From: Clostridiales bacterium
GTDB lineage: Bacteria; Bacillota; Clostridia; Oscillospirales; Oscillospiraceae
Length of the DNA stretch: 64,000 nt
Assembly: GCA_019418025.1 (NCBI GenBank)
Contig: DYCR01000003.1
Span: forward strand, 7,438 to 71,437
Direction of reading: 5' to 3'
Positions 1 to 64,000 of this stretch are shown here, in pieces (positions within the stretch are counted from its first letter, which is position 1; each line of letters opens with the position of its first letter). The notes beneath the pieces were generated by a model. It had not been told where the DNA came from. It worked only from the letters and a program-made list of their open reading frames with translations, and did not search any database. A program made the translations under genes and the position numbers.

Positions 1-781
1 TATGCTGCAATTCGCCACCATGCATGAATTGCGTCCTGTTTTTGTATTCACCTTCTTTGAATCGATCGGTATAGGCCACGGAGAAAGTCCGATCTGTAAT
101 ACGAAGCTGTTCGATCCTATCTATCCGGTAAATTGTCGGATACGGATCATTTTTCTTTGCAAAGTGAGATTTTGTGTCGCTATCCACAATTAATCCCATT
201 AAATAGAAATAGTATTCAGAAAATAGGATTCCTACAGGTTGGATTTCTCTGATTATCGTCTTACTTCCTTGTAATCGTTTGTATGTCAAGATAACAGTAT
301 GTTTTGAATCAATGGCTTGAACGATTTCCCACAGAAAATCCGCGTTAAAATAGCCGTGTGCCGGATCAATGTAATGAAACAACTCGTTTTTCAATATTTT
401 CTTAAGTGCTTGACTATCTGTTGTAGATACACTCATACAAAGCAGACGATCGATGATTGAAGCTAAATCTGCTTTGGTATATGCACGGCTTTCAACTAAT
501 ATCTTACAAATAGAGAGTAACTCTCCTCTTGTGAGAAACTCATAATTTTGAGTCACAAGACGATAACCATGTGCATTATGATCATATTCGATACTCTGAC
601 TCATTCCACTTTCTCGCAGTTGTTCAGATAAGAATGCCCTGATCGTGTCTATATCTCGCTGAATAGATCGCTCATTTACATTATAGAGTAAAGCCATTTC
701 ATGTTTTTTTACTACTTTTCCTGACAGAAATGCACGATAAAGTTCAAGGACACGGTTACTTTTGGGACTGGACATACTCAT
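1..781 (-). CDS. HTH + WYL-domain transcriptional regulator, C-terminus cut by window edge (absent from supplied ORF track)
   Basis: Hand check: minus-strand frame from ATG at 781 (GGAAAGGGAA upstream) has no stop in 260 codons down to nt 2. Translation MSMSSPKSNRVLELYRAFLSGKVVKKHEMALLYNVNERSIQRDIDTIRAFL... (DeoR-type HTH), then ...TVILTYKRLQGSKTIIREIQPVGILFSEYYFYLMGL (WYL-like). Confidence 0.7.
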   Translation of the reverse strand, partial: MSMSSPKSNRVLELYRAFLSGKVVKKHEMALLYNVNERSIQRDIDTIRAFLSEQLRESGMSQSIEYDHNAHGYRLVTQNYEFLTRGELLSICKILVESRAYTKADLASIIDRLLCMSVSTTDSQALKKILKNELFHYIDPAHGYFNADFLWEIVQAIDSKHTVILTYKRLQGSKTIIREIQPVGILFSEYYFYLMGLIVDSDTKSHFAKKNDPYPTIYRIDRIEQLRITDRTFSVAYTDRFKEGEYKNRTQFMHGGELQH

Positions 782-991
782 AGTGTTCCCTTTCCGTAGT
801 GTAGAGCATATACTTCTATCTTTAAATATAGCAGCATAGTTGGACAGTAATTGTCATCTCCTTAAAAATCTGCCCCGCACTTTCTACTCTCTCATTATGT
901 CGTATTACCAATTTATTCCATTATATTTGGTAATACCAGATAAATCAAGTAGCTTTCTCCATATAATGACCTTATATAGGAGGTGGGTAGC

Positions 992-1237
992 TTGAAACCA
1001 AGGAAACTAGAGCTTGGCAATCGGAACCTAATTGGTGCCCGCGTTACCGAAGCCAGAAAAAGTCATGGAATGAAACAAGTAGAGCTACTTGCCAAATTGC
1101 AACTAGCCGGGGTGGATTTAAGCGTTCCTGCACTTTCGCTGCTAGAAGGTCAAAAACGTCCGGTATCTGATATTGAATTAAATGCCCTAGCAGACATCTT
1201 GAATGTGTCTGTGGACTGGTTATTGGGCAGAAAGTAA
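992..1237 (+). CDS. Small XRE/Cro-CI-type HTH regulator
   Basis: ORF 983..1237. AGGAGG at 978-983 favours the in-frame TTG at 992. Motif NLIGARVTEARKSHGMKQVELLAKLQLAGVDLSVPALSLLEGQKR is typical HTH_3. Divergent from the WYL gene. Confidence 0.75.
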   Translation: MKPRKLELGNRNLIGARVTEARKSHGMKQVELLAKLQLAGVDLSVPALSLLEGQKRPVSDIELNALADILNVSVDWLLGRK

Positions 1238-1351
1238 GAAAACATCCACCCTTAGATGAGCACAACAGCTCACACAGGAGTGGATGTTTTTCGTTGACGA
1301 TACTGACTGCTCTTTGGCTGAAATAGGCAAGCCAAATGCAGCGGACTTTTA

Positions 1352-2845
1352 TCACTTCAAATATAACGGATTGGTCTGGTAGGTCTGTTTCGGACTTCTT
1401 GGATGATTGGGAATCGATAAGAGAATGACATTCTTCTTCACCAAGGGATCAATATAGCGTTTGATCGCATACTGCACACTGGCGATCTGAAGATAATCGC
1501 TGACTTCCTTGCGTGTTCTGGGAACTGCACAGAATTCTAACAAGCCCTTATCATCATTGACATTTTGCATCGATACGGATGTTACCTCTGTCATCGGTGC
1601 AATCTTCTGGGCACTGCGGTCGTTATAAAGGCACACAGAAAATTCTCCCCGCAAATCATTAAATACAGGTTCCGGAAGATCGAGGTCCCACATTGCACGA
1701 CGAATGCGAGGAATACCAGAATAACGATTCTCCGTTTGACCCAATGCTTCCATTGTTGTCACAAGAACAGGATTTCGGGTATCAGGTTGAATTTTTCCCA
1801 GTTGATCCAGCGTCAGACGACCATACAAACCACCTGGATTGTGAATTTCCAAACGGTCAGAAAACATGATGATCTGAATCGGCATATTCTCTGTGTGCGG
1901 GCTGTAATCCCTGTGGACCAATGCATTCAGAACAGACTCACGAACAGCGTCCAGTGGGTATTCGGGGATATCCCTGCGAACACCTGTGGAAGGGTCAATA
2001 CGCAGTGCTGTGCGCATATTTATTCTGACAAATCCGACGGCAGTCTCCAACATTTCTTGCAGTGTTCCCTCAATCCGTTTGCTGTCAGAGAAACGCTGTC
2101 CTGCATCGTCCAGCGTTCCCATCTCCGTTCCCGGCACACTTGAGGCAATAATACTCAGCTGTGGAAAATACGCCTGGGGATATGGGCAGAAAAGCAGCAC
2201 CGCCGAAAGCGTAACTTTACCTTCTCTCGTGATACCGGTTAACTCATATAACTGCTCCAACGGCAGTGCCGCCAAATTGGGACGATCCAGCTTGCGTTTC
2301 AGAAGGTATTGTTCCAGCTTGATCTGATCCAAGCCGATGATTGATACCCCATCAACCGGACGAATATCGTCCCTCGTCTTTTTGCGGTAAGCCTCATAGC
2401 TGTACACTTCATATTCCGTCATCGGCTTGTCTGCATCCCCAACCCGAATATAAGCGCCTTTCAGCCGTCCCTTTGCTTCCTTAAAACAGGGACGCTCGGT
2501 GAGGTCCACAGGCGGGATCTCCGCTATAACAAAGACTTTCCCATCCACATCAAACACACTGAGGATTGGATGTACCTTTGGGGACATAGACTCCCCTACT
2601 TCCATCAGCTTTTTTTGAAGATCCTGAGCATCATAGATACCAACCTTCTGAAAATTCTGCTTTTCATCAATTCCAAAGACGATAATCCCGCCCTCGTCCT
2701 GATTGGAAAAAGAAGAGAAGGTGTCATAGAGCCTTTCCGGACAGCCTTTGGCTGCCGCTTTGATTTCCAGTGTCTGTTCTTCACATCTTCGTGTTTCAAT
2801 TCGCTCTAATAATTTAGCAAACTCCTCATACAACATAAAACTCAC
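1352..2845 (-). CDS. AlbA_2 (Schlafen-like) DNA-binding domain + HATPase_c_4-like domain + C-terminal wHTH protein (COG2865 type, often mislabelled RecG-like)
   Basis: 497-aa ORF. N-terminus E..TLEIKAAAKG...EGGIIVFGIDE, central ...RESVLNALVHRDYS...IQIIMFSDRLEIHNPGGL... matches my memory of this family. AT-rich codon usage unlike the rest of the window. Confidence 0.6.
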   Translation of the reverse strand: MSFMLYEEFAKLLERIETRRCEEQTLEIKAAAKGCPERLYDTFSSFSNQDEGGIIVFGIDEKQNFQKVGIYDAQDLQKKLMEVGESMSPKVHPILSVFDVDGKVFVIAEIPPVDLTERPCFKEAKGRLKGAYIRVGDADKPMTEYEVYSYEAYRKKTRDDIRPVDGVSIIGLDQIKLEQYLLKRKLDRPNLAALPLEQLYELTGITREGKVTLSAVLLFCPYPQAYFPQLSIIASSVPGTEMGTLDDAGQRFSDSKRIEGTLQEMLETAVGFVRINMRTALRIDPSTGVRRDIPEYPLDAVRESVLNALVHRDYSPHTENMPIQIIMFSDRLEIHNPGGLYGRLTLDQLGKIQPDTRNPVLVTTMEALGQTENRYSGIPRIRRAMWDLDLPEPVFNDLRGEFSVCLYNDRSAQKIAPMTEVTSVSMQNVNDDKGLLEFCAVPRTRKEVSDYLQIASVQYAIKRYIDPLVKKNVILLSIPNHPRSPKQTYQTNPLYLK

Positions 2846-2997
2846 CTCTTCTAGATCAACTATATCACAACAACATAAGAAAGTAAATCAATAAGTAAAC
2901 AATTTTATTTATGTTGTTTTCTTATTTTCACTATAACATAACAAACAAGAGAAAAAAAGTGAAATGAAGAACACGACATCTGATCTCCTATCCCCTG

Positions 2998-3255
2998 CTA
3001 AATGGTAACGGTGGCTATGTACCGAATATCCATTTCATGGCTGACAGCAGTACGGTTGTTTCTGGTAAATATCATATTTCGTATGGGTTTCATCTTCTTG
3101 ACCATCTGGCCGCCGACGGAGCCGGCCTCACGGGAGGTCAGGTGACCGTTGTAGCCGTTGCTCAGGTTCACGCCGACCTCGCTTGCTGCCTGCATCTTGA
3201 ACTTGTCCATTGCGTCTCTTGCTTCGGGAATGTTGATCTGATTGTTGCTCTTCAT
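2998..3255 (-). CDS. alpha/beta-type small acid-soluble spore protein
   Basis: Internal ATG at 3255 preceded by AGGAGAG. MKSNNQINIPEARDAMDKFKMQAASEVGVNLSNGYNGHLTSREAGSVGGQMVKKM carries the SASP signature. C-terminal tail is longer than usual. Confidence 0.75.
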   Translation of the reverse strand: MKSNNQINIPEARDAMDKFKMQAASEVGVNLSNGYNGHLTSREAGSVGGQMVKKMKPIRNMIFTRNNRTAVSHEMDIRYIATVTI

Positions 3256-3444
3256 AATGTTTCTCTCCTTTTCACATCTCTCGGGAAGAAACCGTTTCCC
3301 GAGAGAAACAATTTCTTTCCGTACTCCTATCTTAACCCATATTCGGGTGCATATTCTGTGTAAAAATTCCCATTTCTGCATATGGATGGCATTTCATCAG
3401 GCTTTGCTTCCTTCTGTTTATCATGATCTGCCATTTGAAAAATT

Positions 3445-3484
3445 TTATCAAAAAAGCCGAACCGCCGGAGATGGCGGTTCGGCT
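3445..3484 (-). terminator. Intrinsic terminator after the CoA-binding protein gene
   Basis: Minus strand reads AGCCGAACCGCC-ATCTCC-GGCGGTTCGGCT followed by TTTTTTGAT. Confidence 0.7.
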
Positions 3485-3564
3485 TGCATGTCATGCACAG
3501 GGCGGCATTTGGCAGCACGATATGATTTTACACGACCCGAAAAGCCGTACTCCTGCCCTGCCTT

Positions 3565-3924
3565 TCAGGCTTTTGCATACTGAGACAGACCCACCAGCAG
3601 ACAGCCGTGGATATAGGGGAGCTTCTGCTCGTCAAGCCACGCGAGCAGCGCAGGGTCGTCTGCACCGGGCTGAATGACGATGCACCGGAAGGGCTTTTGA
3701 TTCTCCTGAAGCAGCTTCAGCCCCTTCACCGGATGGATGCACAGGTCGATCACATCGATCTGCCCTTGGATATCATTGATCGAAGCAAGCTCCTTACCCA
3801 CGCAGTGGACCGTGTATCCGGCATCGAGCATCCGGTGCTTGATCTTGTATGCGTATTTCTCCGGGTTCAGCGTGTCCCCCAATACGGCAAAGTGTTTTTG
3901 CTCCATGATTTCTTTCAGTTCCAT
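3565..3924 (-). CDS. CoA-binding domain protein (YccU/YneT-like)
   Basis: ATG at 3924 behind a GGGGG RBS. MELKEIMEQKHFAVLGDTLNPEKYAYKI...VIDLCIHP...IVIQPGA is typical of the CoA_binding_2 family. Confidence 0.7.
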   Translation of the reverse strand: MELKEIMEQKHFAVLGDTLNPEKYAYKIKHRMLDAGYTVHCVGKELASINDIQGQIDVIDLCIHPVKGLKLLQENQKPFRCIVIQPGADDPALLAWLDEQKLPYIHGCLLVGLSQYAKA

Positions 3925-4044
3925 AGGAATTACCCCCTTTTTCCGCCAGTATATCACCGCCGGATGGGTAAAACTGTGACATCATCACAAAAGCCCAGAA
4001 GGGCAGAAAAAATCGCCCACCCCTGCGCAAGCAGGAGCGGGTGA

Positions 4045-4245
4045 CCGAGACTGCCCCAAACCCCTTTCAGGGCTTTCGGGCAATTTTTACAGCCTGACCC
4101 GCGCATAATTTCTCCGTCTATGACGGAGAAATTCCACACTCTCAGGCTGAGCAGTATGTTCCCCGAGGTACACGCCCCCGTGGAACATAATTTCTATCTT
4201 TTTGCCGCTGAGGCGGCAAACTCTGTGAGACTATTTGATACGCTG
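4045..4245 (-). repeat. ~200-bp interspersed structured element, copy 1 (diverged flanking direct repeats 4011-4044 / 4246-4280)
   Basis: Aligns end to end with the cores at 11386-11584, 14834-15036, 22247-22446 and 30865-31068. Flanked by two imperfect copies of the hairpin AATCGCCCACCCCTGC-loop-GCAGGxxCGGGxGA. Confidence 0.85.
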
Positions 4246-4326
4246 AATCGCCCACCCCTGCATAAGCAGGGACGGGCGATCTTTCGAAACACAATGAACA
4301 AATACGGAGATAATGGCGTTTGAAAA

Positions 4327-5355
4327 TTATCTCTGGATACGACCGGAGCCGTCGCCGCCTGCCAGCTTCTCCACCTCAGCGACAGTGACCATGTTGTAGT
4401 CGCCCTCGATGGAGTGCTTCAGAGCGGATGCTGCAACAGCAAACTCAACTGCTGCCTGAGTGTCCTTGCCGGACAGCAGGCTGTAGATCAGGCCGCCGCC
4501 GAAGGAGTCACCGCCGCCGACGCGGTCGATGATGTGCAGGTTGTACTTCTTGGAGAAGCAGTACTCGTCCTTGGCAACATTGTAGAGCATTGCGCTCCAG
4601 CCGTTGTCGAATGCAGAGTGGCTCTCACGCAGGGTGATGGCAACCATCTCGAAGCCGAACTTGTCAGCCAGCTGCTTTGCAACGGACTTGTAGCCCTCGT
4701 GGTTCAGGCTGCCGCCGTAGATATCGGTAGCCTCGGCCTCGATGCCGAACACGTCCTTTGCGTCCTCCTCGTTGGAGATGCAGACGTCAACATACTGGCA
4801 CAGCTCGGTCATGGCAGCACGGGCCTGCTCACGGGTCCACAGCTTGCCGCGGTAGTTCAGGTCGCAGGAGATCTTGACGCCGCGAGCCTTTGCTGCCTTG
4901 CAGGCCTCCTTGCAGATCTCAACCAGGTTCTCGCCCAGAGCGGGAGTGATGCCGGTGAAGTGGAACCACTCAGCGCCCTCAAAGATGCTGTCCCAGTCGA
5001 AATCAGTGGTGGAAGCCTCCTGAATGGAGGAATGGGCACGGTCGTAGATGCACACGGAGCCGCGCTGAGAAGCGCCCTTCTCGTTGAAGTAGATGCCCAC
5101 ACGGTCGCCGCCGCGGACGATCTTGCTGGTATCCACGCCGTAGCGGCGCAGGGAGTTGACAGCGGACTGGCCGATGGCGTGGATGGGCAGCTTGGTTACA
5201 AAAGCTGCATCCATGCCGTAGTTTGCCAGAGAAACTGCGACGTTTGCCTCGCCGCCGCCGAAGGTGAACTCCACATGGTCACACTGGACGAAGCGCTCGT
5301 AGTTGTAAGGCTGCAGGCGGAGCATCAGCTCGCCAAAGGTAATGATCTTTGCCAT
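4327..5355 (-). CDS. kdgK: 2-dehydro-3-deoxygluconokinase (PfkB family)
   Basis: 342 aa, MAKIITFGELMLRLQP..., C-terminal DRVGGGDSFGGGLIY PfkB motif. Last gene of the uxaC-uxuA-SDR-eda operon. Confidence 0.9.
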   Translation of the reverse strand: MAKIITFGELMLRLQPYNYERFVQCDHVEFTFGGGEANVAVSLANYGMDAAFVTKLPIHAIGQSAVNSLRRYGVDTSKIVRGGDRVGIYFNEKGASQRGSVCIYDRAHSSIQEASTTDFDWDSIFEGAEWFHFTGITPALGENLVEICKEACKAAKARGVKISCDLNYRGKLWTREQARAAMTELCQYVDVCISNEEDAKDVFGIEAEATDIYGGSLNHEGYKSVAKQLADKFGFEMVAITLRESHSAFDNGWSAMLYNVAKDEYCFSKKYNLHIIDRVGGGDSFGGGLIYSLLSGKDTQAAVEFAVAASALKHSIEGDYNMVTVAEVEKLAGGDGSGRIQR

Positions 5356-5382
5356 ATCTGTAAATCCTCTTTCTCTATCACA

Positions 5383-6009
5383 TTAGCCGAAAGCAGCCTG
5401 ACGGGCCTCGGCACACAGTGCAGTAATTTTCTCGAAATTGCCGGCTGCGATATCCGCCTTGGGGCAGACCCAGCTGCCGCCGACTGCATGGATGAAGGGA
5501 GCATCGATATACTCTCTGACATTGGCTGCATTGACGCCGCCGGTGGGCATGAACTTGATGCCCACAAAGGGAGCAGACAGGTTCTTCATGGCGTTCAGGC
5601 CGCCGTAGACATTTGCGGGGAAGAACTTGATGACCTTCAGACCCATGTTGACTGCTGCGGTGATCTCGGTGGGAGTCACGCAGCCGGGGGTCACGGCAAC
5701 ACCGTTTTCGATGCACCATGCCACGACCTCTGCGTCAAAGCCGGGAGAAACGATGAACTTTGCGCCCATGGAGACAGCCAGCTTGCACTGCTCCAGATTC
5801 AGGATGGTGCCGGCGCCCACCAGCATATCGGGGCAGTTTTCGGCAACAGCCTTGATGGAATCGGCAGCAGCTGCGGTGCGGAAGGTGATCTCCATAACGT
5901 CGATGCCGCCTGCAACCATCGCATTGGCGGTGGGCACTGCGTCCTTTGCATCGTCAAGAACAACAACAGGAACGACGCCTGCCTTTGCCAGTCTATTCAG
6001 AACATCCAT
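5383..6009 (-). CDS. eda: KDPG / 4-hydroxy-2-oxoglutarate aldolase
   Basis: 208 aa. VVPVVVLDD...EITFRT...GAGTILN...FMPTGGV motifs. AGGAGG RBS. Confidence 0.9.
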   Translation of the reverse strand: MDVLNRLAKAGVVPVVVLDDAKDAVPTANAMVAGGIDVMEITFRTAAAADSIKAVAENCPDMLVGAGTILNLEQCKLAVSMGAKFIVSPGFDAEVVAWCIENGVAVTPGCVTPTEITAAVNMGLKVIKFFPANVYGGLNAMKNLSAPFVGIKFMPTGGVNAANVREYIDAPFIHAVGGSWVCPKADIAAGNFEKITALCAEARQAAFG

Positions 6010-6021
6010 GTGAGCTCCTCC

Positions 6022-6867
6022 TTACACGCCGGAGTATGCAGCGAAGCCGCAGTCGATGGGCAGGCAGACACCGGTGATGGCGGAAGCGGACTTGTCGTCG
6101 CACAGGAACAGGGTTGCGCCCAGCAGCTCATCAGCCTCAACAAAGCGGCCGGTGGGGGTGCCGTTCAGGATCTTAGCGGAACGAGCGGTGGGGGTGCCAT
6201 CCTCGTTGAACAGCAGCTTTCTGTTCTGGTCGGAAACCAGGAAGCCGGGAGCGATCGCATTGCAGCGGATGTTGGTGCCGGCAAAATGGGTGGACAGCCA
6301 CTGAGTGAAGTTGGAGATAGCGGACTTTGCAGCGGAGTAAGCGGGGATCTTGGTCAGGGGGGTGTATGCATTCATGGAAGAGATGTTCAGAATGCAGCCG
6401 TGCTTCTTGTCAGCCATGTCCTTAGCAAAGGCCTGAGTGGGCAGCAGGGTACCCTGGAAGTTCAGCTTAAAGACAAAATCAACGCCGGATGCGTCCAGAT
6501 CAAAGAAGGTCTTGTCGCCCTCCTTGGCCTCATGATGGTACTCGTTGTCGGTGGTAGCACGGGGGTTGTTGCCGCCTGCACCGTTGACGAGGATGTCGCA
6601 GGGACCCAGATCCTTCAGGACAGCCTGATGGACCTCTTCCAGAGCCTCGGCTTCCAGAACGTTTGCCTTGTAGCCCTCGCAGATGAAGCCTTCAGCCTTG
6701 ATCTCCTCAGCCAGCTTCTTAACAGCCTCTTCGTTCAGGTCCAGAGCAGCGACCTTTGCACCGCTCTGTGCAAAAGCACGAGCCATTGCGCCGCAGATCA
6801 GTCCGCCTGCGCCGGTAACAACAACGACCTTACCGGAAAAATCAATGTCCAAGGGAAGATTAATCAT
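6022..6867 (-). CDS. SDR-family oxidoreductase, most likely D-mannonate (fructuronate) oxidoreductase of the YjmF/UxuB-SDR type
   Basis: TGAGGLICG Rossmann motif and YSAAK catalytic motif. Sits between uxuA and eda. Confidence 0.65.
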   Translation of the reverse strand: MINLPLDIDFSGKVVVVTGAGGLICGAMARAFAQSGAKVAALDLNEEAVKKLAEEIKAEGFICEGYKANVLEAEALEEVHQAVLKDLGPCDILVNGAGGNNPRATTDNEYHHEAKEGDKTFFDLDASGVDFVFKLNFQGTLLPTQAFAKDMADKKHGCILNISSMNAYTPLTKIPAYSAAKSAISNFTQWLSTHFAGTNIRCNAIAPGFLVSDQNRKLLFNEDGTPTARSAKILNGTPTGRFVEADELLGATLFLCDDKSASAITGVCLPIDCGFAAYSGV

Positions 6868-6921
6868 GATAATTTTGCCTCCAAATAAAATATTGTCGAA
6901 AAAGAAATGTGAATGAAAAAA

Positions 6922-8013
6922 TCAGATCTTGCCGTCCAGACGGTCCAGCATGTCCCATACGCCCAGCATATACATAATGCCAAGAGCGCGGTCGTACAGG
7001 CCGTAGCCGGGACGGACGGTGCCGGGGCCCTCGCCCCACAGGTGGCGGCCGTGGTCAGGACGGATATATCCCTCGTAACCGCAGTCGTGGTAAGCCTTCA
7101 GGATCTCCAGAATGCCGGTGTCGCCGTCGCAGTCCCGGTGGCTTGCCTCGGAGAAGTCTCCGTTTTCAAAATGCTTGACGTTGCGGATGTGGGCAAAGGC
7201 AATGCGGTCGCAGTGCTTGCGGACGATGTCGGCAACGTGGTTGTTGGGATCGGCGTTCAAAGAGCCGGAGCAGAGTGTCAGGCAGTTGTACTCGTCATCG
7301 ACCATCTTCAGGAACCGGTCAATGTTCTCTGCATTGGTCAGCAGACGGGGCAGGCCGAAGATATCCCAGGGGGGATCGTCCATGTGGATGGCCATTTTGA
7401 TGTCGCACTCCCGGCAGGTGGGCATGATTGCCTCGAGGAAGTACTTGAGGTTGGCCCACAGCTTCTCGTGGTCAACGTCTGCGTATGCCTTGAACAGCTC
7501 ATCAAGCTTTGCCATACGCTCAGGCTCCCATCCGGGGAAGGACATGTCATACTTCTCGGTGAAGCCCAGAATGTACTTTGCCATGGCATTGTAGTCATCC
7601 TGGATCATGTTCTTTTCATAGTAAAGTGCGGTGGAACCGTCGCCCACGGGGTGGAACAGGTTGGAGCGGGTCCAGTCAAAGATGGGCATGAAGTTGTAGC
7701 AGATGACCTTGACACCGAACTTGGACAGGTTGCGGATGGTCTGCTTGTAGTTCTCGATATACTGGTCGCGGGTGGGCAGACCGATCTTGATGTCGTCGTG
7801 GACATTGACAGACTCGACAACGTCCATGTTGAAGCCGTACTCGTCGAGCTGCTTTTTGACCTCAGCGATCTCTTCTACTTCCCAGATCTCGCCGGGCATT
7901 TTATGGTGCAATGCCCAGACAATGCTGGTAACACCGGGAATCTGCTTAATGTCGGACAGCTTGATGTTATCGTTGCCTTCGCCGTACCAACGGAAACCCA
8001 TTTGCATTGGCAT
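6922..8013 (-). CDS. uxuA: Mannonate dehydratase
   Basis: 363 aa. MPMQMGFRWYGEGND...IKQIPGV... is characteristic of the UxuA N-terminus. AGGAGG 7 nt before the ATG at 8013. Confidence 0.9.
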   Translation of the reverse strand: MPMQMGFRWYGEGNDNIKLSDIKQIPGVTSIVWALHHKMPGEIWEVEEIAEVKKQLDEYGFNMDVVESVNVHDDIKIGLPTRDQYIENYKQTIRNLSKFGVKVICYNFMPIFDWTRSNLFHPVGDGSTALYYEKNMIQDDYNAMAKYILGFTEKYDMSFPGWEPERMAKLDELFKAYADVDHEKLWANLKYFLEAIMPTCRECDIKMAIHMDDPPWDIFGLPRLLTNAENIDRFLKMVDDEYNCLTLCSGSLNADPNNHVADIVRKHCDRIAFAHIRNVKHFENGDFSEASHRDCDGDTGILEILKAYHDCGYEGYIRPDHGRHLWGEGPGTVRPGYGLYDRALGIMYMLGVWDMLDRLDGKI

Positions 8014-8050
8014 AAATGATCCTCCTAAATTTATAGTGTCTATTTATCAA

Positions 8051-9448
8051 TTACAGATTGAAATAGCGCTTTGCGTTGTTTGCGCAGATATCCTCCACCA
8101 GAGAACCCAAAAATTCCATGTCGGCAGGATATTCGCCGTTTTCCACCCAAGTACCGATGAGGTTGCAGAGGATTCTGCGGAAGTACTCGTGGCGGGCGTA
8201 GCTCAGCAGGCTGCGGGAATCGGTGAGCATACCGATGAAGTTGCCCAAAATTCCCAGATTGGCCAGACTGGTCATCTGATTCTGCATGCCGGTCTTGTTG
8301 TCATTGAACCACCATGCCGAGCCGTGCTGAATCTTACCGGGGACCTCGCTGCTCTGGAAGGCACCCAGCAGGGTGTCAAGCCACTGATCGTCTGCCGGAT
8401 TTAGGCTGTACAGCACGGTCTTGGGCAGGCTGTTGTCCTTCTCCAGTGCATCCATCAGGGCATACAGCGCAGCGCAGCTGTCGGTTACGGCGATGCAGTC
8501 AAAGCCGCTGTCGGCACCCAGAGCCGCAAAAGCCTTGGAATTGGGGTTTCTCATGCAGCTGAAGTGGATCTGCATGACCCAGCCCAGACGGGCGTATTCC
8601 TTGGCGCAATGCACCAGCAGATAGGTCTGGTATGCTTCGATCTCGAACTTGGTCAGCTTCTCTCCGGCCAGTGCCTTCCGGAAGGCAGACTCGATCTCCT
8701 CGGCAGATGCCTCCTGATAGATGACATAGTCAAGACCGTGGTCGGCTGCACGGCAGTTCATGGTGTCGAAGAACTCGATTCTGGCCGTCAGTGCCTTTGC
8801 CACGTCTGCTGCGGAGCGGATCTCCATTTTTGCAGCCTCGGAAAGCTTGCGGATGTATGCGGCAAAGCCTGCCTTATGCAGGTTCAGCGCAGGGTCCGGA
8901 CGGAAGCTGGGGCAGACCTTGGTGGCAAAGTCGGTCTGCGCGATGAGCTTGTGGTATTGCAGATCGCTGCAGGGATCGTCGGTGGTGCCGACCATCGCAA
9001 CGTTGCTCTTTGTGATCAGGCCTCTTGCGCTGAAGCTGGGGTCAGCCAGCTTCTCCAGAGCCAGATCCCACACCTGCTGTGCGGTCTGTCCGTTCAGCAC
9101 ACCCTCATAGCCGAAGTAATTCTTCAGCTCCAGATGGCACCAGTGGTACATGGGGTTACCGATGGCTCTGGGTAAAGCTTCTGCAAATTTCTGGAATTTA
9201 TCCCGATCGGATGCAGAACCTGTGATATATTCCTCTGAAACGCCGTTGGAGCGCATAATGCGCCACTTGTAATGGTCACCGCCCAGCCAAATCTGGGTGA
9301 TATTCTCGAATCGACGGTCCTCGTAAATGTCCTTGGGGTCGATGTGGCAGTGATAATCGTAAATCGGCATACGTGCCGCATGCTCATGATAGAGCTTGAC
9401 GGCAGTGGGATTGCTCAACAAAAAGTCCCTGCTCAGAAAAGGTGTCAT
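8051..9448 (-). CDS. uxaC: Glucuronate isomerase
   Basis: 465 aa. ...MPIYDYHCHIDPKDI...GDHYKWR...GNPMYHWCHLEL... is a classic UxaC signature. Confidence 0.92.
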   Translation of the reverse strand: MTPFLSRDFLLSNPTAVKLYHEHAARMPIYDYHCHIDPKDIYEDRRFENITQIWLGGDHYKWRIMRSNGVSEEYITGSASDRDKFQKFAEALPRAIGNPMYHWCHLELKNYFGYEGVLNGQTAQQVWDLALEKLADPSFSARGLITKSNVAMVGTTDDPCSDLQYHKLIAQTDFATKVCPSFRPDPALNLHKAGFAAYIRKLSEAAKMEIRSAADVAKALTARIEFFDTMNCRAADHGLDYVIYQEASAEEIESAFRKALAGEKLTKFEIEAYQTYLLVHCAKEYARLGWVMQIHFSCMRNPNSKAFAALGADSGFDCIAVTDSCAALYALMDALEKDNSLPKTVLYSLNPADDQWLDTLLGAFQSSEVPGKIQHGSAWWFNDNKTGMQNQMTSLANLGILGNFIGMLTDSRSLLSYARHEYFRRILCNLIGTWVENGEYPADMEFLGSLVEDICANNAKRYFNL

Positions 9449-9518
9449 TTCATTCGCTCCTTTATTTGGTTAAATTCAGTATATCACAAAAAAATCGCAA
9501 TAAAAATATCAAATATTG

Positions 9519-9547
9519 TTTGACACATTGCGTTTCTTGCTGTAATC
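9519..9547 (+). promoter_or_regulatory. Candidate sigma-70-type promoter of the AraC regulator gene
   Basis: TTGACA (9519-9524), 17-nt spacer, TAATCT (9542-9547). Confidence 0.45.
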
Positions 9548-9560
9548 TAGCAGAAAGGAG

Positions 9561-10442
9561 GTGATTGCCTTGTCAACAAAGGCACAAAGCTTCAATTATC
9601 GCCAGAGCATGAGCAACAAACAGTTCGAGGTGTTCCACTATCGGGACAAAAAAGGCGAAAATATCAGCATCCACCACCATGATTTTTACGAGATCTACTT
9701 CCTTCTGGGGGGTAATGTTGACTTTCTCATAGAGGGCAAGACCCTCCACGTGGAGCCGGGGGATCTGCTTCTGATCAGCCCTCAGGAGCTGCATCAGGCC
9801 CAGATCTGCCCCGATGCCATGTACGAGCGCATCGTGCTGTGGATCGACCGCAGCTATCTGGCCGCTCTTGGCGGGACGGTTGCGAATCTTGCGGCCTGCT
9901 TTGATCATGATTCCCCCATGCACGCCAATCTAATCAGACCCGACAAGATCCGGCGGGCCGCCCTTCAGGATCTTCTTGAAAAGATCACCGCTGAATTTTA
10001 CGGCGGCAAGCCCGGAGGCGAGCTGTACGCCCATGGACTGCTCCTGCAATTTATGATTGAGGTGAACCGTCTGGTTCAGAAGTCCAACAGTCACGAGCCT
10101 CGTCAGGAGGAGCCGGATCTGGTCAGTCAGGTCCTTGCCTATATCAGCACCCACTTTCAGGAAAATCTCACACTGGAGCAGCTGGCTTCTGAATTTTTCG
10201 TCAGCAAATATTATCTTTCCCACGAATTTACCAACCGAGTCGGGATCAGCATTTACCGATATGTGATTTTCCGGCGGCTGATGCTTGCCAAGGAGCTGAT
10301 GGAGGCCGGAAACGCCCCCGGTGCCGTCTGCCAGACCTGCGGCTTCGGGGACTACACCAACTTCTACCGGGCCTTCAAATCGGAATACGGCATCAGTCCA
10401 AAGGCATACTTTGCATCCGTCACTCAGACTCCCTCTATATAA
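9561..10442 (+). CDS. AraC-family regulator (cupin + HTH_18), probable regulator of the hexuronate operon
   Basis: Divergent from uxaC. C-terminal ...YRYVIFRRLMLAKELM...GFGDYTNFYRAFKSEYGISPKAY. Start uncertain: GTG 9561 or the in-frame TTG at 9570 behind AGGAGG. Confidence 0.85.
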   Translation: MIALSTKAQSFNYRQSMSNKQFEVFHYRDKKGENISIHHHDFYEIYFLLGGNVDFLIEGKTLHVEPGDLLLISPQELHQAQICPDAMYERIVLWIDRSYLAALGGTVANLAACFDHDSPMHANLIRPDKIRRAALQDLLEKITAEFYGGKPGGELYAHGLLLQFMIEVNRLVQKSNSHEPRQEEPDLVSQVLAYISTHFQENLTLEQLASEFFVSKYYLSHEFTNRVGISIYRYVIFRRLMLAKELMEAGNAPGAVCQTCGFGDYTNFYRAFKSEYGISPKAYFASVTQTPSI

Positions 10443-10520
10443 ATAGGGTGCATTTTTCCACTGCGACGCAGGTTCTCCTGCCCCGCTACCGGAAAAAATG
10501 TCCATTCTCCTGACAGGCGG

Positions 10521-10549
10521 TTGCAGATACAGCCGGAGGAATCTATAAT
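10521..10549 (+). promoter_or_regulatory. Candidate promoter of the membrane XRE gene
   Basis: TTGCAG, 17-nt spacer, TATAAT (10544-10549). Confidence 0.45.
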
Positions 10550-10569
10550 CCTGACAGGAGGCGAAGAAA

Positions 10570-11322
10570 ATGTATGAACTTGACAAAGAAAAATTCGGGG
10601 CATTCGTAGCCAAACGCCGCAAGGAACTGGGGTACACCCAGAAGGAACTGGCAAGACAGCTGCTGATCTCCGATAAAGCGGTGAGCAAATGGGAAACGGG
10701 AACGACCATCCCCGATACGGCTCTGCTGATCCCCCTTGCGGAGGCTCTTGGGGTCACGGTAACGGAGCTGCTCACCGGCGAACCGATGCAGAAGCAGGCG
10801 ATACCGGCTGAGAAGGTCGAGCATGTGGTGAAAACAGCCATTACCTACACCGAAGCCGCCCCCGCCCGGGCATGGCAGGAAAAAAGCCTTTGGAACACTA
10901 TATTTATATTGTCCTGCTTGGCAGAAGCAGCATTCCTGTTTTTGCTCCGGCAAAAGGGTCATCTGACCGAGGCTGTCTGGATCAATGCAGCGCTCACCAC
11001 CCTGTTCGGCGCCTACTTCTGTTTTTTCGTGCAGATGAAGCTGCCTGCCTATTACGACCAGAATAAAATTTCAGGTGTCCATGACGGCATGATCCGGCTG
11101 AACATTCCCGGTCTGCATTTCAACAACAGCAACTGGCCCCACATCGTCAAAGCCGGTCGGGCAGTCATGATCGTAAATATGACCGCCTTTCCCCTGCTGT
11201 CCATCGTTTTGGGGCAGCTGATCCCGACGGTGTGGTTTGCCGTGGAAGCAATCGTAATGCTGACCATGACACTGGGCGGATTGTTCGTACCCATGTACGT
11301 GATCGGAAAAAAATACGAATAA
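10570..11322 (+). CDS. Membrane-anchored XRE-family HTH protein (N-terminal HTH_3, about 4 predicted TM helices)
   Basis: FVAKRRKELGYTQKELARQLLISDKAVSKWETG, then hydrophobic segments (IFILSCLAEAAFLFLL, ALTTLFGAYFCFFV, ...). Confidence 0.75.
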   Translation: MYELDKEKFGAFVAKRRKELGYTQKELARQLLISDKAVSKWETGTTIPDTALLIPLAEALGVTVTELLTGEPMQKQAIPAEKVEHVVKTAITYTEAAPARAWQEKSLWNTIFILSCLAEAAFLFLLRQKGHLTEAVWINAALTTLFGAYFCFFVQMKLPAYYDQNKISGVHDGMIRLNIPGLHFNNSNWPHIVKAGRAVMIVNMTAFPLLSIVLGQLIPTVWFAVEAIVMLTMTLGGLFVPMYVIGKKYE

Positions 11323-11385
11323 GGCGAAGCTTCCCGAAGTGGCTTCGGGAAGTCTAAAAAAAGACCACCGCTTTTGCGGTGGTCT

Positions 11386-11584
11386 GAGACTGCCCGAAAA
11401 CCCTCTTAGGGCTTTCGGGCAATTTTTACAACCTGATCCGCGCATAATTTGTCCGTCATTGACGGACAAATTCCACACTCTCAGGCTGATATGTATTTTC
11501 CCCGAGGTACACGCCCCCGGGGAAAATGATTTAATCTTTTTTGCCGCTCAAGCGGCAAACGCGGGCAGACTGTTTGACAGGCTG
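11386..11584 (-). repeat. ~200-bp interspersed structured element, copy 2 (perfect 27-bp flanking direct repeats 11359-11385 / 11585-11611)
   Basis: Core alignment with the other copies. Both flanks read AAAAGACCACCGCTTTTGCGGTGGTCT, the terminator hairpin of the hydrolase gene. Confidence 0.9.
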
Positions 11585-11617
11585 AAAAGACCACCGCTTT
11601 TGCGGTGGTCTTTTCTG

Positions 11618-12373
11618 TTAAGAATGCTTTTTGATGAATGCGCTCATGGCCTGGATCAGTGCCTGACGGGCAGGGATCGAGGTGAAGTTATGTCCGCCGC
11701 CGTCGGTGGTCATGGTCTCAACCTCATTATAGCAGCCTGCATAGGTCTGCACGGTGCGCTCGTCCACCAGCTGATCGTCGCTGGCACGAACGATGAAGGC
11801 CGGACCCTCGTAGCCCTTTGCTTCCTCGAAGGGGATGGGGTGCTTTGCCATGTCGTAGTTGAAGGCCATGTTGTACTTCAGTCCCTCAAGATCGACCCAG
11901 TCCTGACCCATATCCACCACCGCGTCGGCACGCTGTGCGCAGCCGAACCACATTCCGGCGCCGGGGCACAGCAGCAGCAGTCCCTTGGGGTGGATTCTGG
12001 GTGCGCAGGATGCGGCAACATAGCCGCCCATGCTCTGACCGGACAGATACAGGTTCTCCGGATCGACGAAGCTCTGCTTGCTCATCCATGCGAACATGTC
12101 CTCGGTGTCCTCGTACAGCCCGGTGAAGGTGAAGTCCTCGAACTCACCGTCGCTCTCGCCGTTGCCGTAGAAGTCAAAGCGCACACAGGCGATTCCCTGA
12201 TCCGCCAGACCTCTGGCGATCTGGGTGTTCATGCCCTTGTGGCCGTAGGCATTGCCGGTAAAGCCGTGGAGCATCAGCACGCAAGGTGCCTTCTCCACCC
12301 CATCGGGCAGGGTCGCAAAGCCACGCAGGGTGTGGCCGTTTCTGTTTTCAAAAGATACTTGCAGGGTTTTCAT
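11618..12373 (-). CDS. alpha/beta-hydrolase esterase (cinnamoyl/feruloyl-esterase-like)
   Basis: 251 aa. HGFTGN..., nucleophile elbow GQSMGG, C-terminal ...GGGHNF. Abuts the transporter gene with a 2-nt gap. Confidence 0.7.
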   Translation of the reverse strand: MKTLQVSFENRNGHTLRGFATLPDGVEKAPCVLMLHGFTGNAYGHKGMNTQIARGLADQGIACVRFDFYGNGESDGEFEDFTFTGLYEDTEDMFAWMSKQSFVDPENLYLSGQSMGGYVAASCAPRIHPKGLLLLCPGAGMWFGCAQRADAVVDMGQDWVDLEGLKYNMAFNYDMAKHPIPFEEAKGYEGPAFIVRASDDQLVDERTVQTYAGCYNEVETMTTDGGGHNFTSIPARQALIQAMSAFIKKHS

Positions 12374-12375
12374 GA

Positions 12376-13767
12376 TTATTCACCAGCCTTTGCTGCGCGG
12401 CGAACCTTCAGCTCAGCCAGCATTTCAGCAGTTTTTTTCTTGCTCAGGGGGTACAGCCATGCCAGAACCACGACCGCCAGACCATAGCCCAGAACGTACA
12501 GTCCGGTGTAGCCCTTCCAGATGGAGGAAACGACCTCAGGGGTCTGGACGGCTGCGTTGACATTGTAACCGATGATGCCCAGTGCGAAGCTGGACATGGA
12601 GCCGGAGAGGGCGTTTGCCAGCTTGCGGAAGAAGGAGTAAGCGGCGTAAACGATGCCCTCGTTGCGCTCACCGGTCTGAAGCTCGTGGTAGTCGATGGAG
12701 TCGTTGACCATTGCCCAGACCAGAACCTGCATGCCGGATGCACCGATGAAGCAGATGCCGTTGATGATGATAAACACCACAGGATCGGTCAGAGGGACAA
12801 AGAACAGGACCGCAAACACCAGAGTGGAGAAGCCTGCACCGATGCAGCACCACTCCTTCTTGCCCAGCTTATTGGCGATGGGCTGGGTGATCACGAAAAC
12901 GATGACGGCATACAGCACGTTCAGAGGGCCGGCAGCTGCCTGGATCTTGATGTTGCCGAAGTAATCTCTGAACAGATAGGTATTCAGACCGTTGACGATG
13001 GATGCACCCACCATGCCGATCAGGCTGAACAGCATAACACCCAGCAGGGCACGGTTTTTGGAGATTTCCTTAACGACCTTGATATAGTTGAGCTTTTCGC
13101 CCTTGGGACGCTCGGGTACCTGAACACGCTCCTTGCACCAGACGCAGGTGATCTGCAGGCACAGCAGGCCGATCAGTGCAAAGATGGCAGCCAGCATCAA
13201 GAAGCGGCCGGCAACGGGCTGGTTGTCCACATACAGGAACATGGGGCCCACAAAGACGATGACGGTCATGAAGATGGTGCCGCCCATGGAGCGGTAACGG
13301 GACAGAGCGGTGCGGTGGCCGACATCGTCAGTCATCACGCTCGACAGGGTGCCGAAGGGAACCTGAACACAGGTAAAGACAGCCTCGTACAGCACGTAAG
13401 TGATGAACATATAAGCAATACGCAGGCCGTAAGCCCAGTTGCTGACATTCACAAAGCCCAAAACGGCAAGGACCGCCATGGGGAAGGAGAATGCACGGAT
13501 CCAAGGGATGAACTTTCCGCTCTTTGTTGCGCGGCGGGAGTCCACCAAAGCGCCGATGATGGGGTCGTTCACTGCATCCCAGATCTTGGTGATCAGCATC
13601 AGGATACCCACATGGAAGGGGTTGACCTTCAGGATCAGGGTGTAGAAAACGCTCAGATACATGGCACGGAACTGCTCGGAACAGCAGCAGCCCAGATCGC
13701 CCAGTGTGTAACCCAGCTTGTCCAGCATGTTGAACTTACGGACGCCCTGGTTCGGGTTATTGCTCAT
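12376..13767 (-). CDS. GPH-family glycoside-pentoside-hexuronide:cation symporter
   Basis: ATG at 13767 behind GAGGAGG. MSNNPNQGVRKFNMLDKLGYTLGDLG... and about 12 hydrophobic segments. Confidence 0.8.
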   Translation of the reverse strand: MSNNPNQGVRKFNMLDKLGYTLGDLGCCCSEQFRAMYLSVFYTLILKVNPFHVGILMLITKIWDAVNDPIIGALVDSRRATKSGKFIPWIRAFSFPMAVLAVLGFVNVSNWAYGLRIAYMFITYVLYEAVFTCVQVPFGTLSSVMTDDVGHRTALSRYRSMGGTIFMTVIVFVGPMFLYVDNQPVAGRFLMLAAIFALIGLLCLQITCVWCKERVQVPERPKGEKLNYIKVVKEISKNRALLGVMLFSLIGMVGASIVNGLNTYLFRDYFGNIKIQAAAGPLNVLYAVIVFVITQPIANKLGKKEWCCIGAGFSTLVFAVLFFVPLTDPVVFIIINGICFIGASGMQVLVWAMVNDSIDYHELQTGERNEGIVYAAYSFFRKLANALSGSMSSFALGIIGYNVNAAVQTPEVVSSIWKGYTGLYVLGYGLAVVVLAWLYPLSKKKTAEMLAELKVRRAAKAGE

Positions 13768-13966
13768 AAAAAAAGCCTCCTCGTATTGTTCGGTGTGTTT
13801 CGACACGTTTTGTTCATTTTTTATTATATTTTTTATTTTAAAAATTCATATGCAAAAATATATTGAAAACTATCGTAAATTGATATATGATATAAATATG
13901 ATTGATTTGCACAAAAACGCTATTTAAAATTCAGCACATTGCCCATAGGCAACCTAGGAGCAGCCC

Positions 13967-14821
13967 ATGAATTACCAAATCGAACCCCTTGATTTCGACC
14001 ATCCCTCCCAAAAAAGGATCGCAACCGGCGAAAGCTACGGCATTTTACTGGTGATCAAAGGCATCGCCCGGGTGGGCAAACGGTGGAAGGTCGGCACCGA
14101 CGACCTGCTGGTGTGCAAGCCCAAGCAGGTGCTGATGCTGGAGCAGACCAGCGAACGCTTCCCCCTCAGCGCCCTGTGGGTGCAGATCTCCGAGAAGGTG
14201 ATGCGCGTCTGCTCCACCCCGAAAACCGACATCATCGAAAGCTTCAATATCAATCCCGAGCCCGTGGCCCGCATTCGGGGCCAGAGCGAGATCCTCTCCC
14301 TCATCAAAAGCCTTGCTTCCCAGATGGCCCACATGCAGCAGCAGGAGCAGCGGCAGCGGTACGGGGCAGATCTTCTGGAGGAAAGCTCCGTCAAGATGTT
14401 TCTGGCACTGGTCATTCGGGCCTGCATCCTGTCAGACCTGCATCTGGTGCAGCGCAGCGGTCATCTCGCCATCGACGAGGTGTTCCGCTATATCCACTCC
14501 CACCTGACCGAGGAGCTGACTCTGGAGCATTTGGAGCAGGAATTTTTCGTCAGCCGCCACCATTTGATCCGCCTGTTCAAGCGCCGCTGCGGTCTGACCA
14601 TCCATCAGTACATTATAAAAGCACGTCTGGATCTGTGCCGCACCTATATCGAGCAGGGATATTCCATCACAGAGGTCTACCGCAAGGGCGGTTTCGGCGG
14701 ATACAACCACTTTTTCCGAGCATTTAAGCAGGAATACGGCATGACCCCCAAGGAATACTACCGCAGCATCTACCCAACCCCGACAGCGCCGCCCGAAGCA
14801 AACCGCCCGACTGCCGAGTAA
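13967..14821 (+). CDS. AraC-family regulator
   Basis: C-terminal HTH_18 (...HQYIIKARLDLCRTYIEQGYSITEVYRKGGFGGYNHFFRAFKQEYGMTPKEY). Divergent from the GPH-esterase pair. The stop codon lies inside the duplicated hairpin of repeat copy 3. Confidence 0.85.
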   Translation: MNYQIEPLDFDHPSQKRIATGESYGILLVIKGIARVGKRWKVGTDDLLVCKPKQVLMLEQTSERFPLSALWVQISEKVMRVCSTPKTDIIESFNINPEPVARIRGQSEILSLIKSLASQMAHMQQQEQRQRYGADLLEESSVKMFLALVIRACILSDLHLVQRSGHLAIDEVFRYIHSHLTEELTLEHLEQEFFVSRHHLIRLFKRRCGLTIHQYIIKARLDLCRTYIEQGYSITEVYRKGGFGGYNHFFRAFKQEYGMTPKEYYRSIYPTPTAPPEANRPTAE

Positions 14822-14833
14822 CGGCAATCGGGC

Positions 14834-15036
14834 AAACAGCGTATCAATTGGTCTCACAGAGTTTGCCGCCTTGGCGGCAAAAAAGATAAAATCATGTTCC
14901 GCGGGGGCGTGTACCTCGGGGAACATACTGCTCAGCCTGAGAGTGTGGAATCCGTCCGTCTCCGGCGGACGGATTATGCGCATGTCAGGCTGCAAAAATT
15001 GCCCGAAAGCCCCGGAAGGGGGGTTCGGGCAGACTG
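14834..15036 (+). repeat. ~200-bp interspersed structured element, copy 3 (perfect 32-bp flanking direct repeats 14802-14833 / 15037-15068)
   Basis: Both flanks read ACCGCCCGACTGCCGAGTAACGGCAATCGGGC. The left copy encodes the AraC C-terminus ...RPTAE plus its stop. Confidence 0.9.
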
Positions 15037-15094
15037 ACCGCCCGACTGCCGAGTAACGGCAATCGGGCGGTTTCGCTTTATTTTGCAGGAGAGA

Positions 15095-15970
15095 TTATGT
15101 ATTATTCAGCTGTAAAGAAAAATAACGTTTTGGGGAAACGGTCATTTTTTCCTTGAACACCTTAGAAAAATGCTGCTGACTGCTGAAGCCCACGTCCAGA
15201 GACAGCTTCGTCAGGGGGTAGTTCGGATTGGAATACATAAAGTCGATGGCCTTGCTCACCCGCACATGGGCAATGTAGGCAGAGACACCCATGTCAAAAT
15301 TCTCGTGGAACAGCTTGGTCAGGTATCGGGTGGAAATGCCTGCGGCATCCGCCACCTCCTGCACGCTCAGCTTTTTCATATAGTTCTCGTTGATGAACAC
15401 CGACGCATTGATCAGATAGCGGTTCTGGTGGATGGAGCCCATGGTCCGGTCCGCGATGATCTCACGGGACAGCAGGATAGACAGCTGGGACACATACAGC
15501 TGGATCATGGTGTGGCTGTCGGACGACTCCCCCCGGACCTCCTCATAGATCCCCCGCATGCAGGCCTCCAGCTGGGGGTGGCAAATGCCCTTCATGTATT
15601 TGCGCCGACCCATGGAAAGCTCAAAGGCAAAGGCAGATTCATCCGAAAGAAGGTGTCCGCTCATGCCGCCGGTATCCAGATGGTTGTGGAAGTGGATCTG
15701 GATGAAGCTGCACTCCTCAGGACTTGTGATGCGGATGGAATGGGGCACATCCGGAAAATAGACGAAATACTCCCCCGGCTTCACCACCACCTCACTGCCC
15801 AGAATGGTCACCGTCACATCGCCGGTGAGGCAGGTGAACAGCTCGATGGTGTGATGCAGATGGGTGGGGAAGTGATAACCTGACGGCAGGCACTGGATCA
15901 CCGCATTGTCCACTGACAGATGTGCTGAATTATATAATTGTGAACTTGTGGTCCGTGACACGCTGATCAT
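15095..15970 (-). CDS. AraC-family regulator (cupin + HTH), probable regulator of the LNB/GNB module
   Basis: ATG at 15970 behind GGAGAAAGG. C-terminus ...AYIAHVRVSKAIDFMY...VGFSSQQHFSKVFKEKMTVSPKRY. Divergent from the ABC operon. Confidence 0.85.
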   Translation of the reverse strand: MISVSRTTSSQLYNSAHLSVDNAVIQCLPSGYHFPTHLHHTIELFTCLTGDVTVTILGSEVVVKPGEYFVYFPDVPHSIRITSPEECSFIQIHFHNHLDTGGMSGHLLSDESAFAFELSMGRRKYMKGICHPQLEACMRGIYEEVRGESSDSHTMIQLYVSQLSILLSREIIADRTMGSIHQNRYLINASVFINENYMKKLSVQEVADAAGISTRYLTKLFHENFDMGVSAYIAHVRVSKAIDFMYSNPNYPLTKLSLDVGFSSQQHFSKVFKEKMTVSPKRYFSLQLNNT

Positions 15971-16476
15971 GCCGCCTTTCTCCGCCGGCGCCGGATGCAC
16001 AGGTACCGGTGCCAATGATTTCTTTAGAAAATTGCGCTAAATATGTGCATATTTGGATTATGCTTTTATCATTTACTATAATACTAAAATTTACAGAAAA
16101 ACGCAAGTCTCGACAAAGCATATTTTTATTGTAAGTTTCGCACAAATGACATCTTCAATTTTTGTCTAATTATGTAGTATGTGAAAAAAAGATAAAAAGA
16201 ATAGTGCGTAAATGTATAAAAAATCGGGTTTTTTATCCCTTTCATGAAAGTTTTTATATTTTTCATGCGTTATACTAGGCATACATGGTCCGTCCGACGG
16301 CCTGCGGAGCGAAAAACGGCCCTCGGCATGAATGCTGATATTTGTCATTTTTCTGCGCCGTTACGGCCTGCGCCGGCACATAATCTTGCCGGGATAGGCA
16401 CCCCCGTGCGCCATTGATTTCGGCAAAAGGAAGCAGCACGCTGTTTCTTTATGTAATATTTTTTGGAGGTCAAAAA

Positions 16477-17874
16477 ATGAAAAGACTAGTTAGCCTGGCC
16501 CTTGCGGCCACCATGTCCCTGTCCCTGCTGGCAGGCTGTGGCAACTCAGGCGACAACACCAAACCCAACGACGGCACCAGCCCTGCTGACGGCACCAACA
16601 GCGTCACCGAGTCTACCCCCGCCGAAGATGTAACCATCAAGGTTGCGGCGATCGAGACCGCTTACGGCTCTCAGGTCTGGAAGGACATCGCCGAGGCTTT
16701 CACCAAGCAGACCGGCATCAAGGTCGAGCTGACCACCGACAAGGCTCTGGAGGATGTCATCGGACCTGCTATGCAGGGCGGCGAATTCCCCGACGTTGTA
16801 CATCTGGCTACCGGCCGTCCCGCCGGTCTGACCGAGCAGTTCATCAAGGATAACAACATTACCGATATTACCGACGTTCTGTCCATGACCGTTCCCGGCG
16901 AGCAGAAGAAGGTTTCCGAGAAGATCGCTCCGGGCTTCACCGAGACTTCTCTGACCAACCCCTACGGCGACGGCAAGACCTATCTGGCTCCCATGTTCTA
17001 CGGCCCCTGCGGTCTGTTCTACAACGCAGGCCTGTTCGAGGAGAAGGGCTGGAGCGTTCCCACCACTTGGGACGAGATGTGGGAACTGGGCGAGAAGGCC
17101 AAGGCTGAGGGCATCTACCTGTTCACCTACCCCACCTCCGGCTACTTCGACACCTTCCTGTACGCTCTGATGTACACCGTAGGCGGCCCCGAGTTCTTCG
17201 ACAAGGCCACCCACTATGCAGAGGGCATCTGGGACACCGAGGAGGCTAAGACCTGCTTCGACATCATCGGCAAGCTGGCTTCCTACACCAACCCCATCAC
17301 CCCCGCTCAGGCAAACAATCAGGACTTCACCCAGAACCAGCAGCTGGTCCTTGACAACAAGGCCCTGTTCATGCCCAACGGCACCTGGATCGTCGGCGAA
17401 ATGGCTGATGCTCCCCGTGCAGAAGGCTTCAAGTGGGGCATGACCGCTCTGCCCGCAGTCAAGGAAGGCGGCGACCGCTACTCCTACTCCTGGTTCGAGC
17501 AGGCATGGATTCCCGCAGGTGCCGAGCATGTAGACGCTGCCAAGCAGTTCATCGCATTCCTGTACTCTGACACCGCCTGCGAGATCTTCGCAAGCGCAAA
17601 GAACGACAAGGGCGAGCCCACCCCCGCAATTCAGCCCGTTCTGGGCATTGCCGACAAGCTGGAGGGCGACAACAAGCTGTTCTACTCCATCTATGACAAC
17701 GGCGCCAAGTCCGCTATGGGCAACTTTGCCGCATTCCAGGCTATCCCCGGTGTCGAGGTCGCAAACGTATTCTTCGACCCCATCAACTCTCTGGTTTCCG
17801 GCGAGCTGACCGTGGATCAGTGGCTGGAGAACATCAAGCCCGTCAGCGATCAGATGCGTGCAAACCTGAAGTAA
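16477..17874 (+). CDS. ABC sugar-binding lipoprotein (family-1 SBP), candidate LNB/GNB-binding protein
   Basis: GGAGG RBS. MKRLVSLALAATMSLSLLAGC lipobox. First gene of the operon ending in the GH112 gene. Confidence 0.85.
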   Translation: MKRLVSLALAATMSLSLLAGCGNSGDNTKPNDGTSPADGTNSVTESTPAEDVTIKVAAIETAYGSQVWKDIAEAFTKQTGIKVELTTDKALEDVIGPAMQGGEFPDVVHLATGRPAGLTEQFIKDNNITDITDVLSMTVPGEQKKVSEKIAPGFTETSLTNPYGDGKTYLAPMFYGPCGLFYNAGLFEEKGWSVPTTWDEMWELGEKAKAEGIYLFTYPTSGYFDTFLYALMYTVGGPEFFDKATHYAEGIWDTEEAKTCFDIIGKLASYTNPITPAQANNQDFTQNQQLVLDNKALFMPNGTWIVGEMADAPRAEGFKWGMTALPAVKEGGDRYSYSWFEQAWIPAGAEHVDAAKQFIAFLYSDTACEIFASAKNDKGEPTPAIQPVLGIADKLEGDNKLFYSIYDNGAKSAMGNFAAFQAIPGVEVANVFFDPINSLVSGELTVDQWLENIKPVSDQMRANLK

Positions 17875-18016
17875 TCTGAATACTGTTTTCTATGATTCCG
17901 GCAGTGGCCTCGGCTGCTGTCGGAATTTTAGGGAATGGGGGCCGGCCCGGCAAGCGGTGCCTCCCCTGTCCAACCATCCACCCATCCTGTTATTTTTTGA
18001 AAGGAGCGGCATTCAT

Positions 18017-18901
18017 ATGAAAAAGAGCATCGGGCGCAGCGGATTTATCACGTTATGCGTCGCTCCTGCGGTGATCCTGTTCACTGTATTTATGATCCTG
18101 CCTACATTAAATGTTTTCCGCATGTCCCTGTTCCAGAGGGGCGCTTACTCCCCCAACGAAACCTTTATCGGTCTGCAAAACTTCTCCATGCTGCTGAAGG
18201 ATGCCCAGTTCATCCGATCCATGCAGAACACCATCATGCTGGTTGTTGTGGTCACCGTGATCACATTTGGTTTTGCGGTGCTGTTCGCCGCAATTTTGAC
18301 TCGTGAAAATATCAAGGGTCAGGGTTTTTTCCGGATCGTGTTCTACATCCCCAATATCCTGTCCATTGTTGTCATTTCCGGTATCTTCTCCGCCATCTAC
18401 AAGCCCGAAAACGGCATGCTCAACAGCATCATCGGCCTGTTCACCGACATGACCGACCCCATCTTGTGGAAGGGTGAGAAGCTGGTCATGGTCAGTATCA
18501 TCATCGCAATGATCTGGCAGGCCATCGGCTATTACATGGTCATGTACATGGCCTCTATGTCCAGTGTCCCCCAGAGCCTGTACGAAAGCGCAGGTCTGGA
18601 CGGCGCAAGCCGCGTGACCCAGTTCTTCCAGATCACCATTCCCCTGATCTGGACCAATATCCGCACGACCCTGACATTCTTCATCATCTCCACCATCAAC
18701 ATGGCCTTCCTGTTTGTCAAGGCGATGACCGCAGGCGGCCCCAACGGTGCCTCCGAGGTGGCACTGGGCTATATGTACGGTCAGAAGGATGCCGGTCTTT
18801 ACGGCTACTCCATGGCAATCGGCGTGGTGATCTTCCTGTTCTCCTTTGCGCTTTCTGCACTGGTCAACAAGGCCACCAAGCGTGAAGTGCTGGAATTCTA
18901 A
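18017..18901 (+). CDS. ABC sugar permease (MalF-like)
   Basis: ATG at 18017 behind GGAG. Multi-TM. EAA-like SLYESAGLDGASRVTQFFQITIPL. Confidence 0.85.
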   Translation: MKKSIGRSGFITLCVAPAVILFTVFMILPTLNVFRMSLFQRGAYSPNETFIGLQNFSMLLKDAQFIRSMQNTIMLVVVVTVITFGFAVLFAAILTRENIKGQGFFRIVFYIPNILSIVVISGIFSAIYKPENGMLNSIIGLFTDMTDPILWKGEKLVMVSIIIAMIWQAIGYYMVMYMASMSSVPQSLYESAGLDGASRVTQFFQITIPLIWTNIRTTLTFFIISTINMAFLFVKAMTAGGPNGASEVALGYMYGQKDAGLYGYSMAIGVVIFLFSFALSALVNKATKREVLEF

Positions 18902-18913
18902 GGAGATTGCATT

Positions 18914-19801
18914 ATGAATAACAACAAAACTTATTCCGGGGATAAGCTCTACAAGTTCTTTATCTATCTGGTCCTGATCCTTCTGGCTGTGTCCATCCTC
19001 GTGCCTGTGGCATGGGTGTTCATGGCATCGGTAAAGGAAAACACCGAATTTTACGGCAACCCCTGGACCCTGCCTGCCTCCTTTCATTGGCAGAACTTCG
19101 CAGAGGCATGGAACACCGCGAAAATGGGCGAGTACATGCTCAACTCCGTCTACGTCACCGCACTGGCTCTGGCGATCCTGCTGGTGGTGGCACTGCCTGC
19201 CTCCTACTGCCTGTCCCGTTTCAAGTTCCGGGGGGCCAAGTTCCTCAACGGCGCATTCATGGCAGGCCTGTTCATCAACGTCAACTACATCGTCGTCCCC
19301 ATCTTCCTGATGCTGCGGGACGGAGATGTGTGGGTAAAAAAGATGTTCGGCACCGCCTTCCTGCAAAACAACCTGACGATCCTCGCGCTTGTTTATGCAT
19401 CCACGGCCCTGCCCTTCACCATTTATCTGCTCAGCGGCTACTTCGCCACCCTGCCCCACGATTTTGAAGAGGCCGCCTACATCGACGGTGCAGGCTACCA
19501 CAAGACCATGCTGCAAATCATTTTCCCCATGGCAAAGCCCTCCATCGTCACGGTCATTTTGTTCAACTTCCTGTCGTTCTGGAATGAGTACATCATCTCC
19601 ATGACCCTGATGAATTCTGCAAAGGCCGCCAAGACCCTGCCGGTGGGCCTGCTGAATCTGATGCAGGCACAGCAGTCTGCTGCAAACTACGGCCCCATGT
19701 ATGCCGGTCTGGTCCTTGTCATGCTGCCCACGCTGATCCTCTATATCTGCGTGCAGAAAAATCTGACCAAGGGCATGACCGTCGGCGGTCTGAAAGGTTA
19801 A
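18914..19801 (+). CDS. ABC sugar permease (MalG-like)
   Basis: 295 aa. EEAAYIDGAGYHKTMLQIIFPMAKP EAA loop. Confidence 0.85.
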   Translation: MNNNKTYSGDKLYKFFIYLVLILLAVSILVPVAWVFMASVKENTEFYGNPWTLPASFHWQNFAEAWNTAKMGEYMLNSVYVTALALAILLVVALPASYCLSRFKFRGAKFLNGAFMAGLFINVNYIVVPIFLMLRDGDVWVKKMFGTAFLQNNLTILALVYASTALPFTIYLLSGYFATLPHDFEEAAYIDGAGYHKTMLQIIFPMAKPSIVTVILFNFLSFWNEYIISMTLMNSAKAAKTLPVGLLNLMQAQQSAANYGPMYAGLVLVMLPTLILYICVQKNLTKGMTVGGLKG

Positions 19802-19810
19802 GGTGATCCC

Positions 19811-19999
19811 ATGCAACAGTTTTTGAAAGAACATACCGCGCTGCGCATCACATTGATCGCGCTGACCTTTGTTCTGGGCATGTTTCTGGTCTTTAAGGGC
19901 TGGAAAATGACCGGACAGCTCAACGGACTTCTGATCATGCTGGGCGGCGTCGCATCTTTGGTGCTTTCCCTCTACATTTACAACAAGCCTTTTCAATAA
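19811..19999 (+). CDS. 62-aa two-TM membrane protein encoded inside the ABC/GH112 operon
   Basis: Starts 9 nt after the permease stop. Two hydrophobic helices (LRITLIALTFVLGMFLVF, LLIMLGGVASLVLSLYIY). No family recognised. Confidence 0.5.
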   Translation: MQQFLKEHTALRITLIALTFVLGMFLVFKGWKMTGQLNGLLIMLGGVASLVLSLYIYNKPFQ

Positions 20000-20029
20000 C
20001 GAAATCCAACGTAAGCAAGGAGAATACTT

Positions 20030-22192
20030 ATGAGCAACAAGAAAATGGGCCGGGTGACCATCCCCACGGATCTGGATGTGGTCCCCGAAACACTGGAAAT
20101 CATGAAGCGCTGGGGCGCAGATGCCATCCGTGACTGCGACGGCACCGACTTCCCTGCCGAGCTGCAAAATCAGGATGCAAAGATCTACTCCACCTACTAC
20201 ACCACCCGCAAGGACAACGCATGGGCAAAGGCCAACCCCGACGAGGTCCAGCAGTGCTACATCATGACCGGATTCCACACCGCCACCGGCGACAGCCTGC
20301 GGATCAAGCTGATGCAGGGCATCTCCCCCGAGCTGATAGAGGTCAACACCCGTGACGATATCAAGCGTTGGTGGGAGGTCATGGACCGCACCACCGGCGA
20401 GCCTGTCAGCACCGACAAGTGGCACTATGATGCGCAGGACGGCTGCGTGGTTCTGGAGCAGCCCGATGCCTTCCACGAGTACACGGTGGCATTCCTTGCC
20501 TACCTGATCTGGGACCCTGTCCACATGTACAATGCCGTCACCAACAACTGGCAGAACTTCGAGCATCAGATCACCTTTGACGTCCGCCAGCCCAAGACCC
20601 ACAAGTTCACCATGGAGCGTCTGCGCAAGTTCATCGCAGAGCATCCCTATGTCAATGTCATCCGCTACACCACCTTCTTCCATCAGTTCACCCTGATGTT
20701 TGACGAGCTGAAGCGTGAGAAATTCGTGGACTGGTACGGCTATTCTGCCTCTGTTTCCCCCTATATTCTGGAGCAGTTTGAGCAGGAGGTCGGCTACAAG
20801 TTCCGTCCTGAGTTCATCGTGGATCAGGGCTACTACAACAACCAGTACCGGGTCCCCACCAAGGAGTTCAAGGACTTCCAGGCCTTCCAGAGAAGAGAAG
20901 TGGCAAAGCTTGCCAAGGAAATGGTGGACATCACCCACGAGCTGGGCAAGGAAGCCATGATGTTCCTGGGCGACCACTGGATTGGCATGGAGCCGTTCAT
21001 GGAGGAGTGGAAGGGCATCGGCATGGATGCCGTGGTCGGCTCCGTGGGCAACGGCAGCACCCTGCGCCTGATCTCCGACATCCCCGGCGTCAAGTACACC
21101 GAGGGACGGTTCCTGCCCTACTTCTTCCCCGACACCTTCCACGAGGGCGGCGACCCCGTCAAGGAAGCCAAGGAGAACTGGGTCACGGCTCGCCGGGCCA
21201 TCCTGCGCAAGCCCATCGACCGCATCGGCTACGGCGGCTACCTGAAGCTGGCTCTGGAATTCCCCGACTTCATCGACTACATCGAGTCCGTCTGCAACGA
21301 GTTCCGTGAGCTGTACGAAAACATCAAGGGCACCACCCCCTACTGCGTCAAGACCGTTGCCGTGCTGAACAGCTGGGGCAAAATGCGGGCTTGGGGCTGC
21401 CACATGGTCCACCACGCCCTGTACCAGAAGCAGAACTACTCCTACGCAGGCGTCATCGAGGCCCTGTCCGGCGCACCCTTCGATGTGAAGTTCATCTCCT
21501 TCGACGATATCCGGAAGGACCCCAAGATCCTCGATGCCATCGATGTCATCATCAACGTCGGTGACGGCGACACCGCCCACACCGGCGGCGCAGAGTGGGA
21601 AGATCCCGCCATCTCCACCGCCATCCGCGGCTTCGTCCACAACGGCGGCGGCTTCATCGGCGTGGGCGAGCCCACCGGCCACCAGTATCAGGGCCATTAC
21701 CTGCAGCTGAGCAATGTTCTGGGCGTTGAGAAGGAGACCGGCTTCACCCTGAACTACGACAAGTACAACTGGACCGAGCAGGGCGGCCACTTCATTCTGG
21801 CCGATGCCAAGCAGGGTGTCGATTTCGGCGAGGGCATGAAGAACATCTATGCGCTGCCCGATGCACAGATCCTGTGCCAGAAGGACAAGGAAGTCCAGAT
21901 GGCTGTCAACAGCTTCGGCGACGGCCGCAGCGTCTACATCTCCGGCCTGCCCTACTCCTTCGCAAACAGCCGTGTGCTGTACCGTGCGATCCTGTGGGCC
22001 GCTCACGGCGAGGAGGAGCTGAACAAGTGGTTCTCCACCAACTACAACGTGGAGGTACACGCATTCGTGAAAAACGGCAAGTACTGTGTGGTCAACAACA
22101 CCTACGAGCCCCAGTCCACCACCGTTTACACCGACAAGGGTTCCTTCCAGCTGGATCTTGCCGCAAACGAGATCAAGTGGTACGAGATCTGA
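20030..22192 (+). CDS. lnpA: 1,3-beta-galactosyl-N-acetylhexosamine (lacto-N-biose/galacto-N-biose) phosphorylase, GH112
   Basis: 720 aa. The N-terminus ...GRVTIPTDLDVVPETLEIMKRWGADAIRDCDGTDFP... parallels the Bifidobacterium LNBP N-terminus (...WGADAIRNSDGT...) as I recall it. Confidence 0.85.
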   Translation: MSNKKMGRVTIPTDLDVVPETLEIMKRWGADAIRDCDGTDFPAELQNQDAKIYSTYYTTRKDNAWAKANPDEVQQCYIMTGFHTATGDSLRIKLMQGISPELIEVNTRDDIKRWWEVMDRTTGEPVSTDKWHYDAQDGCVVLEQPDAFHEYTVAFLAYLIWDPVHMYNAVTNNWQNFEHQITFDVRQPKTHKFTMERLRKFIAEHPYVNVIRYTTFFHQFTLMFDELKREKFVDWYGYSASVSPYILEQFEQEVGYKFRPEFIVDQGYYNNQYRVPTKEFKDFQAFQRREVAKLAKEMVDITHELGKEAMMFLGDHWIGMEPFMEEWKGIGMDAVVGSVGNGSTLRLISDIPGVKYTEGRFLPYFFPDTFHEGGDPVKEAKENWVTARRAILRKPIDRIGYGGYLKLALEFPDFIDYIESVCNEFRELYENIKGTTPYCVKTVAVLNSWGKMRAWGCHMVHHALYQKQNYSYAGVIEALSGAPFDVKFISFDDIRKDPKILDAIDVIINVGDGDTAHTGGAEWEDPAISTAIRGFVHNGGGFIGVGEPTGHQYQGHYLQLSNVLGVEKETGFTLNYDKYNWTEQGGHFILADAKQGVDFGEGMKNIYALPDAQILCQKDKEVQMAVNSFGDGRSVYISGLPYSFANSRVLYRAILWAAHGEEELNKWFSTNYNVEVHAFVKNGKYCVVNNTYEPQSTTVYTDKGSFQLDLAANEIKWYEI

Positions 22193-22216
22193 TTGGCAAA
22201 ACATCATAAGAAACAA

Positions 22217-22247
22217 ACACCGCCCTGTATTGCACAGGGCGGTGTTT
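22217..22247 (+). terminator. Terminator-like hairpin after the GH112 gene
   Basis: ACACCGCCCTGT-ATTG-CACAGGGCGGTGT followed only by TT before repeat copy 4 begins. Confidence 0.5.
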
Positions 22248-22446
22248 CAGTGTGTCAAAAAGTCTCACAGAGTTTGCCGCTTGAGCGGCAAAAAAGACCA
22301 AATCATTTTCCACGGGGGCGTGTACCTCGGGGAAAATACATATCAGCCTGAGAGTGTGGAATTTGTCCGTCATTGACGGACAAATTATGCGCGGGTCAGG
22401 CTGCAAAAATGCCCGAAAACCCTAAGAGGGTTTTCGGGCAGACTGA
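22247..22446 (+). repeat. ~200-bp interspersed structured element, copy 4 (no flanking duplication; sits between two different convergent terminator hairpins)
   Basis: H1 22273-22292, H2 22304-22337, CAGCCTGA 22344-22351 pairing with TCAGGCTG 22396-22403, H3 22361-22387, H4 22411-22439. Confidence 0.9.
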
Positions 22447-22496
22447 AAGCCGGACAGCATGCATCATGCTGTCCGGCTTTTGTTAGGAAGGCTTGA

Positions 22497-24290
22497 TCAC
22501 AGGGGGGAGAAGTCGCTTGCACCGTGCTTGCACAGGGGGCAGATGAAGTCCTCGGGAAGCTCGTCGCCCTCGTAGATATATCCGCAGATGTCGCAGACGA
22601 AGCCCTTCTTGTCGGTGTCGGGCTTGGGCTTGACATTGCTCTGGTAGTAGGTGTAGGTCATGGTCTCCCGATCAGACAGGACGGCACTCTCGGTGACATC
22701 GCAGATGAACATGGTATGGGTACCCAGATCCACCGTGTCGATGACCTTGGCGGAGATATAGCCGTTGGCATACTTGGTCATGAATTGCAGACCGTTGCTG
22801 GAACGGTGAGAATAGTTGAAGTTTGCAAACTTATCGGTATCTCTGCCGGACTGGAAGCCGAACTGCTGGAAGATGTTGAAGGGTGCATCCTGAGACAGGG
22901 TGCAGACGTTCAGCAGGCCGGTCTTTTGGATGGTCTCGCAGGAATAGTTGCGCTTGTTGATGTTGACCGCAATGCGGAAGGGGGTGTCGGTCAGCTGGGT
23001 GACGGTGTTGCAGATGAAGCCGTTGTCTCTGGTGCCGTCGTTGGAGGTGACCACATACAGGCCGTAGCCGATCTTGAACAGAGCGGTGGGGTCCACATTG
23101 TTCTCCTCCACGTTGTCCGGCGCACGGTAGGTAGCAGTCAGCTCCTGAGCCAGATCGATCAGCTTCTGGGTGGTCTCCTCGGTGAGGGCAGACCAGATGG
23201 TCACGTTGTTCTTGGCAAAGATCATGTCCTTGCCGCCCTCCAGTGCCTTCTTCATCAGCTTGGCGGCCTGAGGTGCCCAAGAGCCGTTTTCCACAAAGGC
23301 AACGGTGCGGTTCTGGAAGTTGCGCTCGGCCAGATGATCGACAAAGGTTTTCATATAGGGGAAAATATCTGCATTGTAGGTCGTGGTCGCCAGAACCAGC
23401 TTGTCATAGCAGAATGCGGCGCTGACCGCAGCGGCCATGTCATCTCTTGCCAGATCATAGCACTCGACAACGGGGGCGCCGGAGTTTCTCAGCTCCTCGC
23501 ACAGCAGATCAACGGCTGTCTTGGTGTGGCCGTAAACAGAGGTATAACATACGCACACGCCCTCTTTTTCCGAGCGGTAGCTGGACCAGATATCGTAAAG
23601 GTTCAGGTAGTAGCCCAGATTCTCGGTCAGCACGGGTCCGTGCAGGGGGCAGATGGTGGCGATATCCAGAGCCGCAGCCTTCTTCAGCACGTTCTGGACC
23701 TGCTTGCCGTACTTGCCGACGATGCCGATATAGTATCTTCTTGCCTCGTCTACCCAGTCCTCCTCCACATCCAGGGCGCCGAACTTGCCGAAGCCGTCAG
23801 CGGAGAACAGGATCTTATCCGTGGATTCATAGGTCATGATGACCTCAGGCCAGTGGACCATGGGTGCATAGACGAAATTCAGGGTGTGGTGGCCCAGCTC
23901 CAGAGTGTCGCCCTCGTAGACCTCCAGAGTGTTGTCCAGCTTGATGCCGGGGAAGAACTGCTGCATGATGATGAAGGTCTTACATTGACCCACAAGGGTT
24001 ACGTCAGGGTATTTGTTCACAAAGGCCTTGATCGCGCCGGCATGGTCCGGCTCCATGTGCTGCACGACCAGATAATCGGGCTTGCGATCCTCAAGGACCA
24101 GATCGATGTTGGCCAGCCACAGCTCGACCTTATGCTGGTCTACGGTGTCCATGACTGCGATCTTGTCGTCCATGATCACGTAAGAGTTGTATGCAATGCC
24201 GTTGGGCACAACATACTGGCCCTCGAAAAGGTCTACATCATGATCGTTGACACCGACATAGTAGACGCTCTGTGTAACATTTTTACTCAT
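22497..24290 (-). CDS. Multidomain flavodiiron protein (metallo-beta-lactamase-like diiron + flavodoxin + flavin-reductase-like + C-terminal rubredoxin)
   Basis: ATG at 24290 behind AGGAGG. MSKNVTQSVYYVGVNDHDVDLFEGQY...VVQHMEPDHAG. C-terminus ...FVCDICGYIYEGDELPEDFICPLCKHG. Confidence 0.85.
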   Translation of the reverse strand: MSKNVTQSVYYVGVNDHDVDLFEGQYVVPNGIAYNSYVIMDDKIAVMDTVDQHKVELWLANIDLVLEDRKPDYLVVQHMEPDHAGAIKAFVNKYPDVTLVGQCKTFIIMQQFFPGIKLDNTLEVYEGDTLELGHHTLNFVYAPMVHWPEVIMTYESTDKILFSADGFGKFGALDVEEDWVDEARRYYIGIVGKYGKQVQNVLKKAAALDIATICPLHGPVLTENLGYYLNLYDIWSSYRSEKEGVCVCYTSVYGHTKTAVDLLCEELRNSGAPVVECYDLARDDMAAAVSAAFCYDKLVLATTTYNADIFPYMKTFVDHLAERNFQNRTVAFVENGSWAPQAAKLMKKALEGGKDMIFAKNNVTIWSALTEETTQKLIDLAQELTATYRAPDNVEENNVDPTALFKIGYGLYVVTSNDGTRDNGFICNTVTQLTDTPFRIAVNINKRNYSCETIQKTGLLNVCTLSQDAPFNIFQQFGFQSGRDTDKFANFNYSHRSSNGLQFMTKYANGYISAKVIDTVDLGTHTMFICDVTESAVLSDRETMTYTYYQSNVKPKPDTDKKGFVCDICGYIYEGDELPEDFICPLCKHGASDFSPL

Positions 24291-24535
24291 TGATAAGCCT
24301 CCTAAATTCATTGGTAGAGCATGTAATTTCGAATGCTGAACTTATACTAGCATAGATAGGGTCAGTTTTCAACTGTGATTCCATACAAATATATCGATAC
24401 TAAAAGGCATTTTATATATGAAAATTGGGAAATATTGCACAATGTTTGAGCTATCTGTAAAATATCGAGAATTCTGTCGGGATTTGTTGACTTTTCCCCT
24501 GTAATGTGTTACGCTTTTGTTACAGATAAATAAAC

Positions 24536-24601
24536 GCTGATATAAATTTGGATATATGGCCCAAATGTTTCTACCGTACAGCCACAGGTACGACTATTAG
24601 C
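24536..24601 (+). promoter_or_regulatory. Purine riboswitch aptamer, guanine-type (C in J3/1)
   Basis: GCUGAUA-UAAA-UUUGG-AUAUAUGG-CCCAAA-UGUUUCUAC-CGUAC-AGCCACAG-GUACG-AC-UAUUAGC. This parallels B. subtilis xpt (..AUAUAAU..GGAUAUGG..GUUUCUACC..GACUAU..). P1 is 7 bp. Confidence 0.8.
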
Positions 24602-24607
24602 AGATTT

Positions 24608-24645
24608 GACACGTTTTTCCGGAAAAGGTGTCGGATTTTCTATTT
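24608..24645 (+). terminator. Candidate riboswitch expression-platform terminator
   Basis: GACACGTTTT-TCCGG-AAAAGGTGTC followed by GGATTTTCTATTT. Confidence 0.5.
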
Positions 24646-24790
24646 CGGTGGCAGGTTTAAGTGATTAAGCCTGCTTTTTCTTTTTTGTTTTGCCCTTGGC
24701 TGTGCGTCCCCCGCAGGAAGAGACAGGCCCTGCCGTATCCGGCGTCCTTTGTTTCATATCAGCAAAAAACAATGCTACGGAGGCAACGAA

Positions 24791-26020
24791 ATGAAAAAGT
24801 TTACCGCAATGCTGTTGGTCGTGTTCCTTGTGATGGGTCTGTTCGCAGGCTGCGCAGGCGATCCCTCTGAAACCGCTCCCGACGGCCAGACCACCGCCGC
24901 AAAGGACATCAAGGTCGGCTTCATCTTCCTGCACGACGAAAACTCCACCTACGACAAGAACTTCATCGACGCAGCCAACCGCGTGAAGGAGGCACTGGGT
25001 CTTTCCGACGATCAGGTTTTCTTCAAGACCAACATCCCCGAGAGCAACGAATGCTACGAGGCTGCTGCGGATCTGGCTGACCGGGGCTGCAATGTGGTTT
25101 TTGCCGACAGCTTCGGTCACGAGCCCTTCATGGCTCAGGCCGCTCAGGAATACCCCGAGGTTCAGTTCTGCCACGCAACCGGCACCACTGCACACACTGC
25201 AGGCATCCCCAACCTGCACAACGCCTTTGCCTCCATCTATGAGGGCCGCTATCTGGCCGGCATTGCCGCAGGCATGAAGCTCAACGAAATGATCGAAAAG
25301 GGCGAATTCACCGCCGAGGAGGCAAAGATCGGCTACGTTGGCGCATTCACCTATGCCGAGGTCATCTCCGGCTACACATCCTTCTTCCTGGGCGCACGCT
25401 CCGTCTGCCCCAGTGTGACCATGGAGGTCCAGTTCACCGGCAGCTGGTACGACGAGACTGCCGAAAAAGAGGCCGCCAACACACTGATCAACCGGGGCTG
25501 CAAGCTGATCAGCCAGCATGCCGACTCCATGGGCGCCCCCACTGCCTGTGAATCCGCCGGCGTTCCCAACGTTTCCTACAACGGCAGCACCGTGGCCGCC
25601 TGCCCCAACACCTTCATCGTATCCTCCAGCATCAACTGGGCTCCCTACTTCACCTACATGATCGAATCTGTCATGAACGGCACCGAGATCGCTGCCGACT
25701 GGTGCAAGGGCATGGGCGACGAGGCCGTTGTCCTGTCTGAGCTGAACGAGAAGGCCGCCGCTGCCGGCACCGCAGAAAAGCTGGAGGAGGCAAAGGCAAA
25801 GCTGATCTCCGGCGAGCTGCACGTGTTCGACACCGCCACCTTCACCGTAGACGGAAAGACCGTGGAGTCCTTCCTTGCAGACGTGGACACCGATCCTGAC
25901 TACACCCCCGACACCGAGGTGGTCAGCGACGGCTACTTCCATGAGTCTGAGATGCGCGCCGCTCCCTACTTCACTTTGGATGTGGACGGCATCACTCTGC
26001 TGAACAAGGCATTTGCATAA
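24791..26020 (+). CDS. BMP-family (PnrA-like) nucleoside-binding lipoprotein of an ABC importer
   Basis: GGAGG RBS. MKKFTAMLLVVFLVMGLFAGC lipobox. IKVGFIFLHDENSTYDKNF... is typical of the BMP family. Confidence 0.85.
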   Translation: MKKFTAMLLVVFLVMGLFAGCAGDPSETAPDGQTTAAKDIKVGFIFLHDENSTYDKNFIDAANRVKEALGLSDDQVFFKTNIPESNECYEAAADLADRGCNVVFADSFGHEPFMAQAAQEYPEVQFCHATGTTAHTAGIPNLHNAFASIYEGRYLAGIAAGMKLNEMIEKGEFTAEEAKIGYVGAFTYAEVISGYTSFFLGARSVCPSVTMEVQFTGSWYDETAEKEAANTLINRGCKLISQHADSMGAPTACESAGVPNVSYNGSTVAACPNTFIVSSSINWAPYFTYMIESVMNGTEIAADWCKGMGDEAVVLSELNEKAAAAGTAEKLEEAKAKLISGELHVFDTATFTVDGKTVESFLADVDTDPDYTPDTEVVSDGYFHESEMRAAPYFTLDVDGITLLNKAFA

Positions 26021-26119
26021 GCAACGAAATCGATCAGGGCGAGGTGAGCTGCCTCGCCCTACATTTCTTTTTACCATACCACAAAAAGCAATCTACTTTG
26101 CGAAACAGGAGTGTAAACA

Positions 26120-27655
26120 ATGGGATCTGCGGCAATTGAATTGAAGCATATTACAAAGACCTTCGGCAGCATTGTTGCCAACAAGGACGTGAATCTGACC
26201 GTGAACCGAGGGGAGATCCTGTCCATCCTCGGAGAAAACGGCAGCGGAAAAACCACCCTGATGAACATGATCTCGGGCATCTATTTTCCGGATCACGGCT
26301 CCATTTACATTGACGGCAAGGAGGCGGTCATCCGCTCCCCCAAGGACGCCTTTCGCCACGGCATCGGCATGATCCATCAGCATCTGAAGCTGGTAGACGT
26401 ATTTTCCGCCGCCGAAAACATCGTTCTGGGCTATCGGGAGGAGGGCGGCTTCCACATCAAGCGGTCTGCCGAACGGATCGCAAAAATCAGCAGCCAGTAC
26501 GGCTTTGACATCGACCCCAACAAAAAGATCTACGAAATGTCCATTTCGGAAAAGCAGACGGTGGAGATCGTCAAGGTGCTGTACCGAGGGGCGGACATCC
26601 TGATCCTGGACGAGCCCACCGCCGTCCTGACCCCGCAGGAGACCCAGAAGCTCTTTGCCATCCTGCGCCGCATGCGTGACGACGGCAAGGCCATCATAAT
26701 CATCACCCACAAAATGCACGAAGTACTGGAGCTTTCCGACCGAGTCTCGGTCCTGCGCAAGGGCGAGTACATCGGCACCGTCAACACCGCCCAGACCAAC
26801 GAGGCAGAGCTGACGGAGATGATGGTGGGCAAAAAGATCTCCCTGAACATCCACCGCAGTCAGCCCAAGGACCCCGTTGACCGACTGGAGGTGCGCCACC
26901 TCAACTGCGTCAGCCGAGACGGCGTCAAGCTGCTCAACGACGTTTCCTTCACCCTCCGCTCGGGCGAAATTCTGGGTATTGCCGGAATTGCGGGCAGCGG
27001 TCAGCGGGAGCTGCTTGAGTCCATTGCCGGACTGCAGCATCTGCAAAGCGGTGAGGTCCTCTACCACGATCCCAAGACCGATCAGACCGAAAATCTGCGG
27101 GACAAGACCCCCTTGCAGATCCGTCAGCTGGGTGTGCGGCTGTCCTTTGTGCCGGAGGACCGGCTCGGCATGGGTCTGGTGGGCAACATGGACATCGTGG
27201 ACAACATGATGCTGCGCAGCTACCGCAAGGGCAGATCCTTCTTTCTGGAGCGCAAGGCTCCCAAGGATCTGGCGGAGCGCATCATCGAGGAGCTGGAGGT
27301 GGCAACTCCGGACGCCAACACTCCGGTGCGCCGCCTGTCCGGCGGCAACGTGCAGAAGGTTCTGGTGGGTCGGGAGATCGCCGCAGCCCCCACGGTACTG
27401 ATGGTGGCATATCCCGTCCGCGGACTGGATATCAATTCCTCTTATATGATCTACAATCTGCTCAATCAGCAGAAGGAACAGGGCGTCGCCATCATTTTCG
27501 TCGGCGAGGATCTGGACGTGCTGCTGGAGCTGTGCGACCGGGTAATGGTCATCGGCTCCGGCAGGATCACAGGGACAGTGGATGCCCGCAGCGCAGCCAA
27601 AGAAGAGATCGGCCGTCTGATGACCGGCGCCGGCAGAGGTGAAGAGAATGAGTAA
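26120..27655 (+). CDS. ABC transporter ATP-binding protein (duplicated ATPase, nucleoside/sugar type)
   Basis: 511 aa. Walker A GENGSGKTT and a second GIAGSGQRE. Signatures LSISEKQ / LSGGNVQK. Confidence 0.9.
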   Translation: MGSAAIELKHITKTFGSIVANKDVNLTVNRGEILSILGENGSGKTTLMNMISGIYFPDHGSIYIDGKEAVIRSPKDAFRHGIGMIHQHLKLVDVFSAAENIVLGYREEGGFHIKRSAERIAKISSQYGFDIDPNKKIYEMSISEKQTVEIVKVLYRGADILILDEPTAVLTPQETQKLFAILRRMRDDGKAIIIITHKMHEVLELSDRVSVLRKGEYIGTVNTAQTNEAELTEMMVGKKISLNIHRSQPKDPVDRLEVRHLNCVSRDGVKLLNDVSFTLRSGEILGIAGIAGSGQRELLESIAGLQHLQSGEVLYHDPKTDQTENLRDKTPLQIRQLGVRLSFVPEDRLGMGLVGNMDIVDNMMLRSYRKGRSFFLERKAPKDLAERIIEELEVATPDANTPVRRLSGGNVQKVLVGREIAAAPTVLMVAYPVRGLDINSSYMIYNLLNQQKEQGVAIIFVGEDLDVLLELCDRVMVIGSGRITGTVDARSAAKEEIGRLMTGAGRGEENE

Positions 27656-28760
27656 AAAATATACACAGGTAAAAGAGCCCCTTTTCCACATCGTCAAGCG
27701 GGGCTCCATGGTTTGGTGGCACGCATGGATCGTGCGGGCCGTGGCGATTTTGGCGGCGATGGTGGTATGCGCACTGATCACCGTGGCCCTGACGGGCGAA
27801 AACCCTCTGGGGGTCTATGTGACCATGTTCGACGGTGCCTTCGGCACCAAGCGCAGGATCTGGGGTCTTTTGCAGAATGTCGCCATGCTGCTGTGCGTGT
27901 CACTGGCAGTCACCCCCGCATTTAAAATGAAGTACTGGAACATCGGTGCAGAGGGTCAGGTCCTCGTGGGCGGCCTTGCCACCGCGGCATGCATGATCCT
28001 GTTCGGGGACAAGGTCCCGACCGCCGCGCTGTTTGCCATGATGATCGTGGGCAGCATTCTGGCCGGAGCCATCTGGGCGGTGATCCCCGCCTACTTCCGG
28101 GCAAAGTGGAACACAAACGAGACACTGTTCACCCTGATGATGAACTACATCGCCATTCAGCTGGTGTCCTACTTCACCTATCAGTGGTCCGTGCCGAAGG
28201 GCTCCGGTCAGATCGGTGTCATCAACGGCACCACCAAGGCCGGATGGATGCCCGTGCTGTTCGGACATCCCTATCTGCTGAACATCCTCATCGTGGTGGT
28301 GCTGACGGTGCTGATGTACATCTACCTGAACTACACCAAGCACGGCTACGAGATCGAAGTAGTCGGCGAAAGCGAAAACACCGCCCGATACATCGGCGTG
28401 AACATCAAGAAGGTCATCATCCGCACCATGCTCATTTCCGGCGGTCTGTGCGGCATCAGCGGCCTGCTTCTGGTCAGCGGCACCGACCACACCCTCACCC
28501 GTGATCTGGCCGCCGGACGGGGCTTCACCGCCATCATGGTGTCGTGGCTTGCCAAGTTCAATCCGTTTTACATGGTGCTGACCTCTCTGCTCATCGTCTT
28601 TTTGCAAAAGGGCGCCGTTGAGATCTCCACCATATACAGCCTCAACGCCTCGTTCTCTGACATTTTGACCGGGATCATCATTTTCTTCATCATCGGCAGC
28701 GAATTTTTCGTCAATTACAGCGTCAAGTTCCGTGAGTCGAAAAAGGAGGGCGCAAAGTAA
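27648..28760 (+). CDS. ABC transporter permease (BMP-type importer)
   Basis: ATG at 27648 behind GAGGTGAAG overlaps the ATPase stop. Multi-TM. Confidence 0.85.
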   Translation: MSKKYTQVKEPLFHIVKRGSMVWWHAWIVRAVAILAAMVVCALITVALTGENPLGVYVTMFDGAFGTKRRIWGLLQNVAMLLCVSLAVTPAFKMKYWNIGAEGQVLVGGLATAACMILFGDKVPTAALFAMMIVGSILAGAIWAVIPAYFRAKWNTNETLFTLMMNYIAIQLVSYFTYQWSVPKGSGQIGVINGTTKAGWMPVLFGHPYLLNILIVVVLTVLMYIYLNYTKHGYEIEVVGESENTARYIGVNIKKVIIRTMLISGGLCGISGLLLVSGTDHTLTRDLAAGRGFTAIMVSWLAKFNPFYMVLTSLLIVFLQKGAVEISTIYSLNASFSDILTGIIIFFIIGSEFFVNYSVKFRESKKEGAK

Positions 28761-29746
28761 TGTTTATTGCATTTATTCAACGAGCCGTGGTTCAGGGCAT
28801 CCCCCTTCTGTTCGGCTCCACCGGCGAGATCATCACCGAAAAATCCGGCAACCTGAATCTGGGCATCCCCGGCATCATGTACGTGGGCGGCATCTGCGGT
28901 GTCATCGGCGCGTTCCTTTACGAGCGGTCGCTGCCCAGTCCCGAGGCCATCAATCCCCTTTTGGCGGTGCTGATCCCCCTGCTGTGCTGCATGCTCGGCT
29001 CCCTTCTGGTGGGCCTGATCTATGGCTTTTTGACTATCACCCTGCGGGCCAACCAAAATGTCACCGGTCTTGCCCTGACCACCTTCGGCGTGGGCTTCGG
29101 CAATTTCTTCGGCGGCTCCCTCATCAAGCTGGTGCACAGTGACATGCCCTCCATCGCCCTGACTGCCACCAGCAACTGCTTCCGCACACAGCTGCCCTTT
29201 GCAGACCGCATGGGGTGGTTCGGGCAGATCTTCCTGTCTTACAGCTTCCTTGCCTACACGGCGATCATCCTTGCTCTGGCTGCATCCTACGTGCTGAACC
29301 GGACCCGTGTGGGCCTTCAGCTCCGTGCCGTGGGCGAAAGTCCCACCACGGCAGATGCCGCAGGCGTCAACGTGGGTGCCTACAAGTACATCGCCACCTG
29401 TGTCGGCAGCGTGGTGGCAGGTCTCGGTGGCCTTTACTATGTGATGGACTACGCCAACGGTGTCTGGTCCAACGACGGCTTCGGCGACCGGGGTTGGCTT
29501 GCCATCGCACTGGTCATCTTTGCCGTCTGGAAGCCCAGCATGAGCATTCTGGGCTCCATCCTCTTCGGCGGACTGTTCATCGTCCACAACTACATCCCCA
29601 ACCTCAGCGTGGCATCTCAGGAGCTTTTCAAGATGCTTCCCTACGTGGTCACCATTCTGGTGCTTCTGGTGGTGAGCATGCGCAAAAAGCGCGAGAGCCA
29701 ACCCCCCGCAAGTCTGGGTCTTTCCTACTTCCGGGAGGAACGGTGA
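28760..29746 (+). CDS. ABC transporter permease (BMP-type importer, second subunit)
   Basis: TAATG stop/start overlap at 28758-28762. Multi-TM, 328 aa. Confidence 0.85.
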   Translation: MFIAFIQRAVVQGIPLLFGSTGEIITEKSGNLNLGIPGIMYVGGICGVIGAFLYERSLPSPEAINPLLAVLIPLLCCMLGSLLVGLIYGFLTITLRANQNVTGLALTTFGVGFGNFFGGSLIKLVHSDMPSIALTATSNCFRTQLPFADRMGWFGQIFLSYSFLAYTAIILALAASYVLNRTRVGLQLRAVGESPTTADAAGVNVGAYKYIATCVGSVVAGLGGLYYVMDYANGVWSNDGFGDRGWLAIALVIFAVWKPSMSILGSILFGGLFIVHNYIPNLSVASQELFKMLPYVVTILVLLVVSMRKKRESQPPASLGLSYFREER

Positions 29747-29762
29747 GTCATCCAAAAGGAAA

Positions 29763-29794
29763 CTGCCCGAAAGCCAAATGGTGCTTTCGGGCAG
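29763..29794 (+). repeat. Solo H4-like hairpin related to the right end of the ~200-bp element
   Basis: CTGCCCGAAAGC-CAAATGGT-GCTTTCGGGCAG, followed by AACGA and a host terminator (29803-29837). Same junction architecture as the full copies. Confidence 0.55.
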
Positions 29795-29835
29795 AACGAC
29801 ACGAGCAGCGTAACATCGGTTACGCTGCTCATTTT

Positions 29836-30699
29836 TTATCTTCTGTAAATGACGGCCATCATATCGGGGCCGGTGTTGATGGAGATGATATTGCCCACAG
29901 GATAGCTCAGCATAGGGGGCTGATCCAGCTCCGCCTCGCAGGCCTCCTTCAGCTTTTCGTAGATCTCCGGATTGTTTCCGTAGACCAGACAGTAAGGCGT
30001 ACCGGGCTTGCGCTCTTTCTTCACAATGTCCAGAAGGCCGCTGACCGCCCGCTTGTCTCCCCGGAACTTGGTCACCACCTTGGATGCGCCGTCCTCAAAG
30101 GTGATGGCAGGCTTCAGCCCCATGGCATCCCCCACAAAGGCCGCCGCCGCACTGACACGGCCGGATTTGCGGACGAACCGCAGGTTCATCGGCACAAACA
30201 TGCCCCGTCCATGCTCCACCCCGTGGGTGATGGTCTCGATGACCGCCTGAGGCTCCGCCCCATCCTTTGCAAGCTTCGCCCCCTCCAGAACCGCCATGCC
30301 GTAGACCATGGAATAGGTCTTGGAGTCGATGATGTGGATGGTCAGCTGTCCTGCCGCTTCGGGATGCTCTTCAAAGAACAGGTCTCTGGTGATCACCGCC
30401 GCCTGATAGGTGCCGGAGCCCTTGGAGTTCAGCGCCGTATGGATCAGGTGGGTATAGCCCTCTTTCCATGTCTGCTCATAGAGCCGGGTGTAGCGCTCGG
30501 CGCTGACCTGACTGGTGGTGGGCAGCTCCTCACTGGTTTCCAGAAGGTCATAAAATTCATGGGGAGCCATGTCAATGCCGTCCAGATATTCGCTGTTTCC
30601 TGCATAAATGGTCAGGGGCAGGACGGCAATATTCAGCTCCTGCGCCAGTTCATGGGGAATATCGGAAGTAGAGTCTGTCGAGACTTTGATTTTATACAT
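29836..30699 (-). CDS. DegV-family fatty-acid-binding protein
   Basis: 287 aa. MYKIKVSTDSTSDIPHELAQELNIAVLPLTI... is a typical DegV N-terminus. Confidence 0.88.
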   Translation of the reverse strand: MYKIKVSTDSTSDIPHELAQELNIAVLPLTIYAGNSEYLDGIDMAPHEFYDLLETSEELPTTSQVSAERYTRLYEQTWKEGYTHLIHTALNSKGSGTYQAAVITRDLFFEEHPEAAGQLTIHIIDSKTYSMVYGMAVLEGAKLAKDGAEPQAVIETITHGVEHGRGMFVPMNLRFVRKSGRVSAAAAFVGDAMGLKPAITFEDGASKVVTKFRGDKRAVSGLLDIVKKERKPGTPYCLVYGNNPEIYEKLKEACEAELDQPPMLSYPVGNIISINTGPDMMAVIYRR

Positions 30700-30864
30700 A
30701 AATGCTTGAATCCTTTCTCAGGGGGGAGTATCCATGAGGCATAATATCCTGATGTGTATAGCATACTATGATAATATACCGAATTTCCCCCAAAAAATCA
30801 AGCCGTTTCCACCCATCTCCCGTCTCCGGCAGAAAAAAGCCGGTCACTGCTCAGGCAGCGACCG

Positions 30865-31068
30865 ACCGCAGCGTGTCAAGGAGCCTGCCAGAATGTTCCG
30901 CTTTTGCGGCAAAAAGATAGAAATCATGTTCCCCGGGGGCGTGTACCTCGGGGAACATACTGCTCAGCCTGAGAGTGTGGAATTTCCCCGTCAGTGACGG
31001 GGAAATTATGCGCGGGTCAGGCTGTAAAAATTGCCCGAAAGCCCTGAAAGGGGGTTTCGGGCAATATT
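30865..31068 (+). repeat. ~200-bp interspersed structured element, copy 5 (perfect 28-bp flanking direct repeats 30837-30864 / 31069-31096; variant left arm)
   Basis: Both flanks read AAGCCGGTCACTGCTCAGGCAGCGACCG, the nahK terminator hairpin. Core aligns with the other copies from H1 onward. Confidence 0.9.
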
Positions 31069-31108
31069 AAGCCGGTCACTGCTCAGGCAGCGACCGGCTG
31101 AAAGGGTC

Positions 31109-32233
31109 TTACTTTGCGTACTTTGCAACAACGGCATGCATGGCATCAAACTGCTCTTCCATGTCCTTGACCAGCTTGAACTGGGTACGGCAGCGGTCCA
31201 GATTATGCTCCGGACGATGGATGCGGAAGTAGTGGTCACCGTCAAGATAGTCGGTCAGGAAGCGGATACCGCACTCCAGTGTCATCAGACGGGCGCCCCA
31301 AGGCAGGTACTCCAGTTCCTCCTTGGTCAGGCCGCCGTCGGCTCCCTCCAAAAAGCCCCGGGTGAACACCTCGTACAGACCAATATCGAAGTTGACCTTG
31401 GACAGATCCTTCTCATCCTCAGCGGAGTTGTTCGCACCAAAGCGGATGGAGTCGCCGAAGTCGTTCATGGACAGACCGGGCATAGTGGTATCCAGATCGA
31501 TGACACAGATGCCCTCACCGGTGGCACGGTCCACCAGAATGTTGTTCAGCTTGGTGTCATTGTGGGTCACCCGCAGGGGCAGCTTGCCCTCACGCAGGGC
31601 CTGCAGGGCAACCGAGCAGTCGGCCTTGCGGTCACGGACGAACCGGATCTCCTCGGCAACATCCTTGGCCCGATCCATCTTGTCAGCTGCCAGAGCCGCC
31701 TCAAACTTTGCATAGCGGTCCTCGGTGTCATGGAACTTCACGATGGTCTCGTGGAGGGTCTGGGCAGGGTAGCCGTTCAGCAGCTTCTGGAAGCGGCCGA
31801 AGGCCCGTGCCGAAGCCTCGAACAGCTCGGGGGTCGCCTTCTGGAAGCAGTCGGTGCCCTCGATGAAGGGGGTCAGTCTCCAGACCTTGCCGTTGGAATC
31901 GGTGTAGAAGTCCCTGCCCTCCTTGGTTTTCACCAGAGACAGGGTCTCGCGCATGGGATCACCGCCGTTGGCTGTGATCTTTTCACGCAGGAAGGAGGTG
32001 ATGCCCACAAAGTTCTCCATCAACTCCTCCGGATGGGGGAAGGCAGCACTGGACAGGCCCTGCAAAATGAAGCGGACGGCATCGCCCTCCTGAGGCTGGC
32101 AGACCACGCAGAAGGTGTCGTTGATGTGGCCCTGACCGTAGCGGACTGCGCCCAGCAGGGTCCCAGGGAACTGGTAAGCGGCGAGAACCTCTTGCAGGAT
32201 CTGGTCATCTGCCGGAATAAAGGGTGTGTTCAT
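31109..32233 (-). CDS. nahK: N-acetylhexosamine 1-kinase
   Basis: 374 aa. LPLRVTHNDTKLNNILVD...IDLDTTMPG...FGDSIRFGAN...LECGIRFLTDYL..PEHNL closely parallels Bifidobacterium NahK as I recall it. Confidence 0.85.
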   Translation of the reverse strand: MNTPFIPADDQILQEVLAAYQFPGTLLGAVRYGQGHINDTFCVVCQPQEGDAVRFILQGLSSAAFPHPEELMENFVGITSFLREKITANGGDPMRETLSLVKTKEGRDFYTDSNGKVWRLTPFIEGTDCFQKATPELFEASARAFGRFQKLLNGYPAQTLHETIVKFHDTEDRYAKFEAALAADKMDRAKDVAEEIRFVRDRKADCSVALQALREGKLPLRVTHNDTKLNNILVDRATGEGICVIDLDTTMPGLSMNDFGDSIRFGANNSAEDEKDLSKVNFDIGLYEVFTRGFLEGADGGLTKEELEYLPWGARLMTLECGIRFLTDYLDGDHYFRIHRPEHNLDRCRTQFKLVKDMEEQFDAMHAVVAKYAK

Positions 32234-32389
32234 GTTGGTTCCTCCAATTTCTTTGTTAGTTCTTGACTAAATTATAGTATGAATCACCAATATAAGCAAT
32301 GTTGTTACAGATTCATGTGGTACATATTTGAACACTTTGCAGTCAAGCCGCCCACCAAAAACCTCAAGCACCCCCTCTGCCCCCGTCGA

Positions 32390-33367
32390 TCAGAGCAGAC
32401 TGCTTACGCACACAACAGCGCACAGCACCGCAAACAGGATCATGCCTGCGTTGCCGTACACCGTTTTGAAGCGATGCTCCTTCGGAAGCTCTTCCTCAGC
32501 CGGCAGCCAGACAAGCTGACGCACCTTGATGCACAGCAGGACCAACCCCACCACGCTCAGACCGAGGATCGCCAGTATATAAAGCAGCATCCCCAAAAGC
32601 CCGGGCAGCACCGACAGGACCATCGACTCATCCGCCATTCCGGCCGCCATCTGCATGAGGGTATCCATATCCACCAAGGACATCACCAGAGGTGCCAGAA
32701 CCGCACCCATGAAATTGATGATCATGTGCATGATGACCGGATAGCGCAGCCGATGGGTGCGGGTGTAAACATATGCAAAGACCAGTCCCAAGGCAAAGGC
32801 ATAGAAAAACTGGAACAGATTCATGTGGAACAGGGCAAAGCTCACTGCCGAAAACAGGATCGCCGTCTTTTCACCGTAGCGGCCGAGGCGGTCGATGATC
32901 TGCTTTCTGAACACAAATTCCTCCAGCAGGGGCGCAAGGATCACGATCACGAGGATCTTCAGGGGGCTGTCATTAAAAAGATAGCCCAGTATCGCATTGT
33001 TGGCACCGCCGCCGGACAGGAGCATGGAAAGGATCGTCCCGATCAGGTTTCCGGCATACATCAGCGGGAAGCACATCAGCAGAAACGAAAAGAAGTTTTT
33101 GCCTCCGAATTTTTCGCCCGTTTTCTGCTGAGCAGGGGCCTTGCTCATGACCCATACACCAACGGGCACGCCCACCGCATAAAGGGGCAGGAAGGTCGCA
33201 AGCCACACGATCCAGTCTGCCTGATTGGTATCAAAGCCGTTTTGGACGAGGGCGCCTATCCCCGCCATGATCAGCAGCTGCAAAACACTGGTGATGCCGG
33301 ACATGGCAAACAGTCCCCAGCCCACCCGACTGAAGGATCTGGGCGCATTTGTTGTTGAATCTTTCAT
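32390..33367 (-). CDS. CPBP-family (CAAX) intramembrane glutamic protease
   Basis: 325 aa, polytopic. APLLEEFVFRK and FSAVSFALFH motifs. Confidence 0.8.
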   Translation of the reverse strand: MKDSTTNAPRSFSRVGWGLFAMSGITSVLQLLIMAGIGALVQNGFDTNQADWIVWLATFLPLYAVGVPVGVWVMSKAPAQQKTGEKFGGKNFFSFLLMCFPLMYAGNLIGTILSMLLSGGGANNAILGYLFNDSPLKILVIVILAPLLEEFVFRKQIIDRLGRYGEKTAILFSAVSFALFHMNLFQFFYAFALGLVFAYVYTRTHRLRYPVIMHMIINFMGAVLAPLVMSLVDMDTLMQMAAGMADESMVLSVLPGLLGMLLYILAILGLSVVGLVLLCIKVRQLVWLPAEEELPKEHRFKTVYGNAGMILFAVLCAVVCVSSLL

Positions 33368-33584
33368 GTTATACCTCCTTTTCCGATCCGCAAAGCCGAA
33401 CAGCTGTATGGGGCCACGGCCCTTGCCGTTTCCAAAATACTCTCATTTTCCACAATATATCGCAGGATAAACGCCGTTTTGCTGTTCAGTTTCACGATAA
33501 ATACATGATACTATGCCCCCCTTATGCTTGTCAATGAATGGTGTCTGGTTTTATGCTTAATAATTTTAAAAGATCCCCTTCTTT

Positions 33585-33627
33585 AAAAAATGCCCAAAAG
33601 CCCTTTTAGGGCTTTCGGGCAGACCGA
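33585..33627 (+). repeat. Solo right-end fragment of the ~200-bp element
   Basis: AAAAAATGCCCAAAAGCCCTTTTAGGGCTTTCGGGCAGACCGA matches the last ~43 nt of the full copies. Followed by the host hairpin AGCGGCAGTCAG..CTGACTGCCGCT (33628-33660). Confidence 0.6.
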
Positions 33628-33672
33628 AGCGGCAGTCAGACATTTGCCTGACTGCCGCTTGAGACGAATCGG

Positions 33673-34164
33673 TTATTTAAATTCCTCAGGGACAAAGTCC
33701 AGAGTGATCTCCTGCACACTGGGCTCCAGTCTGGTGTAGCAGACCCCTGCCGCATCCAGCATGCGCTTGGATGCCATGGTCGCCATGGAGTCAGCATACT
33801 TATCCGATAAGTACACCACTTCCCTCACGCCGCTCTGAATGATGGCCTTGGCGCACTCGTTGCAGGGAAACAGCGCCACATACAGCTTGCTGCCCCGCAG
33901 GTCACGGCCGTTGGCATTTAAGATCGCATTCAGCTCCGCATGGACCACATAGGGGTATTTGGTCTGCTCCCCCACCCGCTCCCAAGGGAACTCGTCATCA
34001 GAGCAGCCCTTCGGCATGCCGTTGTAGCCGGTGGAAATGATGATGTTATCCTGCGACACGATGCAGGCACCGACCTGTGTGTTGGGGTCCTTGCTCCGGC
34101 GGGCCGCCAGCATGGCAACGCCCATGAAGTATTCGTCCCAGCTGATGTAATCTGCACGCTTCAT
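33673..34164 (-). CDS. dCMP deaminase (ComEB-like)
   Basis: ATG at 34164 behind GGAGGA. ISWDEYFMGVAMLAARRSKDP..., HAELNAI and PCNECAK zinc motifs. Confidence 0.88.
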   Translation of the reverse strand: MKRADYISWDEYFMGVAMLAARRSKDPNTQVGACIVSQDNIIISTGYNGMPKGCSDDEFPWERVGEQTKYPYVVHAELNAILNANGRDLRGSKLYVALFPCNECAKAIIQSGVREVVYLSDKYADSMATMASKRMLDAAGVCYTRLEPSVQEITLDFVPEEFK

Positions 34165-34258
34165 ATGGTTTCCTCCAAAGGTAAAATCAGGTTGCTCCGC
34201 CACAACGTCCCCCGGTCAAATCCCTGAGAACCGCCGTGAAGGATCGGAAAAGGTGGGC

Positions 34259-35398
34259 TTACTGCTCAAAAAATTCCTTCACGCCGTCAAAAAACTTTTT
34301 GATTTTGGGTGTTCCGGAGCTGTCCAGACTGTTATCCAGCTGACGCAGCAGCTCCTTTTGCTCCTTATTCAGGTGGGTGGGTGTCTCGACCACAACGGTG
34401 ACCAGCTGATCGCCCCGGCGGCTGCGGTTGCCCACATAGGGGATGCCCTTGTTGGCCAGACGGAAGGTGGTTCCGGTCTGGGTTCCCTCGGGGATGGTGT
34501 AGGGCATCTTGCCGTCGAGGGTCGGCACCTCGATCTCTGCGCCCAGTGCTGCCTGCGTGAAGGAGATGGGCAGCTCGCACAGCACGTCTGCGCCGTCACG
34601 CTCAAAAATCTTGTGGCGCTTGATGGAGATCTGCACCAGCAGATCGCCGTTGGGGCCGCCGTTGGAGCCTACACAGCCCTCGCCCCGGACACGGACCGTC
34701 TGGTCTGCATCCACGCCGGCCGGGACCTTGACCTTGATCTTCTGGGTGCGGCGAACCTTGCCCTTGCCCTTACAGGTGTTGCAGGGGGTCTTGATGGTCT
34801 TGCCCTTGCCGCCGCAGACGGGACAGGCGGCGGTGGACTGCATGGTCATGCCCATGAATCTCTGGGTGGTGCGGACGCTGCCGCTGCCGTGGCAGTTGGA
34901 GCAGGTCTCGATCACACCGTCGGCAGAGCCGGTGCCGTTACAGGCGGCGCAGTTTTCGATTCTGGTGACAGCGACCTCTTTTTCCACGCCGAAGGCAGCC
35001 TCTTCAAAGGTCAGCTCAAGACGTGCGCCCACATTTTCGCCCCGCATGGGGGAATTTGCCGTGGAGCGCTGACCGCCGCCTCCGAAGATATCTCCGAAGA
35101 TGTCCCCAAAGTCGCCAAAGCCACCGAAGCCGCCGCCAAAGCCGCCGAAGCCGGGGTTGAAGTTGGGATCGACTCCCTGATGGCCGTACTGGTCATAGCG
35201 GGCCCGCTTGTCCTCGTCAGACAGCACCTCGTATGCCTCACCGGCCTCCTTGAACTTTGCCTCGGCCTCCTTGTCGCCGGGGTTGCGGTCGGGATGGTAC
35301 TGCATGGCCTTTTTGCGGTAGGCCTTTTTGATCGCATCGGCACTGGCGTTCTTTTCTACGCCCAGCACCTCGTAATAATCTCGTTTATTCTCAGCCAT
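34259..35398 (-). CDS. dnaJ: Chaperone DnaJ
   Basis: ATG at 35398 behind [20 protein letters not shown]...HPDRNPGD J-domain, G/F region, four CxxCxGxG repeats. Confidence 0.95.
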
Positions 35399-35540
35399 AA
35401 TTTTCTCCTCACATGGAACCTGCGCAAAATCCGGAAAAAACCGGGAAAACCCCCGAAAAAACACCGGATCATTGGCAAATGCTTATATACACCAACAGAG
35501 GGGCGGCTGAATCCGCCGTCCCTCGTGATGTTTGGTGTTA

Positions 35541-37361
<1,821 letters not shown>

Positions 37362-37405
37362 GATAAAGTTCCTCCTACTCAAATAGATAAAAGTTTTTAC
37401 AAAAT

Positions 37406-37936
37406 TTAGTTGGCTACCTGAACCATAGCGAAACGAATGACCTTTTCGCCGGTTTTGAAGCCCTTCTGAAAGACCTGGCTGATGGTGTTCTCACCCAGCT
37501 CTTCGCTCTCGGTGTGCATCACCGCATTGTGGAAATTGGGATCAAATTCCTCCCCTACTTCACCGAAGATCTCTACGCCCAGATCGGCAAAGATCTTCAC
37601 AAGACCCGTCATGGTCAGCTCCACGCCCTTTTTGTATGCCGCATCCTCGGTGGGCTGATTCATGGCCCGCTCCAGATTGTCATACACCGGCAGCAGCTTT
37701 GCCACGGTGTCGGCCTTGCCGTTTGTATAGCTGGCATCCTTTTCCTTCTGGGTGCGCTTGCGGAAGTTGTCATACTCCGCCGCAAGGCGCAGGAAGGAAT
37801 CATGCTCTTTTTCGTATTTTTCTTTAAAATCCTCCGTCGAGGTCTGAGTTGCTTCTTCCTGTTGGGTGGCCTCCTCGGTCACGGCTGCTTCCTCAGCTTC
37901 GGCTTCCGGGTTGATGTTTTTTTCTTTTTCCGACAC
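37406..37936 (-). CDS. grpE: Nucleotide exchange factor GrpE
   Basis: GTG start 3 nt after the hrcA stop, AAGGAGG upstream. ...[18 protein letters not shown]... Confidence 0.92.
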
Positions 37937-37938
37937 GT

Positions 37939-39033
37939 CTATGCCTCCTTATGAGATTCATCGCCCGTGGCGATCTTTTCCGAGCCGCCGGCAGGCAGCT
38001 CCATATGTTCAGGCTTGGCAAACATGTTGCTCAAGCTCTCTGCAAAATAACTCAGTCGGGCGGTCACCTTGGCGTAATCCATTCGGGTGGGTCCAACCAC
38101 ACCGATCACGCCCTGCATGCCCTCGCCGATATCGAACTTGGTCATCACCACACTGGTATCCTTCAGCTCCTGAGCCACATTCTCGGGGCCCACCAGAACC
38201 TTGGTGCCGTTGTCGTTGCTCATGACCGCCGGCAGATTGGTGATCACGTCCTCATCCAGAGTGGACAGCACCTTCTGGGCCTTTTCCACATCCCGATATT
38301 CCGGCTGACCCAGCAGCCGCATGTGTCCGGCAACGGATACGTCCGCCTGCTGCTGTTGGTGCAGGGTGTTGATGGCGAACTCCGTAATGACAGGGACAAG
38401 AGAGGAAGCATCTCCGGCAGAGCGCATCACCTTGTCCATCAGCTCCGACGTGAAGGCCTCCACCGGGATCTCGGTCATGGCGGCGTTGATCACGGCACCC
38501 AGAAGCTTCAGATCGCTCTGATCCACGTTCACCGGAAGCTTGATGAGCTTATTGGTGACCTCTTCATTGCTGAGCATCACCACGAGGATGATGCTGCCCT
38601 CCCCTGCCAGAATCAGATCGAACCGCTTGATGGTCACGCCTCCGGCGTGGGCCGCAACGGTGATGGCCGGAAGATCCGTGGCCTGAGAGACCATCTTGGC
38701 AACCTGATCCATCAGCTTGTCGATCTTCTGCATCCGCTCCTCAACAGAGAGGTTCATGGACTTCGTTTCATCCATGCTCAGGCGGTAATCCATCATCAGC
38801 TCATCCACATACAGCCGGTAGCCTGCCGTGGACGGGATGCGTCCTGCGGAGGTGTGGGGCTGCTCCAGATAGCCCATGGCGGTCAGATCCGCCATTTCGT
38901 TGCGGATGGTGGCAGAGGAATAATTCATATCCGGCAGGGCCGTGATGGCCTTGGAACCCACAGGCTCTGCGGTGCGGATATACAGGTCAACGACACTGCG
39001 CAGGACCTTCTTTTTACGTTCGGTCAGTTCCAT
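37939..39033 (-). CDS. hrcA: Heat-inducible transcription repressor HrcA
   Basis: MELTERKKKVLRSVVDLYIRTAEPVGSK... First gene of the dnaK operon. CIRCE lies upstream. Confidence 0.95.
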   Translation of the reverse strand: MELTERKKKVLRSVVDLYIRTAEPVGSKAITALPDMNYSSATIRNEMADLTAMGYLEQPHTSAGRIPSTAGYRLYVDELMMDYRLSMDETKSMNLSVEERMQKIDKLMDQVAKMVSQATDLPAITVAAHAGGVTIKRFDLILAGEGSIILVVMLSNEEVTNKLIKLPVNVDQSDLKLLGAVINAAMTEIPVEAFTSELMDKVMRSAGDASSLVPVITEFAINTLHQQQQADVSVAGHMRLLGQPEYRDVEKAQKVLSTLDEDVITNLPAVMSNDNGTKVLVGPENVAQELKDTSVVMTKFDIGEGMQGVIGVVGPTRMDYAKVTARLSYFAESLSNMFAKPEHMELPAGGSEKIATGDESHKEA

Positions 39034-39054
39034 GGCATCCTCCTTAGGGATATT

Positions 39055-39081
39055 TTAGCACTCCGTACTCTTGAGTGCTAA
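39055..39081 (-). promoter_or_regulatory. CIRCE operator (HrcA binding site)
   Basis: Perfect consensus TTAGCACTC-N9-GAGTGCTAA at 39055-39063 / 39073-39081. Confidence 0.95.
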
Positions 39082-39085
39082 ACAT

Positions 39086-39114
39086 ACTATACCCCCACTC
39101 CCGCCCATTGTCAA
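39086..39114 (-). promoter_or_regulatory. Promoter of the hrcA-grpE-dnaK-dnaJ operon
   Basis: Minus strand reads TTGACA (39114-39109), 17-nt spacer, TATAGT (39091-39086), immediately upstream of CIRCE. Confidence 0.7.
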
Positions 39115-39185
39115 GAGAAACCTTTATGAATTATTTTTTAACATTTGTCTCAAATCTATCCAAACATTTTGGCAAAGAAAAAACC

Positions 39186-39215
39186 CCGGCACGATCATGC
39201 CAGGGAAATACAATG
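39186..39215 (-). terminator. Intrinsic terminator of the three-gene small-protein cassette
   Basis: Minus strand reads CCCTGGCA-TGATC-GTGCCGGGG followed by TTTTTTC. Confidence 0.6.
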
Positions 39216-39229
39216 GGCAGTATATCCGA

Positions 39230-39493
39230 TCAGTATTTCAGGCAGTGGCGGACCCGATTTTCCGCCCGATGCAGGGTCCTGCATACGCTGCTTTTGCAGA
39301 TGCCCCGTTCCTGCCCGATCTGTGTCATGGTTTTCTGTTGGAAATAGTAGGCGATCAGAATTTCCCGCTGTATGGGGGTCAGTTCATTGGCGATGACCTT
39401 CTGCAGCCGCTTCAGCTGCACCTCCCGCGGCAGCTGCGGTCCCTCATAACCGTCATAAAGTGTATTTCTCACTGCGGTAGTACCCTTTCTCAT
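39230..39493 (-). CDS. Sigma-70 region-4-only HTH protein (87 aa)
   Basis: ELTPIQREILIAYYFQQKTMTQIGQERGICKSSVCRTLHRAENRV resembles sigma region 4.2, as in ICE/phage small sigma-like regulators. Overlaps the upstream gene by 41 nt. Confidence 0.7.
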   Translation of the reverse strand: MRKGTTAVRNTLYDGYEGPQLPREVQLKRLQKVIANELTPIQREILIAYYFQQKTMTQIGQERGICKSSVCRTLHRAENRVRHCLKY

Positions 39494-39686
39494 AGTAATG
39501 CTCGGTTAGCTCTGCCAGCTCGTTCATCTGGGTCAGCATGGGGGTCAGCTCCGCGATCCTGCGTTTGATGTGCCAGATCTCCTCCGGGTCATCTGCCTGA
39601 GCAAGCTCCCGCCGAAGCTGCTTCAGCCTTGCCCGCAGAGGCAGGGCCGCCTCCCGATAGCAGGGACTGATCTGTTTGAGTGTCAT
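39453..39686 (-). CDS. 77-aa helical protein of unknown function
   Basis: ATG at 39686 overlaps the stop of the upstream mini-ORF (ATGA). MTLKQISPCYREAALPLRARLKQLRRELAQADDPEEIWHIKRRIAELTPML... looks coiled-coil-like. Confidence 0.55.
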   Translation of the reverse strand: MTLKQISPCYREAALPLRARLKQLRRELAQADDPEEIWHIKRRIAELTPMLTQMNELAELTEHYYEKGYYRSEKYTL

Positions 39687-39811
39687 GATGTATATCGCAT
39701 GCAGTACAGGCACTGCCCCTCCTGTCCGTAGATCTCCCTGCCGCACCGGCAGCAGAATGCCGCCGGCTTCTGAGCCTGTAAATCGCGAAACGGCAGCAAT
39801 TGTTCTTCCAT
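39683..39811 (-). CDS. 42-aa Cys4 (CxxC-x10-CxxC) zinc-ribbon-like mini-protein
   Basis: Strong AGGAGG 7 nt before the ATG at 39811. MEEQLLPFRDLQAQKPAAFCCRCGREIYGQEGQCLYCMRYTS. Confidence 0.5.
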   Translation of the reverse strand: MEEQLLPFRDLQAQKPAAFCCRCGREIYGQEGQCLYCMRYTS

Positions 39812-40005
39812 AAAAATTCCTCCTCTTTTGTTGCTGTGTCGAACCACCGCCCTTTGGCTCGATTGAATTTCCATCTATTTCCATAACCGACTCTACTACA
39901 CGAAGCGTGTGAAAACAATCGGAATGTGTAGTATGGCAAAATTCCCCTATTTTTTTATTTCGCTCGTGCTATCGTAGGTACAGTACATACAAGGGAAGTG
40001 ATTTC

Positions 40006-40347
40006 ATGCTGGGTGCCAGAATCGCCGCACTCCGCCGGCAAAGGGGCTGGAGCCAAACCGAGCTTGCCCAAAGACTGAAGATCAGTGCCAGTGCCGTGGG
40101 CATGTATGAGCAGTGCCGACGGGAGCCCTCTGCCGACACCATCGTTGCCATCGCCCGGGTGTTCGGTGTGTCCACGGACTATCTGCTCACGGGACATGCC
40201 TCCGGTGCGCAGGATCTGGAGGTTGCCAATGCTGCGCTGCACAGCTCTCTTGCCTCGGCGCAGGCCATCCTGCGCAGCAGACCGGAGCAGCCCTTTACCA
40301 AGCAGGAGCTTGCCACGCTGTTTGCGGCGCTGCTTCTGGATTCTTGA
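40006..40347 (+). CDS. XRE-family HTH regulator
   Basis: IAALRRQRGWSQTELAQRLKISASAVGMYEQCRREPSADTIVAIARVFGVSTDYLL. Divergent from the small-protein cassette. Confidence 0.85.
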   Translation: MLGARIAALRRQRGWSQTELAQRLKISASAVGMYEQCRREPSADTIVAIARVFGVSTDYLLTGHASGAQDLEVANAALHSSLASAQAILRSRPEQPFTKQELATLFAALLLDS

Positions 40348-40398
40348 CGAACCGGCCCTTTTCTAGTATTGTATCTCCAGAAAGATACCGGAAGGGGC

Positions 40399-40896
40399 AT
40401 GAAAATGGAAGATCAGGAATATATGCAGGCAGCTTTGGCCCTTGCAAGGGAAGCAGCCGCTGAGGGAGAGGTACCCGTCGGATGTGTCATTGTGTGCAAT
40501 GGGGAGATCGTCGGTCGGGGCCGCAACCGCAGGGAGCAGGTGAAAAACGCCCTGAGCCACGCAGAACTGGAGGCCATCGATCAGGCCTGCCGGACCCTCG
40601 GGGGCTGGCGGCTGTGGGAATGCACCCTGTACGTGACACTGGAGCCCTGCCCCATGTGCGCAGGCGCCATCATCAACGCCCGCATCCCTCGGGTGGTCTA
40701 CGGCGCCGGGGATCACAAGGCCGGCTCCTGCGGCTCTGTGTGCAATCTGTTTTCCATGGCATATAACCATCACCCTCAGGTGGAGTCCGGACTGATGGAG
40801 GAAGAATGCGGGGCAGTGCTGAAGGATTTTTTCAAAAATCTGCGGCTGACCCTGCCAAAACGCAGGCGCTGGCGGAAACCGGCAGCTGACAAATGA
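40399..40896 (+). CDS. tadA: tRNA-specific adenosine deaminase
   Basis: EYMQAALALAREAAAEGEVPVGCVIV..., HAELEAI and PCPMCAGA motifs. Start 40399 or 40405. Confidence 0.9.
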   Translation: MKMEDQEYMQAALALAREAAAEGEVPVGCVIVCNGEIVGRGRNRREQVKNALSHAELEAIDQACRTLGGWRLWECTLYVTLEPCPMCAGAIINARIPRVVYGAGDHKAGSCGSVCNLFSMAYNHHPQVESGLMEEECGAVLKDFFKNLRLTLPKRRRWRKPAADK

Positions 40897-40914
40897 TCGA
40901 GTTTTTTCGACAGG

Positions 40915-41955
40915 ATGCGAAAGGGGTTTTTCATGGACTGGGAAGGGCGATGTATCCGTGTTTGCGCGGCAAGCCTGCTGTGTGCGGCCATGCTGCGGAT
41001 GACTGCCAGCGGCGCACTGGCACCACTGGGACAGGCCCTGACCGACCCGAACCTTGCCTCGTTTCTGGTGTACATGCAGACAGGACGGGTGGTTCGGCTG
41101 TCTCCCAAGCCGCCGGAGGTGCCTCTGCCTGCCCTGACGCATGCAGTCACTGAGCCTCCGACTGAGCCGGAGCAGCCCCCCACCGAGCCGGAGAAGCCCG
41201 TGTTCTGCGCCGAGGATTTTTCCCGGGTGGAGGTGAAATACCGCTGCGACTACCGTCCGGATATGGAGGCACTGATGCAGGAGCCTCTTGACTGGGACCT
41301 GTACAGCGAAGATCCCGCAGTTCTCATTCTGCACACCCATGCCACCGAGAGCTACACCCGCTGTCCCGGGGACACCTACACGGAAACCGGAGCCTACCGC
41401 ACACTGGACCCGGGATACAACGTGCAAAGTCTGGGGGCGCTGCTGACAGACCGGCTGAAGGAAGCAGGGATCACCGTGCTGCACGATACGGCCTTTCACG
41501 ACTACCCCTCCTACAACGGCTCCTACGAAAATGCCGCCGCCTCCACCGAGGAGATCCTTGCCAAGCACCCCAACATTCAGCTGATCCTGGATCTGCATCG
41601 GGATGCCGCCGACACCCCCACGGGGCAGCTGGTGACCCAATGCTCCATCGGCATGGAGACCGCCGCCCAGCTGATGATGGTGGTGGGGACCGATGCCGAC
41701 GGACTTGAAAATCCCGACTGGCAGGATAACCTGTCCCTTGCGCTGAAGCTCCATGCCCAACTGGAAAAGGACCACCCCGGCATATGCAGGCCCATCAATT
41801 TCACCCATTACCGATACAATCAGCATCTGGGCGGCCGGGCGCTGATCATCGAGGTGGGTGCCGCCGGAAACACCCTGCCGCAGGCAAAGCTTGCCGTCAA
41901 TGCCCTTGCCGATGCCATCATCACACTCTCCAATGGAACCTCCTCCCCCAACTGA
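40915..41955 (+). CDS. spoIIP: Stage II sporulation protein P (SpoIIP-like amidase)
   Basis: ...VLILHTHATESYT...LILDLHRDA...GRALIIEVGAAGNTL... Start 40915, or 40933 behind AAAGGGG. Confidence 0.8.
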   Translation: MRKGFFMDWEGRCIRVCAASLLCAAMLRMTASGALAPLGQALTDPNLASFLVYMQTGRVVRLSPKPPEVPLPALTHAVTEPPTEPEQPPTEPEKPVFCAEDFSRVEVKYRCDYRPDMEALMQEPLDWDLYSEDPAVLILHTHATESYTRCPGDTYTETGAYRTLDPGYNVQSLGALLTDRLKEAGITVLHDTAFHDYPSYNGSYENAAASTEEILAKHPNIQLILDLHRDAADTPTGQLVTQCSIGMETAAQLMMVVGTDADGLENPDWQDNLSLALKLHAQLEKDHPGICRPINFTHYRYNQHLGGRALIIEVGAAGNTLPQAKLAVNALADAIITLSNGTSSPN

Positions 41956-41978
41956 TTGCAGTTGGGTATTTTTTTGTC

Positions 41979-42007
41979 TTGACAGCAGGAATATAATGTT
42001 TTAATAT
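41979..42007 (+). promoter_or_regulatory. Candidate promoter of psuK-psuG
   Basis: TTGACA (41979-41984), 17-nt spacer, TAATAT (42002-42007). Confidence 0.55.
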
Positions 42008-42045
42008 GTGATTAGAAATTAACTTATGTTTAGGAGTTGATTCCC

Positions 42046-43128
42046 ATGACACAGAGAGAACGGCAGATCCTGCAATGGATCGAATCCGACCCCATGATTT
42101 CTCAGGCCGAGCTTGCCAAGCGGCTGGGCATCACCCGTTCCAGTGTGGCCGTGCATATCTCCAACCTCATCAAAAAGGGCTGCATCGCCGGAAAGGGCTA
42201 CGTGCTGCGCACCGGCACCTATGCGGTGGTGGTCGGCGGTGTCAACATCGACATCTGCGGGAAAAGCGCCGCCCCTCTGGTTGCCGAGGACTCCAACCCC
42301 GGCTCGGTCAGCATGAGCCTCGGCGGAGTGGGCCGGAACATCGCCCACAACCTGAGCCTCATGGGCACGGACGTGCGGATGCTCACCGCCTACGGTGACG
42401 ACCTCCACGGTCAGAAGATCGCCGCCTCCTGCTCTGAGCTGGGCATCGACCTGAGCCATGCCCTGCGTCTGGGCAGCGAATCCACCTCCACCTACCTATA
42501 TATCACCGATCAGGACGGAGAAATGGCACTTGCCGTTTCCGATATGAGCATTTGCAGCCGCATCACCCCGGCTTATCTGGCCGCCCACCTGCCCCTGCTT
42601 CAGCACGCGCAGGTCATCGTCTGTGACACAAACATCCCCGCAGAATCTCTGGTGTACCTTGCCGAAAACTGCAATGTCCCCATCTTCTGCGATCCGGTAT
42701 CCACCATCAAGGCCGAAAAGCTCCGCCATATTCTGGGCAAGCTGCACACCCTCAAGCCCAACCGACTGGAGGCCGAGCTGCTCTCGGGTGTCTCGATCAA
42801 CAGCAAGGCCGATGTGGAGGAGGCCGCAAGGGTGCTTTTGTCCACGGGGCTGCGCCGGGTGTTCATCTCACTGGGCTCAGACGGCTGCTACGGCGCCACC
42901 CAGACCGAACAGACGTGGATGCCAAACTTCCCAACCAACATGGTCAACACCACCGGCTGCGGCGATGCATTCATGGCTGCACTGGTGTGGGCATATCTGG
43001 AGGGCACCGATCTGCAGGGCACCCTGAAGGCCGGCCTCGCCGCCGCCTCCATCGCCATCGAGACCCAGCAGACCATCAACCCCGCCATGAGCGCCACCCT
43101 GCTGAAATCCCGAATCGCAAACAATTAA
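42046..43128 (+). CDS. psuK: Winged-HTH + PfkB-family kinase fusion, probable pseudouridine kinase
   Basis: ATG at 42046, 9 nt after TAGGAG. The N-terminal ~55 aa RERQILQWIESDPMISQAELAKRLGITRSSVAVHISNLIKKG form a wHTH. PfkB motif NTTGCGDAF. Adjacent to psuG. Confidence 0.75.
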   Translation: MTQRERQILQWIESDPMISQAELAKRLGITRSSVAVHISNLIKKGCIAGKGYVLRTGTYAVVVGGVNIDICGKSAAPLVAEDSNPGSVSMSLGGVGRNIAHNLSLMGTDVRMLTAYGDDLHGQKIAASCSELGIDLSHALRLGSESTSTYLYITDQDGEMALAVSDMSICSRITPAYLAAHLPLLQHAQVIVCDTNIPAESLVYLAENCNVPIFCDPVSTIKAEKLRHILGKLHTLKPNRLEAELLSGVSINSKADVEEAARVLLSTGLRRVFISLGSDGCYGATQTEQTWMPNFPTNMVNTTGCGDAFMAALVWAYLEGTDLQGTLKAGLAAASIAIETQQTINPAMSATLLKSRIANN

Positions 43129-43162
43129 CCAAAATATATAACTAAGAAAGGTGAAATCAACT

Positions 43163-44083
43163 ATGAATCTGAACATGTATCTGGACGTGAACCCCGAAGT
43201 CGCCGAAGCCATTGCCAGCGGCAAGCCCGTTGTTGCTCTGGAATCGACCATCATCTCCCACGGCATGCCCTATCCCCAGAACGTGGAGACCGCTCTGGCG
43301 GTAGAGAACATCATCCGTGAAAACGGTGCAGTTCCCGCCACCATCGCCATCATCGGCGGCCGTCTGAAGGCTGGTCTCACCGCTGAGGAGATCGAATATT
43401 TCGGCAAGAAGGGTCAGGCCATTGCCAAGGCATCCCGCCGGGATCTTGCCGTCCTGTGCGCCCGGGGTGAGGACGGCGCAACCACCGTCACCACCACCAT
43501 GATCATCGCCCACATGGCCGGCATCAAGATCTTTGCCACCGGCGGCATCGGCGGCGTGCATCGCGGTGCCGAGACCACCATGGACATCTCTGCCGATCTG
43601 GAAGAGCTGGGCCAGACCCCCGTCATGGTCGTCTGCGCCGGTGCAAAGTCCATTCTGGATCTGGGTCTGACCCTTGAGTATCTGGAGACCAAGGGTGTCC
43701 CCGTCATCGGCTACGGCACCAAGGAGCTGCCCGCATTCTACTGCCGCACCTCCGGCTTCAGCGTCGATTACCGCATCGACACCGCCGAGGAGCTGGCTAA
43801 GGTATTCAAGACCCAGAACGATCTGGGCATGAAGGGCGGCATGCTGGTGGCCAACCCCATCCCCGAGGAATATGCAATGCCCGCAGACACCATCAATGCC
43901 GCCATCGATCAGGCCATTGCCGAATGCAACGAAAAGGGCATCCACGGCAAGGAGACCACCCCCTTCCTGCTGGCCCGGGTCAGCGAGCTGACCGGCGGAG
44001 ACTCTCTGGCCTCCAACATTCAGCTGGTGTTCAACAACGCCCGTGTTGCCGCCCAGACCGCTGCGGCATACTGCAAGCTGTAA
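43163..44083 (+). CDS. psuG: Pseudouridine-5'-phosphate glycosidase
   Basis: [18 protein letters not shown]...[13 protein letters not shown]...[11 protein letters not shown]... is a classic PsuG (IndA family) signature. Confidence 0.92.
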
Positions 44084-44322
44084 TCCAAATCACATACAAC
44101 AAGCCGCCGCAGGGATTTCCCTGCGGCGGCTTTAGACTGTCATGCAATTCACTGTTTAAGCAATCCATGCTTTCAGAAAATAGAGAAACGCCGCAGGATT
44201 CAGAAAAATCTCTGAATCCTGCGGCGTATTTTGAAGAATATCTTATAAGCTTATATAATGCCCCACCATGATAAAATCCAGCTGCACCGTATCGAACAGA
44301 TACTGCACGACCGCCTCGGGCA

Positions 44323-45252
44323 TCAGAACAGCGGGGTCGGATAGATCCCCTGCTCTGCCATGTCCGTCATAGCCTGCCGAACCACCGGAGTGTCTGCGGC
44401 ATAGGTCATGCCGAACCATCGGCCGCCGGTGGGGATCACCTTCACCTGCACCTGATCACGGGCGATCATTTCCCCGATCTGGATAGGGATCAGGAACTCA
44501 GAGTCCGGCGATTGCAGCCCGCCATTGTCCAGAAATGCCGCAAACTGCCCCTCCAGACGCTCCAGAAGATCCGGCGTGAATGCCCACATATTCATGGAAA
44601 CAGGCATATCCCCGTCGAAATGCACCATCCCCTCAGGGGTCTGCACACCGGCACGGGTGCCGTCTTTGATGATATTTTTTGTTTCGGTGATGCACGTGAG
44701 CATCCCCTCAGCGGTCTTGCACAGGCCTCTGGTCACGCCGCCGTTGTCGCTGAGGGTGTTGCACAGGCGGAAGCCTGCCAGACCATACACCCCGGCAGAG
44801 TCCTCGGGCAGCTCATCCAGAAACGCAGACATCAGCCGGTAGGCCTCCTTGCCGTAGTAATCATCGGCATTGATGACCACCGAGCCCCCATGGAGCAGCC
44901 CCTTGCAGCTGAGCAGGGCATGCCCCGTGCCCCAAGGCTTTGTCCGCCCCGCAGGACATTGGAAGTCTCCGGGCAGATTCTGTAAATCCTGATATGCGCA
45001 GACCATCTCCACGCCCTTTTCCCGGCAGATCCTGCCGATCCGTCTGCCGATGGCCTCTTGGAACAGCTCTTCGATATCCCGACGGATGATAAACACGATG
45101 CGATTAAATCCGGCATCCAGTGCATCATAAATGGAATAATCCATAATACATTCACCGGAGGGGCCGACGCTTTGCAGCTGCTTGACGCCGCCTTTGAATC
45201 TGGAGCCGATGCCGGCAGCCAGAATCACCAGATTCTTCTCTCTATTCTCCAT
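44323..45252 (-). CDS. Sugar-1-phosphate nucleotidyltransferase family protein
   Basis: ATG at 45252 behind AGGAGAA. NLVILAAGIGSRFKGGVKQL (the G-x-G-[ST]-R motif). The ORF-track N-terminal extension is rejected. Confidence 0.7.
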   Translation of the reverse strand: MENREKNLVILAAGIGSRFKGGVKQLQSVGPSGECIMDYSIYDALDAGFNRIVFIIRRDIEELFQEAIGRRIGRICREKGVEMVCAYQDLQNLPGDFQCPAGRTKPWGTGHALLSCKGLLHGGSVVINADDYYGKEAYRLMSAFLDELPEDSAGVYGLAGFRLCNTLSDNGGVTRGLCKTAEGMLTCITETKNIIKDGTRAGVQTPEGMVHFDGDMPVSMNMWAFTPDLLERLEGQFAAFLDNGGLQSPDSEFLIPIQIGEMIARDQVQVKVIPTGGRWFGMTYAADTPVVRQAMTDMAEQGIYPTPLF

Positions 45253-45274
45253 CACTGTTCTCCTATCAAACAAT

Positions 45275-45847
45275 TTATTTGCAAAGCTGCTCCAGCAGCT
45301 CACGGCATTTTTCCTGAAAGCTCGGTAAATCACCGGTGTTTTCCAGCACCACGTCGCAGGCCTCGGCAAAAAAGCCGTCGGGCTTCTGGGCTGCGATCCG
45401 TTTTCTGGCATATTCCTCCGAAATGCCGTCCCGACACATCAGCCGTGCCACTCGGGATTCCACCGGCGCCGTCACCGCCACCGTCACGTCGCACAGCTCT
45501 GCCAGTCCCCCCTCAAACAGGGCGATGGCATCGATGGCGGTCAGCCTCGGGGCAGACTCCAGACGGCGCAGGACCTCTGCCCTGACGGCGCTGTGGGTGA
45601 TGCGGTTCAGGTCCAGAAGGGCCTCGGGGTCGGCAAAGACCATGCCCCCCAGTTTTTTTCGGTCCAGAACACCGTTTTCCATCGTTTCCGGAAATCTTTC
45701 TGCAATATCAGTCAGCATCTGCCTGTCAGACCTCAGCAGCCCGTGATAGATCTCGTCACAGTCGAGGATCATGCCCCCCCGAGCTTGGATCTGGCGCAGC
45801 AGGGTGGTCTTGCCGCAGCCGGTTCCCCCCGTAATGCCGATGATCAT
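45275..45847 (-). CDS. coaE: Dephospho-CoA kinase
   Basis: MIIGITGGTGCGKTT P-loop. ATGA overlap with the tsaC stop. Confidence 0.9.
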   Translation of the reverse strand: MIIGITGGTGCGKTTLLRQIQARGGMILDCDEIYHGLLRSDRQMLTDIAERFPETMENGVLDRKKLGGMVFADPEALLDLNRITHSAVRAEVLRRLESAPRLTAIDAIALFEGGLAELCDVTVAVTAPVESRVARLMCRDGISEEYARKRIAAQKPDGFFAEACDVVLENTGDLPSFQEKCRELLEQLCK

Positions 45848-46878
45848 GCCTCTGCCTCCGCATCCACCACATGGAAGGCCGCTGCCTTTTTCAGCCGGTT
45901 CTGCACCGCATAGGCAACACCGCCCCCCTCGGGGCAGCGGGCAAAGACCCGATGGATTTTGGGATCATCCAAAATCCGCAGCGCATCAAACAGCCCTGCC
46001 GACAGGGTATTCACATCCGACTCCTGCCCATAAGACAGGGGGTCGCAGTCTGCATAGAGGGGCAGCTCCTCCTCAAAGCACAGGACCCGATCACCGGACT
46101 GATAGAATTTATGGACATATTCGGCAGCCTTTTCCCGACTGCCCGAAACGATCACCACACTGGCGCAGGGGGCATAGTGGCGGTATTTCATGCCGGGGGC
46201 CTTGACCACCTTTGCCGGATCGATCTGGGCGGTGACCGCTTCGTCAATGGTCAGCTCCCCCAGAACCTCCGTCAGCTGCTCCGGCGTGATTCCGCCGGGG
46301 CGCAGCAGTCTTGCAGGCTTCTCCGTCAGATCCACGATGGTGGACTCCACCCCCACGCTGCAGGGGCCGCCGTCGATGACTGCGTCGATCCGCCCGTCGT
46401 GGTCGTGCAGCACGTGCTGCGCCGTGGTGGTGGAGGGCTTGCCGGAAATATTGGCAGAGGGCGCCGCCACCGGAACACCTGCCAGACGGATCATCTCTCT
46501 GGTGACGGGGCTGTTGGGGCAGCGGATCGCCACCGTGCTGAGCCCGCCGGTGGTGCGCTTGGGCACGATGTCCCGTGCAGGCAGGACAATGGTCAGAGGA
46601 CCGGGCCAGAATTTTTCCGCCAGAAGGTAGGCCTCCTGGGGGATATGGTGGCAGAAGCGCTCCATTTCCTCCGGCTCTGCCACATGGAGGATCAAGGGGT
46701 TATCCTGAGGGCGGCCCTTTGCCTCGAAAATTTTTGCCACCGCCTGTTCATCCAGTCCGTTGGCACCCAGACCGTAGACCGTCTCGGTGGGGATGGCGAC
46801 CAAGCCGCCCTCCCGGATGATCTTTGCCGCAGCGGATGCGGCATTTGCATCCTGCGCAGACAAACGCAAGGTATTCAT
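45844..46878 (-). CDS. tsaC: L-threonylcarbamoyladenylate synthase (Sua5/YwlC type with Sua5 C-terminal domain)
   Basis: ...GGLVAIPTETVYGLGAN...KGRPQDNPLILHV...SANISGKPS... Confidence 0.9.
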   Translation of the reverse strand: MNTLRLSAQDANAASAAAKIIREGGLVAIPTETVYGLGANGLDEQAVAKIFEAKGRPQDNPLILHVAEPEEMERFCHHIPQEAYLLAEKFWPGPLTIVLPARDIVPKRTTGGLSTVAIRCPNSPVTREMIRLAGVPVAAPSANISGKPSTTTAQHVLHDHDGRIDAVIDGGPCSVGVESTIVDLTEKPARLLRPGGITPEQLTEVLGELTIDEAVTAQIDPAKVVKAPGMKYRHYAPCASVVIVSGSREKAAEYVHKFYQSGDRVLCFEEELPLYADCDPLSYGQESDVNTLSAGLFDALRILDDPKIHRVFARCPEGGGVAYAVQNRLKKAAAFHVVDAEAEA

Positions 46879-46907
46879 GGTATGACCTTCTTTATCTTAA
46901 AAATATA

Positions 46908-47969
46908 TCAGCCCTGAGCATTTTTCAGCTTCTCTGCCTGATCGGCTGTGGCAAGGCCGTCGATGATCTCGTCCAAGGCCCCGTCCATCACCGAGTCGAT
47001 CTTGTAAAGCGTCAGACCGATGCGGTGATCGGTGACGCGGCCCTGCGGGAAATTATAGGTGCGGATGCGCTCGTTGCGCATGCCTGTGCCGATCTGGCTG
47101 CGGCGCAGCCCCGTCACCTCCGACTCCACCCGCTCCTGCTCGATCTCGTAGAGCTTGGAGGCAAGCATCCGCATACACTTTTCTCTGTTTTGCAGCTGGC
47201 TGCGCTCCTCCTGACAGGCCACCACGATGCCCGAGGGCTTGTGGATCAGCCGGACTGCGGAGCTGGTCTTGTTGACGTGCTGACCGCCGGCACCGGAGGC
47301 ACGGAACACCTGCATCTCGATGTCCGCCGGATTGATCTGCACGTCCACCTCCTCCATCTCAGGCAGCACCGCCACCGTGGCGGTGGAGGTGTGGACCCGT
47401 CCGCCGGACTCCGTCTCCGGCACACGCTGAACACGGTGGACACCGGATTCATATTTGAGTCTTGAGTACGCCCCCCGTCCGTTGATGACAAAGTCCGCTT
47501 CCTTCACGCCGCCCAGCTCGGTGTCGGAGTAGTTCAGCAGCTCCACGCTCCAGCCCTTCTGGTTGGCATACATGGAATACATCCGGAACAGGCTGTGGGC
47601 AAACAGGGCGCTCTCCTCGCCGCCCACGCCCCCGCGGATCTCCACGATAACGCTCTTGTCGTCGTTGGGGTCCTTCGGCAGGAGCAGCAGCTGAAGCTGA
47701 CGGTACAGCTCCTCCTGGCGCTGCTTGGCAGACAGGAACGTCTCCTGACAGAACTCCCGCATTTCCGGGTCGCTCATCAGCTCCTCGGCCTCTGCCTGCT
47801 CCACAATGGCGGCATTGTATTGCCGAAAGCACTCCACGATGGGCTCCAGATCATTTTTTTCACGCAGAAGCTTCGCCGCCTTTTTGGGGTCTGCGTAAAA
47901 ATCCGGCTGTTCGGACTTGGCGCAAAGCTCTTCATAACGGTTCTCCACCGCATGCAGTTTCTCCAGCAT
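46908..47969 (-). CDS. prfA: Peptide chain release factor 1
   Basis: ATG at 47969 behind GGAGAA. GGQHVNKT motif and PxT-type RF1 region. Confidence 0.93.
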   Translation of the reverse strand: MLEKLHAVENRYEELCAKSEQPDFYADPKKAAKLLREKNDLEPIVECFRQYNAAIVEQAEAEELMSDPEMREFCQETFLSAKQRQEELYRQLQLLLLPKDPNDDKSVIVEIRGGVGGEESALFAHSLFRMYSMYANQKGWSVELLNYSDTELGGVKEADFVINGRGAYSRLKYESGVHRVQRVPETESGGRVHTSTATVAVLPEMEEVDVQINPADIEMQVFRASGAGGQHVNKTSSAVRLIHKPSGIVVACQEERSQLQNREKCMRMLASKLYEIEQERVESEVTGLRRSQIGTGMRNERIRTYNFPQGRVTDHRIGLTLYKIDSVMDGALDEIIDGLATADQAEKLKNAQG

Positions 47970-48028
47970 AAATCGATTCTCCAAAAGTTTACAGTATCAA
48001 ATGCCCCGTTTCGGGCAAGGTAACATCG

Positions 48029-48829
48029 TCAGGCAAGCTTGTAGACATTCACAAGGCAGCTGGCCCGGTCGTGAAGGGTTTTCGTCTCGGAAAGCCGCTT
48101 TGCGCCCTCCGGGCCGATCCGGAACACATGGGGTGTCATGGACAGCAGGTTCTGAACCTGCTCATCATGTACCGTAAATTCAAAGGAAACAGGAATCGAC
48201 TCAACCAGACGAAAGCCCTCAAGCATGGGCACGCTGTCCTTTTCCTTCCGGTGCAGCTCCGGATAGATGATGGATTTCAGCCCCAGCAGGTGATCCTGCG
48301 CTGCCAGAACCTGAACAAAGACACCATCGGGTCTCAGTACCCGTTTGAACTCTGCCGGCAGAGTCAGGGCGAACATGCTCATCAGCAGCCCCACCTCGGC
48401 ATCCGCCACCGGAAGGTGGGCCGCGGTGCCGCAGATCCACGTGGGGCCCTTATACTGAGCCGCGGCGCACCGCACCGCCTCTTTGGAAATATCCAGACCA
48501 ACCAGCTCGGCTCCCAGAGCCTCAGCCACCCGGGTGGCGTAGTAGCCCTCGCCGCAGCCAACGTCCAGAACCGGACCGGATGCGCCGTGGGCAAGGGCCG
48601 CCGCCTTCACTGCCTCCACAATGGGGGCATAGGTCTGGGTCTGCAAAAAATCCCTGCGGGACAGCACCTGCTGACGGGTATCCCCGGGGTGGAGGGAATG
48701 CTTCTGCTGAACCACCAGCAAATTGACATACCCCTGACGGGCAAGGTCAAACCCGTGTCCGCTGCCGCAGCAATAGCTGCGCCCGACCCTTTGCAGTTTT
48801 TCTTCACATATGGGACAGATCAGCTCCAC
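48029..48829 (-). CDS. rlmA: 23S rRNA (guanine-N1)-methyltransferase, RlmA-like
   Basis: GTG start. N-terminal zinc finger CPICEE...CCGSGH. SAM motif VLDVGCGEGYY. Confidence 0.75.
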   Translation of the reverse strand: MELICPICEEKLQRVGRSYCCGSGHGFDLARQGYVNLLVVQQKHSLHPGDTRQQVLSRRDFLQTQTYAPIVEAVKAAALAHGASGPVLDVGCGEGYYATRVAEALGAELVGLDISKEAVRCAAAQYKGPTWICGTAAHLPVADAEVGLLMSMFALTLPAEFKRVLRPDGVFVQVLAAQDHLLGLKSIIYPELHRKEKDSVPMLEGFRLVESIPVSFEFTVHDEQVQNLLSMTPHVFRIGPEGAKRLSETKTLHDRASCLVNVYKLA

Positions 48830-48907
48830 GGATCTCCCTGCCTTTCTTTTTGTTATTGGTATATCATACCCTATTTTCTCCGCTTCGTCAAAGGTTTTCA
48901 GAAAGGA

Positions 48908-49594
48908 ATGAAGGTTTTGCGAAGATTTATTGCACTCATCTTAGCCGGAATCCTGTTTTGCCCCACGGTTTCGGCAAATTCCGACCGGAAATATATCGCC
49001 ATCACATTCGACGACGGTCCCTCCGGCAGGTTCACCGAGGCACTTCTGGACGGTCTGAAGGAGCGTGATGTCCACGCCACGTTCTTTCTGTGCGGCTATC
49101 GGCTGAAGGACTACCCAAAGCTTGCCGCACGCATCCATCAGGAGGGCCACGAGATCGGTCTGCACGGCTACTCCCACGACTCCATGGCACAGATGAGCGC
49201 CCAGACGGTGCGTCAGGAGCTGAAGGACACGCTGGCCCTGCTGCCCGAGGGGTGCCGGGTGCGGACCATGCGCCCGCCCGGAGGAGCCTCTGCCCCCAGT
49301 GTCCGGCAGGTCTGTCTGGAGATGGGACTTTCCATCATCACCTGGTCCGTTGACCCAAGGGACTGGGCCACCGACTGTGTATCGAAAATCGAGCAGTCAG
49401 TTATGGAGCAGGCCGCCGACGGGGACGTGATCCTGATGCACGACATGTCCGACAGCTCTGTGGAGGCGGCCCTGTATCTGGTGGATGCCCTCAGCGCTCA
49501 GGGCTATGAATTCGTCACCGTGTCTCAGCTTGCCACGCTTCAGGGCTTCCGACCGGAGCCCGGGGAGGTCTACGGCGGTTTTTTCGACAGCTGA
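48908..49594 (+). CDS. Secreted polysaccharide deacetylase (NodB/CE4)
   Basis: Internal ATG at 48908. Signal peptide MKVLRRFIALILAGILFCPTVSA. TFDDGP, HGYSH and ILMHD motifs. Confidence 0.85.
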   Translation: MKVLRRFIALILAGILFCPTVSANSDRKYIAITFDDGPSGRFTEALLDGLKERDVHATFFLCGYRLKDYPKLAARIHQEGHEIGLHGYSHDSMAQMSAQTVRQELKDTLALLPEGCRVRTMRPPGGASAPSVRQVCLEMGLSIITWSVDPRDWATDCVSKIEQSVMEQAADGDVILMHDMSDSSVEAALYLVDALSAQGYEFVTVSQLATLQGFRPEPGEVYGGFFDS

Positions 49595-49709
49595 AAAAAT
49601 AAGCATTTCTGAAAAATCCCACGGTACTTCTTGCCAACGGGTCCAAATATGGTATAATGGCTCCATATGCTGTAAAAATACCATTCCCCCCTTAAAGGAG
49701 GTGCCGTTT

Positions 49710-50600
49710 ATGCAGAAAATGCTGTTTATCATGAATCCCTGCGCCGGTGTGCGCAAGGCCAACAAATATCTGACCCAGATCCTCTCCATCTTCAATCAGG
49801 CCGGCTACGAGGTCACCGCCTACATGACCGCCGACCGAGGTGATGGCACCCAGATCGTCAAGCGCCGTCTGGCCGACCACGATCTGGTGGTCTGCGCAGG
49901 CGGTGACGGGACCCTGAACGAGATCATCAGCGGGGTCCTGTCCACGGGACTGGACCGGCCCATCGGCTATATCCCCTGCGGCTCCACCAACGACTTTGCC
50001 TCCTCGCTGAAGCTGTCGGGCAACGTCCTTCAGGCCGCCAAGGATATCGTCCGGGGCATCCCCATCACCTATGATATCGGCCGCTTCAACGACCGATATT
50101 TTTCCTATGTTGCCTCCTTCGGTGCCTTCACCAAGGCCTCCTACTCCACCCCCCAGAGCGTGAAGAACGCACTGGGGCATCTGGCCTATATCCTCGAGGG
50201 CATTCAGGAGCTGCCCCAGCTGCGCACCACCCACATGCGTGTGGTTCTGGAAAACGAAACCATCGAGGACGATTTCATCTTCGGTGCCGTCAGCAACTCC
50301 ACCTCCGTGGGGGGCATCCTGACCCTGTCCCCTGCTCAGGTGGACATGCGGGACGGGAAATTTGAGATTTTACTGGTCCGTGTGCCAAAAGATCCCATGG
50401 AGCTGCACGAGTGCATCGTGGCCCTGCGGACCCAGAAATACGACTGCGGCATGATCACCTTCCGCTCCACCCCCAGTCTGACCGTTTTCCCGGACCCGGA
50501 GATGCCCTGGACTCTGGACGGCGAGAAAGCCGACGGTCAGCCCATGATCCAGATCGACAACCTGAACCACGCCATCCGGCTGATACAGAACGGAGTGTGA
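49710..50600 (+). CDS. Diacylglycerol-kinase-family lipid kinase (DagK/YegS-like)
   Basis: AAAGGAGG RBS. MQKMLFIMNPCAGV..., GGDGTLNE motif. Confidence 0.85.
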   Translation: MQKMLFIMNPCAGVRKANKYLTQILSIFNQAGYEVTAYMTADRGDGTQIVKRRLADHDLVVCAGGDGTLNEIISGVLSTGLDRPIGYIPCGSTNDFASSLKLSGNVLQAAKDIVRGIPITYDIGRFNDRYFSYVASFGAFTKASYSTPQSVKNALGHLAYILEGIQELPQLRTTHMRVVLENETIEDDFIFGAVSNSTSVGGILTLSPAQVDMRDGKFEILLVRVPKDPMELHECIVALRTQKYDCGMITFRSTPSLTVFPDPEMPWTLDGEKADGQPMIQIDNLNHAIRLIQNGV

Positions 50601-50602
50601 CC

Positions 50603-51073
50603 ATGCGCAACACAACACTGTGCTACATCACCCAAGGGGATCAGGTGCTGATGCTGCACCGGATCAAGAAAAAGAACGACATCAACCACGACAAGTGGAT
50701 CGGCATCGGCGGCAAATTCGAGGGGGAGGAGACCCCCGACGAGTGTCTGCTGCGGGAGGCTCTGGAGGAAACGGGGCTGACCCTGACCCGATGGCAGTGC
50801 CGGGGGGTTGTGACCTTCCTGACCGAAAACCCGGGCGACTGCCAGTTTATGTACTTATTCACCGCCGACGGCTTCACCGGACAGCTGAAAGACTGCGACG
50901 AGGGGGAGCTGCAATGGATCTCCCGGGCATTTCTGGACAGCCTGCCAAAGTGGGAGGGGGACAAGATCTTTTTGGATCTTCTGTGGCAGGATGCGCCCTT
51001 TTTCCTGCTGAAGCTGCGCTACAATGGGGACCGACTGGTGGAAGCCGTCCTAAACGGCGAAAAAATTCGTTGA
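50603..51073 (+). CDS. NUDIX hydrolase (MutT/8-oxo-dGTPase-like)
   Basis: ATG 3 nt after the previous stop. Nudix box GGKFEGEETPDECLLREALEETGL. Confidence 0.85.
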   Translation: MRNTTLCYITQGDQVLMLHRIKKKNDINHDKWIGIGGKFEGEETPDECLLREALEETGLTLTRWQCRGVVTFLTENPGDCQFMYLFTADGFTGQLKDCDEGELQWISRAFLDSLPKWEGDKIFLDLLWQDAPFFLLKLRYNGDRLVEAVLNGEKIR

Positions 51074-51239
51074 TTCACACAAAAATCATCCCTCTTTTTT
51101 GTAAGGCCCTGCCGCAAATAGGCTTGACGCTTGAATATGCGTGGGGTAACATATAGGTAAGGAAAAGGATTTGCCCTCGCATACTGTCCACCTTCCGATC
51201 TGCGATCAAAAATCCACATGATGAAAGGATGAATCTGCG

Positions 51240-51671
51240 ATGACAAAAAAGAAAGCCCCCATTGTAACAGCTGCCGTATTGGTCTGCGCACTGGCTGTGG
51301 GTTCGGCACATGCCATGACGGTTTCCCCAACCATCGATCCATCCGTCCCCACGGTTTCTGCCGAGGCTCAGTCCCGTGATTTAATAATCAATTCCGGTAC
51401 GATATCTAATGGTACAGGACTGAACGAAACCTACAACTTGAGCCCCTCAAACGGCAGATATATCAATCTGTATGTAGAAAACACCGGCAGTGTGGCTATT
51501 GTCACCTCCATCAACGGGCAGGGTGATCGTACCTTCCAGCCCGGCGAAAAGGGTCATATCTCCATCACCGCCTCTTGGTATAGTCGGAACTATCAATTTA
51601 AGGCGACACCTCTTGGTGGTCAGGCTACATTCTTCTACGCAACTGCTCAGCGTGATAACCCTGTAGACTAA
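51240..51671 (+). CDS. Secreted 143-aa protein, paralog A (unknown family, beta-rich)
   Basis: Signal peptide MTKKKAPIVTAAVLVCALAVGSAHA. GAAAGGATG RBS region. Shares ...INLYVENxGSVA...RTFQPGEKGHISITASWYSRNY... with paralog B. Confidence 0.75.
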   Translation: MTKKKAPIVTAAVLVCALAVGSAHAMTVSPTIDPSVPTVSAEAQSRDLIINSGTISNGTGLNETYNLSPSNGRYINLYVENTGSVAIVTSINGQGDRTFQPGEKGHISITASWYSRNYQFKATPLGGQATFFYATAQRDNPVD

Positions 51672-51722
51672 TCACGAGCCGTTCTCCCGTTTGCCGCAGC
51701 TGCGGCAGTCCATCAAAATTTT

Positions 51723-51756
51723 GCGTGCCGGAACCTCTGTTTCGGCACGCTTTTTG
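51723..51756 (+). terminator. Intrinsic terminator of paralog A (duplicated at ~52444-52477)
   Basis: GCGTGCCG-GAACCTCTGTT-TCGGCACGC followed by TTTTTG. Confidence 0.7.
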
Positions 51757-51957
51757 TTGCAATCAGGGGAAAAACGGAGAAAAATCGTTGATTTACACAA
51801 AAATCGCCCCTCTTTTTTGTAAGGCCCTGCCGCAAATAGGCTTGACGCTTGAATATGCGTGGGGTAACATATAGGTAAGGAAAAGGATTTGCCCTCGCAT
51901 ACTGTCCACCTTCCGATCTGCGATCAAAAATCCACATGATGAAAGGATGAATCTGCG

Positions 51958-52392
51958 ATGACAAAAAAGAAAGCCCCCATTATGGCATCTGCCGTATTGG
52001 TCTGCGCACTGGCTGTGGGTTCGGCACACGCCATGACGGTTTCCCCAACCATCGATTCGGCTGTCCCCACGGTTTCTGCCGAGGTACAGCACCGAGATTT
52101 AGAACTCGGTTCCGGTACCATATACGACAACGGAAACGGGTGGAAAGATTATTATAAGCTGAGTCCCGACAATGGTAAGTATATCAACCTGTATGTGGAA
52201 AACCTCGGCAGCGTGGCCGTCGTTGCCTCCATCAACGACCAGAGCAAGCGTACCTTCCAACCCGGCGAAAAGGGTCATATCTCCATCACCGCCTCTTGGT
52301 ACAGTCGAAACTATGAATTCAAGATCTCACCTCTCGGTGGTGATGCCACATTCTTCTATGCAATGGCTCAGCGCGATAACCCTGTCCCCTAA
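51958..52392 (+). CDS. Secreted 144-aa protein, paralog B
   Basis: Same signal peptide and C-terminal half as paralog A. The region AEVQHRDLELGSGTIYDNGNGWKDYYKLSPDNGKY has diverged. Confidence 0.75.
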   Translation: MTKKKAPIMASAVLVCALAVGSAHAMTVSPTIDSAVPTVSAEVQHRDLELGSGTIYDNGNGWKDYYKLSPDNGKYINLYVENLGSVAVVASINDQSKRTFQPGEKGHISITASWYSRNYEFKISPLGGDATFFYAMAQRDNPVP

Positions 52393-52558
52393 TCACGAGC
52401 CGTTCTCCCGTTTGCCGCAGCTGCGGCAGTCCATCAAAATTTTGCGTGCCGGAACCTCTGTTTCGGCACGCTTTTTGTTGCAATCAGGGGCAAAAAGCGG
52501 TATGATATCCTTACATTATCATTGATGTGTCACCGTGCATTGAAGGAGGACTTTTGCA

Positions 52559-54490
52559 ATGAATCAGACGGAAGCACGTGAACAATATAACCGAGCCCTC
52601 CGGATGGGCAAATCCGAGGCCAGAGAACGTCTCATGAAGGGTCAGGACCCCAATCCGGCTGTTCTTGATGATATGATCAGCGATGCCCTTGCAGAATCCA
52701 GTCAGTATGTCGGATTAGTGGACATTCCCGTTGAGCGGATCGTCGGCACCAAGACCGCAGGGCGGATCACCGCTTTCACCGCCGGATTTTTGCCGCTTCT
52801 GGATATCAAATCCGAGTTCGCAGTGAAGTGGATCAGCCTCTGCATGGCCCACATGACCGACGAGGGCATCCGTGACCCCATCACCTGCTATGAGTATCTG
52901 GGCAATTTCTATGTGCAGGAGGGCAACAAGCGGGTCAGCGTGCTGAAATACTACGGCGCGTCCCGCATCCCCGGCATTGTCCACCGGATCGTCCCGCCCC
53001 TGAGCGAGGATCTGCGGGTCCGGGCCTATTACGAATTTCTGGATTTTTACAAGGCCACCAAGATCTATGATGTCCAGTTCACCCAGCCCGGGCAGTATGC
53101 CAAGCTGATCAGTGCCATCGGCCTGCCCATGGGCGAGCCTTGGGCCGAGGAGGACCGCCGCCGGTTCCGTGCCTATTTCCAGTATTTCAAGGAAGCCTTT
53201 TACGAGCTGGGCGGTGCCTCCCTGTACAGCCAGCCCGAGGATGCCCTGCTGCTGTGGCTGGAGCTTTACAGCTATCTGGATCTGGGCAAAATGTCCACAA
53301 GCGAGCTGAAAACCTCCTTGCAGGAGATGTGGGACAACGTCATCGCCATGGACTCCCCCATCCCCGTGGTCTCCACCGAGGTCCCTGCCGACCCCAAGGC
53401 CGGCTTCTTCAGCAAGATGATCCGCAAGGACTGCATCCATGTGGCATTCATCCACCAACGGACCGTGGAGACAAGCCCCTGGACCATGGCCCACGATGCC
53501 GGCAGACAGCATCTGGAGAAGGCTCTGGGCAAGCAGGTATCGGTGCAGAGCTGCTTCGGGGCCGACACCCCCGAGCTTGCCGAGCAGATGATGGAGCAGG
53601 CCATCGAATCAGGAGCCGACGTGATCTTTGCCACCACGCCTCCTCTGATTGCCCCCTGCCTGAAGATCTCGGTGAAATACCCCCACGTGAAGGTCCTCAA
53701 CTGCTCGGTGCATATGCCCTATTCCACCGTCCGCACCTATTACAGCCGGGTCTATGAGGGCAAATTCATCACCGGTGCCATTGCCGGAGCCATGGCCAAA
53801 AACGACCGGATCGGCTATGTAGGCTCCTACCCCATCCACGGTGTCCCCGCCGCCATCAATGCCTTTGCCTTGGGCGCGCTGATGACCAATCCCCGGGCAA
53901 GGATCGAGCTGAAATGGTCCTGCCTGCCCGGCAACCCCACCGAGGAATTTTTGCAGGAGGGCATTCGGGTGATCTCCAATCGGGACACCCCCGTACAGGA
54001 CCGCCTGTTCACCGACTCCGGCACCTATATGGTCAATGACGACGGCACCTTCGTATCTTTGGGCTCCCCCACGTGGATGTGGGGCAAGTTCTATGAAAAC
54101 GTGGTGCGATCCATGCTCAACGGCGCATGGGACGGCGAAAAGGCCGGAAAGATCGTCAACTACTGGTGGGGCATGAGCAGCGGCGTCATTGACATCGCTT
54201 TGGGTGACGAGCTGCCCGACGGCGTCCGCACCCTTGCCACCATGCTGCGCACAGGGCTGCGTCAGGGCATGATCGACCCGTTTTTCCGCAAGATCGTCGC
54301 ACAGGACGGCACCGTCATCAACGACGGCAGCCGCACCCTCTCCCCGGATGACCTGCTGCATATGGACTGGCTGTGTGAAAATGTCCACGGCTCCATTCCC
54401 CGATATGAGGAGGTCCTCCCCATTTCCCGTCCCATGGTCAAGCTTTTGGGGGTGTTCCCCCCGGAAAATCCTGAGGAGGTGACCCCGTGA
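52559..54490 (+). CDS. Cytoplasmic fusion: ParB/Srx-like N-terminal domain + BMP (PnrA-like) ligand-binding domain, no signal peptide
   Basis: N-terminus ...VGLVDIPVERIVGT...DPITCYEYLGNFYVQEGNKRVSVLKY (ParB-like DGNHR-type motif). C-terminal half IHVAFIHQ...ADVIFATT...GYVGSYPIHGV... is BMP-like. Hydrophilic N-terminus. Confidence 0.65.
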   Translation: MNQTEAREQYNRALRMGKSEARERLMKGQDPNPAVLDDMISDALAESSQYVGLVDIPVERIVGTKTAGRITAFTAGFLPLLDIKSEFAVKWISLCMAHMTDEGIRDPITCYEYLGNFYVQEGNKRVSVLKYYGASRIPGIVHRIVPPLSEDLRVRAYYEFLDFYKATKIYDVQFTQPGQYAKLISAIGLPMGEPWAEEDRRRFRAYFQYFKEAFYELGGASLYSQPEDALLLWLELYSYLDLGKMSTSELKTSLQEMWDNVIAMDSPIPVVSTEVPADPKAGFFSKMIRKDCIHVAFIHQRTVETSPWTMAHDAGRQHLEKALGKQVSVQSCFGADTPELAEQMMEQAIESGADVIFATTPPLIAPCLKISVKYPHVKVLNCSVHMPYSTVRTYYSRVYEGKFITGAIAGAMAKNDRIGYVGSYPIHGVPAAINAFALGALMTNPRARIELKWSCLPGNPTEEFLQEGIRVISNRDTPVQDRLFTDSGTYMVNDDGTFVSLGSPTWMWGKFYENVVRSMLNGAWDGEKAGKIVNYWWGMSSGVIDIALGDELPDGVRTLATMLRTGLRQGMIDPFFRKIVAQDGTVINDGSRTLSPDDLLHMDWLCENVHGSIPRYEEVLPISRPMVKLLGVFPPENPEEVTP

Positions 54491-55152
54491 AGATACTCGC
54501 AGTTGCAGACGAAGAATGTAACGCCCTGTGGGACCACTATGTCCCCGGGCGGCTGAAGGACTATGACCTGATCCTGTCATGCGGGGATCTGAAGCCCTCC
54601 TACCTGTCGTTTCTGGTGACCATGGCCCGGTGCCCTGTGATGTATGTCCACGGCAACCACGACACCAGCTACGAGCGCAATCCTCCGGAGGGCTGCGACT
54701 GCATCGACGGCAAGCTCGTCACTTACAAGGGTCTGCGGATTCTGGGTCTGGGCGGATGCTATAAATACCGCCCCGGGCCGTTTCAGTACACCGAAAGCCA
54801 GATGCGTAAGCAGATCCGCAAGCTCAAGCGCAAGATCAAGCGGGCAGGCGGCGTGGATATCGTGGTCACCCATGCGCCGCCTCTGGGCGTGGGGGATGCC
54901 GAGGACCCGGCTCATCGGGGCTTTCAGGCATTTCTGGACCTGATCGACACCTACCACCCCACCTATCTGCTCCACGGTCATGTGCATCTGAGCTATGACC
55001 ACACCATTCAGCGGGAAAAGGAATATCACGGCACCAAGGTCATCAACACCTGTGAGCGGTTCGTGCTGGATGTGCCGGACCCACAAATCACCACCACAAA
55101 AATGCAGGAATTTTGTGATACATTTATGCGTCTTTCCGGAAAAACATATTGA
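54487..55152 (+). CDS. Calcineurin-like metallophosphoesterase
   Basis: GTGA start/stop overlap with the upstream gene. Motifs AVAD, GDL, GNHD, THAPP, HGHVH. Confidence 0.8.
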   Translation: MKILAVADEECNALWDHYVPGRLKDYDLILSCGDLKPSYLSFLVTMARCPVMYVHGNHDTSYERNPPEGCDCIDGKLVTYKGLRILGLGGCYKYRPGPFQYTESQMRKQIRKLKRKIKRAGGVDIVVTHAPPLGVGDAEDPAHRGFQAFLDLIDTYHPTYLLHGHVHLSYDHTIQREKEYHGTKVINTCERFVLDVPDPQITTTKMQEFCDTFMRLSGKTY

Positions 55153-55177
55153 CAAATCTGTTTTTTAGGGATATAAT
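55149..55177 (+). promoter_or_regulatory. Consensus promoter of rpsF-ssb-rpsR
   Basis: TTGACA (55149-55154), 17-nt spacer, TATAAT (55172-55177). Confidence 0.8.
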
Positions 55178-55253
55178 GAGTCAGTCTATGAATAGACAAT
55201 CCTTGCTCCCAGTGTGCCTGGGGGCCAAACGTCCAAAAGGAGGTGCAAACAAC

Positions 55254-55550
55254 ATGGCTAAGATTACCGGTAAGTATGAGGTGCTCTACATCATCGATGC
55301 TACCATCGGTGAAGAGGGTATCGCAGCACTTGTGGAAAAATTCAAGGCAATGGTGGAAGCGGAGGGTACTCTGACCAACATTGACCAGTGGGGCAAGCGT
55401 CGTCTGGCTTACCTCATCAATGATATGGCTGAGGGCTACTACGTTCTGATGAACTTCGAGTCCAAGCCCGAGTTCCCCGCTGAGCTGGAGCGTGTGATGA
55501 AGATCACCGAAGGCGTTATGCGCTGCATGACCACCACCGTGGAAGAGTAA
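55254..55550 (+). CDS. rpsF: 30S ribosomal protein S6
   Basis: AAGGAGG RBS. MAKITGKYEVLYIID... Confidence 0.95.
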   Translation: MAKITGKYEVLYIIDATIGEEGIAALVEKFKAMVEAEGTLTNIDQWGKRRLAYLINDMAEGYYVLMNFESKPEFPAELERVMKITEGVMRCMTTTVEE

Positions 55551-55562
55551 GGAGGAGTTCTA

Positions 55563-56051
55563 ATGCTCAACCACATCACCATCATGGGTCGCCTGACCCG
55601 TGATCCCGAACTGCGCCGTACCGGCAGTGGCATCGCCGTGGCCAGCTTCACGCTGGCTGTCGACCGTGACTACTCCCCCAGAGACGGCGGCGAACGGGAA
55701 ACGGATTTCATTGACTGCGTTGCTTGGCGTCAGACCGGAGAATTTGTCTCCAAGTATTTCACCAAGGGCCGCATGGCAGTGGTATCCGGCCGTCTCCAGA
55801 TTCGCAGCTGGAACGACAAAGACGGAAACAAGCGTCGCACCGCCGAGATCGTGGCAGACAATGTCTACTTCGGCGACAGCAAGCGTGACGATCAGGGCAG
55901 CAACAGCTCCTATGGTGGAAACACCTACGGCGGCAACAGCTCCTACGATCACCCCCAGAGCGGCGGCTTTGGCGGTTACAGTGCGCCCACTTCGGCTCCT
56001 GTGTCCGATTTCGCTATGCTGGAAGATGACGATGCTCAGCTTCCCTTCTAA
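55563..56051 (+). CDS. ssb: Single-stranded DNA-binding protein
   Basis: MLNHITIMGRLTRDPELRRT..., Gly/Ser-rich tail ending DDDAQLPF. Confidence 0.95.
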   Translation: MLNHITIMGRLTRDPELRRTGSGIAVASFTLAVDRDYSPRDGGERETDFIDCVAWRQTGEFVSKYFTKGRMAVVSGRLQIRSWNDKDGNKRRTAEIVADNVYFGDSKRDDQGSNSSYGGNTYGGNSSYDHPQSGGFGGYSAPTSAPVSDFAMLEDDDAQLPF

Positions 56052-56090
56052 TTCTTGAATTTTCTACAATGCTAACAAGGAGGAATCATC

Positions 56091-56327
56091 ATGGCTAACG
56101 AACAGCGTGTCCGTCCCCGCAAGCGTAAGAAGGTTTGTTCTTTCTGCGTTGACAAGGTGACTGCTATCGATTACAAGGACACTGCAAAGCTGCGCCGTTA
56201 CCTGTCCGAGCGTGGCAAGATCCTGCCCCGCCGTACCACCGGTACCTGTGCTGCTCATCAGCGTAATCTGACCACCGCCATCAAGCGTGCTCGCCAGATT
56301 GCTCTGCTGCCCTACGTTGCAGACTAA
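56091..56327 (+). CDS. rpsR: 30S ribosomal protein S18
   Basis: ...[46 protein letters not shown]... Confidence 0.95.
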
Positions 56328-56340
56328 TTGGATAAGCTAT

Positions 56341-56372
56341 ACCCCCGAAGGATTTTCCTTCGGGGGTTTTAT
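56341..56372 (+). terminator. Intrinsic terminator of the rpsF operon
   Basis: ACCCCCGAAGG-ATTTTC-CTTCGGGGGT followed by TTTAT. Confidence 0.8.
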
Positions 56373-56718
56373 CCTTTTGTTTTGAAAATGCATCACCGCC
56401 TCCGGCTGTCCACCCCTCGGCCAAAGCTTCCGATTTTGCAGAGCAGGGATGCCGCAGAGGCTTTTATTTTTTTCCACAGAGATGTCACATTTTGTGGAAT
56501 TTTCCTCAAGATCCCGAATATAATCCCCCGATTTCAAAAGCGACTCTCAGAATTTTTCCACATTTTGTGTCCATGCTGTGGAGAAAATCCAAATCCCCCC
56601 CGCCCCCAAACACCCAGTGGGTGCTTCAAACAGACCAAAAGCCCCGATGCATACGCATCGGGGCTTTTACAGCCTGCCCGAAACCCTCGGGCAGACTCTT
56701 ATAAATCGGGCATCCCGA

Positions 56719-57876
56719 TCAGCGGACGGACTTGGCATACTCCGTGGGGGTAATGCCGAATTTATCCTTAAACTGGCGGGAAAAATGGTGGACCGTAGAA
56801 TATTGCAGCACCGCGGCGATCTCCGTGAAATTCATGTTATCCTCGCGGATCATCTGCTTGCTCTCCTGCAGCTTCACCCGACGGATATACTCACCCGGAG
56901 AAATCTGCAAATTTTTGCGGAAGAGGGCCGTCAGATAACTGGGACTGACATCCACATGACGGGCCACCGACGGAACGGTAAGCTTTTCCCGAACATGGGT
57001 GCTGATAAACTGCTGGGCCCGTCGGATGATCTCATTTTCAGAATTCACGGAATTTGCCGTCCGCAGCTTCACCTGAGAGGGGCAGGCCTGCTCCCGCAGC
57101 AGGGTCAGCAGCAGGATCTGCAAGCTGCAGATCATCATATCCTCGGAATAATCGTCCATCTGGTCATGCTCCCGCAGCAGCCGCTGAAGCATCGGCACCG
57201 CCGACTGAGGGATGGAAAATTTCCGATTGAACAGACTCTCCGGACACTCACCGTCCAGATCAAAGCTGATGGTGATATAGCTTGCGGCGATATCATCCTC
57301 GGCATACTGCATGTGCCACTGATTGGGAGCATAGATCACAAGATCCCCCTGATTCAGCTGAAGATCCACACCGTCCGCCACAGAATGGATGGCACCCTTG
57401 TCCACATAGGTCAGCTCCAGAGGCTTGTGGGCCTCGCCGGGGAAAATGAAGCCCTTTTCCTTCTCGTGGTAAAAGAAGGTGTAGATGCTGTCCACGGCAA
57501 TATGGCGGCTCATGCGGTAATTTTCCCCGCCGCCGTCCTTGGTGATCTCCTCCGGCAGACGCTCCCCTGCCATCTCCACACTGGAGGCATCCTGATAGGG
57601 GCAGAGGGAAAAGCAAATCCCCGGCTTGATGCAAACGACCTTATCCAGATAAAAATGCTGAAACGCCTCCCCATCGGCCGAGGCAGAAAGCACCGTCATA
57701 TTCTCGTGGTTGCGCAGCCACACCTCCGAGTCGCAGCGATACACACGGCGCTCATGCTTGTCCAGCTTCACCACATGGCTCTGGGCCGCCTTATCCAGCA
57801 GATCCCGAGCCGCCACACGCTCTGACTCGATGCTGCCATAGCTTTGGAAAGACAATTGATTCAGATTACAAATCAT
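56719..57876 (-). CDS. AraC-family regulator with extended N-terminal sensor region
   Basis: ATG at 57876 behind GGAGG. C-terminus ...YIRRVKLQESKQMIREDNMNFTEIAAVLQYSTVHHFSRQFKDKFGITPTEY. Confidence 0.85.
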   Translation of the reverse strand: MICNLNQLSFQSYGSIESERVAARDLLDKAAQSHVVKLDKHERRVYRCDSEVWLRNHENMTVLSASADGEAFQHFYLDKVVCIKPGICFSLCPYQDASSVEMAGERLPEEITKDGGGENYRMSRHIAVDSIYTFFYHEKEKGFIFPGEAHKPLELTYVDKGAIHSVADGVDLQLNQGDLVIYAPNQWHMQYAEDDIAASYITISFDLDGECPESLFNRKFSIPQSAVPMLQRLLREHDQMDDYSEDMMICSLQILLLTLLREQACPSQVKLRTANSVNSENEIIRRAQQFISTHVREKLTVPSVARHVDVSPSYLTALFRKNLQISPGEYIRRVKLQESKQMIREDNMNFTEIAAVLQYSTVHHFSRQFKDKFGITPTEYAKSVR

Positions 57877-57995
57877 ATCAGCAAACCTCCGGGGCACGTA
57901 AATAATAAAAGGGGGACAAATTTTGTCCCCCTTATTATACTAAACAGAATCGAAAATGGCAAAGCTTTTTTGCAAAATATTGCAAAATCCTGCAT

Positions 57996-59270
57996 TTATC
58001 GCTGATATTCGAATTGGAAGTCGTAAATATCAACGGTATCCCCATCCTCAATGCCCATTTCCTCCAGACGCTTGAACAGACCGCTGCGGCGCAGGATCAG
58101 GTCAAAATAGTTCCGCGCCTCGTAATCATCAAAATTGATGTCCCGGATCAGGTTTTCAAGCCAAGTGCCGGTGATCAGCCATGTGTTGCCATAGTGATCG
58201 ATCTCCAGCTCCTCCGGACGGCCCGCCAGAGGCATGGGCGCCACGTACTCCGGCTCGTAGATGGTCACAGGCGGCAGGGTGCTGAGACGCTGCGCAACCA
58301 CACGCATCAGGTTTTTGGTCCCCTGAGTGGTGCCTGCGGAGATCTCGTACAGCTCACAGCCGGCCTCCTCCACTCGGGCACGCAGCCGCTCCAGATTGTC
58401 AGACTCCGGCATCATCAGGTCGATCTTGTTCGCCGCCACGATCATGGGGCGGTTGCTCAGATCCACCGAATAATTTTTCAGCTCTTCGCAGATGGCATCA
58501 AAATCCTCCACAGGGTCCCGTCCCTCGCTGCCGGACACGTCGATCACATGCACCAGCAGGCGGCAGCGGTCGATGTGGCGCAGGAAGTCGTGGCCCAGAC
58601 CGGCCCCATCCGCTGCGCCCTCGATGATCCCGGGGATATCCGCCATGACGAAGGATACGCCCTCATCCACGTAGATGACGCCCAGATTGGGGAACAGCGT
58701 GGTGAAATGGTAGTTGGCGATCTTGGGGCGGGCGTTGGAGGTCACGGACAACAGGGTAGACTTGCCCACGTTGGGGAAGCCCACCAGACCCACGTCCGCA
58801 AGGAGCTTCAGCTCCAGAATGATGTCCCGCTCCTGACCTGCACGGCCGGACTTTGCAAAGCGGGGGATCTGACGGGTGGCGGTGGCGTAGTGGGAGTTGC
58901 CCCATCCGCCCCGGCCGCCCTTAGCGATGACGAAATCCTCGCCCGTGGACATATCCACAATAATCTGGTTGGTTTCGGCATCACGGACAACGGTGCCGCG
59001 GGGGACCTGAATGATCAGCGGCTCTCCCCGCTTGCCCGCCATATTTCTGCCCTGACCGTTGACACCGGCCCCTGCCTGATATTTGCGCTTATAGCGGAAG
59101 TCCAGCAGGGTGGTCATATGGTCACTGACCCGCAGGATGACGCTGCCGCCATGGCCGCCGTCACCTCCGTCCGGTCCGCCGGATGCCACGTATTTTTCCC
59201 GATGGAACGCAACGGCACCGTCGCCGCCCCGACCACCGATCACAGTGATTCGCACTTTATCAACAAACAT
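57996..59270 (-). CDS. obg: GTPase Obg
   Basis: ATG at 59270 behind AGGAGG. MFVDKVRITVIGGRGGDGAVAFHREKY..., GFPNVGKST. The 106 upstream codons of the ORF-track call are rejected. Confidence 0.93.
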   Translation of the reverse strand: MFVDKVRITVIGGRGGDGAVAFHREKYVASGGPDGGDGGHGGSVILRVSDHMTTLLDFRYKRKYQAGAGVNGQGRNMAGKRGEPLIIQVPRGTVVRDAETNQIIVDMSTGEDFVIAKGGRGGWGNSHYATATRQIPRFAKSGRAGQERDIILELKLLADVGLVGFPNVGKSTLLSVTSNARPKIANYHFTTLFPNLGVIYVDEGVSFVMADIPGIIEGAADGAGLGHDFLRHIDRCRLLVHVIDVSGSEGRDPVEDFDAICEELKNYSVDLSNRPMIVAANKIDLMMPESDNLERLRARVEEAGCELYEISAGTTQGTKNLMRVVAQRLSTLPPVTIYEPEYVAPMPLAGRPEELEIDHYGNTWLITGTWLENLIRDINFDDYEARNYFDLILRRSGLFKRLEEMGIEDGDTVDIYDFQFEYQR

Positions 59271-59403
59271 ATCCGTAAATCCTCCTTTGGTGAGATTTGG
59301 GTATGAAACTTTCAAACTAACCGATGCAGCGCACCGCAAAAGACTGGCTTTTAAAAAAGGGCTGCCGCAAGTGTTTGCAGCAGCCCTTCGCTTTATGAAT
59401 CCA

Positions 59404-59685
59404 TTACTGTGCAGCGTAAACGGAGCACTGTCTGCGATCCTTGCCCTTGCGCTCGAACTTGACGGTACCGTCAACCAGAGCGAACAGGGTATCATCGCTG
59501 CCGATGCCGACATTGACACCGGGATGGATGTGAGTGCCTCTCTGGCGAACCAGAATGTTGCCGGCCAGAACGAACTGACCGTCAGCACGCTTCACGCCCA
59601 GGCGCTTTGCCTCGGAATCACGGCCGTTCTTGGTGGAACCGCCGCCCTTATGGTGAGCGAAGAACTGAATACCAATCTTCAGCAT
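59404..59685 (-). CDS. rpmA: 50S ribosomal protein L27 with Firmicutes-type N-terminal propeptide
   Basis: MLKIGIQFF|[23 protein letters not shown]. Start at 59685. Confidence 0.93.
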
Positions 59686-59689
59686 GGTG

Positions 59690-60013
59690 TTACACCTCCA
59701 AAACTTCGATATAATCAGGATAATCATCCCGCAGGCTGCACAGAGTGATCATCATTCCGGCAAGAACTGCCTGAACGGACTCCTCCTCATCGCAGGAAGC
59801 GGGCAGGGTCAACGTGACACGAGCATCCTCGTGCTTGACCCGGACCTTGGCCTTTGCGCCGCAAACATCATTGATGGTGGCCTCAGCCATGGTCACAACG
59901 GCGCTGACAGCAGCACAGACGATGTCGGTGCCGGCCTCGCCGTAACCACTATGACCGAAAACGGTGAATCCGGTGATTCGATCGTCCTCGGTGAAGAATT
60001 CACATCTGGTCAT
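59690..60013 (-). CDS. prp: Ribosomal-processing cysteine protease Prp
   Basis: 107 aa between rplU and rpmA. ...[25 protein letters not shown]... Confidence 0.88.
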
Positions 60014-60016
60014 AAC

Positions 60017-60328
60017 TTACAGAGCGATCTTGGTGATCTCAACCTTGGTGTAAGGCTGACGATGACCCATCTTCTTCTTCTCGTTCTTCTTGGGCTTGTA
60101 TCTGAAGATTGTCAGCTTCTTGCCCTTGCCGTTCTTGATGACCTTAGCCTCGACAGCTGCACCCTCAACAACGGGAGCACCGATCTTGGAGTTTTCACCG
60201 TCCAGAACAGCCAGAACCTCGTCGAACTTGATGGTAGCGTTCTCTTCAGCGTTCAGCTTCTCGATGAACAGGACATCACCCTCTGCGACGGTGTACTGCT
60301 TGCCACCGGTAACGATAACTGCTTTCAT
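60017..60328 (-). CDS. rplU: 50S ribosomal protein L21
   Basis: ATG at 60328 behind [24 protein letters not shown]... Confidence 0.93.
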
Positions 60329-60416
60329 TTGTTTCACCTACTTTATATTGTGTAGTCTCGCTCTTGAGGTGCGCCATTTGCATGACAACTTAAAACCCCT
60401 TCGATGCGGCTAAAAC

Positions 60417-60445
60417 ATTCTACCATGTCAAACTTGAAAAGTCAA
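60417..60445 (-). promoter_or_regulatory. Candidate promoter of rplU-prp-rpmA-obg
   Basis: Minus strand reads TTGACT (60445-60440), 17-nt spacer, TAGAAT (60422-60417), leaving a ~90-nt leader. Confidence 0.6.
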
Positions 60446-60524
60446 CTGTTTTTCGCAACTTTTTCTTGATATTTCCCCGTTTTTTTGCTATCATAGACCC
60501 ATCTTTCCCGGAGGTAATTTCCCT

Positions 60525-60887
60525 ATGAAAACAAAATACTGGGTGATCGGCTTCGTGCTGCTGGCTATCGTGTGTCTGGTTGCGATGCTGCCCCTGATCG
60601 ATCCAAAGCCCGCCTCCTCCGCCGAGATCTATATCGACGGCACGCTGTACAAAACGGTATCGCTCAGCGAGGATCAGGAATTTTCCGTTGAAGGGCACAA
60701 CACCATCACCGTCCGAGACGGGGCCATCGCCGTGACGGATGCCGACTGCCCCGACAAATACTGCATCAAGCGCGGGTTCCGTTCCGGCGGCGCAGATATC
60801 GTCTGCCTGCCCAACCGTGTGGTGATCCATTTTGTGGCGGACCCCGCAGCCGACAGTCCGGACGCCGTTGACAGTGTGGTAGGATAA
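60525..60887 (+). CDS. NusG domain II-containing membrane-anchored protein
   Basis: N-terminal TM WVIGFVLLAIVCLVAML, then ...CPDKYCIKRGF...GADIVCLPNRVVI..., typical of the NusG_II family. Confidence 0.75.
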   Translation: MKTKYWVIGFVLLAIVCLVAMLPLIDPKPASSAEIYIDGTLYKTVSLSEDQEFSVEGHNTITVRDGAIAVTDADCPDKYCIKRGFRSGGADIVCLPNRVVIHFVADPAADSPDAVDSVVG

Positions 60888-60916
60888 AAAATTTTTCAAA
60901 AATATAAAAAAACATA

Positions 60917-60945
60917 TTGACAAATCTGCTGGCATTTAGTATAAT
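60917..60945 (+). promoter_or_regulatory. Consensus promoter of tRNA-Val
   Basis: TTGACA (60917-60922), 17-nt spacer, TATAAT (60940-60945), A-rich UP-like tract upstream. Confidence 0.8.
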
Positions 60946-60986
60946 ACCAACTGTTCTGAGCGGAACACCGCAGAACAAAGCGACCT

Positions 60987-61062
60987 GGACGATTAGCTCA
61001 GCTGGTAGAGCATGCGCTTGACGTGCGCAGGGTCAGCGGTTCGAGTCCGTTATCGTCCACCA
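60987..61062 (+). tRNA. tRNA-Val (anticodon GAC), CCA encoded
   Basis: Hand-folded cloverleaf: acceptor GGACGAT/ATCGTCC, D arm GCTC..GAGC, anticodon stem TGCGC/GCGCA with loop TTGACGT, T arm AGCGG-TTCGAGT-CCGTT, then A-CCA. Confidence 0.9.
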
Positions 61063-61067
61063 AAAAA

Positions 61068-61099
61068 GCACCATCTTTCGATGGTGCTTTTTCTTTTTA
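61068..61099 (+). terminator. Intrinsic terminator after tRNA-Val
   Basis: AGCACCATC-TTTC-GATGGTGCT followed by TTTTCTTTTT. Confidence 0.85.
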
Positions 61100-61608
61100 T
61101 AAAAGCTGTCCCCAGAGGTCAGGCAGCCGTTAATTTGTAATTGAAAAACGTTTCGTGGAGCAATTTTCCCATTGAGCCAGTCAAGGCTGCCGGACGATCC
61201 GGCGGCCTTGACTGGCTTTTTGCGCTCTTTGAGGCACTTCTCCCCGTGCCGCCTGTCGAAACCTCGTCGGCAGGCGGCTTTTTGCAAATCCGGCAAAAAG
61301 CTTTATTTTTCTTCTATTTTGTTTTACATCTGAAATACAGCACTTGGTTTCTGTCGAATTTCCTCAAAAAACGAATCCCCATGCACAAGGGAGTAAGCAG
61401 AAAAACGCCCCTTCCCTTCAGGACCGCCCCCTCCGGCGGCACGCAGGATACCCCCACGAAAGCGCGCACTTTTGCGGTATCATGCAAATTGCACAGTTCT
61501 GTTCTTTCCATTCGTTTTCTCTTTAGAAATGTGTCATCTATAACGGAAAAACCCAAAAAATCCGGCAATTGTTTGGTCAAAAATACCCACTTGTCAATCT
61601 GGTTTTAC

Positions 61609-61637
61609 TTGATTATCCCACTGGATTGTGGTATAAT
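61609..61637 (+). promoter_or_regulatory. Candidate promoter (extended -10) of the glycosyltransferase locus
   Basis: TTGATT (61609-61614), 17-nt spacer ending in TGG, TATAAT (61632-61637). Leaves a ~170-nt leader before the ATG at 61813. Confidence 0.55.
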
Positions 61638-61812
61638 TTATCAAAGTTTTATGCCCATGAGAACATCATGCATCCCTGATTTTGATTGCCCTGTCCGCCG
61701 GTGCAGACGCCTCGGCGGGGCTTGGTATGAAATGACTGCGAAATTTGTCGCAGATATACAGGCTGCGCCGGAAGATAAGCCACCGCCGCAGCACAGGATA
61801 CGGAGAAAAGAA

Positions 61813-62634
61813 ATGCAGAAATTCAGCGTTTTAATGTCGATTTACGTGAAGGAAAATCCTGATTTTGCCCGGGCCTGCTTTGACAGCCTGCTGAGCCAGA
61901 CCGTGCCCGCCGACGAGTGGGTCATCGTGGAGGACGGTCCCCTGACCCCGGAGCTTTACGCCCTGCTGGACGAATACCAGACTGCCCACCCCGGGCTGAT
62001 TCAGCGGGTCCCTCTGGAGAAAAACGTGGGTCTGGGGCTTGCCTTGCGGGAGGGCATCGTCCACTGCTCCCACGAGCTGATCGCCCGGATGGACACCGAC
62101 GACATCTGCCGGCAGGATCGGTTTGAAAAGCAGCTTGCCGCATTTGAGCAGCACCCCGAGCTGGACATCTGCGGCTGCCAGATCATCGAATTTGAGGGTC
62201 AGCCCTCCAACGAGCTTGCCAGACGGCAGGTCCCCCTGACCCACGATCAGATCGCCCGATACCAAAAGCGCAGGGACGCATTCAACCACATGACCGTCAT
62301 GTACAAAAAGAGCGCCGTGCTGAGGGCCGGAAATTACGAATCGTGCATGCTGATGGAGGACACGATGCTGTGGGTCCGGATGCTGCTTTCCGGAGCCAAG
62401 ACCATGAACCTCGAGGAATATCTGGTGTTTGCACGGATCGGGCGGGACATGTTCCAGCGTCGGGGCGGTCTGGCCTACTACAAAAAATACAAGACCGGCA
62501 GAAAGCGGATCTTCAAGACCGGTTATATATCCTACTGGGACTACCTGTACACCCTGATGGTTCAGTTTGCGGTGGCGGTGATGCCCAACAGGCTGCGGGG
62601 ATGGGTATTCACCACCCTGCTGCACCGATCATGA
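61813..62634 (+). CDS. Family-2 glycosyltransferase
   Basis: Internal ATG at 61813 behind GGAGAA. MQKFSVLMSIYVKENPDFARACFDSLLSQT...ARMDTDD. The upstream part of ORF 61141..62634 looks non-coding. Confidence 0.85.
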   Translation: MQKFSVLMSIYVKENPDFARACFDSLLSQTVPADEWVIVEDGPLTPELYALLDEYQTAHPGLIQRVPLEKNVGLGLALREGIVHCSHELIARMDTDDICRQDRFEKQLAAFEQHPELDICGCQIIEFEGQPSNELARRQVPLTHDQIARYQKRRDAFNHMTVMYKKSAVLRAGNYESCMLMEDTMLWVRMLLSGAKTMNLEEYLVFARIGRDMFQRRGGLAYYKKYKTGRKRIFKTGYISYWDYLYTLMVQFAVAVMPNRLRGWVFTTLLHRS

Positions 62635-62650
62635 GAACGGAGGACGATTT

Positions 62651-63850
62651 GTGGGCGGTTTAAAAGAAAAATTTGAACGGGTAAAGGGCCGGGACATTCT
62701 GGCGGGCCTAACCTTCCTTGCTGCGATCCCCCAAGCCCTGCTCCTGCGCAGAAAGCGGCCGGACCTGTGGCTGATCTGCGAGGACGAAAAAGAGGCACGG
62801 GACAATGGCTTTTGGCTCTACCGCTACATCCGCACGGCCCATCCGGAGCAGGACTGTGTGTACGCCATCGATCCTGACTCCCCCGACTATGCCCGGGTGC
62901 GGGATCTGGGCGAGGTGATCCCCTACGGCGGCTACAAGCACTGGGTCTACTATCTGGCGGCCCGAAAGAACATCAGCTCCCAAAAGGGCGGCAAGCCCAA
63001 CGCCGCGGTGTGCTATGTTCTGGAGGTGTACGGTCTGCTGAAAAACAGGCGGGCATTTTTGCAGCACGGTGTCATCGTCAACGATCTTCCGTGGCTTTAT
63101 TACAGCGCAACGAAAATGGATCTTTTCGTGTGCGGCGCCAAGCAGGAATATGAATTTATCCGGGACACCTTCGGGTATCCCGAGCATGCCGTGCAGTATC
63201 TGGGGCTGACCCGCTTCGACGGACTGCACGATTTTCAGGTGAAGCAGGATCAGATCCTGGTCATGCCCACGTGGCGGGAGTGGATCGCCACCCCCACCTC
63301 CAAATCCAAGACCCTTGACGACATGACCGACTTCACCAGTACCGAATATTTCCGCCGCTGGAACGAATTTCTGAACAGCAGCGAGATCAGCAGGCTGCTG
63401 GAGCAGTACCGGATGCAGATGATCTTCTACCCCCACCGGAACATGCAGCCCTATCTGGGGGATTTTTCCACCGGCTCTGACCGCATCACCATTGCAGACT
63501 GGAAGCAGTACGATGTTCAGCAGCTGCTGAAAAGCTCTGCCTTCCTGATCACCGATTACTCCAGTATTTCCATGGACTTTGCATACATGCGCAAGCCCAT
63601 GCTGTATTACCAATTTGACGAGGAAAAATTCCGCAGGGGCCAGTACCCTCAGGGATATTTCAGCTATAAGGAGGACGGCTTCGGCCCATTCTGCCCGACA
63701 CTGGAGGAGGTATGCCGGAATCTGGAGCATTTCATGGCAAACGGCCTCTCCGGCGAGCCTCTGTACACCCGGCGTGAGGAGGCATTCTTCCCCCTGTACG
63801 ATACCAACAATTGTGAACGCAATTACCTTGCGATCAAAAATATGGAGTGA
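62651..63850 (+). CDS. CDP-glycerol glycerophosphotransferase (TagB/TagF family)
   Basis: 399 aa. ...ILVMPTWRE...FYPHRNM...LITDYSSISMDFAYMRKPMLYYQFD... is characteristic of the family. Confidence 0.8.
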   Translation: MGGLKEKFERVKGRDILAGLTFLAAIPQALLLRRKRPDLWLICEDEKEARDNGFWLYRYIRTAHPEQDCVYAIDPDSPDYARVRDLGEVIPYGGYKHWVYYLAARKNISSQKGGKPNAAVCYVLEVYGLLKNRRAFLQHGVIVNDLPWLYYSATKMDLFVCGAKQEYEFIRDTFGYPEHAVQYLGLTRFDGLHDFQVKQDQILVMPTWREWIATPTSKSKTLDDMTDFTSTEYFRRWNEFLNSSEISRLLEQYRMQMIFYPHRNMQPYLGDFSTGSDRITIADWKQYDVQQLLKSSAFLITDYSSISMDFAYMRKPMLYYQFDEEKFRRGQYPQGYFSYKEDGFGPFCPTLEEVCRNLEHFMANGLSGEPLYTRREEAFFPLYDTNNCERNYLAIKNME

Positions 63851-63866
63851 AAGAGGAACGTTGAGA

Positions 63867-64000
63867 ATGTCAAAAACAATCGAGGAACGTCGCAGCGGCA
63901 GAGACAACCTGATTTTTGCCACAAAGCTTGTGCTGCTCATCTACACCATGCTGATAGCCGTGCCGTGGATGCAGCACTGGCTGTATTTCGGCAAAAAGCT
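63867..64000 (+). CDS. Partial membrane protein (N-terminus only; runs off the window)
   Basis: ATG at 63867. MSKTIEERRSGRDNLIFATKLVLLIYTMLIAVPWMQHWLYFGKK... stays open to the window end. Function not assignable. Confidence 0.4.
   Translation, partial: MSKTIEERRSGRDNLIFATKLVLLIYTMLIAVPWMQHWLYFGKK

Follow-up and report, generated by a model that had tools for sequence, protein, structure and literature searches.

A probable MITE with IS1182-family ends, duplicated terminator hairpins and a covarying folded interior in gut Oscillospiraceae

Insertion sequences (IS) of the IS1182 family are recorded in ISfinder with direct repeats of 0-60 bp. One member, IS1272, inserts at terminator hairpins in either orientation and irrespective of their sequence, and the model put forward for IS1272 and TnSha1 predicts duplication of the stem-loop when the 3' ends of the element attack its 5' feet (PMC5678879, PMC4923244). 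TnSha1 further shows that the family is able to move foreign DNA situated between the IS and an alternative left repeat (PMC5678879, PMC4923244). Duplication of a whole stem-loop figures in the IS1272 literature as a proposed outcome only (PMC5678879). The other close precedent is bcr1 of the Bacillus cereus group, a structured MITE with compensatory changes (PMC3184786). Here we describe a repeat of about 200 bp from gut Clostridia, which we read, with a probability of roughly 80%, as a MITE that carries the ends of an IS1182-family IS, is moved in trans to terminator hairpins, duplicates them and bears a passenger interior. Structured MITEs with compensatory changes and hairpin targeting by IS1182 relatives are already known; the element family, the natural duplication of whole terminators by an IS1182-type IS and its MITEs, and an interior that covaries across subfamilies are new. 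No description of this element family was found in the literature searched.

The window, that is the whole stretch of DNA that was analysed, comprises 64,000 nucleotides of contig DYCR01000003.1 (Clostridiales bacterium, Oscillospiraceae). Five copies of the element, each of about 200 bp, can be aligned end to end, at the coordinates and on the strands that an earlier note, made from the letters of the window, had given for them. All five full copies are confined to the first 31 kb. Two core motifs of 20-22 nt occur exactly five times each in the window, and their expected number in dinucleotide-preserving shuffles is about zero. The copies are intergenic in five cases out of five, as the same note had observed, and the neighbouring genes are ordinary (a PfkB kinase, a hydrolase, an AraC regulator, a lacto-N-biose phosphorylase and an APH-family kinase); a 509-aa ORF upstream of copy 5 is spurious. 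No transposase, reverse transcriptase or recombinase was detected among the window ORFs tested, which were most of those longer than 300 aa together with the neighbours of the copies, and the partner IS described below was not found in the window. Searched against Rfam 15, the element matched nothing, whether with gathering thresholds or with the limit relaxed to E<=10, in agreement with the earlier failure to place it in an Rfam family, and 12 loci with diverged members of the element gave no match either.

Each copy lies against terminator hairpins. Copy 1 (4045..4245, minus strand, 201 bp; alignment and nhmmer, E=3e-67) is preceded at 4246..4279 (-) by one version of a hairpin and followed at 4011..4044 (-) by another, which keeps the T-run and holds a terminator-like site at 4041-4016; the two form an old repeat of 34 bp with several mismatches and a score of 19. 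Copy 2 (11386..11584, minus strand, 199 bp; alignment, nhmmer and an empty site in the related locus L159) stands between two perfect 27-bp repeats, 11585..11611 (-) upstream and 11359..11385 (-) downstream, whose sequence AGACCACCGCAAAAGCGGTGGTCTTTT is the whole stem-loop; the remaining T-run adjoins the downstream one. Copy 3 (14834..15036, plus strand, 203 bp; alignment and nhmmer) is flanked by a perfect 32-bp repeat, ACCGCCCGACTGCCGAGTAACGGCAATCGGGC, at 14802..14833 (+) and 15037..15068 (+), the second of which is followed by GGTTT...TTTT. Copy 5 (30865..31068, plus strand, 204 bp; alignment and nhmmer) lies antisense to the APH-family gene at 31109-32233(-), between perfect 28-bp repeats, AAGCCGGTCACTGCTCAGGCAGCGACCG, at 30837..30864 (+) and 31069..31096 (+). 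Copy 4 (22247..22446, plus strand, 200 bp) is located between convergent genes and has a different hairpin at each end: the terminator of the upstream gene at 22215..22246 (+) abuts it on the left, and a hairpin unlike that one abuts it on the right at 22447..22480 (+). A sixth, truncated piece at 33584..33627 (+), found by nhmmer, consists of an H4-like hairpin and the right end and also abuts a terminator hairpin. Hairpins thus do adjoin all the copies, as had been noted before, but in copies 1, 2, 3 and 5 they are target-site duplications. This duplication of whole terminators around the copies, which the earlier note did not contain, is the key clue to the nature of the element.

The element is widespread beyond the window. 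In a Vescimonas fastidiosa record, BLAST at distant settings matched it in about 32 places with approximately 70% identity. One Vescimonas record holds about one copy per 27 kb, and in the window the five lie within 31 kb; 12 old copies are present in 350 kb of V. fastidiosa. A pattern scan of metagenomes located the element in at least 120 contigs, and among the matches listed most of the named records are human-gut metagenome assemblies; it is present in Oscillospiraceae genome assemblies as well, and other scans of viral contigs added a few extra copies and variants. All loci collected were pooled into a family set of 119 distinct complete copies. Copies delimited by their duplications measure 193-231 bp, with a median of 201. 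The ends are 5'-CAGC(G/T)TGTCAAAAA...TTTTTGACAGTCTC-3' across the 119 copies; the right end, TTTTT(C)GACAGTCTC, reads GAGACTGTC(A/G)AAAA as its reverse complement and forms an imperfect terminal inverted repeat with the left end. The element has no coding capacity of its own, and its variation tracks base-pairing, not codons. Internally deleted mini-versions exist, only in place at sites that also bear full copies, and in a few copies the transposon ends are missing and the element passes directly into a hairpin and T-run (loci L037/L039/L102, L100/L103, L104 and L134).

Duplications of 18-43 bp (median 31), atypically long for a MITE, were detected at 29 of the 119 distinct copies. As a control, flanks were paired from different copies, and the score never exceeded 11. 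In every case the duplicated unit is a whole palindromic stem-loop, often with A and T tracts, its boundaries follow the feet of the hairpin and its length varies with each hairpin. Flanking hairpins match within a copy and differ between copies; since the hairpin sequence is particular to each copy, the flanking repeats must come from the target and not from the element. For copy 2, the syntenic relative L159 has one hairpin, ...CTAAAAAAGACCACCGCTTTTGCGGTGGTCTTTTCTG..., exactly at the position where the window has hairpin, element and hairpin, which proves that copy 2 was inserted with a 27-bp duplication. At the site of copy 3 the same relative carries one orthologous but diverged hairpin. 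Among the 51 copies whose ends are precisely delimited, only two have no hairpin at either end. An exact duplication is absent from most copies, which we read as aged duplications or one-foot insertions. In several of them the same hairpin stands on both sides in diverged form, as is seen in older copies, or its 5' arm alone has been duplicated.

The genes around the copies identify the target further. Forty-five copies lie between convergent genes, 20 in tandem pairs in sense, 24 in tandem pairs in antisense and five between divergent genes. A context that is mostly convergent or tandem and almost never divergent indicates that the target is the terminator, and that the element enters it in random orientation. 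The hairpin that the transcript of a gene meets first often lacks part of its T-run, while the distal hairpin keeps it, which makes read-through into the element plausible. Insertion is structure-directed, with one joining point at each foot of the target stem-loop, and the whole hairpin is duplicated as a result.

An IS with the same ends and the same behaviour was found in the collected DNA and occurs in the same human-gut Oscillospiraceae as the MITE. The probe came by way of AphA-3, which led to enterococcal plasmids and, on an E. faecium plasmid, to a truncated gene for an IS1182 transposase that bears no annotation (NF033551, E=5e-49); a staphylococcal aphA-3 plasmid contained IS257 only and gave no IS1182 probe. 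A tblastn search with the E. faecium probe over 1.78 Mb of collected DNA returned one contig, L061. The IS occupies L061:1827-3345 (1,519 bp, with ends CAGCTTGTCAAAAAAC and CAGCCTGTCAAAGAAC) and encodes a 475-aa transposase at L061:1852-3279. This protein scores 382 bits on the NCBIfam equivalog NF033551 (cut-off 270), covers model positions 11-488 of 488, contains the Pfam domains DUF772 (PF05598), DDE_Tnp_1 (PF01609) and DDE_Tnp_1_6 (PF13751), and is an IS1182-family member. Its relatives in the protein collection number more than 6,000. Full-length copies of the IS elsewhere measure 1,518-1,526 bp and have the same ends. At independent sites a whole hairpin has been duplicated around them, over 32-36, 29 and 23 bp, or they stand between two unlike hairpins, as copy 4 of the window does.

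The terminal 14-17 nt are common to the MITE and the IS and are identical or nearly so, with up to 15 of 15 matches at both ends; the MITE ends read (C/G)AGNNTGTCAAAAA, the IS ends CAGCTTGTCAAAAAAC, and the end motif of the IS1182-family partner is CAGNNTGTCAAAAA. The interior of the MITE has no similarity to the IS. In L061 a single hairpin has the left end of the IS abutting one foot and a copy of the ~200-bp element abutting the other, and in a further contig, L203, one hairpin is present three times and separates the IS from a second, unrelated MITE of about 190 bp with the same ends. The link between the IS and the MITE is based on the shared ends, the identical insertion behaviour and the one contig that bears both, and we infer from it that the MITE is probably moved in trans by this particular transposase. 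In other searches for a partner, clustering of flanking ORFs revealed no recurrent transposase or other protein family near the 119 copies, and in the 350 kb of V. fastidiosa examined there was no transposase and no multi-copy IS, the partner IS being absent. Searches of 1.18 Mb with the end motif and with half-elements yielded mini-derivatives, and also listed the two ends of the IS in L061. A scan for palindrome duplications around larger inserts gave only an unrelated 1.3-kb insert in locus L139.

All the defining features of a MITE that the analysis covered are present: small size, no coding, terminal inverted repeats, target duplication, presence/absence variation and an IS with the same ends. 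The empty site, the long flanking duplications and the terminal inverted repeats common to the IS1182-family IS bear out the earlier suggestion of a mobile, non-autonomous element. In the mechanism that we propose, the 475-aa DDE transposase encoded by the IS would be supplied in trans and would mobilise the MITE. Its targets would be picked by structure, not by sequence, and would be palindromic stem-loops of intrinsic terminators, probably extruded as cruciforms. Capture of the target as a cruciform would bring its two feet adjacent in space, and repair of the gaps would then duplicate the whole hairpin (18-43 bp) and leave the product hairpin-element-hairpin. The natural duplications of whole hairpins support such a structure-directed, cruciform-type capture of the target.

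The interior of the element is a five-helix fold. The helices proposed in the earlier note (H1, H2, the stem that encloses H3, and H4) are those of the minimum-free-energy fold of copy 4, which has a z-score of -9.6 and an energy of -103 kcal/mol, compared with -89 on the opposite strand. Folding of copy 4 (all plus strand) places H1 at 22273..22292 and H2 at 22305..22337, followed at 22344..22403 by H3, the stem that encloses it and an invariant GUGU/GCGC helix in which two pairs are U.G, a segment that the family statistics support as well; H4 is at 22410..22440, with the right terminal inverted repeat within its 3' arm. The two-sided changes reported for H2 and H3 among the five window copies are present as claimed, and the family extends them. 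Across 110 distinct copies, 97.6% of the cells in 32 pairs are standard pairs, and two-sided change affects 26 of the 32 pairs (467 cells); in 500 shuffles these values of pairing and compensation were never reached, and pairing falls to 37-50% when the partner columns are slid by 1-3 positions. The earlier proposal of selection on secondary structure is upheld by these figures. All 10 pairs of H2 covary in the family. H1 and H4 were analysed sequence by sequence, and the family contains 54 and 94 distinct perfect hairpins, respectively. The single-stranded blocks GCCUCGCAGAG, AAGUGUGGAAUUU and AAAUUAUGCGCGCAG are almost invariant. Mutual information gave only extensions of the known helices and subfamily-specific loop variants, with no clear pseudoknot.

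Several observations concern the strand. Two U.G pairs are fixed, and at variable pairs G.U outnumbers A.C by about 53:17, in counts that are not phylogenetically independent; the given strand is the more stable one in 94 of 109 copies, which are likewise not phylogenetically independent. Together, the fixed U.G pairs, the G.U excess and the strand stability point to one folded strand, either RNA or single-stranded DNA. The interior has been conserved between genera, and also between subfamilies in which about one third of the positions differ. We regard it as a passenger module under selection on one folded strand, and it is not the leader of the parent IS, which is 65 nt long and unrelated. 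With low confidence, we suggest that the passenger may act as RNA in read-through transcripts; about 25% of the copies are antisense in tandem gene pairs, where read-through cannot give the sense-strand RNA. A hitch-hiking small RNA, or a module that renders insertion into a terminator harmless, would be alternatives. We rank an RNA-level passenger in read-through transcripts first, a cis-enhancer of mobilisation second and a stand-alone small-RNA gene third. A simple passenger leaves unaccounted for the conservation across divergent subfamilies, the loops that do not vary and the fact that G.U exceeds A.C by 3:1. We tentatively entertain, at clearly less than even odds, a more specific proposal in which the five helices would be a functional RNA or single strand that hitch-hikes between IS1182-type ends, either as a mobile small-RNA/3'-end module or as a cis-acting cofactor of transposase capture.

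The rival that survives best would make the interior fold necessary in cis for mobilisation: a folded single strand, of DNA or RNA, would recruit the structure-seeking transposase, and the element would be an RNA- or structure-assisted transposon. The deep covariation and invariant loops, in copies whose sole common selective filter is proliferation, would suit it, and both the strand bias in pair types and stability and the use of hairpins as targets by the transposase agree with it. However, two elements that share these ends, the IS and the second MITE, insert in the same manner with interiors that are unrelated, and the internally deleted mini-versions speak in the same direction, though they occur only in place at sites of full copies. 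We regard this rival as unlikely. The earlier note had allowed that the hairpins of the element are recognised as DNA; the parent IS and the second MITE lack these interior hairpins, which goes against recognition of them by the transposase. Judged from these two elements, the interior is probably not required for transposase recognition. The hairpins relevant to insertion are those of the target, not those inside the element.

Much less probable is a stand-alone family of small-RNA genes, derived from 3'UTRs or with promoters of their own and spread by duplication or recombination, for which the flanking hairpins would be the genes' own terminators. The strong, RNA-like covariation would suit such genes, as would the few copies without transposon ends that run directly into a hairpin and T-run, but the empty site assigns the hairpin to the target, the element carries terminal inverted repeats that match the ends of the IS exactly, and the flanking hairpins match within copies and differ between them. 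Orientation to the genes is random, with 20 sense and 24 antisense copies in tandem pairs, and no conserved internal promoter was detected in the element; a weak TTGCCG-18-TAAAAT in copy 3 is the only match, and it is not conserved because its -35 hexamer lies within the covarying helix H1. Orientation and promoter search likewise give no support to the 3'UTR-derived small RNA suggested in the earlier note, and a stand-alone small-RNA gene is already largely refuted. A related candidate, an element co-oriented with the 3'UTR of its gene, was suggested by the five window copies and failed on 109 copies; copy 5 is actually antisense.

Two further sources of long duplications can scarcely be credited. 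A SINE-like retroposon, in which a reverse transcriptase copies a structured RNA into nicks at terminator hairpins, would produce duplications of variable length such as those of 18-43 bp, would start from a structured RNA with strand bias, and might leave a 5'-truncated copy such as that at 33584-33627; against it, a DDE transposon with these terminal inverted repeats produces such duplications too, the boundaries of the duplications follow the hairpin feet, an A-rich tail is absent and no reverse transcriptase lies near any copy. A Cas1-type, casposase-like integrase that measures across a palindrome, as in the duplication of CRISPR repeats, would attack the 5' border on each strand with the same geometry, and the duplicated palindromes, at 18-43 bp, are of a length found among CRISPR repeats. 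However, cas1 was not seen in the vicinity of any copy, and a DDE IS with the same ends gives the same duplications, which makes a second enzyme unnecessary. We give the retroposon and the integrase very little credence. RNA-guided movement (by an IS110 bridge RNA or an IS200/IS605 omega RNA) or single-stranded-DNA HUH movement like that of REPIN/RAYT, which the size and multi-helix architecture resembling bridge and omega RNAs and the association with palindromes known from REP-targeting IS110/IS1111 might recall, is already refuted by the empty site, the absence of element-target complementarity and the same duplications made by a DDE IS; there is moreover no match to HEARO or any other Rfam model, no recombinase, TnpB or RAYT gene nearby and no conserved target tetranucleotide in the left flank, and long target duplications do not fit. 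The guide-like RNA of the earlier note is rejected with it, whether as an IS110 bridge RNA or as an IscB/TnpB omega RNA: no recombinase or nuclease gene is adjacent, the longest word shared by an element and its own target averages 6.5 nt against 6.7 nt for mismatched targets, and the loops are invariant despite the differing targets.

The MITE described here accounts for a frequent, unannotated repeat in abundant human-gut Clostridia. It also provides natural evidence, from 29 MITE copies and from the IS at several sites, that transposition of the IS1182 family can duplicate an entire terminator stem-loop. Placed at the ends of genes, the duplicated terminators and the fold of about 200 nt may influence transcript termination, read-through and message stability for many genes, and the element, with its sharp ends and empty sites, can serve as a strain marker. 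If the interior were indeed a functional, hitch-hiking RNA, a small-RNA/3'-end module would have been delivered to dozens of terminators per genome in gut Oscillospiraceae, and a functional cargo or cis-cofactor would be of a kind not described for bacterial MITEs.

In comparison with known systems, the integration of CRISPR spacers and casposons likewise duplicates a partly palindromic segment of tens of bp through staggered attacks at its borders (PMC5137440). Cas1 performs that reaction, whereas here the enzyme is of the DDE type, there are no cas genes, and the length of the duplication depends on the hairpin and is not fixed. Class C group II introns likewise prefer terminator stem-loops as insertion sites. 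They are retroelements, composed of a ribozyme and a reverse transcriptase, that insert after intrinsic terminators without duplication, and the group II intron models of Rfam had no match on the element. REP/BIME sequences, REPINs (RAYT) and the REP-targeting IS110/IS1111 elements are also found in high copy number at extragenic palindromes of gene ends. REPs are themselves palindromes of 20-40 bp, moved by HUH enzymes without target duplication; here, by contrast, the palindrome is the duplicated target, and the unit is one of 200 bp with inverted repeats of the DDE type.

The nearest structural counterpart, bcr1, is of similar length (about 155-200 bp), multi-copy and intergenic, varies in presence and absence between relatives and has a compensatory, multi-stem fold (PMC3184786). 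It differs in its 5-bp direct repeats and in having no known hairpin targeting (PMC3184786). The present element additionally has invariant loop blocks, conservation across genera and a candidate partner IS, and we claim no sequence relation between the two. The nearest mechanistic counterparts are IS1272 and TnSha1, since the partner IS likewise selects terminator stem-loops by structure, with no consensus and in both orientations. The window element differs from them in being only 200 bp long and without a transposase gene. IS1272 and TnSha1 delete the stem-loop and do not duplicate it, whereas here the whole stem-loop is duplicated, which corresponds to 'pathway b' of the published model. 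Deletion or duplication of the stem-loop is a difference of behaviour inside the IS1182 family, not a criterion of membership in it.

The element family also includes a variant subfamily, with members at 702-912 (-) in L098, 3433-3648 (+) in L117 and 4897-5102 (+) in L104, three contigs collected outside the window. In these copies the nearly invariant GGAAUUU/AAAUUAU helix is replaced by a GCGCGCC/GGCGCGU helix, a swap that is fully compensated, and all three contigs (3/3) carry a canonical copy of the element within approximately 1 kb of the variant one. Modular variation was additionally observed at 1-226 (-) of L168 and in the loci L032, L050, L102 and L135. In one such variant, H1, H2 and the left end are retained but the enclosing stem and H3 have been replaced by an unrelated segment; others carry insertions of 40-60 nt, located within H2 or between H1 and H2. 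Solo perfect palindromes, in which both ends of the element are joined (CAGCTTGTCAAAAAAGnCTTTTTTGACAAGCTG), occur at L143 4057-4090, L031 186-220 and L043 3357-3390, and may be minimal elements or deletion remnants.

Two orthologous (pro)phage contigs from IMG/VR carry the element at the same site (L150, 2183-2384 and L167, 8986-9077), as a full element in one contig and an internally deleted version of approximately 95 bp in the other. The element therefore also travels on phage-like DNA.

Positions 1-4000 of the window, which adjoin copy 1, have a GC content of 44%, compared with approximately 55% across the remainder, and are probably an acquired island. A protein of 497 aa encoded here (1352-2845, minus strand) combines Schlafen/AlbA_2, HATPase_c_4 and Fic-like_C domains; the region also contains a small helix-turn-helix ORF at 983-1237. 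An Rfam search of the whole window returned a purine riboswitch aptamer (24518-24616, plus strand, 57.8 bits) and a tRNA gene (60987-61059, plus strand), and no further matches. In the outside locus L139 (2667-4275), a low-GC insert of 1.3 kb adjoins a copy of the element; a repeat of approximately 45 bp, which includes the terminator hairpin and the final codons (..DDE*) from two different ORFs, flanks the insert on both sides.

Further REP-like palindrome families (CGTAGGGGC...GCCCCTACG; GAATCCCCCAGTCACGGCTTCGCCGTGCC...; CTGTCATTGCGAA...) are present in NZ_AP023416.1 (L160-L166, 1-350 kb). This record is labelled as plasmid pMM35_01 of Vescimonas fastidiosa, but looks like a chromosome, since its genes include dnaA, dnaN, gyrA/B, groEL and dnaK.

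A second MITE of approximately 190 bp, unrelated to the element, lies at 2233-2425 of contig L203 and has the same IS1182-type ends as the element and the IS1182-family IS (CAGCGTGTCGAAAAAG...TTTTTCAACAGTCTG). It stands in tandem with the IS and is separated from it by copies of one hairpin, which occurs three times. In L061, the right end of the IS is contained in an IS3-type orfB-like gene (1176-1973, plus strand), which makes this a case of one IS inserted into a second; the insertion site has no obvious strong hairpin. An unannotated IS1182 transposase gene, truncated to its N-terminal 224 aa, was located at 4021-4695 of an E. faecium plasmid (NZ_CP065550.1), flanked by erm(B) and the aadE-sat4-aphA-3 cluster. 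The leader of the IS is 65 nt long (e.g. L061 3345-3280, minus strand, and L213 5934-6000) and folds as CCCCCGTTTC-TGGTATAATAAAA-GAAACGGGGG, so that the loop contains a -10-like TATAAT and the 3' arm contains the ribosome-binding site; this arrangement appears to control transposase expression.

Follow-up and report, generated by a model that had tools for sequence, protein, structure and literature searches.

For the IS1182 family of insertion sequences, ISfinder reportedly lists direct repeats of 0–60 bp. Enzymes that transfer a 3′-OH strand end produce a duplication by attacking each strand at the 5′ border of what becomes the duplicated segment. CRISPR Cas1–Cas2 and casposons make such staggered attacks at the borders of a ∼30-bp, often palindromic sequence, which is then found duplicated around the insert. 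Bacterial class C group II introns home just past intrinsic-terminator hairpins, reading structure over sequence; they are ribozyme/reverse transcriptase (RT) retroelements of at least 0.7 kb and leave the hairpin unduplicated. IS1272 and TnSha1 target terminator hairpins without sequence specificity (Furi et al., 2016, PMC4923244). Attack at the 3′ foot has been proposed to explain the deletion of the stem-loop by IS1272, and a hypothetical pathway in which 3′ ends join the 5′ feet would duplicate the whole stem-loop (Wan et al., 2017, Fig. 13, pathway b; PMC5678879).

We analysed a 64,000-nucleotide stretch of DNA (the window) in which an AraC-family regulator gene (13967–14821, + strand; PF12833/PF00165) is followed by an insert between direct repeats. 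The window contains the 32-bp sequence ACCGCCCGACTGCCGAGTAACGGCAATCGGGC at exactly two places, 14802–14833 and 15037–15068, both on the + strand and with 0 mismatches; the number of such 32-mer pairs expected by chance, from 100 dinucleotide-preserving shuffles, was none. An earlier note on this DNA had described a perfect 32-bp repeat around a 203-nt core, with the left copy encoding the end of the AraC gene, and both the coordinates and the identity were borne out. The left copy indeed contains the last six codons of the gene (C-terminus ...NRPTAE) and its TAA stop (14819–14821). As a hairpin, the left copy lacks the last nucleotide of the 3′ arm. The right-hand hairpin (15037–15084, + strand) is intact and resembles an intrinsic terminator (fold −28.7 kcal/mol): the repeat is followed by GGT, which completes a 35–39-nt stem, and then by TTCGCTTTATTTT. 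Since the right copy continues with GGT to finish the stem, the duplication ends a few nucleotides before the 3′ foot. Three unmatched nucleotides (AAA, 14834–14836) lie between the left copy and the CAGCG end of the insert.

The 203 nt between the repeats (14834–15036, + strand; element proper 14837–15035, running from CAGCGTATCAA at the 5′ end to GGGCAGACT at the 3′ end) belong to a ∼200-bp repeat that is present five times in the window, with a pairwise identity of 82–90%. We refer to this copy as C and to its insertion point as site C. Copy A (4011–4279, − strand; element 4048–4245) lies downstream of a pfkB kinase gene between 34-bp flank repeats at 4246–4279 and 4011–4044, which agree at 29 of 34 positions. 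Copy B (11359–11611, − strand; element 11387–11584) lies downstream of a hydrolase gene between perfect 27-bp repeats at 11585–11611 and 11359–11385. Copy E (30837–31096, + strand; element 30869–31067) has perfect 28-bp repeats at 30837–30864 and 31069–31096 and is antisense to the APH-family gene (31109–32233, minus strand) whose terminator it occupies. Around A, B and E the repeats span a stem-loop in each case, and their sequences differ from copy to copy. The statement that the flanks of the other copies are stem-loops of 27–34 bp with differing sequences is therefore correct for these three copies and fails for copy D (22217–22481, + strand; element 22248–22444), where two unrelated hairpins are found at 22217–22245 and 22446–22481. 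All five copies are placed directly downstream of a stop codon, and their chromosomal surroundings are ordinary, with dnaK/dnaJ/hrcA, uxaC/uxuA, lacto-N-biose (LNB) phosphorylase, ABC transporter and AraC regulator genes as neighbours. The window also holds two remnants, both on the + strand. The first (29764–29836) consists of a P4-like hairpin (see below) and a GAACGAC resembling the 3′ terminus, adjoining a host terminator hairpin; the second (33591–33659) has the same architecture, with a P4-like hairpin, CAGACCGA and then the hairpin AGCGGCAGTCAG...CTGACTGCCGCT. The window copies differ by 10–18%, yet three of the four repeat pairs are perfect, which points to recent insertion of copies that came from diverged sources, and not to a single burst long ago.

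We sampled the family with a 20-nt motif from the central core, GGGGCGTGTACCTCGGGGAA; because the motif is subfamily-specific, the family is under-sampled. The scan gave 31 loci, seven of them in genomes (uncultured Oscillospiraceae MAGs) and 24 in gut-type metagenomes; viral contigs gave 0 loci with this motif. Across the window, the MAGs and the metagenomes, 15 of 23 complete copies have a hairpin-spanning direct repeat abutting both ends, with a different sequence in every case. The remaining eight are without a clean duplication. Copy D and locus L018 are flanked by two different hairpins, and at some copies (L002 and L007) there is only one. The cultured species Vescimonas fastidiosa (MM35) is rich in a more distant subfamily (18 matches in 240 kb), whose members are 70–77% identical and differ in the P2 hairpin. 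V. fastidiosa and one fecal contig, annotated as a putative 'bacteriophage', contributed five further copies with duplicated hairpins; the duplicated hairpin around one copy on the fecal contig is 34 bp long. Vescimonas copies with intact ends have duplications of 25–40 bp, and in those with degraded ends the duplication is lost.

Two syntenic loci, in MAG039 (L035) and in GCA_029258595.1 (L037), contain AraC homologues that are 78–80% identical to the window protein (80% for L037). They share with the window the gene order HTH, hydrolase, MFS, AraC and convergent gene, with intergenic spaces of only 45–93 nt. Site B of L037 reads ...CATTCTTAACAGAAAAGACCACCGCAAAAGCGGTGGTCTTTTTTAGACTTCCCGAA...: the two flanks of copy B are joined by the same hairpin, present exactly once, and 120 of 130 nt are identical to the window after removal of the element and one repeat. 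At site C, the hairpin of L037 is single and orthologous (ACGCCCGA...TCGGGCGT), and the T-rich tract TTTCGTGTAATTTCGCAG comes next; the counterpart in the window is ACCGCCCGA...TCGGGCGGT and then TTCGCTTTATTTTGCAG. L035 carries single, unrelated hairpins at both sites. Exact-protein look-ups of the flanking genes returned only short Logan contigs (DRR171478, same strain), which break inside the repeat, and no empty site. Because L037 carries the same loci empty, with one hairpin each, the 32-bp repeat at site C is a true target-site duplication; the hairpin is host DNA, single before insertion and double after it. This is what the earlier note had maintained, including its prediction that an empty locus in a relative would hold a single hairpin followed directly by the T-rich tract. 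It had also named two observations that would speak for the opposite, empty sites that already carry two hairpins and the same flank at unrelated loci. Neither L037 nor L035 is built in the first way, and the flank repeats differ in sequence at 19 of 19 sites. The copies with two different hairpins (D, L018) or with one (L002, L007) could be taken to mean that the repeated hairpins are part of the element itself, or that they arose by local tandem duplication or recombination instead of insertion. However, at the empty sites the flanks run on uninterrupted around a single hairpin, the 19 repeat pairs all differ, and the mixed flanks of copy D would be accounted for by the inversion breakpoint at which it lies when two related genomes are compared. 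We give this explanation next to no credence.

The breakpoint was located by comparison with L038, where the LNB phosphorylase gene (93% identical product) converges directly on an ABC operon, the same operon that is inverted in the window at 26.4–29.7 kb. Positions 1473–5664 of L038 align forward to 17999–22193 of the window and positions 5794–9163 align in reverse to 29746–26371; in L035, window position ∼14775 is joined to ∼29742. Copies C and D and the remnant at 29764–29836 lie at the breakpoints. Since D sits at an inversion breakpoint relative to both genomes, its mismatched hairpins would most simply be the result of rearrangement at element copies. The remnant is oriented as D, so that a simple inversion between these two does not fit as it stands. 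At L002, where the 5′ end is intact and the left hairpin missing, a TCAGC direct repeat is present and the hairpin could have been deleted by slippage.

The geometry of the duplication was determined at 19 independent sites, with the extent of each palindrome taken from an X-drop palindrome measure; two earlier automated measures were dropped as noisy (spurious outer pairs; A/T extensions). Such a tabulation of length and position relative to the stem had been proposed in the earlier note. The duplications are 21–40 bp long (mean 30.7, s.d. 4.4), no two have the same sequence, and six repeat pairs are perfect. All but one of them are centred on the dyad of the hairpin to within 2 nt (18 of 19). 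A tolerance of 1 nt puts both boundaries at the feet of the palindrome at five sites, a tolerance of 3 nt at 13 and one of 5 nt at 18 of the 19, which fits the earlier proposal of cuts on both sides of the hairpin. Longer palindromes tend to have longer duplications (r = 0.60, p = 0.0065), with a slope of 0.50 ± 0.16, not 1, and a permutation test on the mean |T−P| gave p = 0.004. The hairpin sets the position of both cuts and, in part, their spacing. Relative to the T tract of the terminator, the element is co-directional at ∼9 sites and clearly antisense at three (E, L015 and L023). At some junctions 0–4 unmatched nucleotides separate repeat and element (AAA at C, ACCG at E, CGG at A); simple gap repair does not predict them.

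The scatter in these lengths bears on how the spacing is chosen. Short palindromes have duplications longer than themselves and long palindromes have shorter ones, so that the lengths cluster (30.7 ± 4.4 bp) and the slope against the palindrome is only 0.50. This would be expected of an integrase acting on duplex DNA as a protein ruler, a symmetric dimer or tetramer, possibly of the DDE type, that binds inverted half-sites and cuts ∼15 bp either side of the dyad with no cruciform involved. However, a range of 21–40 bp is much wider than known fixed-ruler transposases give, and at the five sites whose two boundaries coincide with the stem feet to within 1 nt, the palindromes themselves vary from 27 to 33 bp. 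The target arms, moreover, have no common sequence, leaving half-site recognition nothing to read. We consider such an enzyme unlikely as the full explanation; the pull towards ∼30 bp leaves room for a contribution by a protein ruler.

A Cas1/casposase-type integrase, duplicating the palindrome as in CRISPR spacer acquisition, had been offered in the earlier note as the closest analogy. It would account for a ∼30-bp palindromic sequence duplicated around an insert, and the polarity of Cas1–Cas2 and casposases, 3′-OH attack at the two 5′ borders, is the one that we propose below. Casposon duplications have a fixed length of 14–15 bp. The duplications described here follow the hairpin and range from 21 to 40 bp, the targets are scattered terminators of unrelated sequence, and the window proteins scanned include no cas1 gene and no CRISPR array was seen among them. 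We regard this origin as very improbable, and the hairpin targeting of IS1272/TnSha1 replaces it as the closer precedent.

The element has a short (∼200 bp) and a long (∼256 bp) form; the long form carries an additional hairpin module behind its 5′ end. In L003 and L030 the 5′-end sequence is tandemly repeated. Its ends are 5′ CAGCGTGTCAAAAAAG... and 3′ ...TTTTCGACAGTCT, a pair that can also be written CAGCGTGTCAAAAA...TTTTCGACAGTCT. The terminal inverted repeats (5′ cAGnnTGTCAAAAA versus 3′ TTTTCGACAGTCT) are imperfect, 14–17 bp long and weak, with ∼10–14 matches in 23; the 5′ end of L018, when reverse-complemented, matches the 3′ consensus. There is no conserved open reading frame, as the sole ATG-initiated frame of copy C reads ATT in B, D and the MAG copies. 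The element is thus small, multi-copy and non-coding, with terminal inverted repeats and a target-site duplication for which an empty site is at hand; judged by its sequence, it is a non-autonomous, MITE-like transposable element.

The core is predicted to fold into four hairpins, in copy C P1 (14862–14881), P2 (14894–14926), P3 (14933–14992) and P4 (15000–15031). Over 26 copies, 97.3% of the pair cells in P1–P4 hold standard pairs, compared with 36–51% when the partners are slid. Double compensatory changes occur at 21 of 54 pairs, compared with 7.3 ± 1.5 after column shuffles and 4–8 after sliding. The loop of P2 is identical in 26/26 copies, and many stem columns are variable. Three positions are invariant or nearly invariant G·U or U·G pairs, which places the fold on the sense strand of the element, as RNA or single-stranded DNA. 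Neither a gathering scan of the whole window nor a permissive scan (E ≤ 10) of 14780–15100 identified an Rfam family for the core; the permissive matches to Rfam 15 were at chance level (E 0.37–9.8) and far below gathering scores. The covarying core is a candidate new structured RNA. A consensus scan found a candidate promoter-like sequence, TTGCCG-18-TAAAAT (14863–14892, + strand), which overlaps P1 and whose −10 is poorly conserved among the copies. The P4 hairpin, read on the antisense strand, precedes a T-run and has a terminator-like score.

A sense-strand fold with invariant G·U pairs would suit an RNA-mediated retroelement, in which a sense transcript of the core is copied by target-primed reverse transcription at a nick by the hairpin and a second nick beyond it leads to the duplication. 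In the same direction, a few copies are 5′-truncated, the repeats of L011 abut the truncated end, and both remnants retain the 3′ end only. Against this, the element has terminal inverted repeats and no A/T tail, and the promoter-like site lies ∼60 nt inside it, so that a transcript would miss the 5′ end. The window contains no RT, and no Rfam intron or retron was matched. We hold a retroelement to be highly unlikely.

The explanation that we prefer, and to which we would assign a probability of about 0.6, is structure-directed transposition, in which the ends of the element join the 5′ feet of a palindrome, a transposase acts in trans and the whole hairpin becomes duplicated. It includes, with the same degree of confidence, that the targets are palindromes of the Rho-independent-terminator type that would be read by shape and not by sequence. 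The enzyme would most likely be a DDE transposase, its class and its supply in trans both being surmised. The palindrome would probably be extruded as a cruciform, which would bring its feet next to each other across a four-way junction, and the two 3′ ends of the element would be joined to opposite strands at these 5′ feet. Unfolding of the hairpins and filling of the two single-stranded gaps would then leave a whole stem-loop on each side. The upstream gene would retain its hairpin, the element would acquire an intact terminator downstream, and in the antisense orientation its own P4 hairpin and T-run could terminate the host transcript. With the upstream hairpin kept, a terminator gained and termination by P4 available when antisense, terminators may provide a safe landing site. 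Weak terminal inverted repeats, the slope of 0.50, the unmatched nucleotides at some junctions, the eight of 23 copies without a clean duplication and the negative search for a transposase described next count against the explanation as it stands.

The partner enzyme was sought in several ways. Among the 30 window proteins Pfam identified no transposase, integrase, Cas1 or RT. No longer relative with the ends of the element was present in the window, in ∼200 kb of element-bearing contigs or in the Vescimonas DNA, and a scan for pairs of termini spaced wider than in the MITE was negative. Other hairpin-bracketed inserts and multi-copy ORFs (all-against-all) yielded no partner enzyme in the element-bearing contigs, nor did 390 kb of annotated Vescimonas DNA, in which only a Tn916-like element and a prophage were seen. 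Alternatively, the element might be acted on by an as yet undescribed integrase that is specific for structure and resolves extruded terminator cruciforms as a junction resolvase would, with the core as an RNA or single-stranded DNA that aids its own mobilization; or the core might be a mobile small-RNA gene that acquires a terminator by duplicating that of the host. We think either variant rather improbable. Three further candidates were rejected: site-specific recombination between hairpins, which would create hybrids that are not hairpins; insertion into the loop, after which either side would have only half a palindrome; and integron attC-like cassettes, which involve no duplication.

Structure-directed transposition at the 5′ feet would give the outcome complementary to the stem-loop loss of IS1272, here represented by 19 natural examples and by sequence-verified empty sites. 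These would constitute natural evidence that a transposition machine can attack both 5′ feet of a palindrome. A 200-bp substrate with defined ends and many targets makes the cruciform-junction and protein-ruler models testable. Duplications of 21–40 bp are missed by MITE and IS finders that expect 2–14 bp. The elements produce paired terminators, 3′-UTR extensions and synteny breakpoints in gut Oscillospiraceae, which are abundant and poorly studied.

Compared with known systems, the element is closest to IS1272/TnSha1 of the IS1182 family in Staphylococcus, which likewise target stem-loops by structure, with no sequence consensus and in either orientation (PMC4923244, PMC5678879). Both have short terminal inverted repeats, those of IS1272 being 16 bp, and the tandemly duplicated left end of IS1272L recalls L003, L030 and the long form described here (PMC4923244, PMC5678879). 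IS1272, however, is a 1.9-kb autonomous IS of staphylococci with a 548-aa transposase, and it removes the stem-loop without a duplication. The present element has 200–256 bp, no ORF and no linked transposase that we could find, its hosts are Oscillospiraceae, and the stem-loop is kept and duplicated. Like the REP-targeting IS (IS1397/ISKpn1 and the IS110-family ISPpu9/ISPpu10) and ordinary MITEs, it inserts at extragenic palindromes, and it shares with them as a group the features of being small, non-coding, intergenic and multi-copy with stable stem-loops (PMC1525189, PMC10969869). Those elements use a specific repeated palindrome and duplicate 0 to a few bp, whereas here whole hairpins of unrelated sequence are duplicated. 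Unlike Cas1–Cas2 and casposons, which act at a leader-proximal repeat or a tRNA end, the element uses many unrelated terminators, its duplication varies with the hairpin, and the insert is a 200-bp element with terminal inverted repeats. It differs from class C group II introns in its length of 200 bp, in the duplication of the hairpin and in matching no Rfam intron domains. The searchable literature yielded no description of whole-terminator duplication by a MITE or an IS. What is new is the copying of the whole hairpin to both sides; terminator targeting with loss of the stem-loop is known already from IS1272. We read the family as a duplication-type counterpart of IS1272-like structure-directed transposition.

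The core of the element (14837-15035 in copy C) retains a four-hairpin fold across an alignment of 26 element copies, and the covariation is strong: double changes were seen at 21 of its 54 base pairs. On the sense strand the G.U pairs are invariant, and the loop of the second hairpin, P2 (GCGUGUAC), is the same in all 26 sequences. No Rfam family matched the core. We therefore consider this fold a candidate for a motif not yet described, in either structured RNA or single-stranded DNA.

The five copies in the window (A-E) differ from one another by 10-18%; despite this divergence, the flanking repeats are perfect pairs in three of four cases. Two remnants (29764-29836 and 33591-33659) comprise only the last ∼ 40 nt of the element, that is, a hairpin resembling P4 and the 3' terminus. 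Each adjoins a host hairpin; the same truncated architecture (element 3' end plus host hairpin) arose twice in the window. The five copies and the two remnants all fall between 4 and 34 kb in the 64-kb window, and the insertions are thus clustered. Relative to two related genomes (L038 and L035), the ∼ 7.5 kb between 22.2 and 29.75 kb is inverted; element copies C and D (D at 22248-22444) and the remnant at 29764-29836 lie at the breakpoints. The inverted segment carries a flavin reductase/rubredoxin-type gene, a purine riboswitch, Bmp and an ABC operon. The Bmp/PnrA-type ABC transporter operon is preceded by the riboswitch aptamer (24518-24616, plus strand; Rfam RF00167, 57.8 bits).

At 51059-52452 of the window a ∼ 720-bp unit containing small ORFs of ∼ 143 aa is duplicated in tandem with 84-95% identity, including a perfect stretch of 174 nt. 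The ORFs at 1044-3381, among them a 497-aa Schlafen AlbA_2/HATPase_c_4 protein and an alpha/beta-type SASP, have a low third-position GC content (0.39-0.59, compared with 0.7-0.8 elsewhere), and this region may have been acquired from another source.

Within a duplication, the left and right hairpins are not always identical. At loci L011 (3300-3560) and L044 (45363-45560) the loop is inverted between them (TC versus GA; TTCAAG versus TTGAAG), and at L008 a compensatory change at the base of the stem (G..C versus T..A) distinguishes the two. These differences resemble the products of secondary flipping or repair inside palindromes. A further copy of the element, with a 34-bp duplicated hairpin, is found at 6597-6797 of a fecal contig (MT836333.1) that is labelled 'UNVERIFIED Bacteriophage sp.' and may be bacterial DNA. 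Loci L040 and L042-L048 derive from pMM35_01 (NZ_AP023416.1), an 861-kb 'plasmid' of Vescimonas fastidiosa that encodes dnaA, dnaN, gyrA, gyrB and the operons for ribosomal proteins. Its behaviour is that of chromosomal DNA, not of a plasmid.

The element also occurs in a long form of ∼ 256 nt (L008, L010, L012, L014, L016, L018, L020 and L025), in which an additional hairpin module, AGCAGCTGTAAAGCGG...CCGCTGACAGCTG, is located 3' of the 5' end. In L003 and L030 the 5'-end sequence itself is repeated in tandem, an arrangement reminiscent of IS1272L, whose left end is duplicated in tandem (PMC4923244, PMC5678879).
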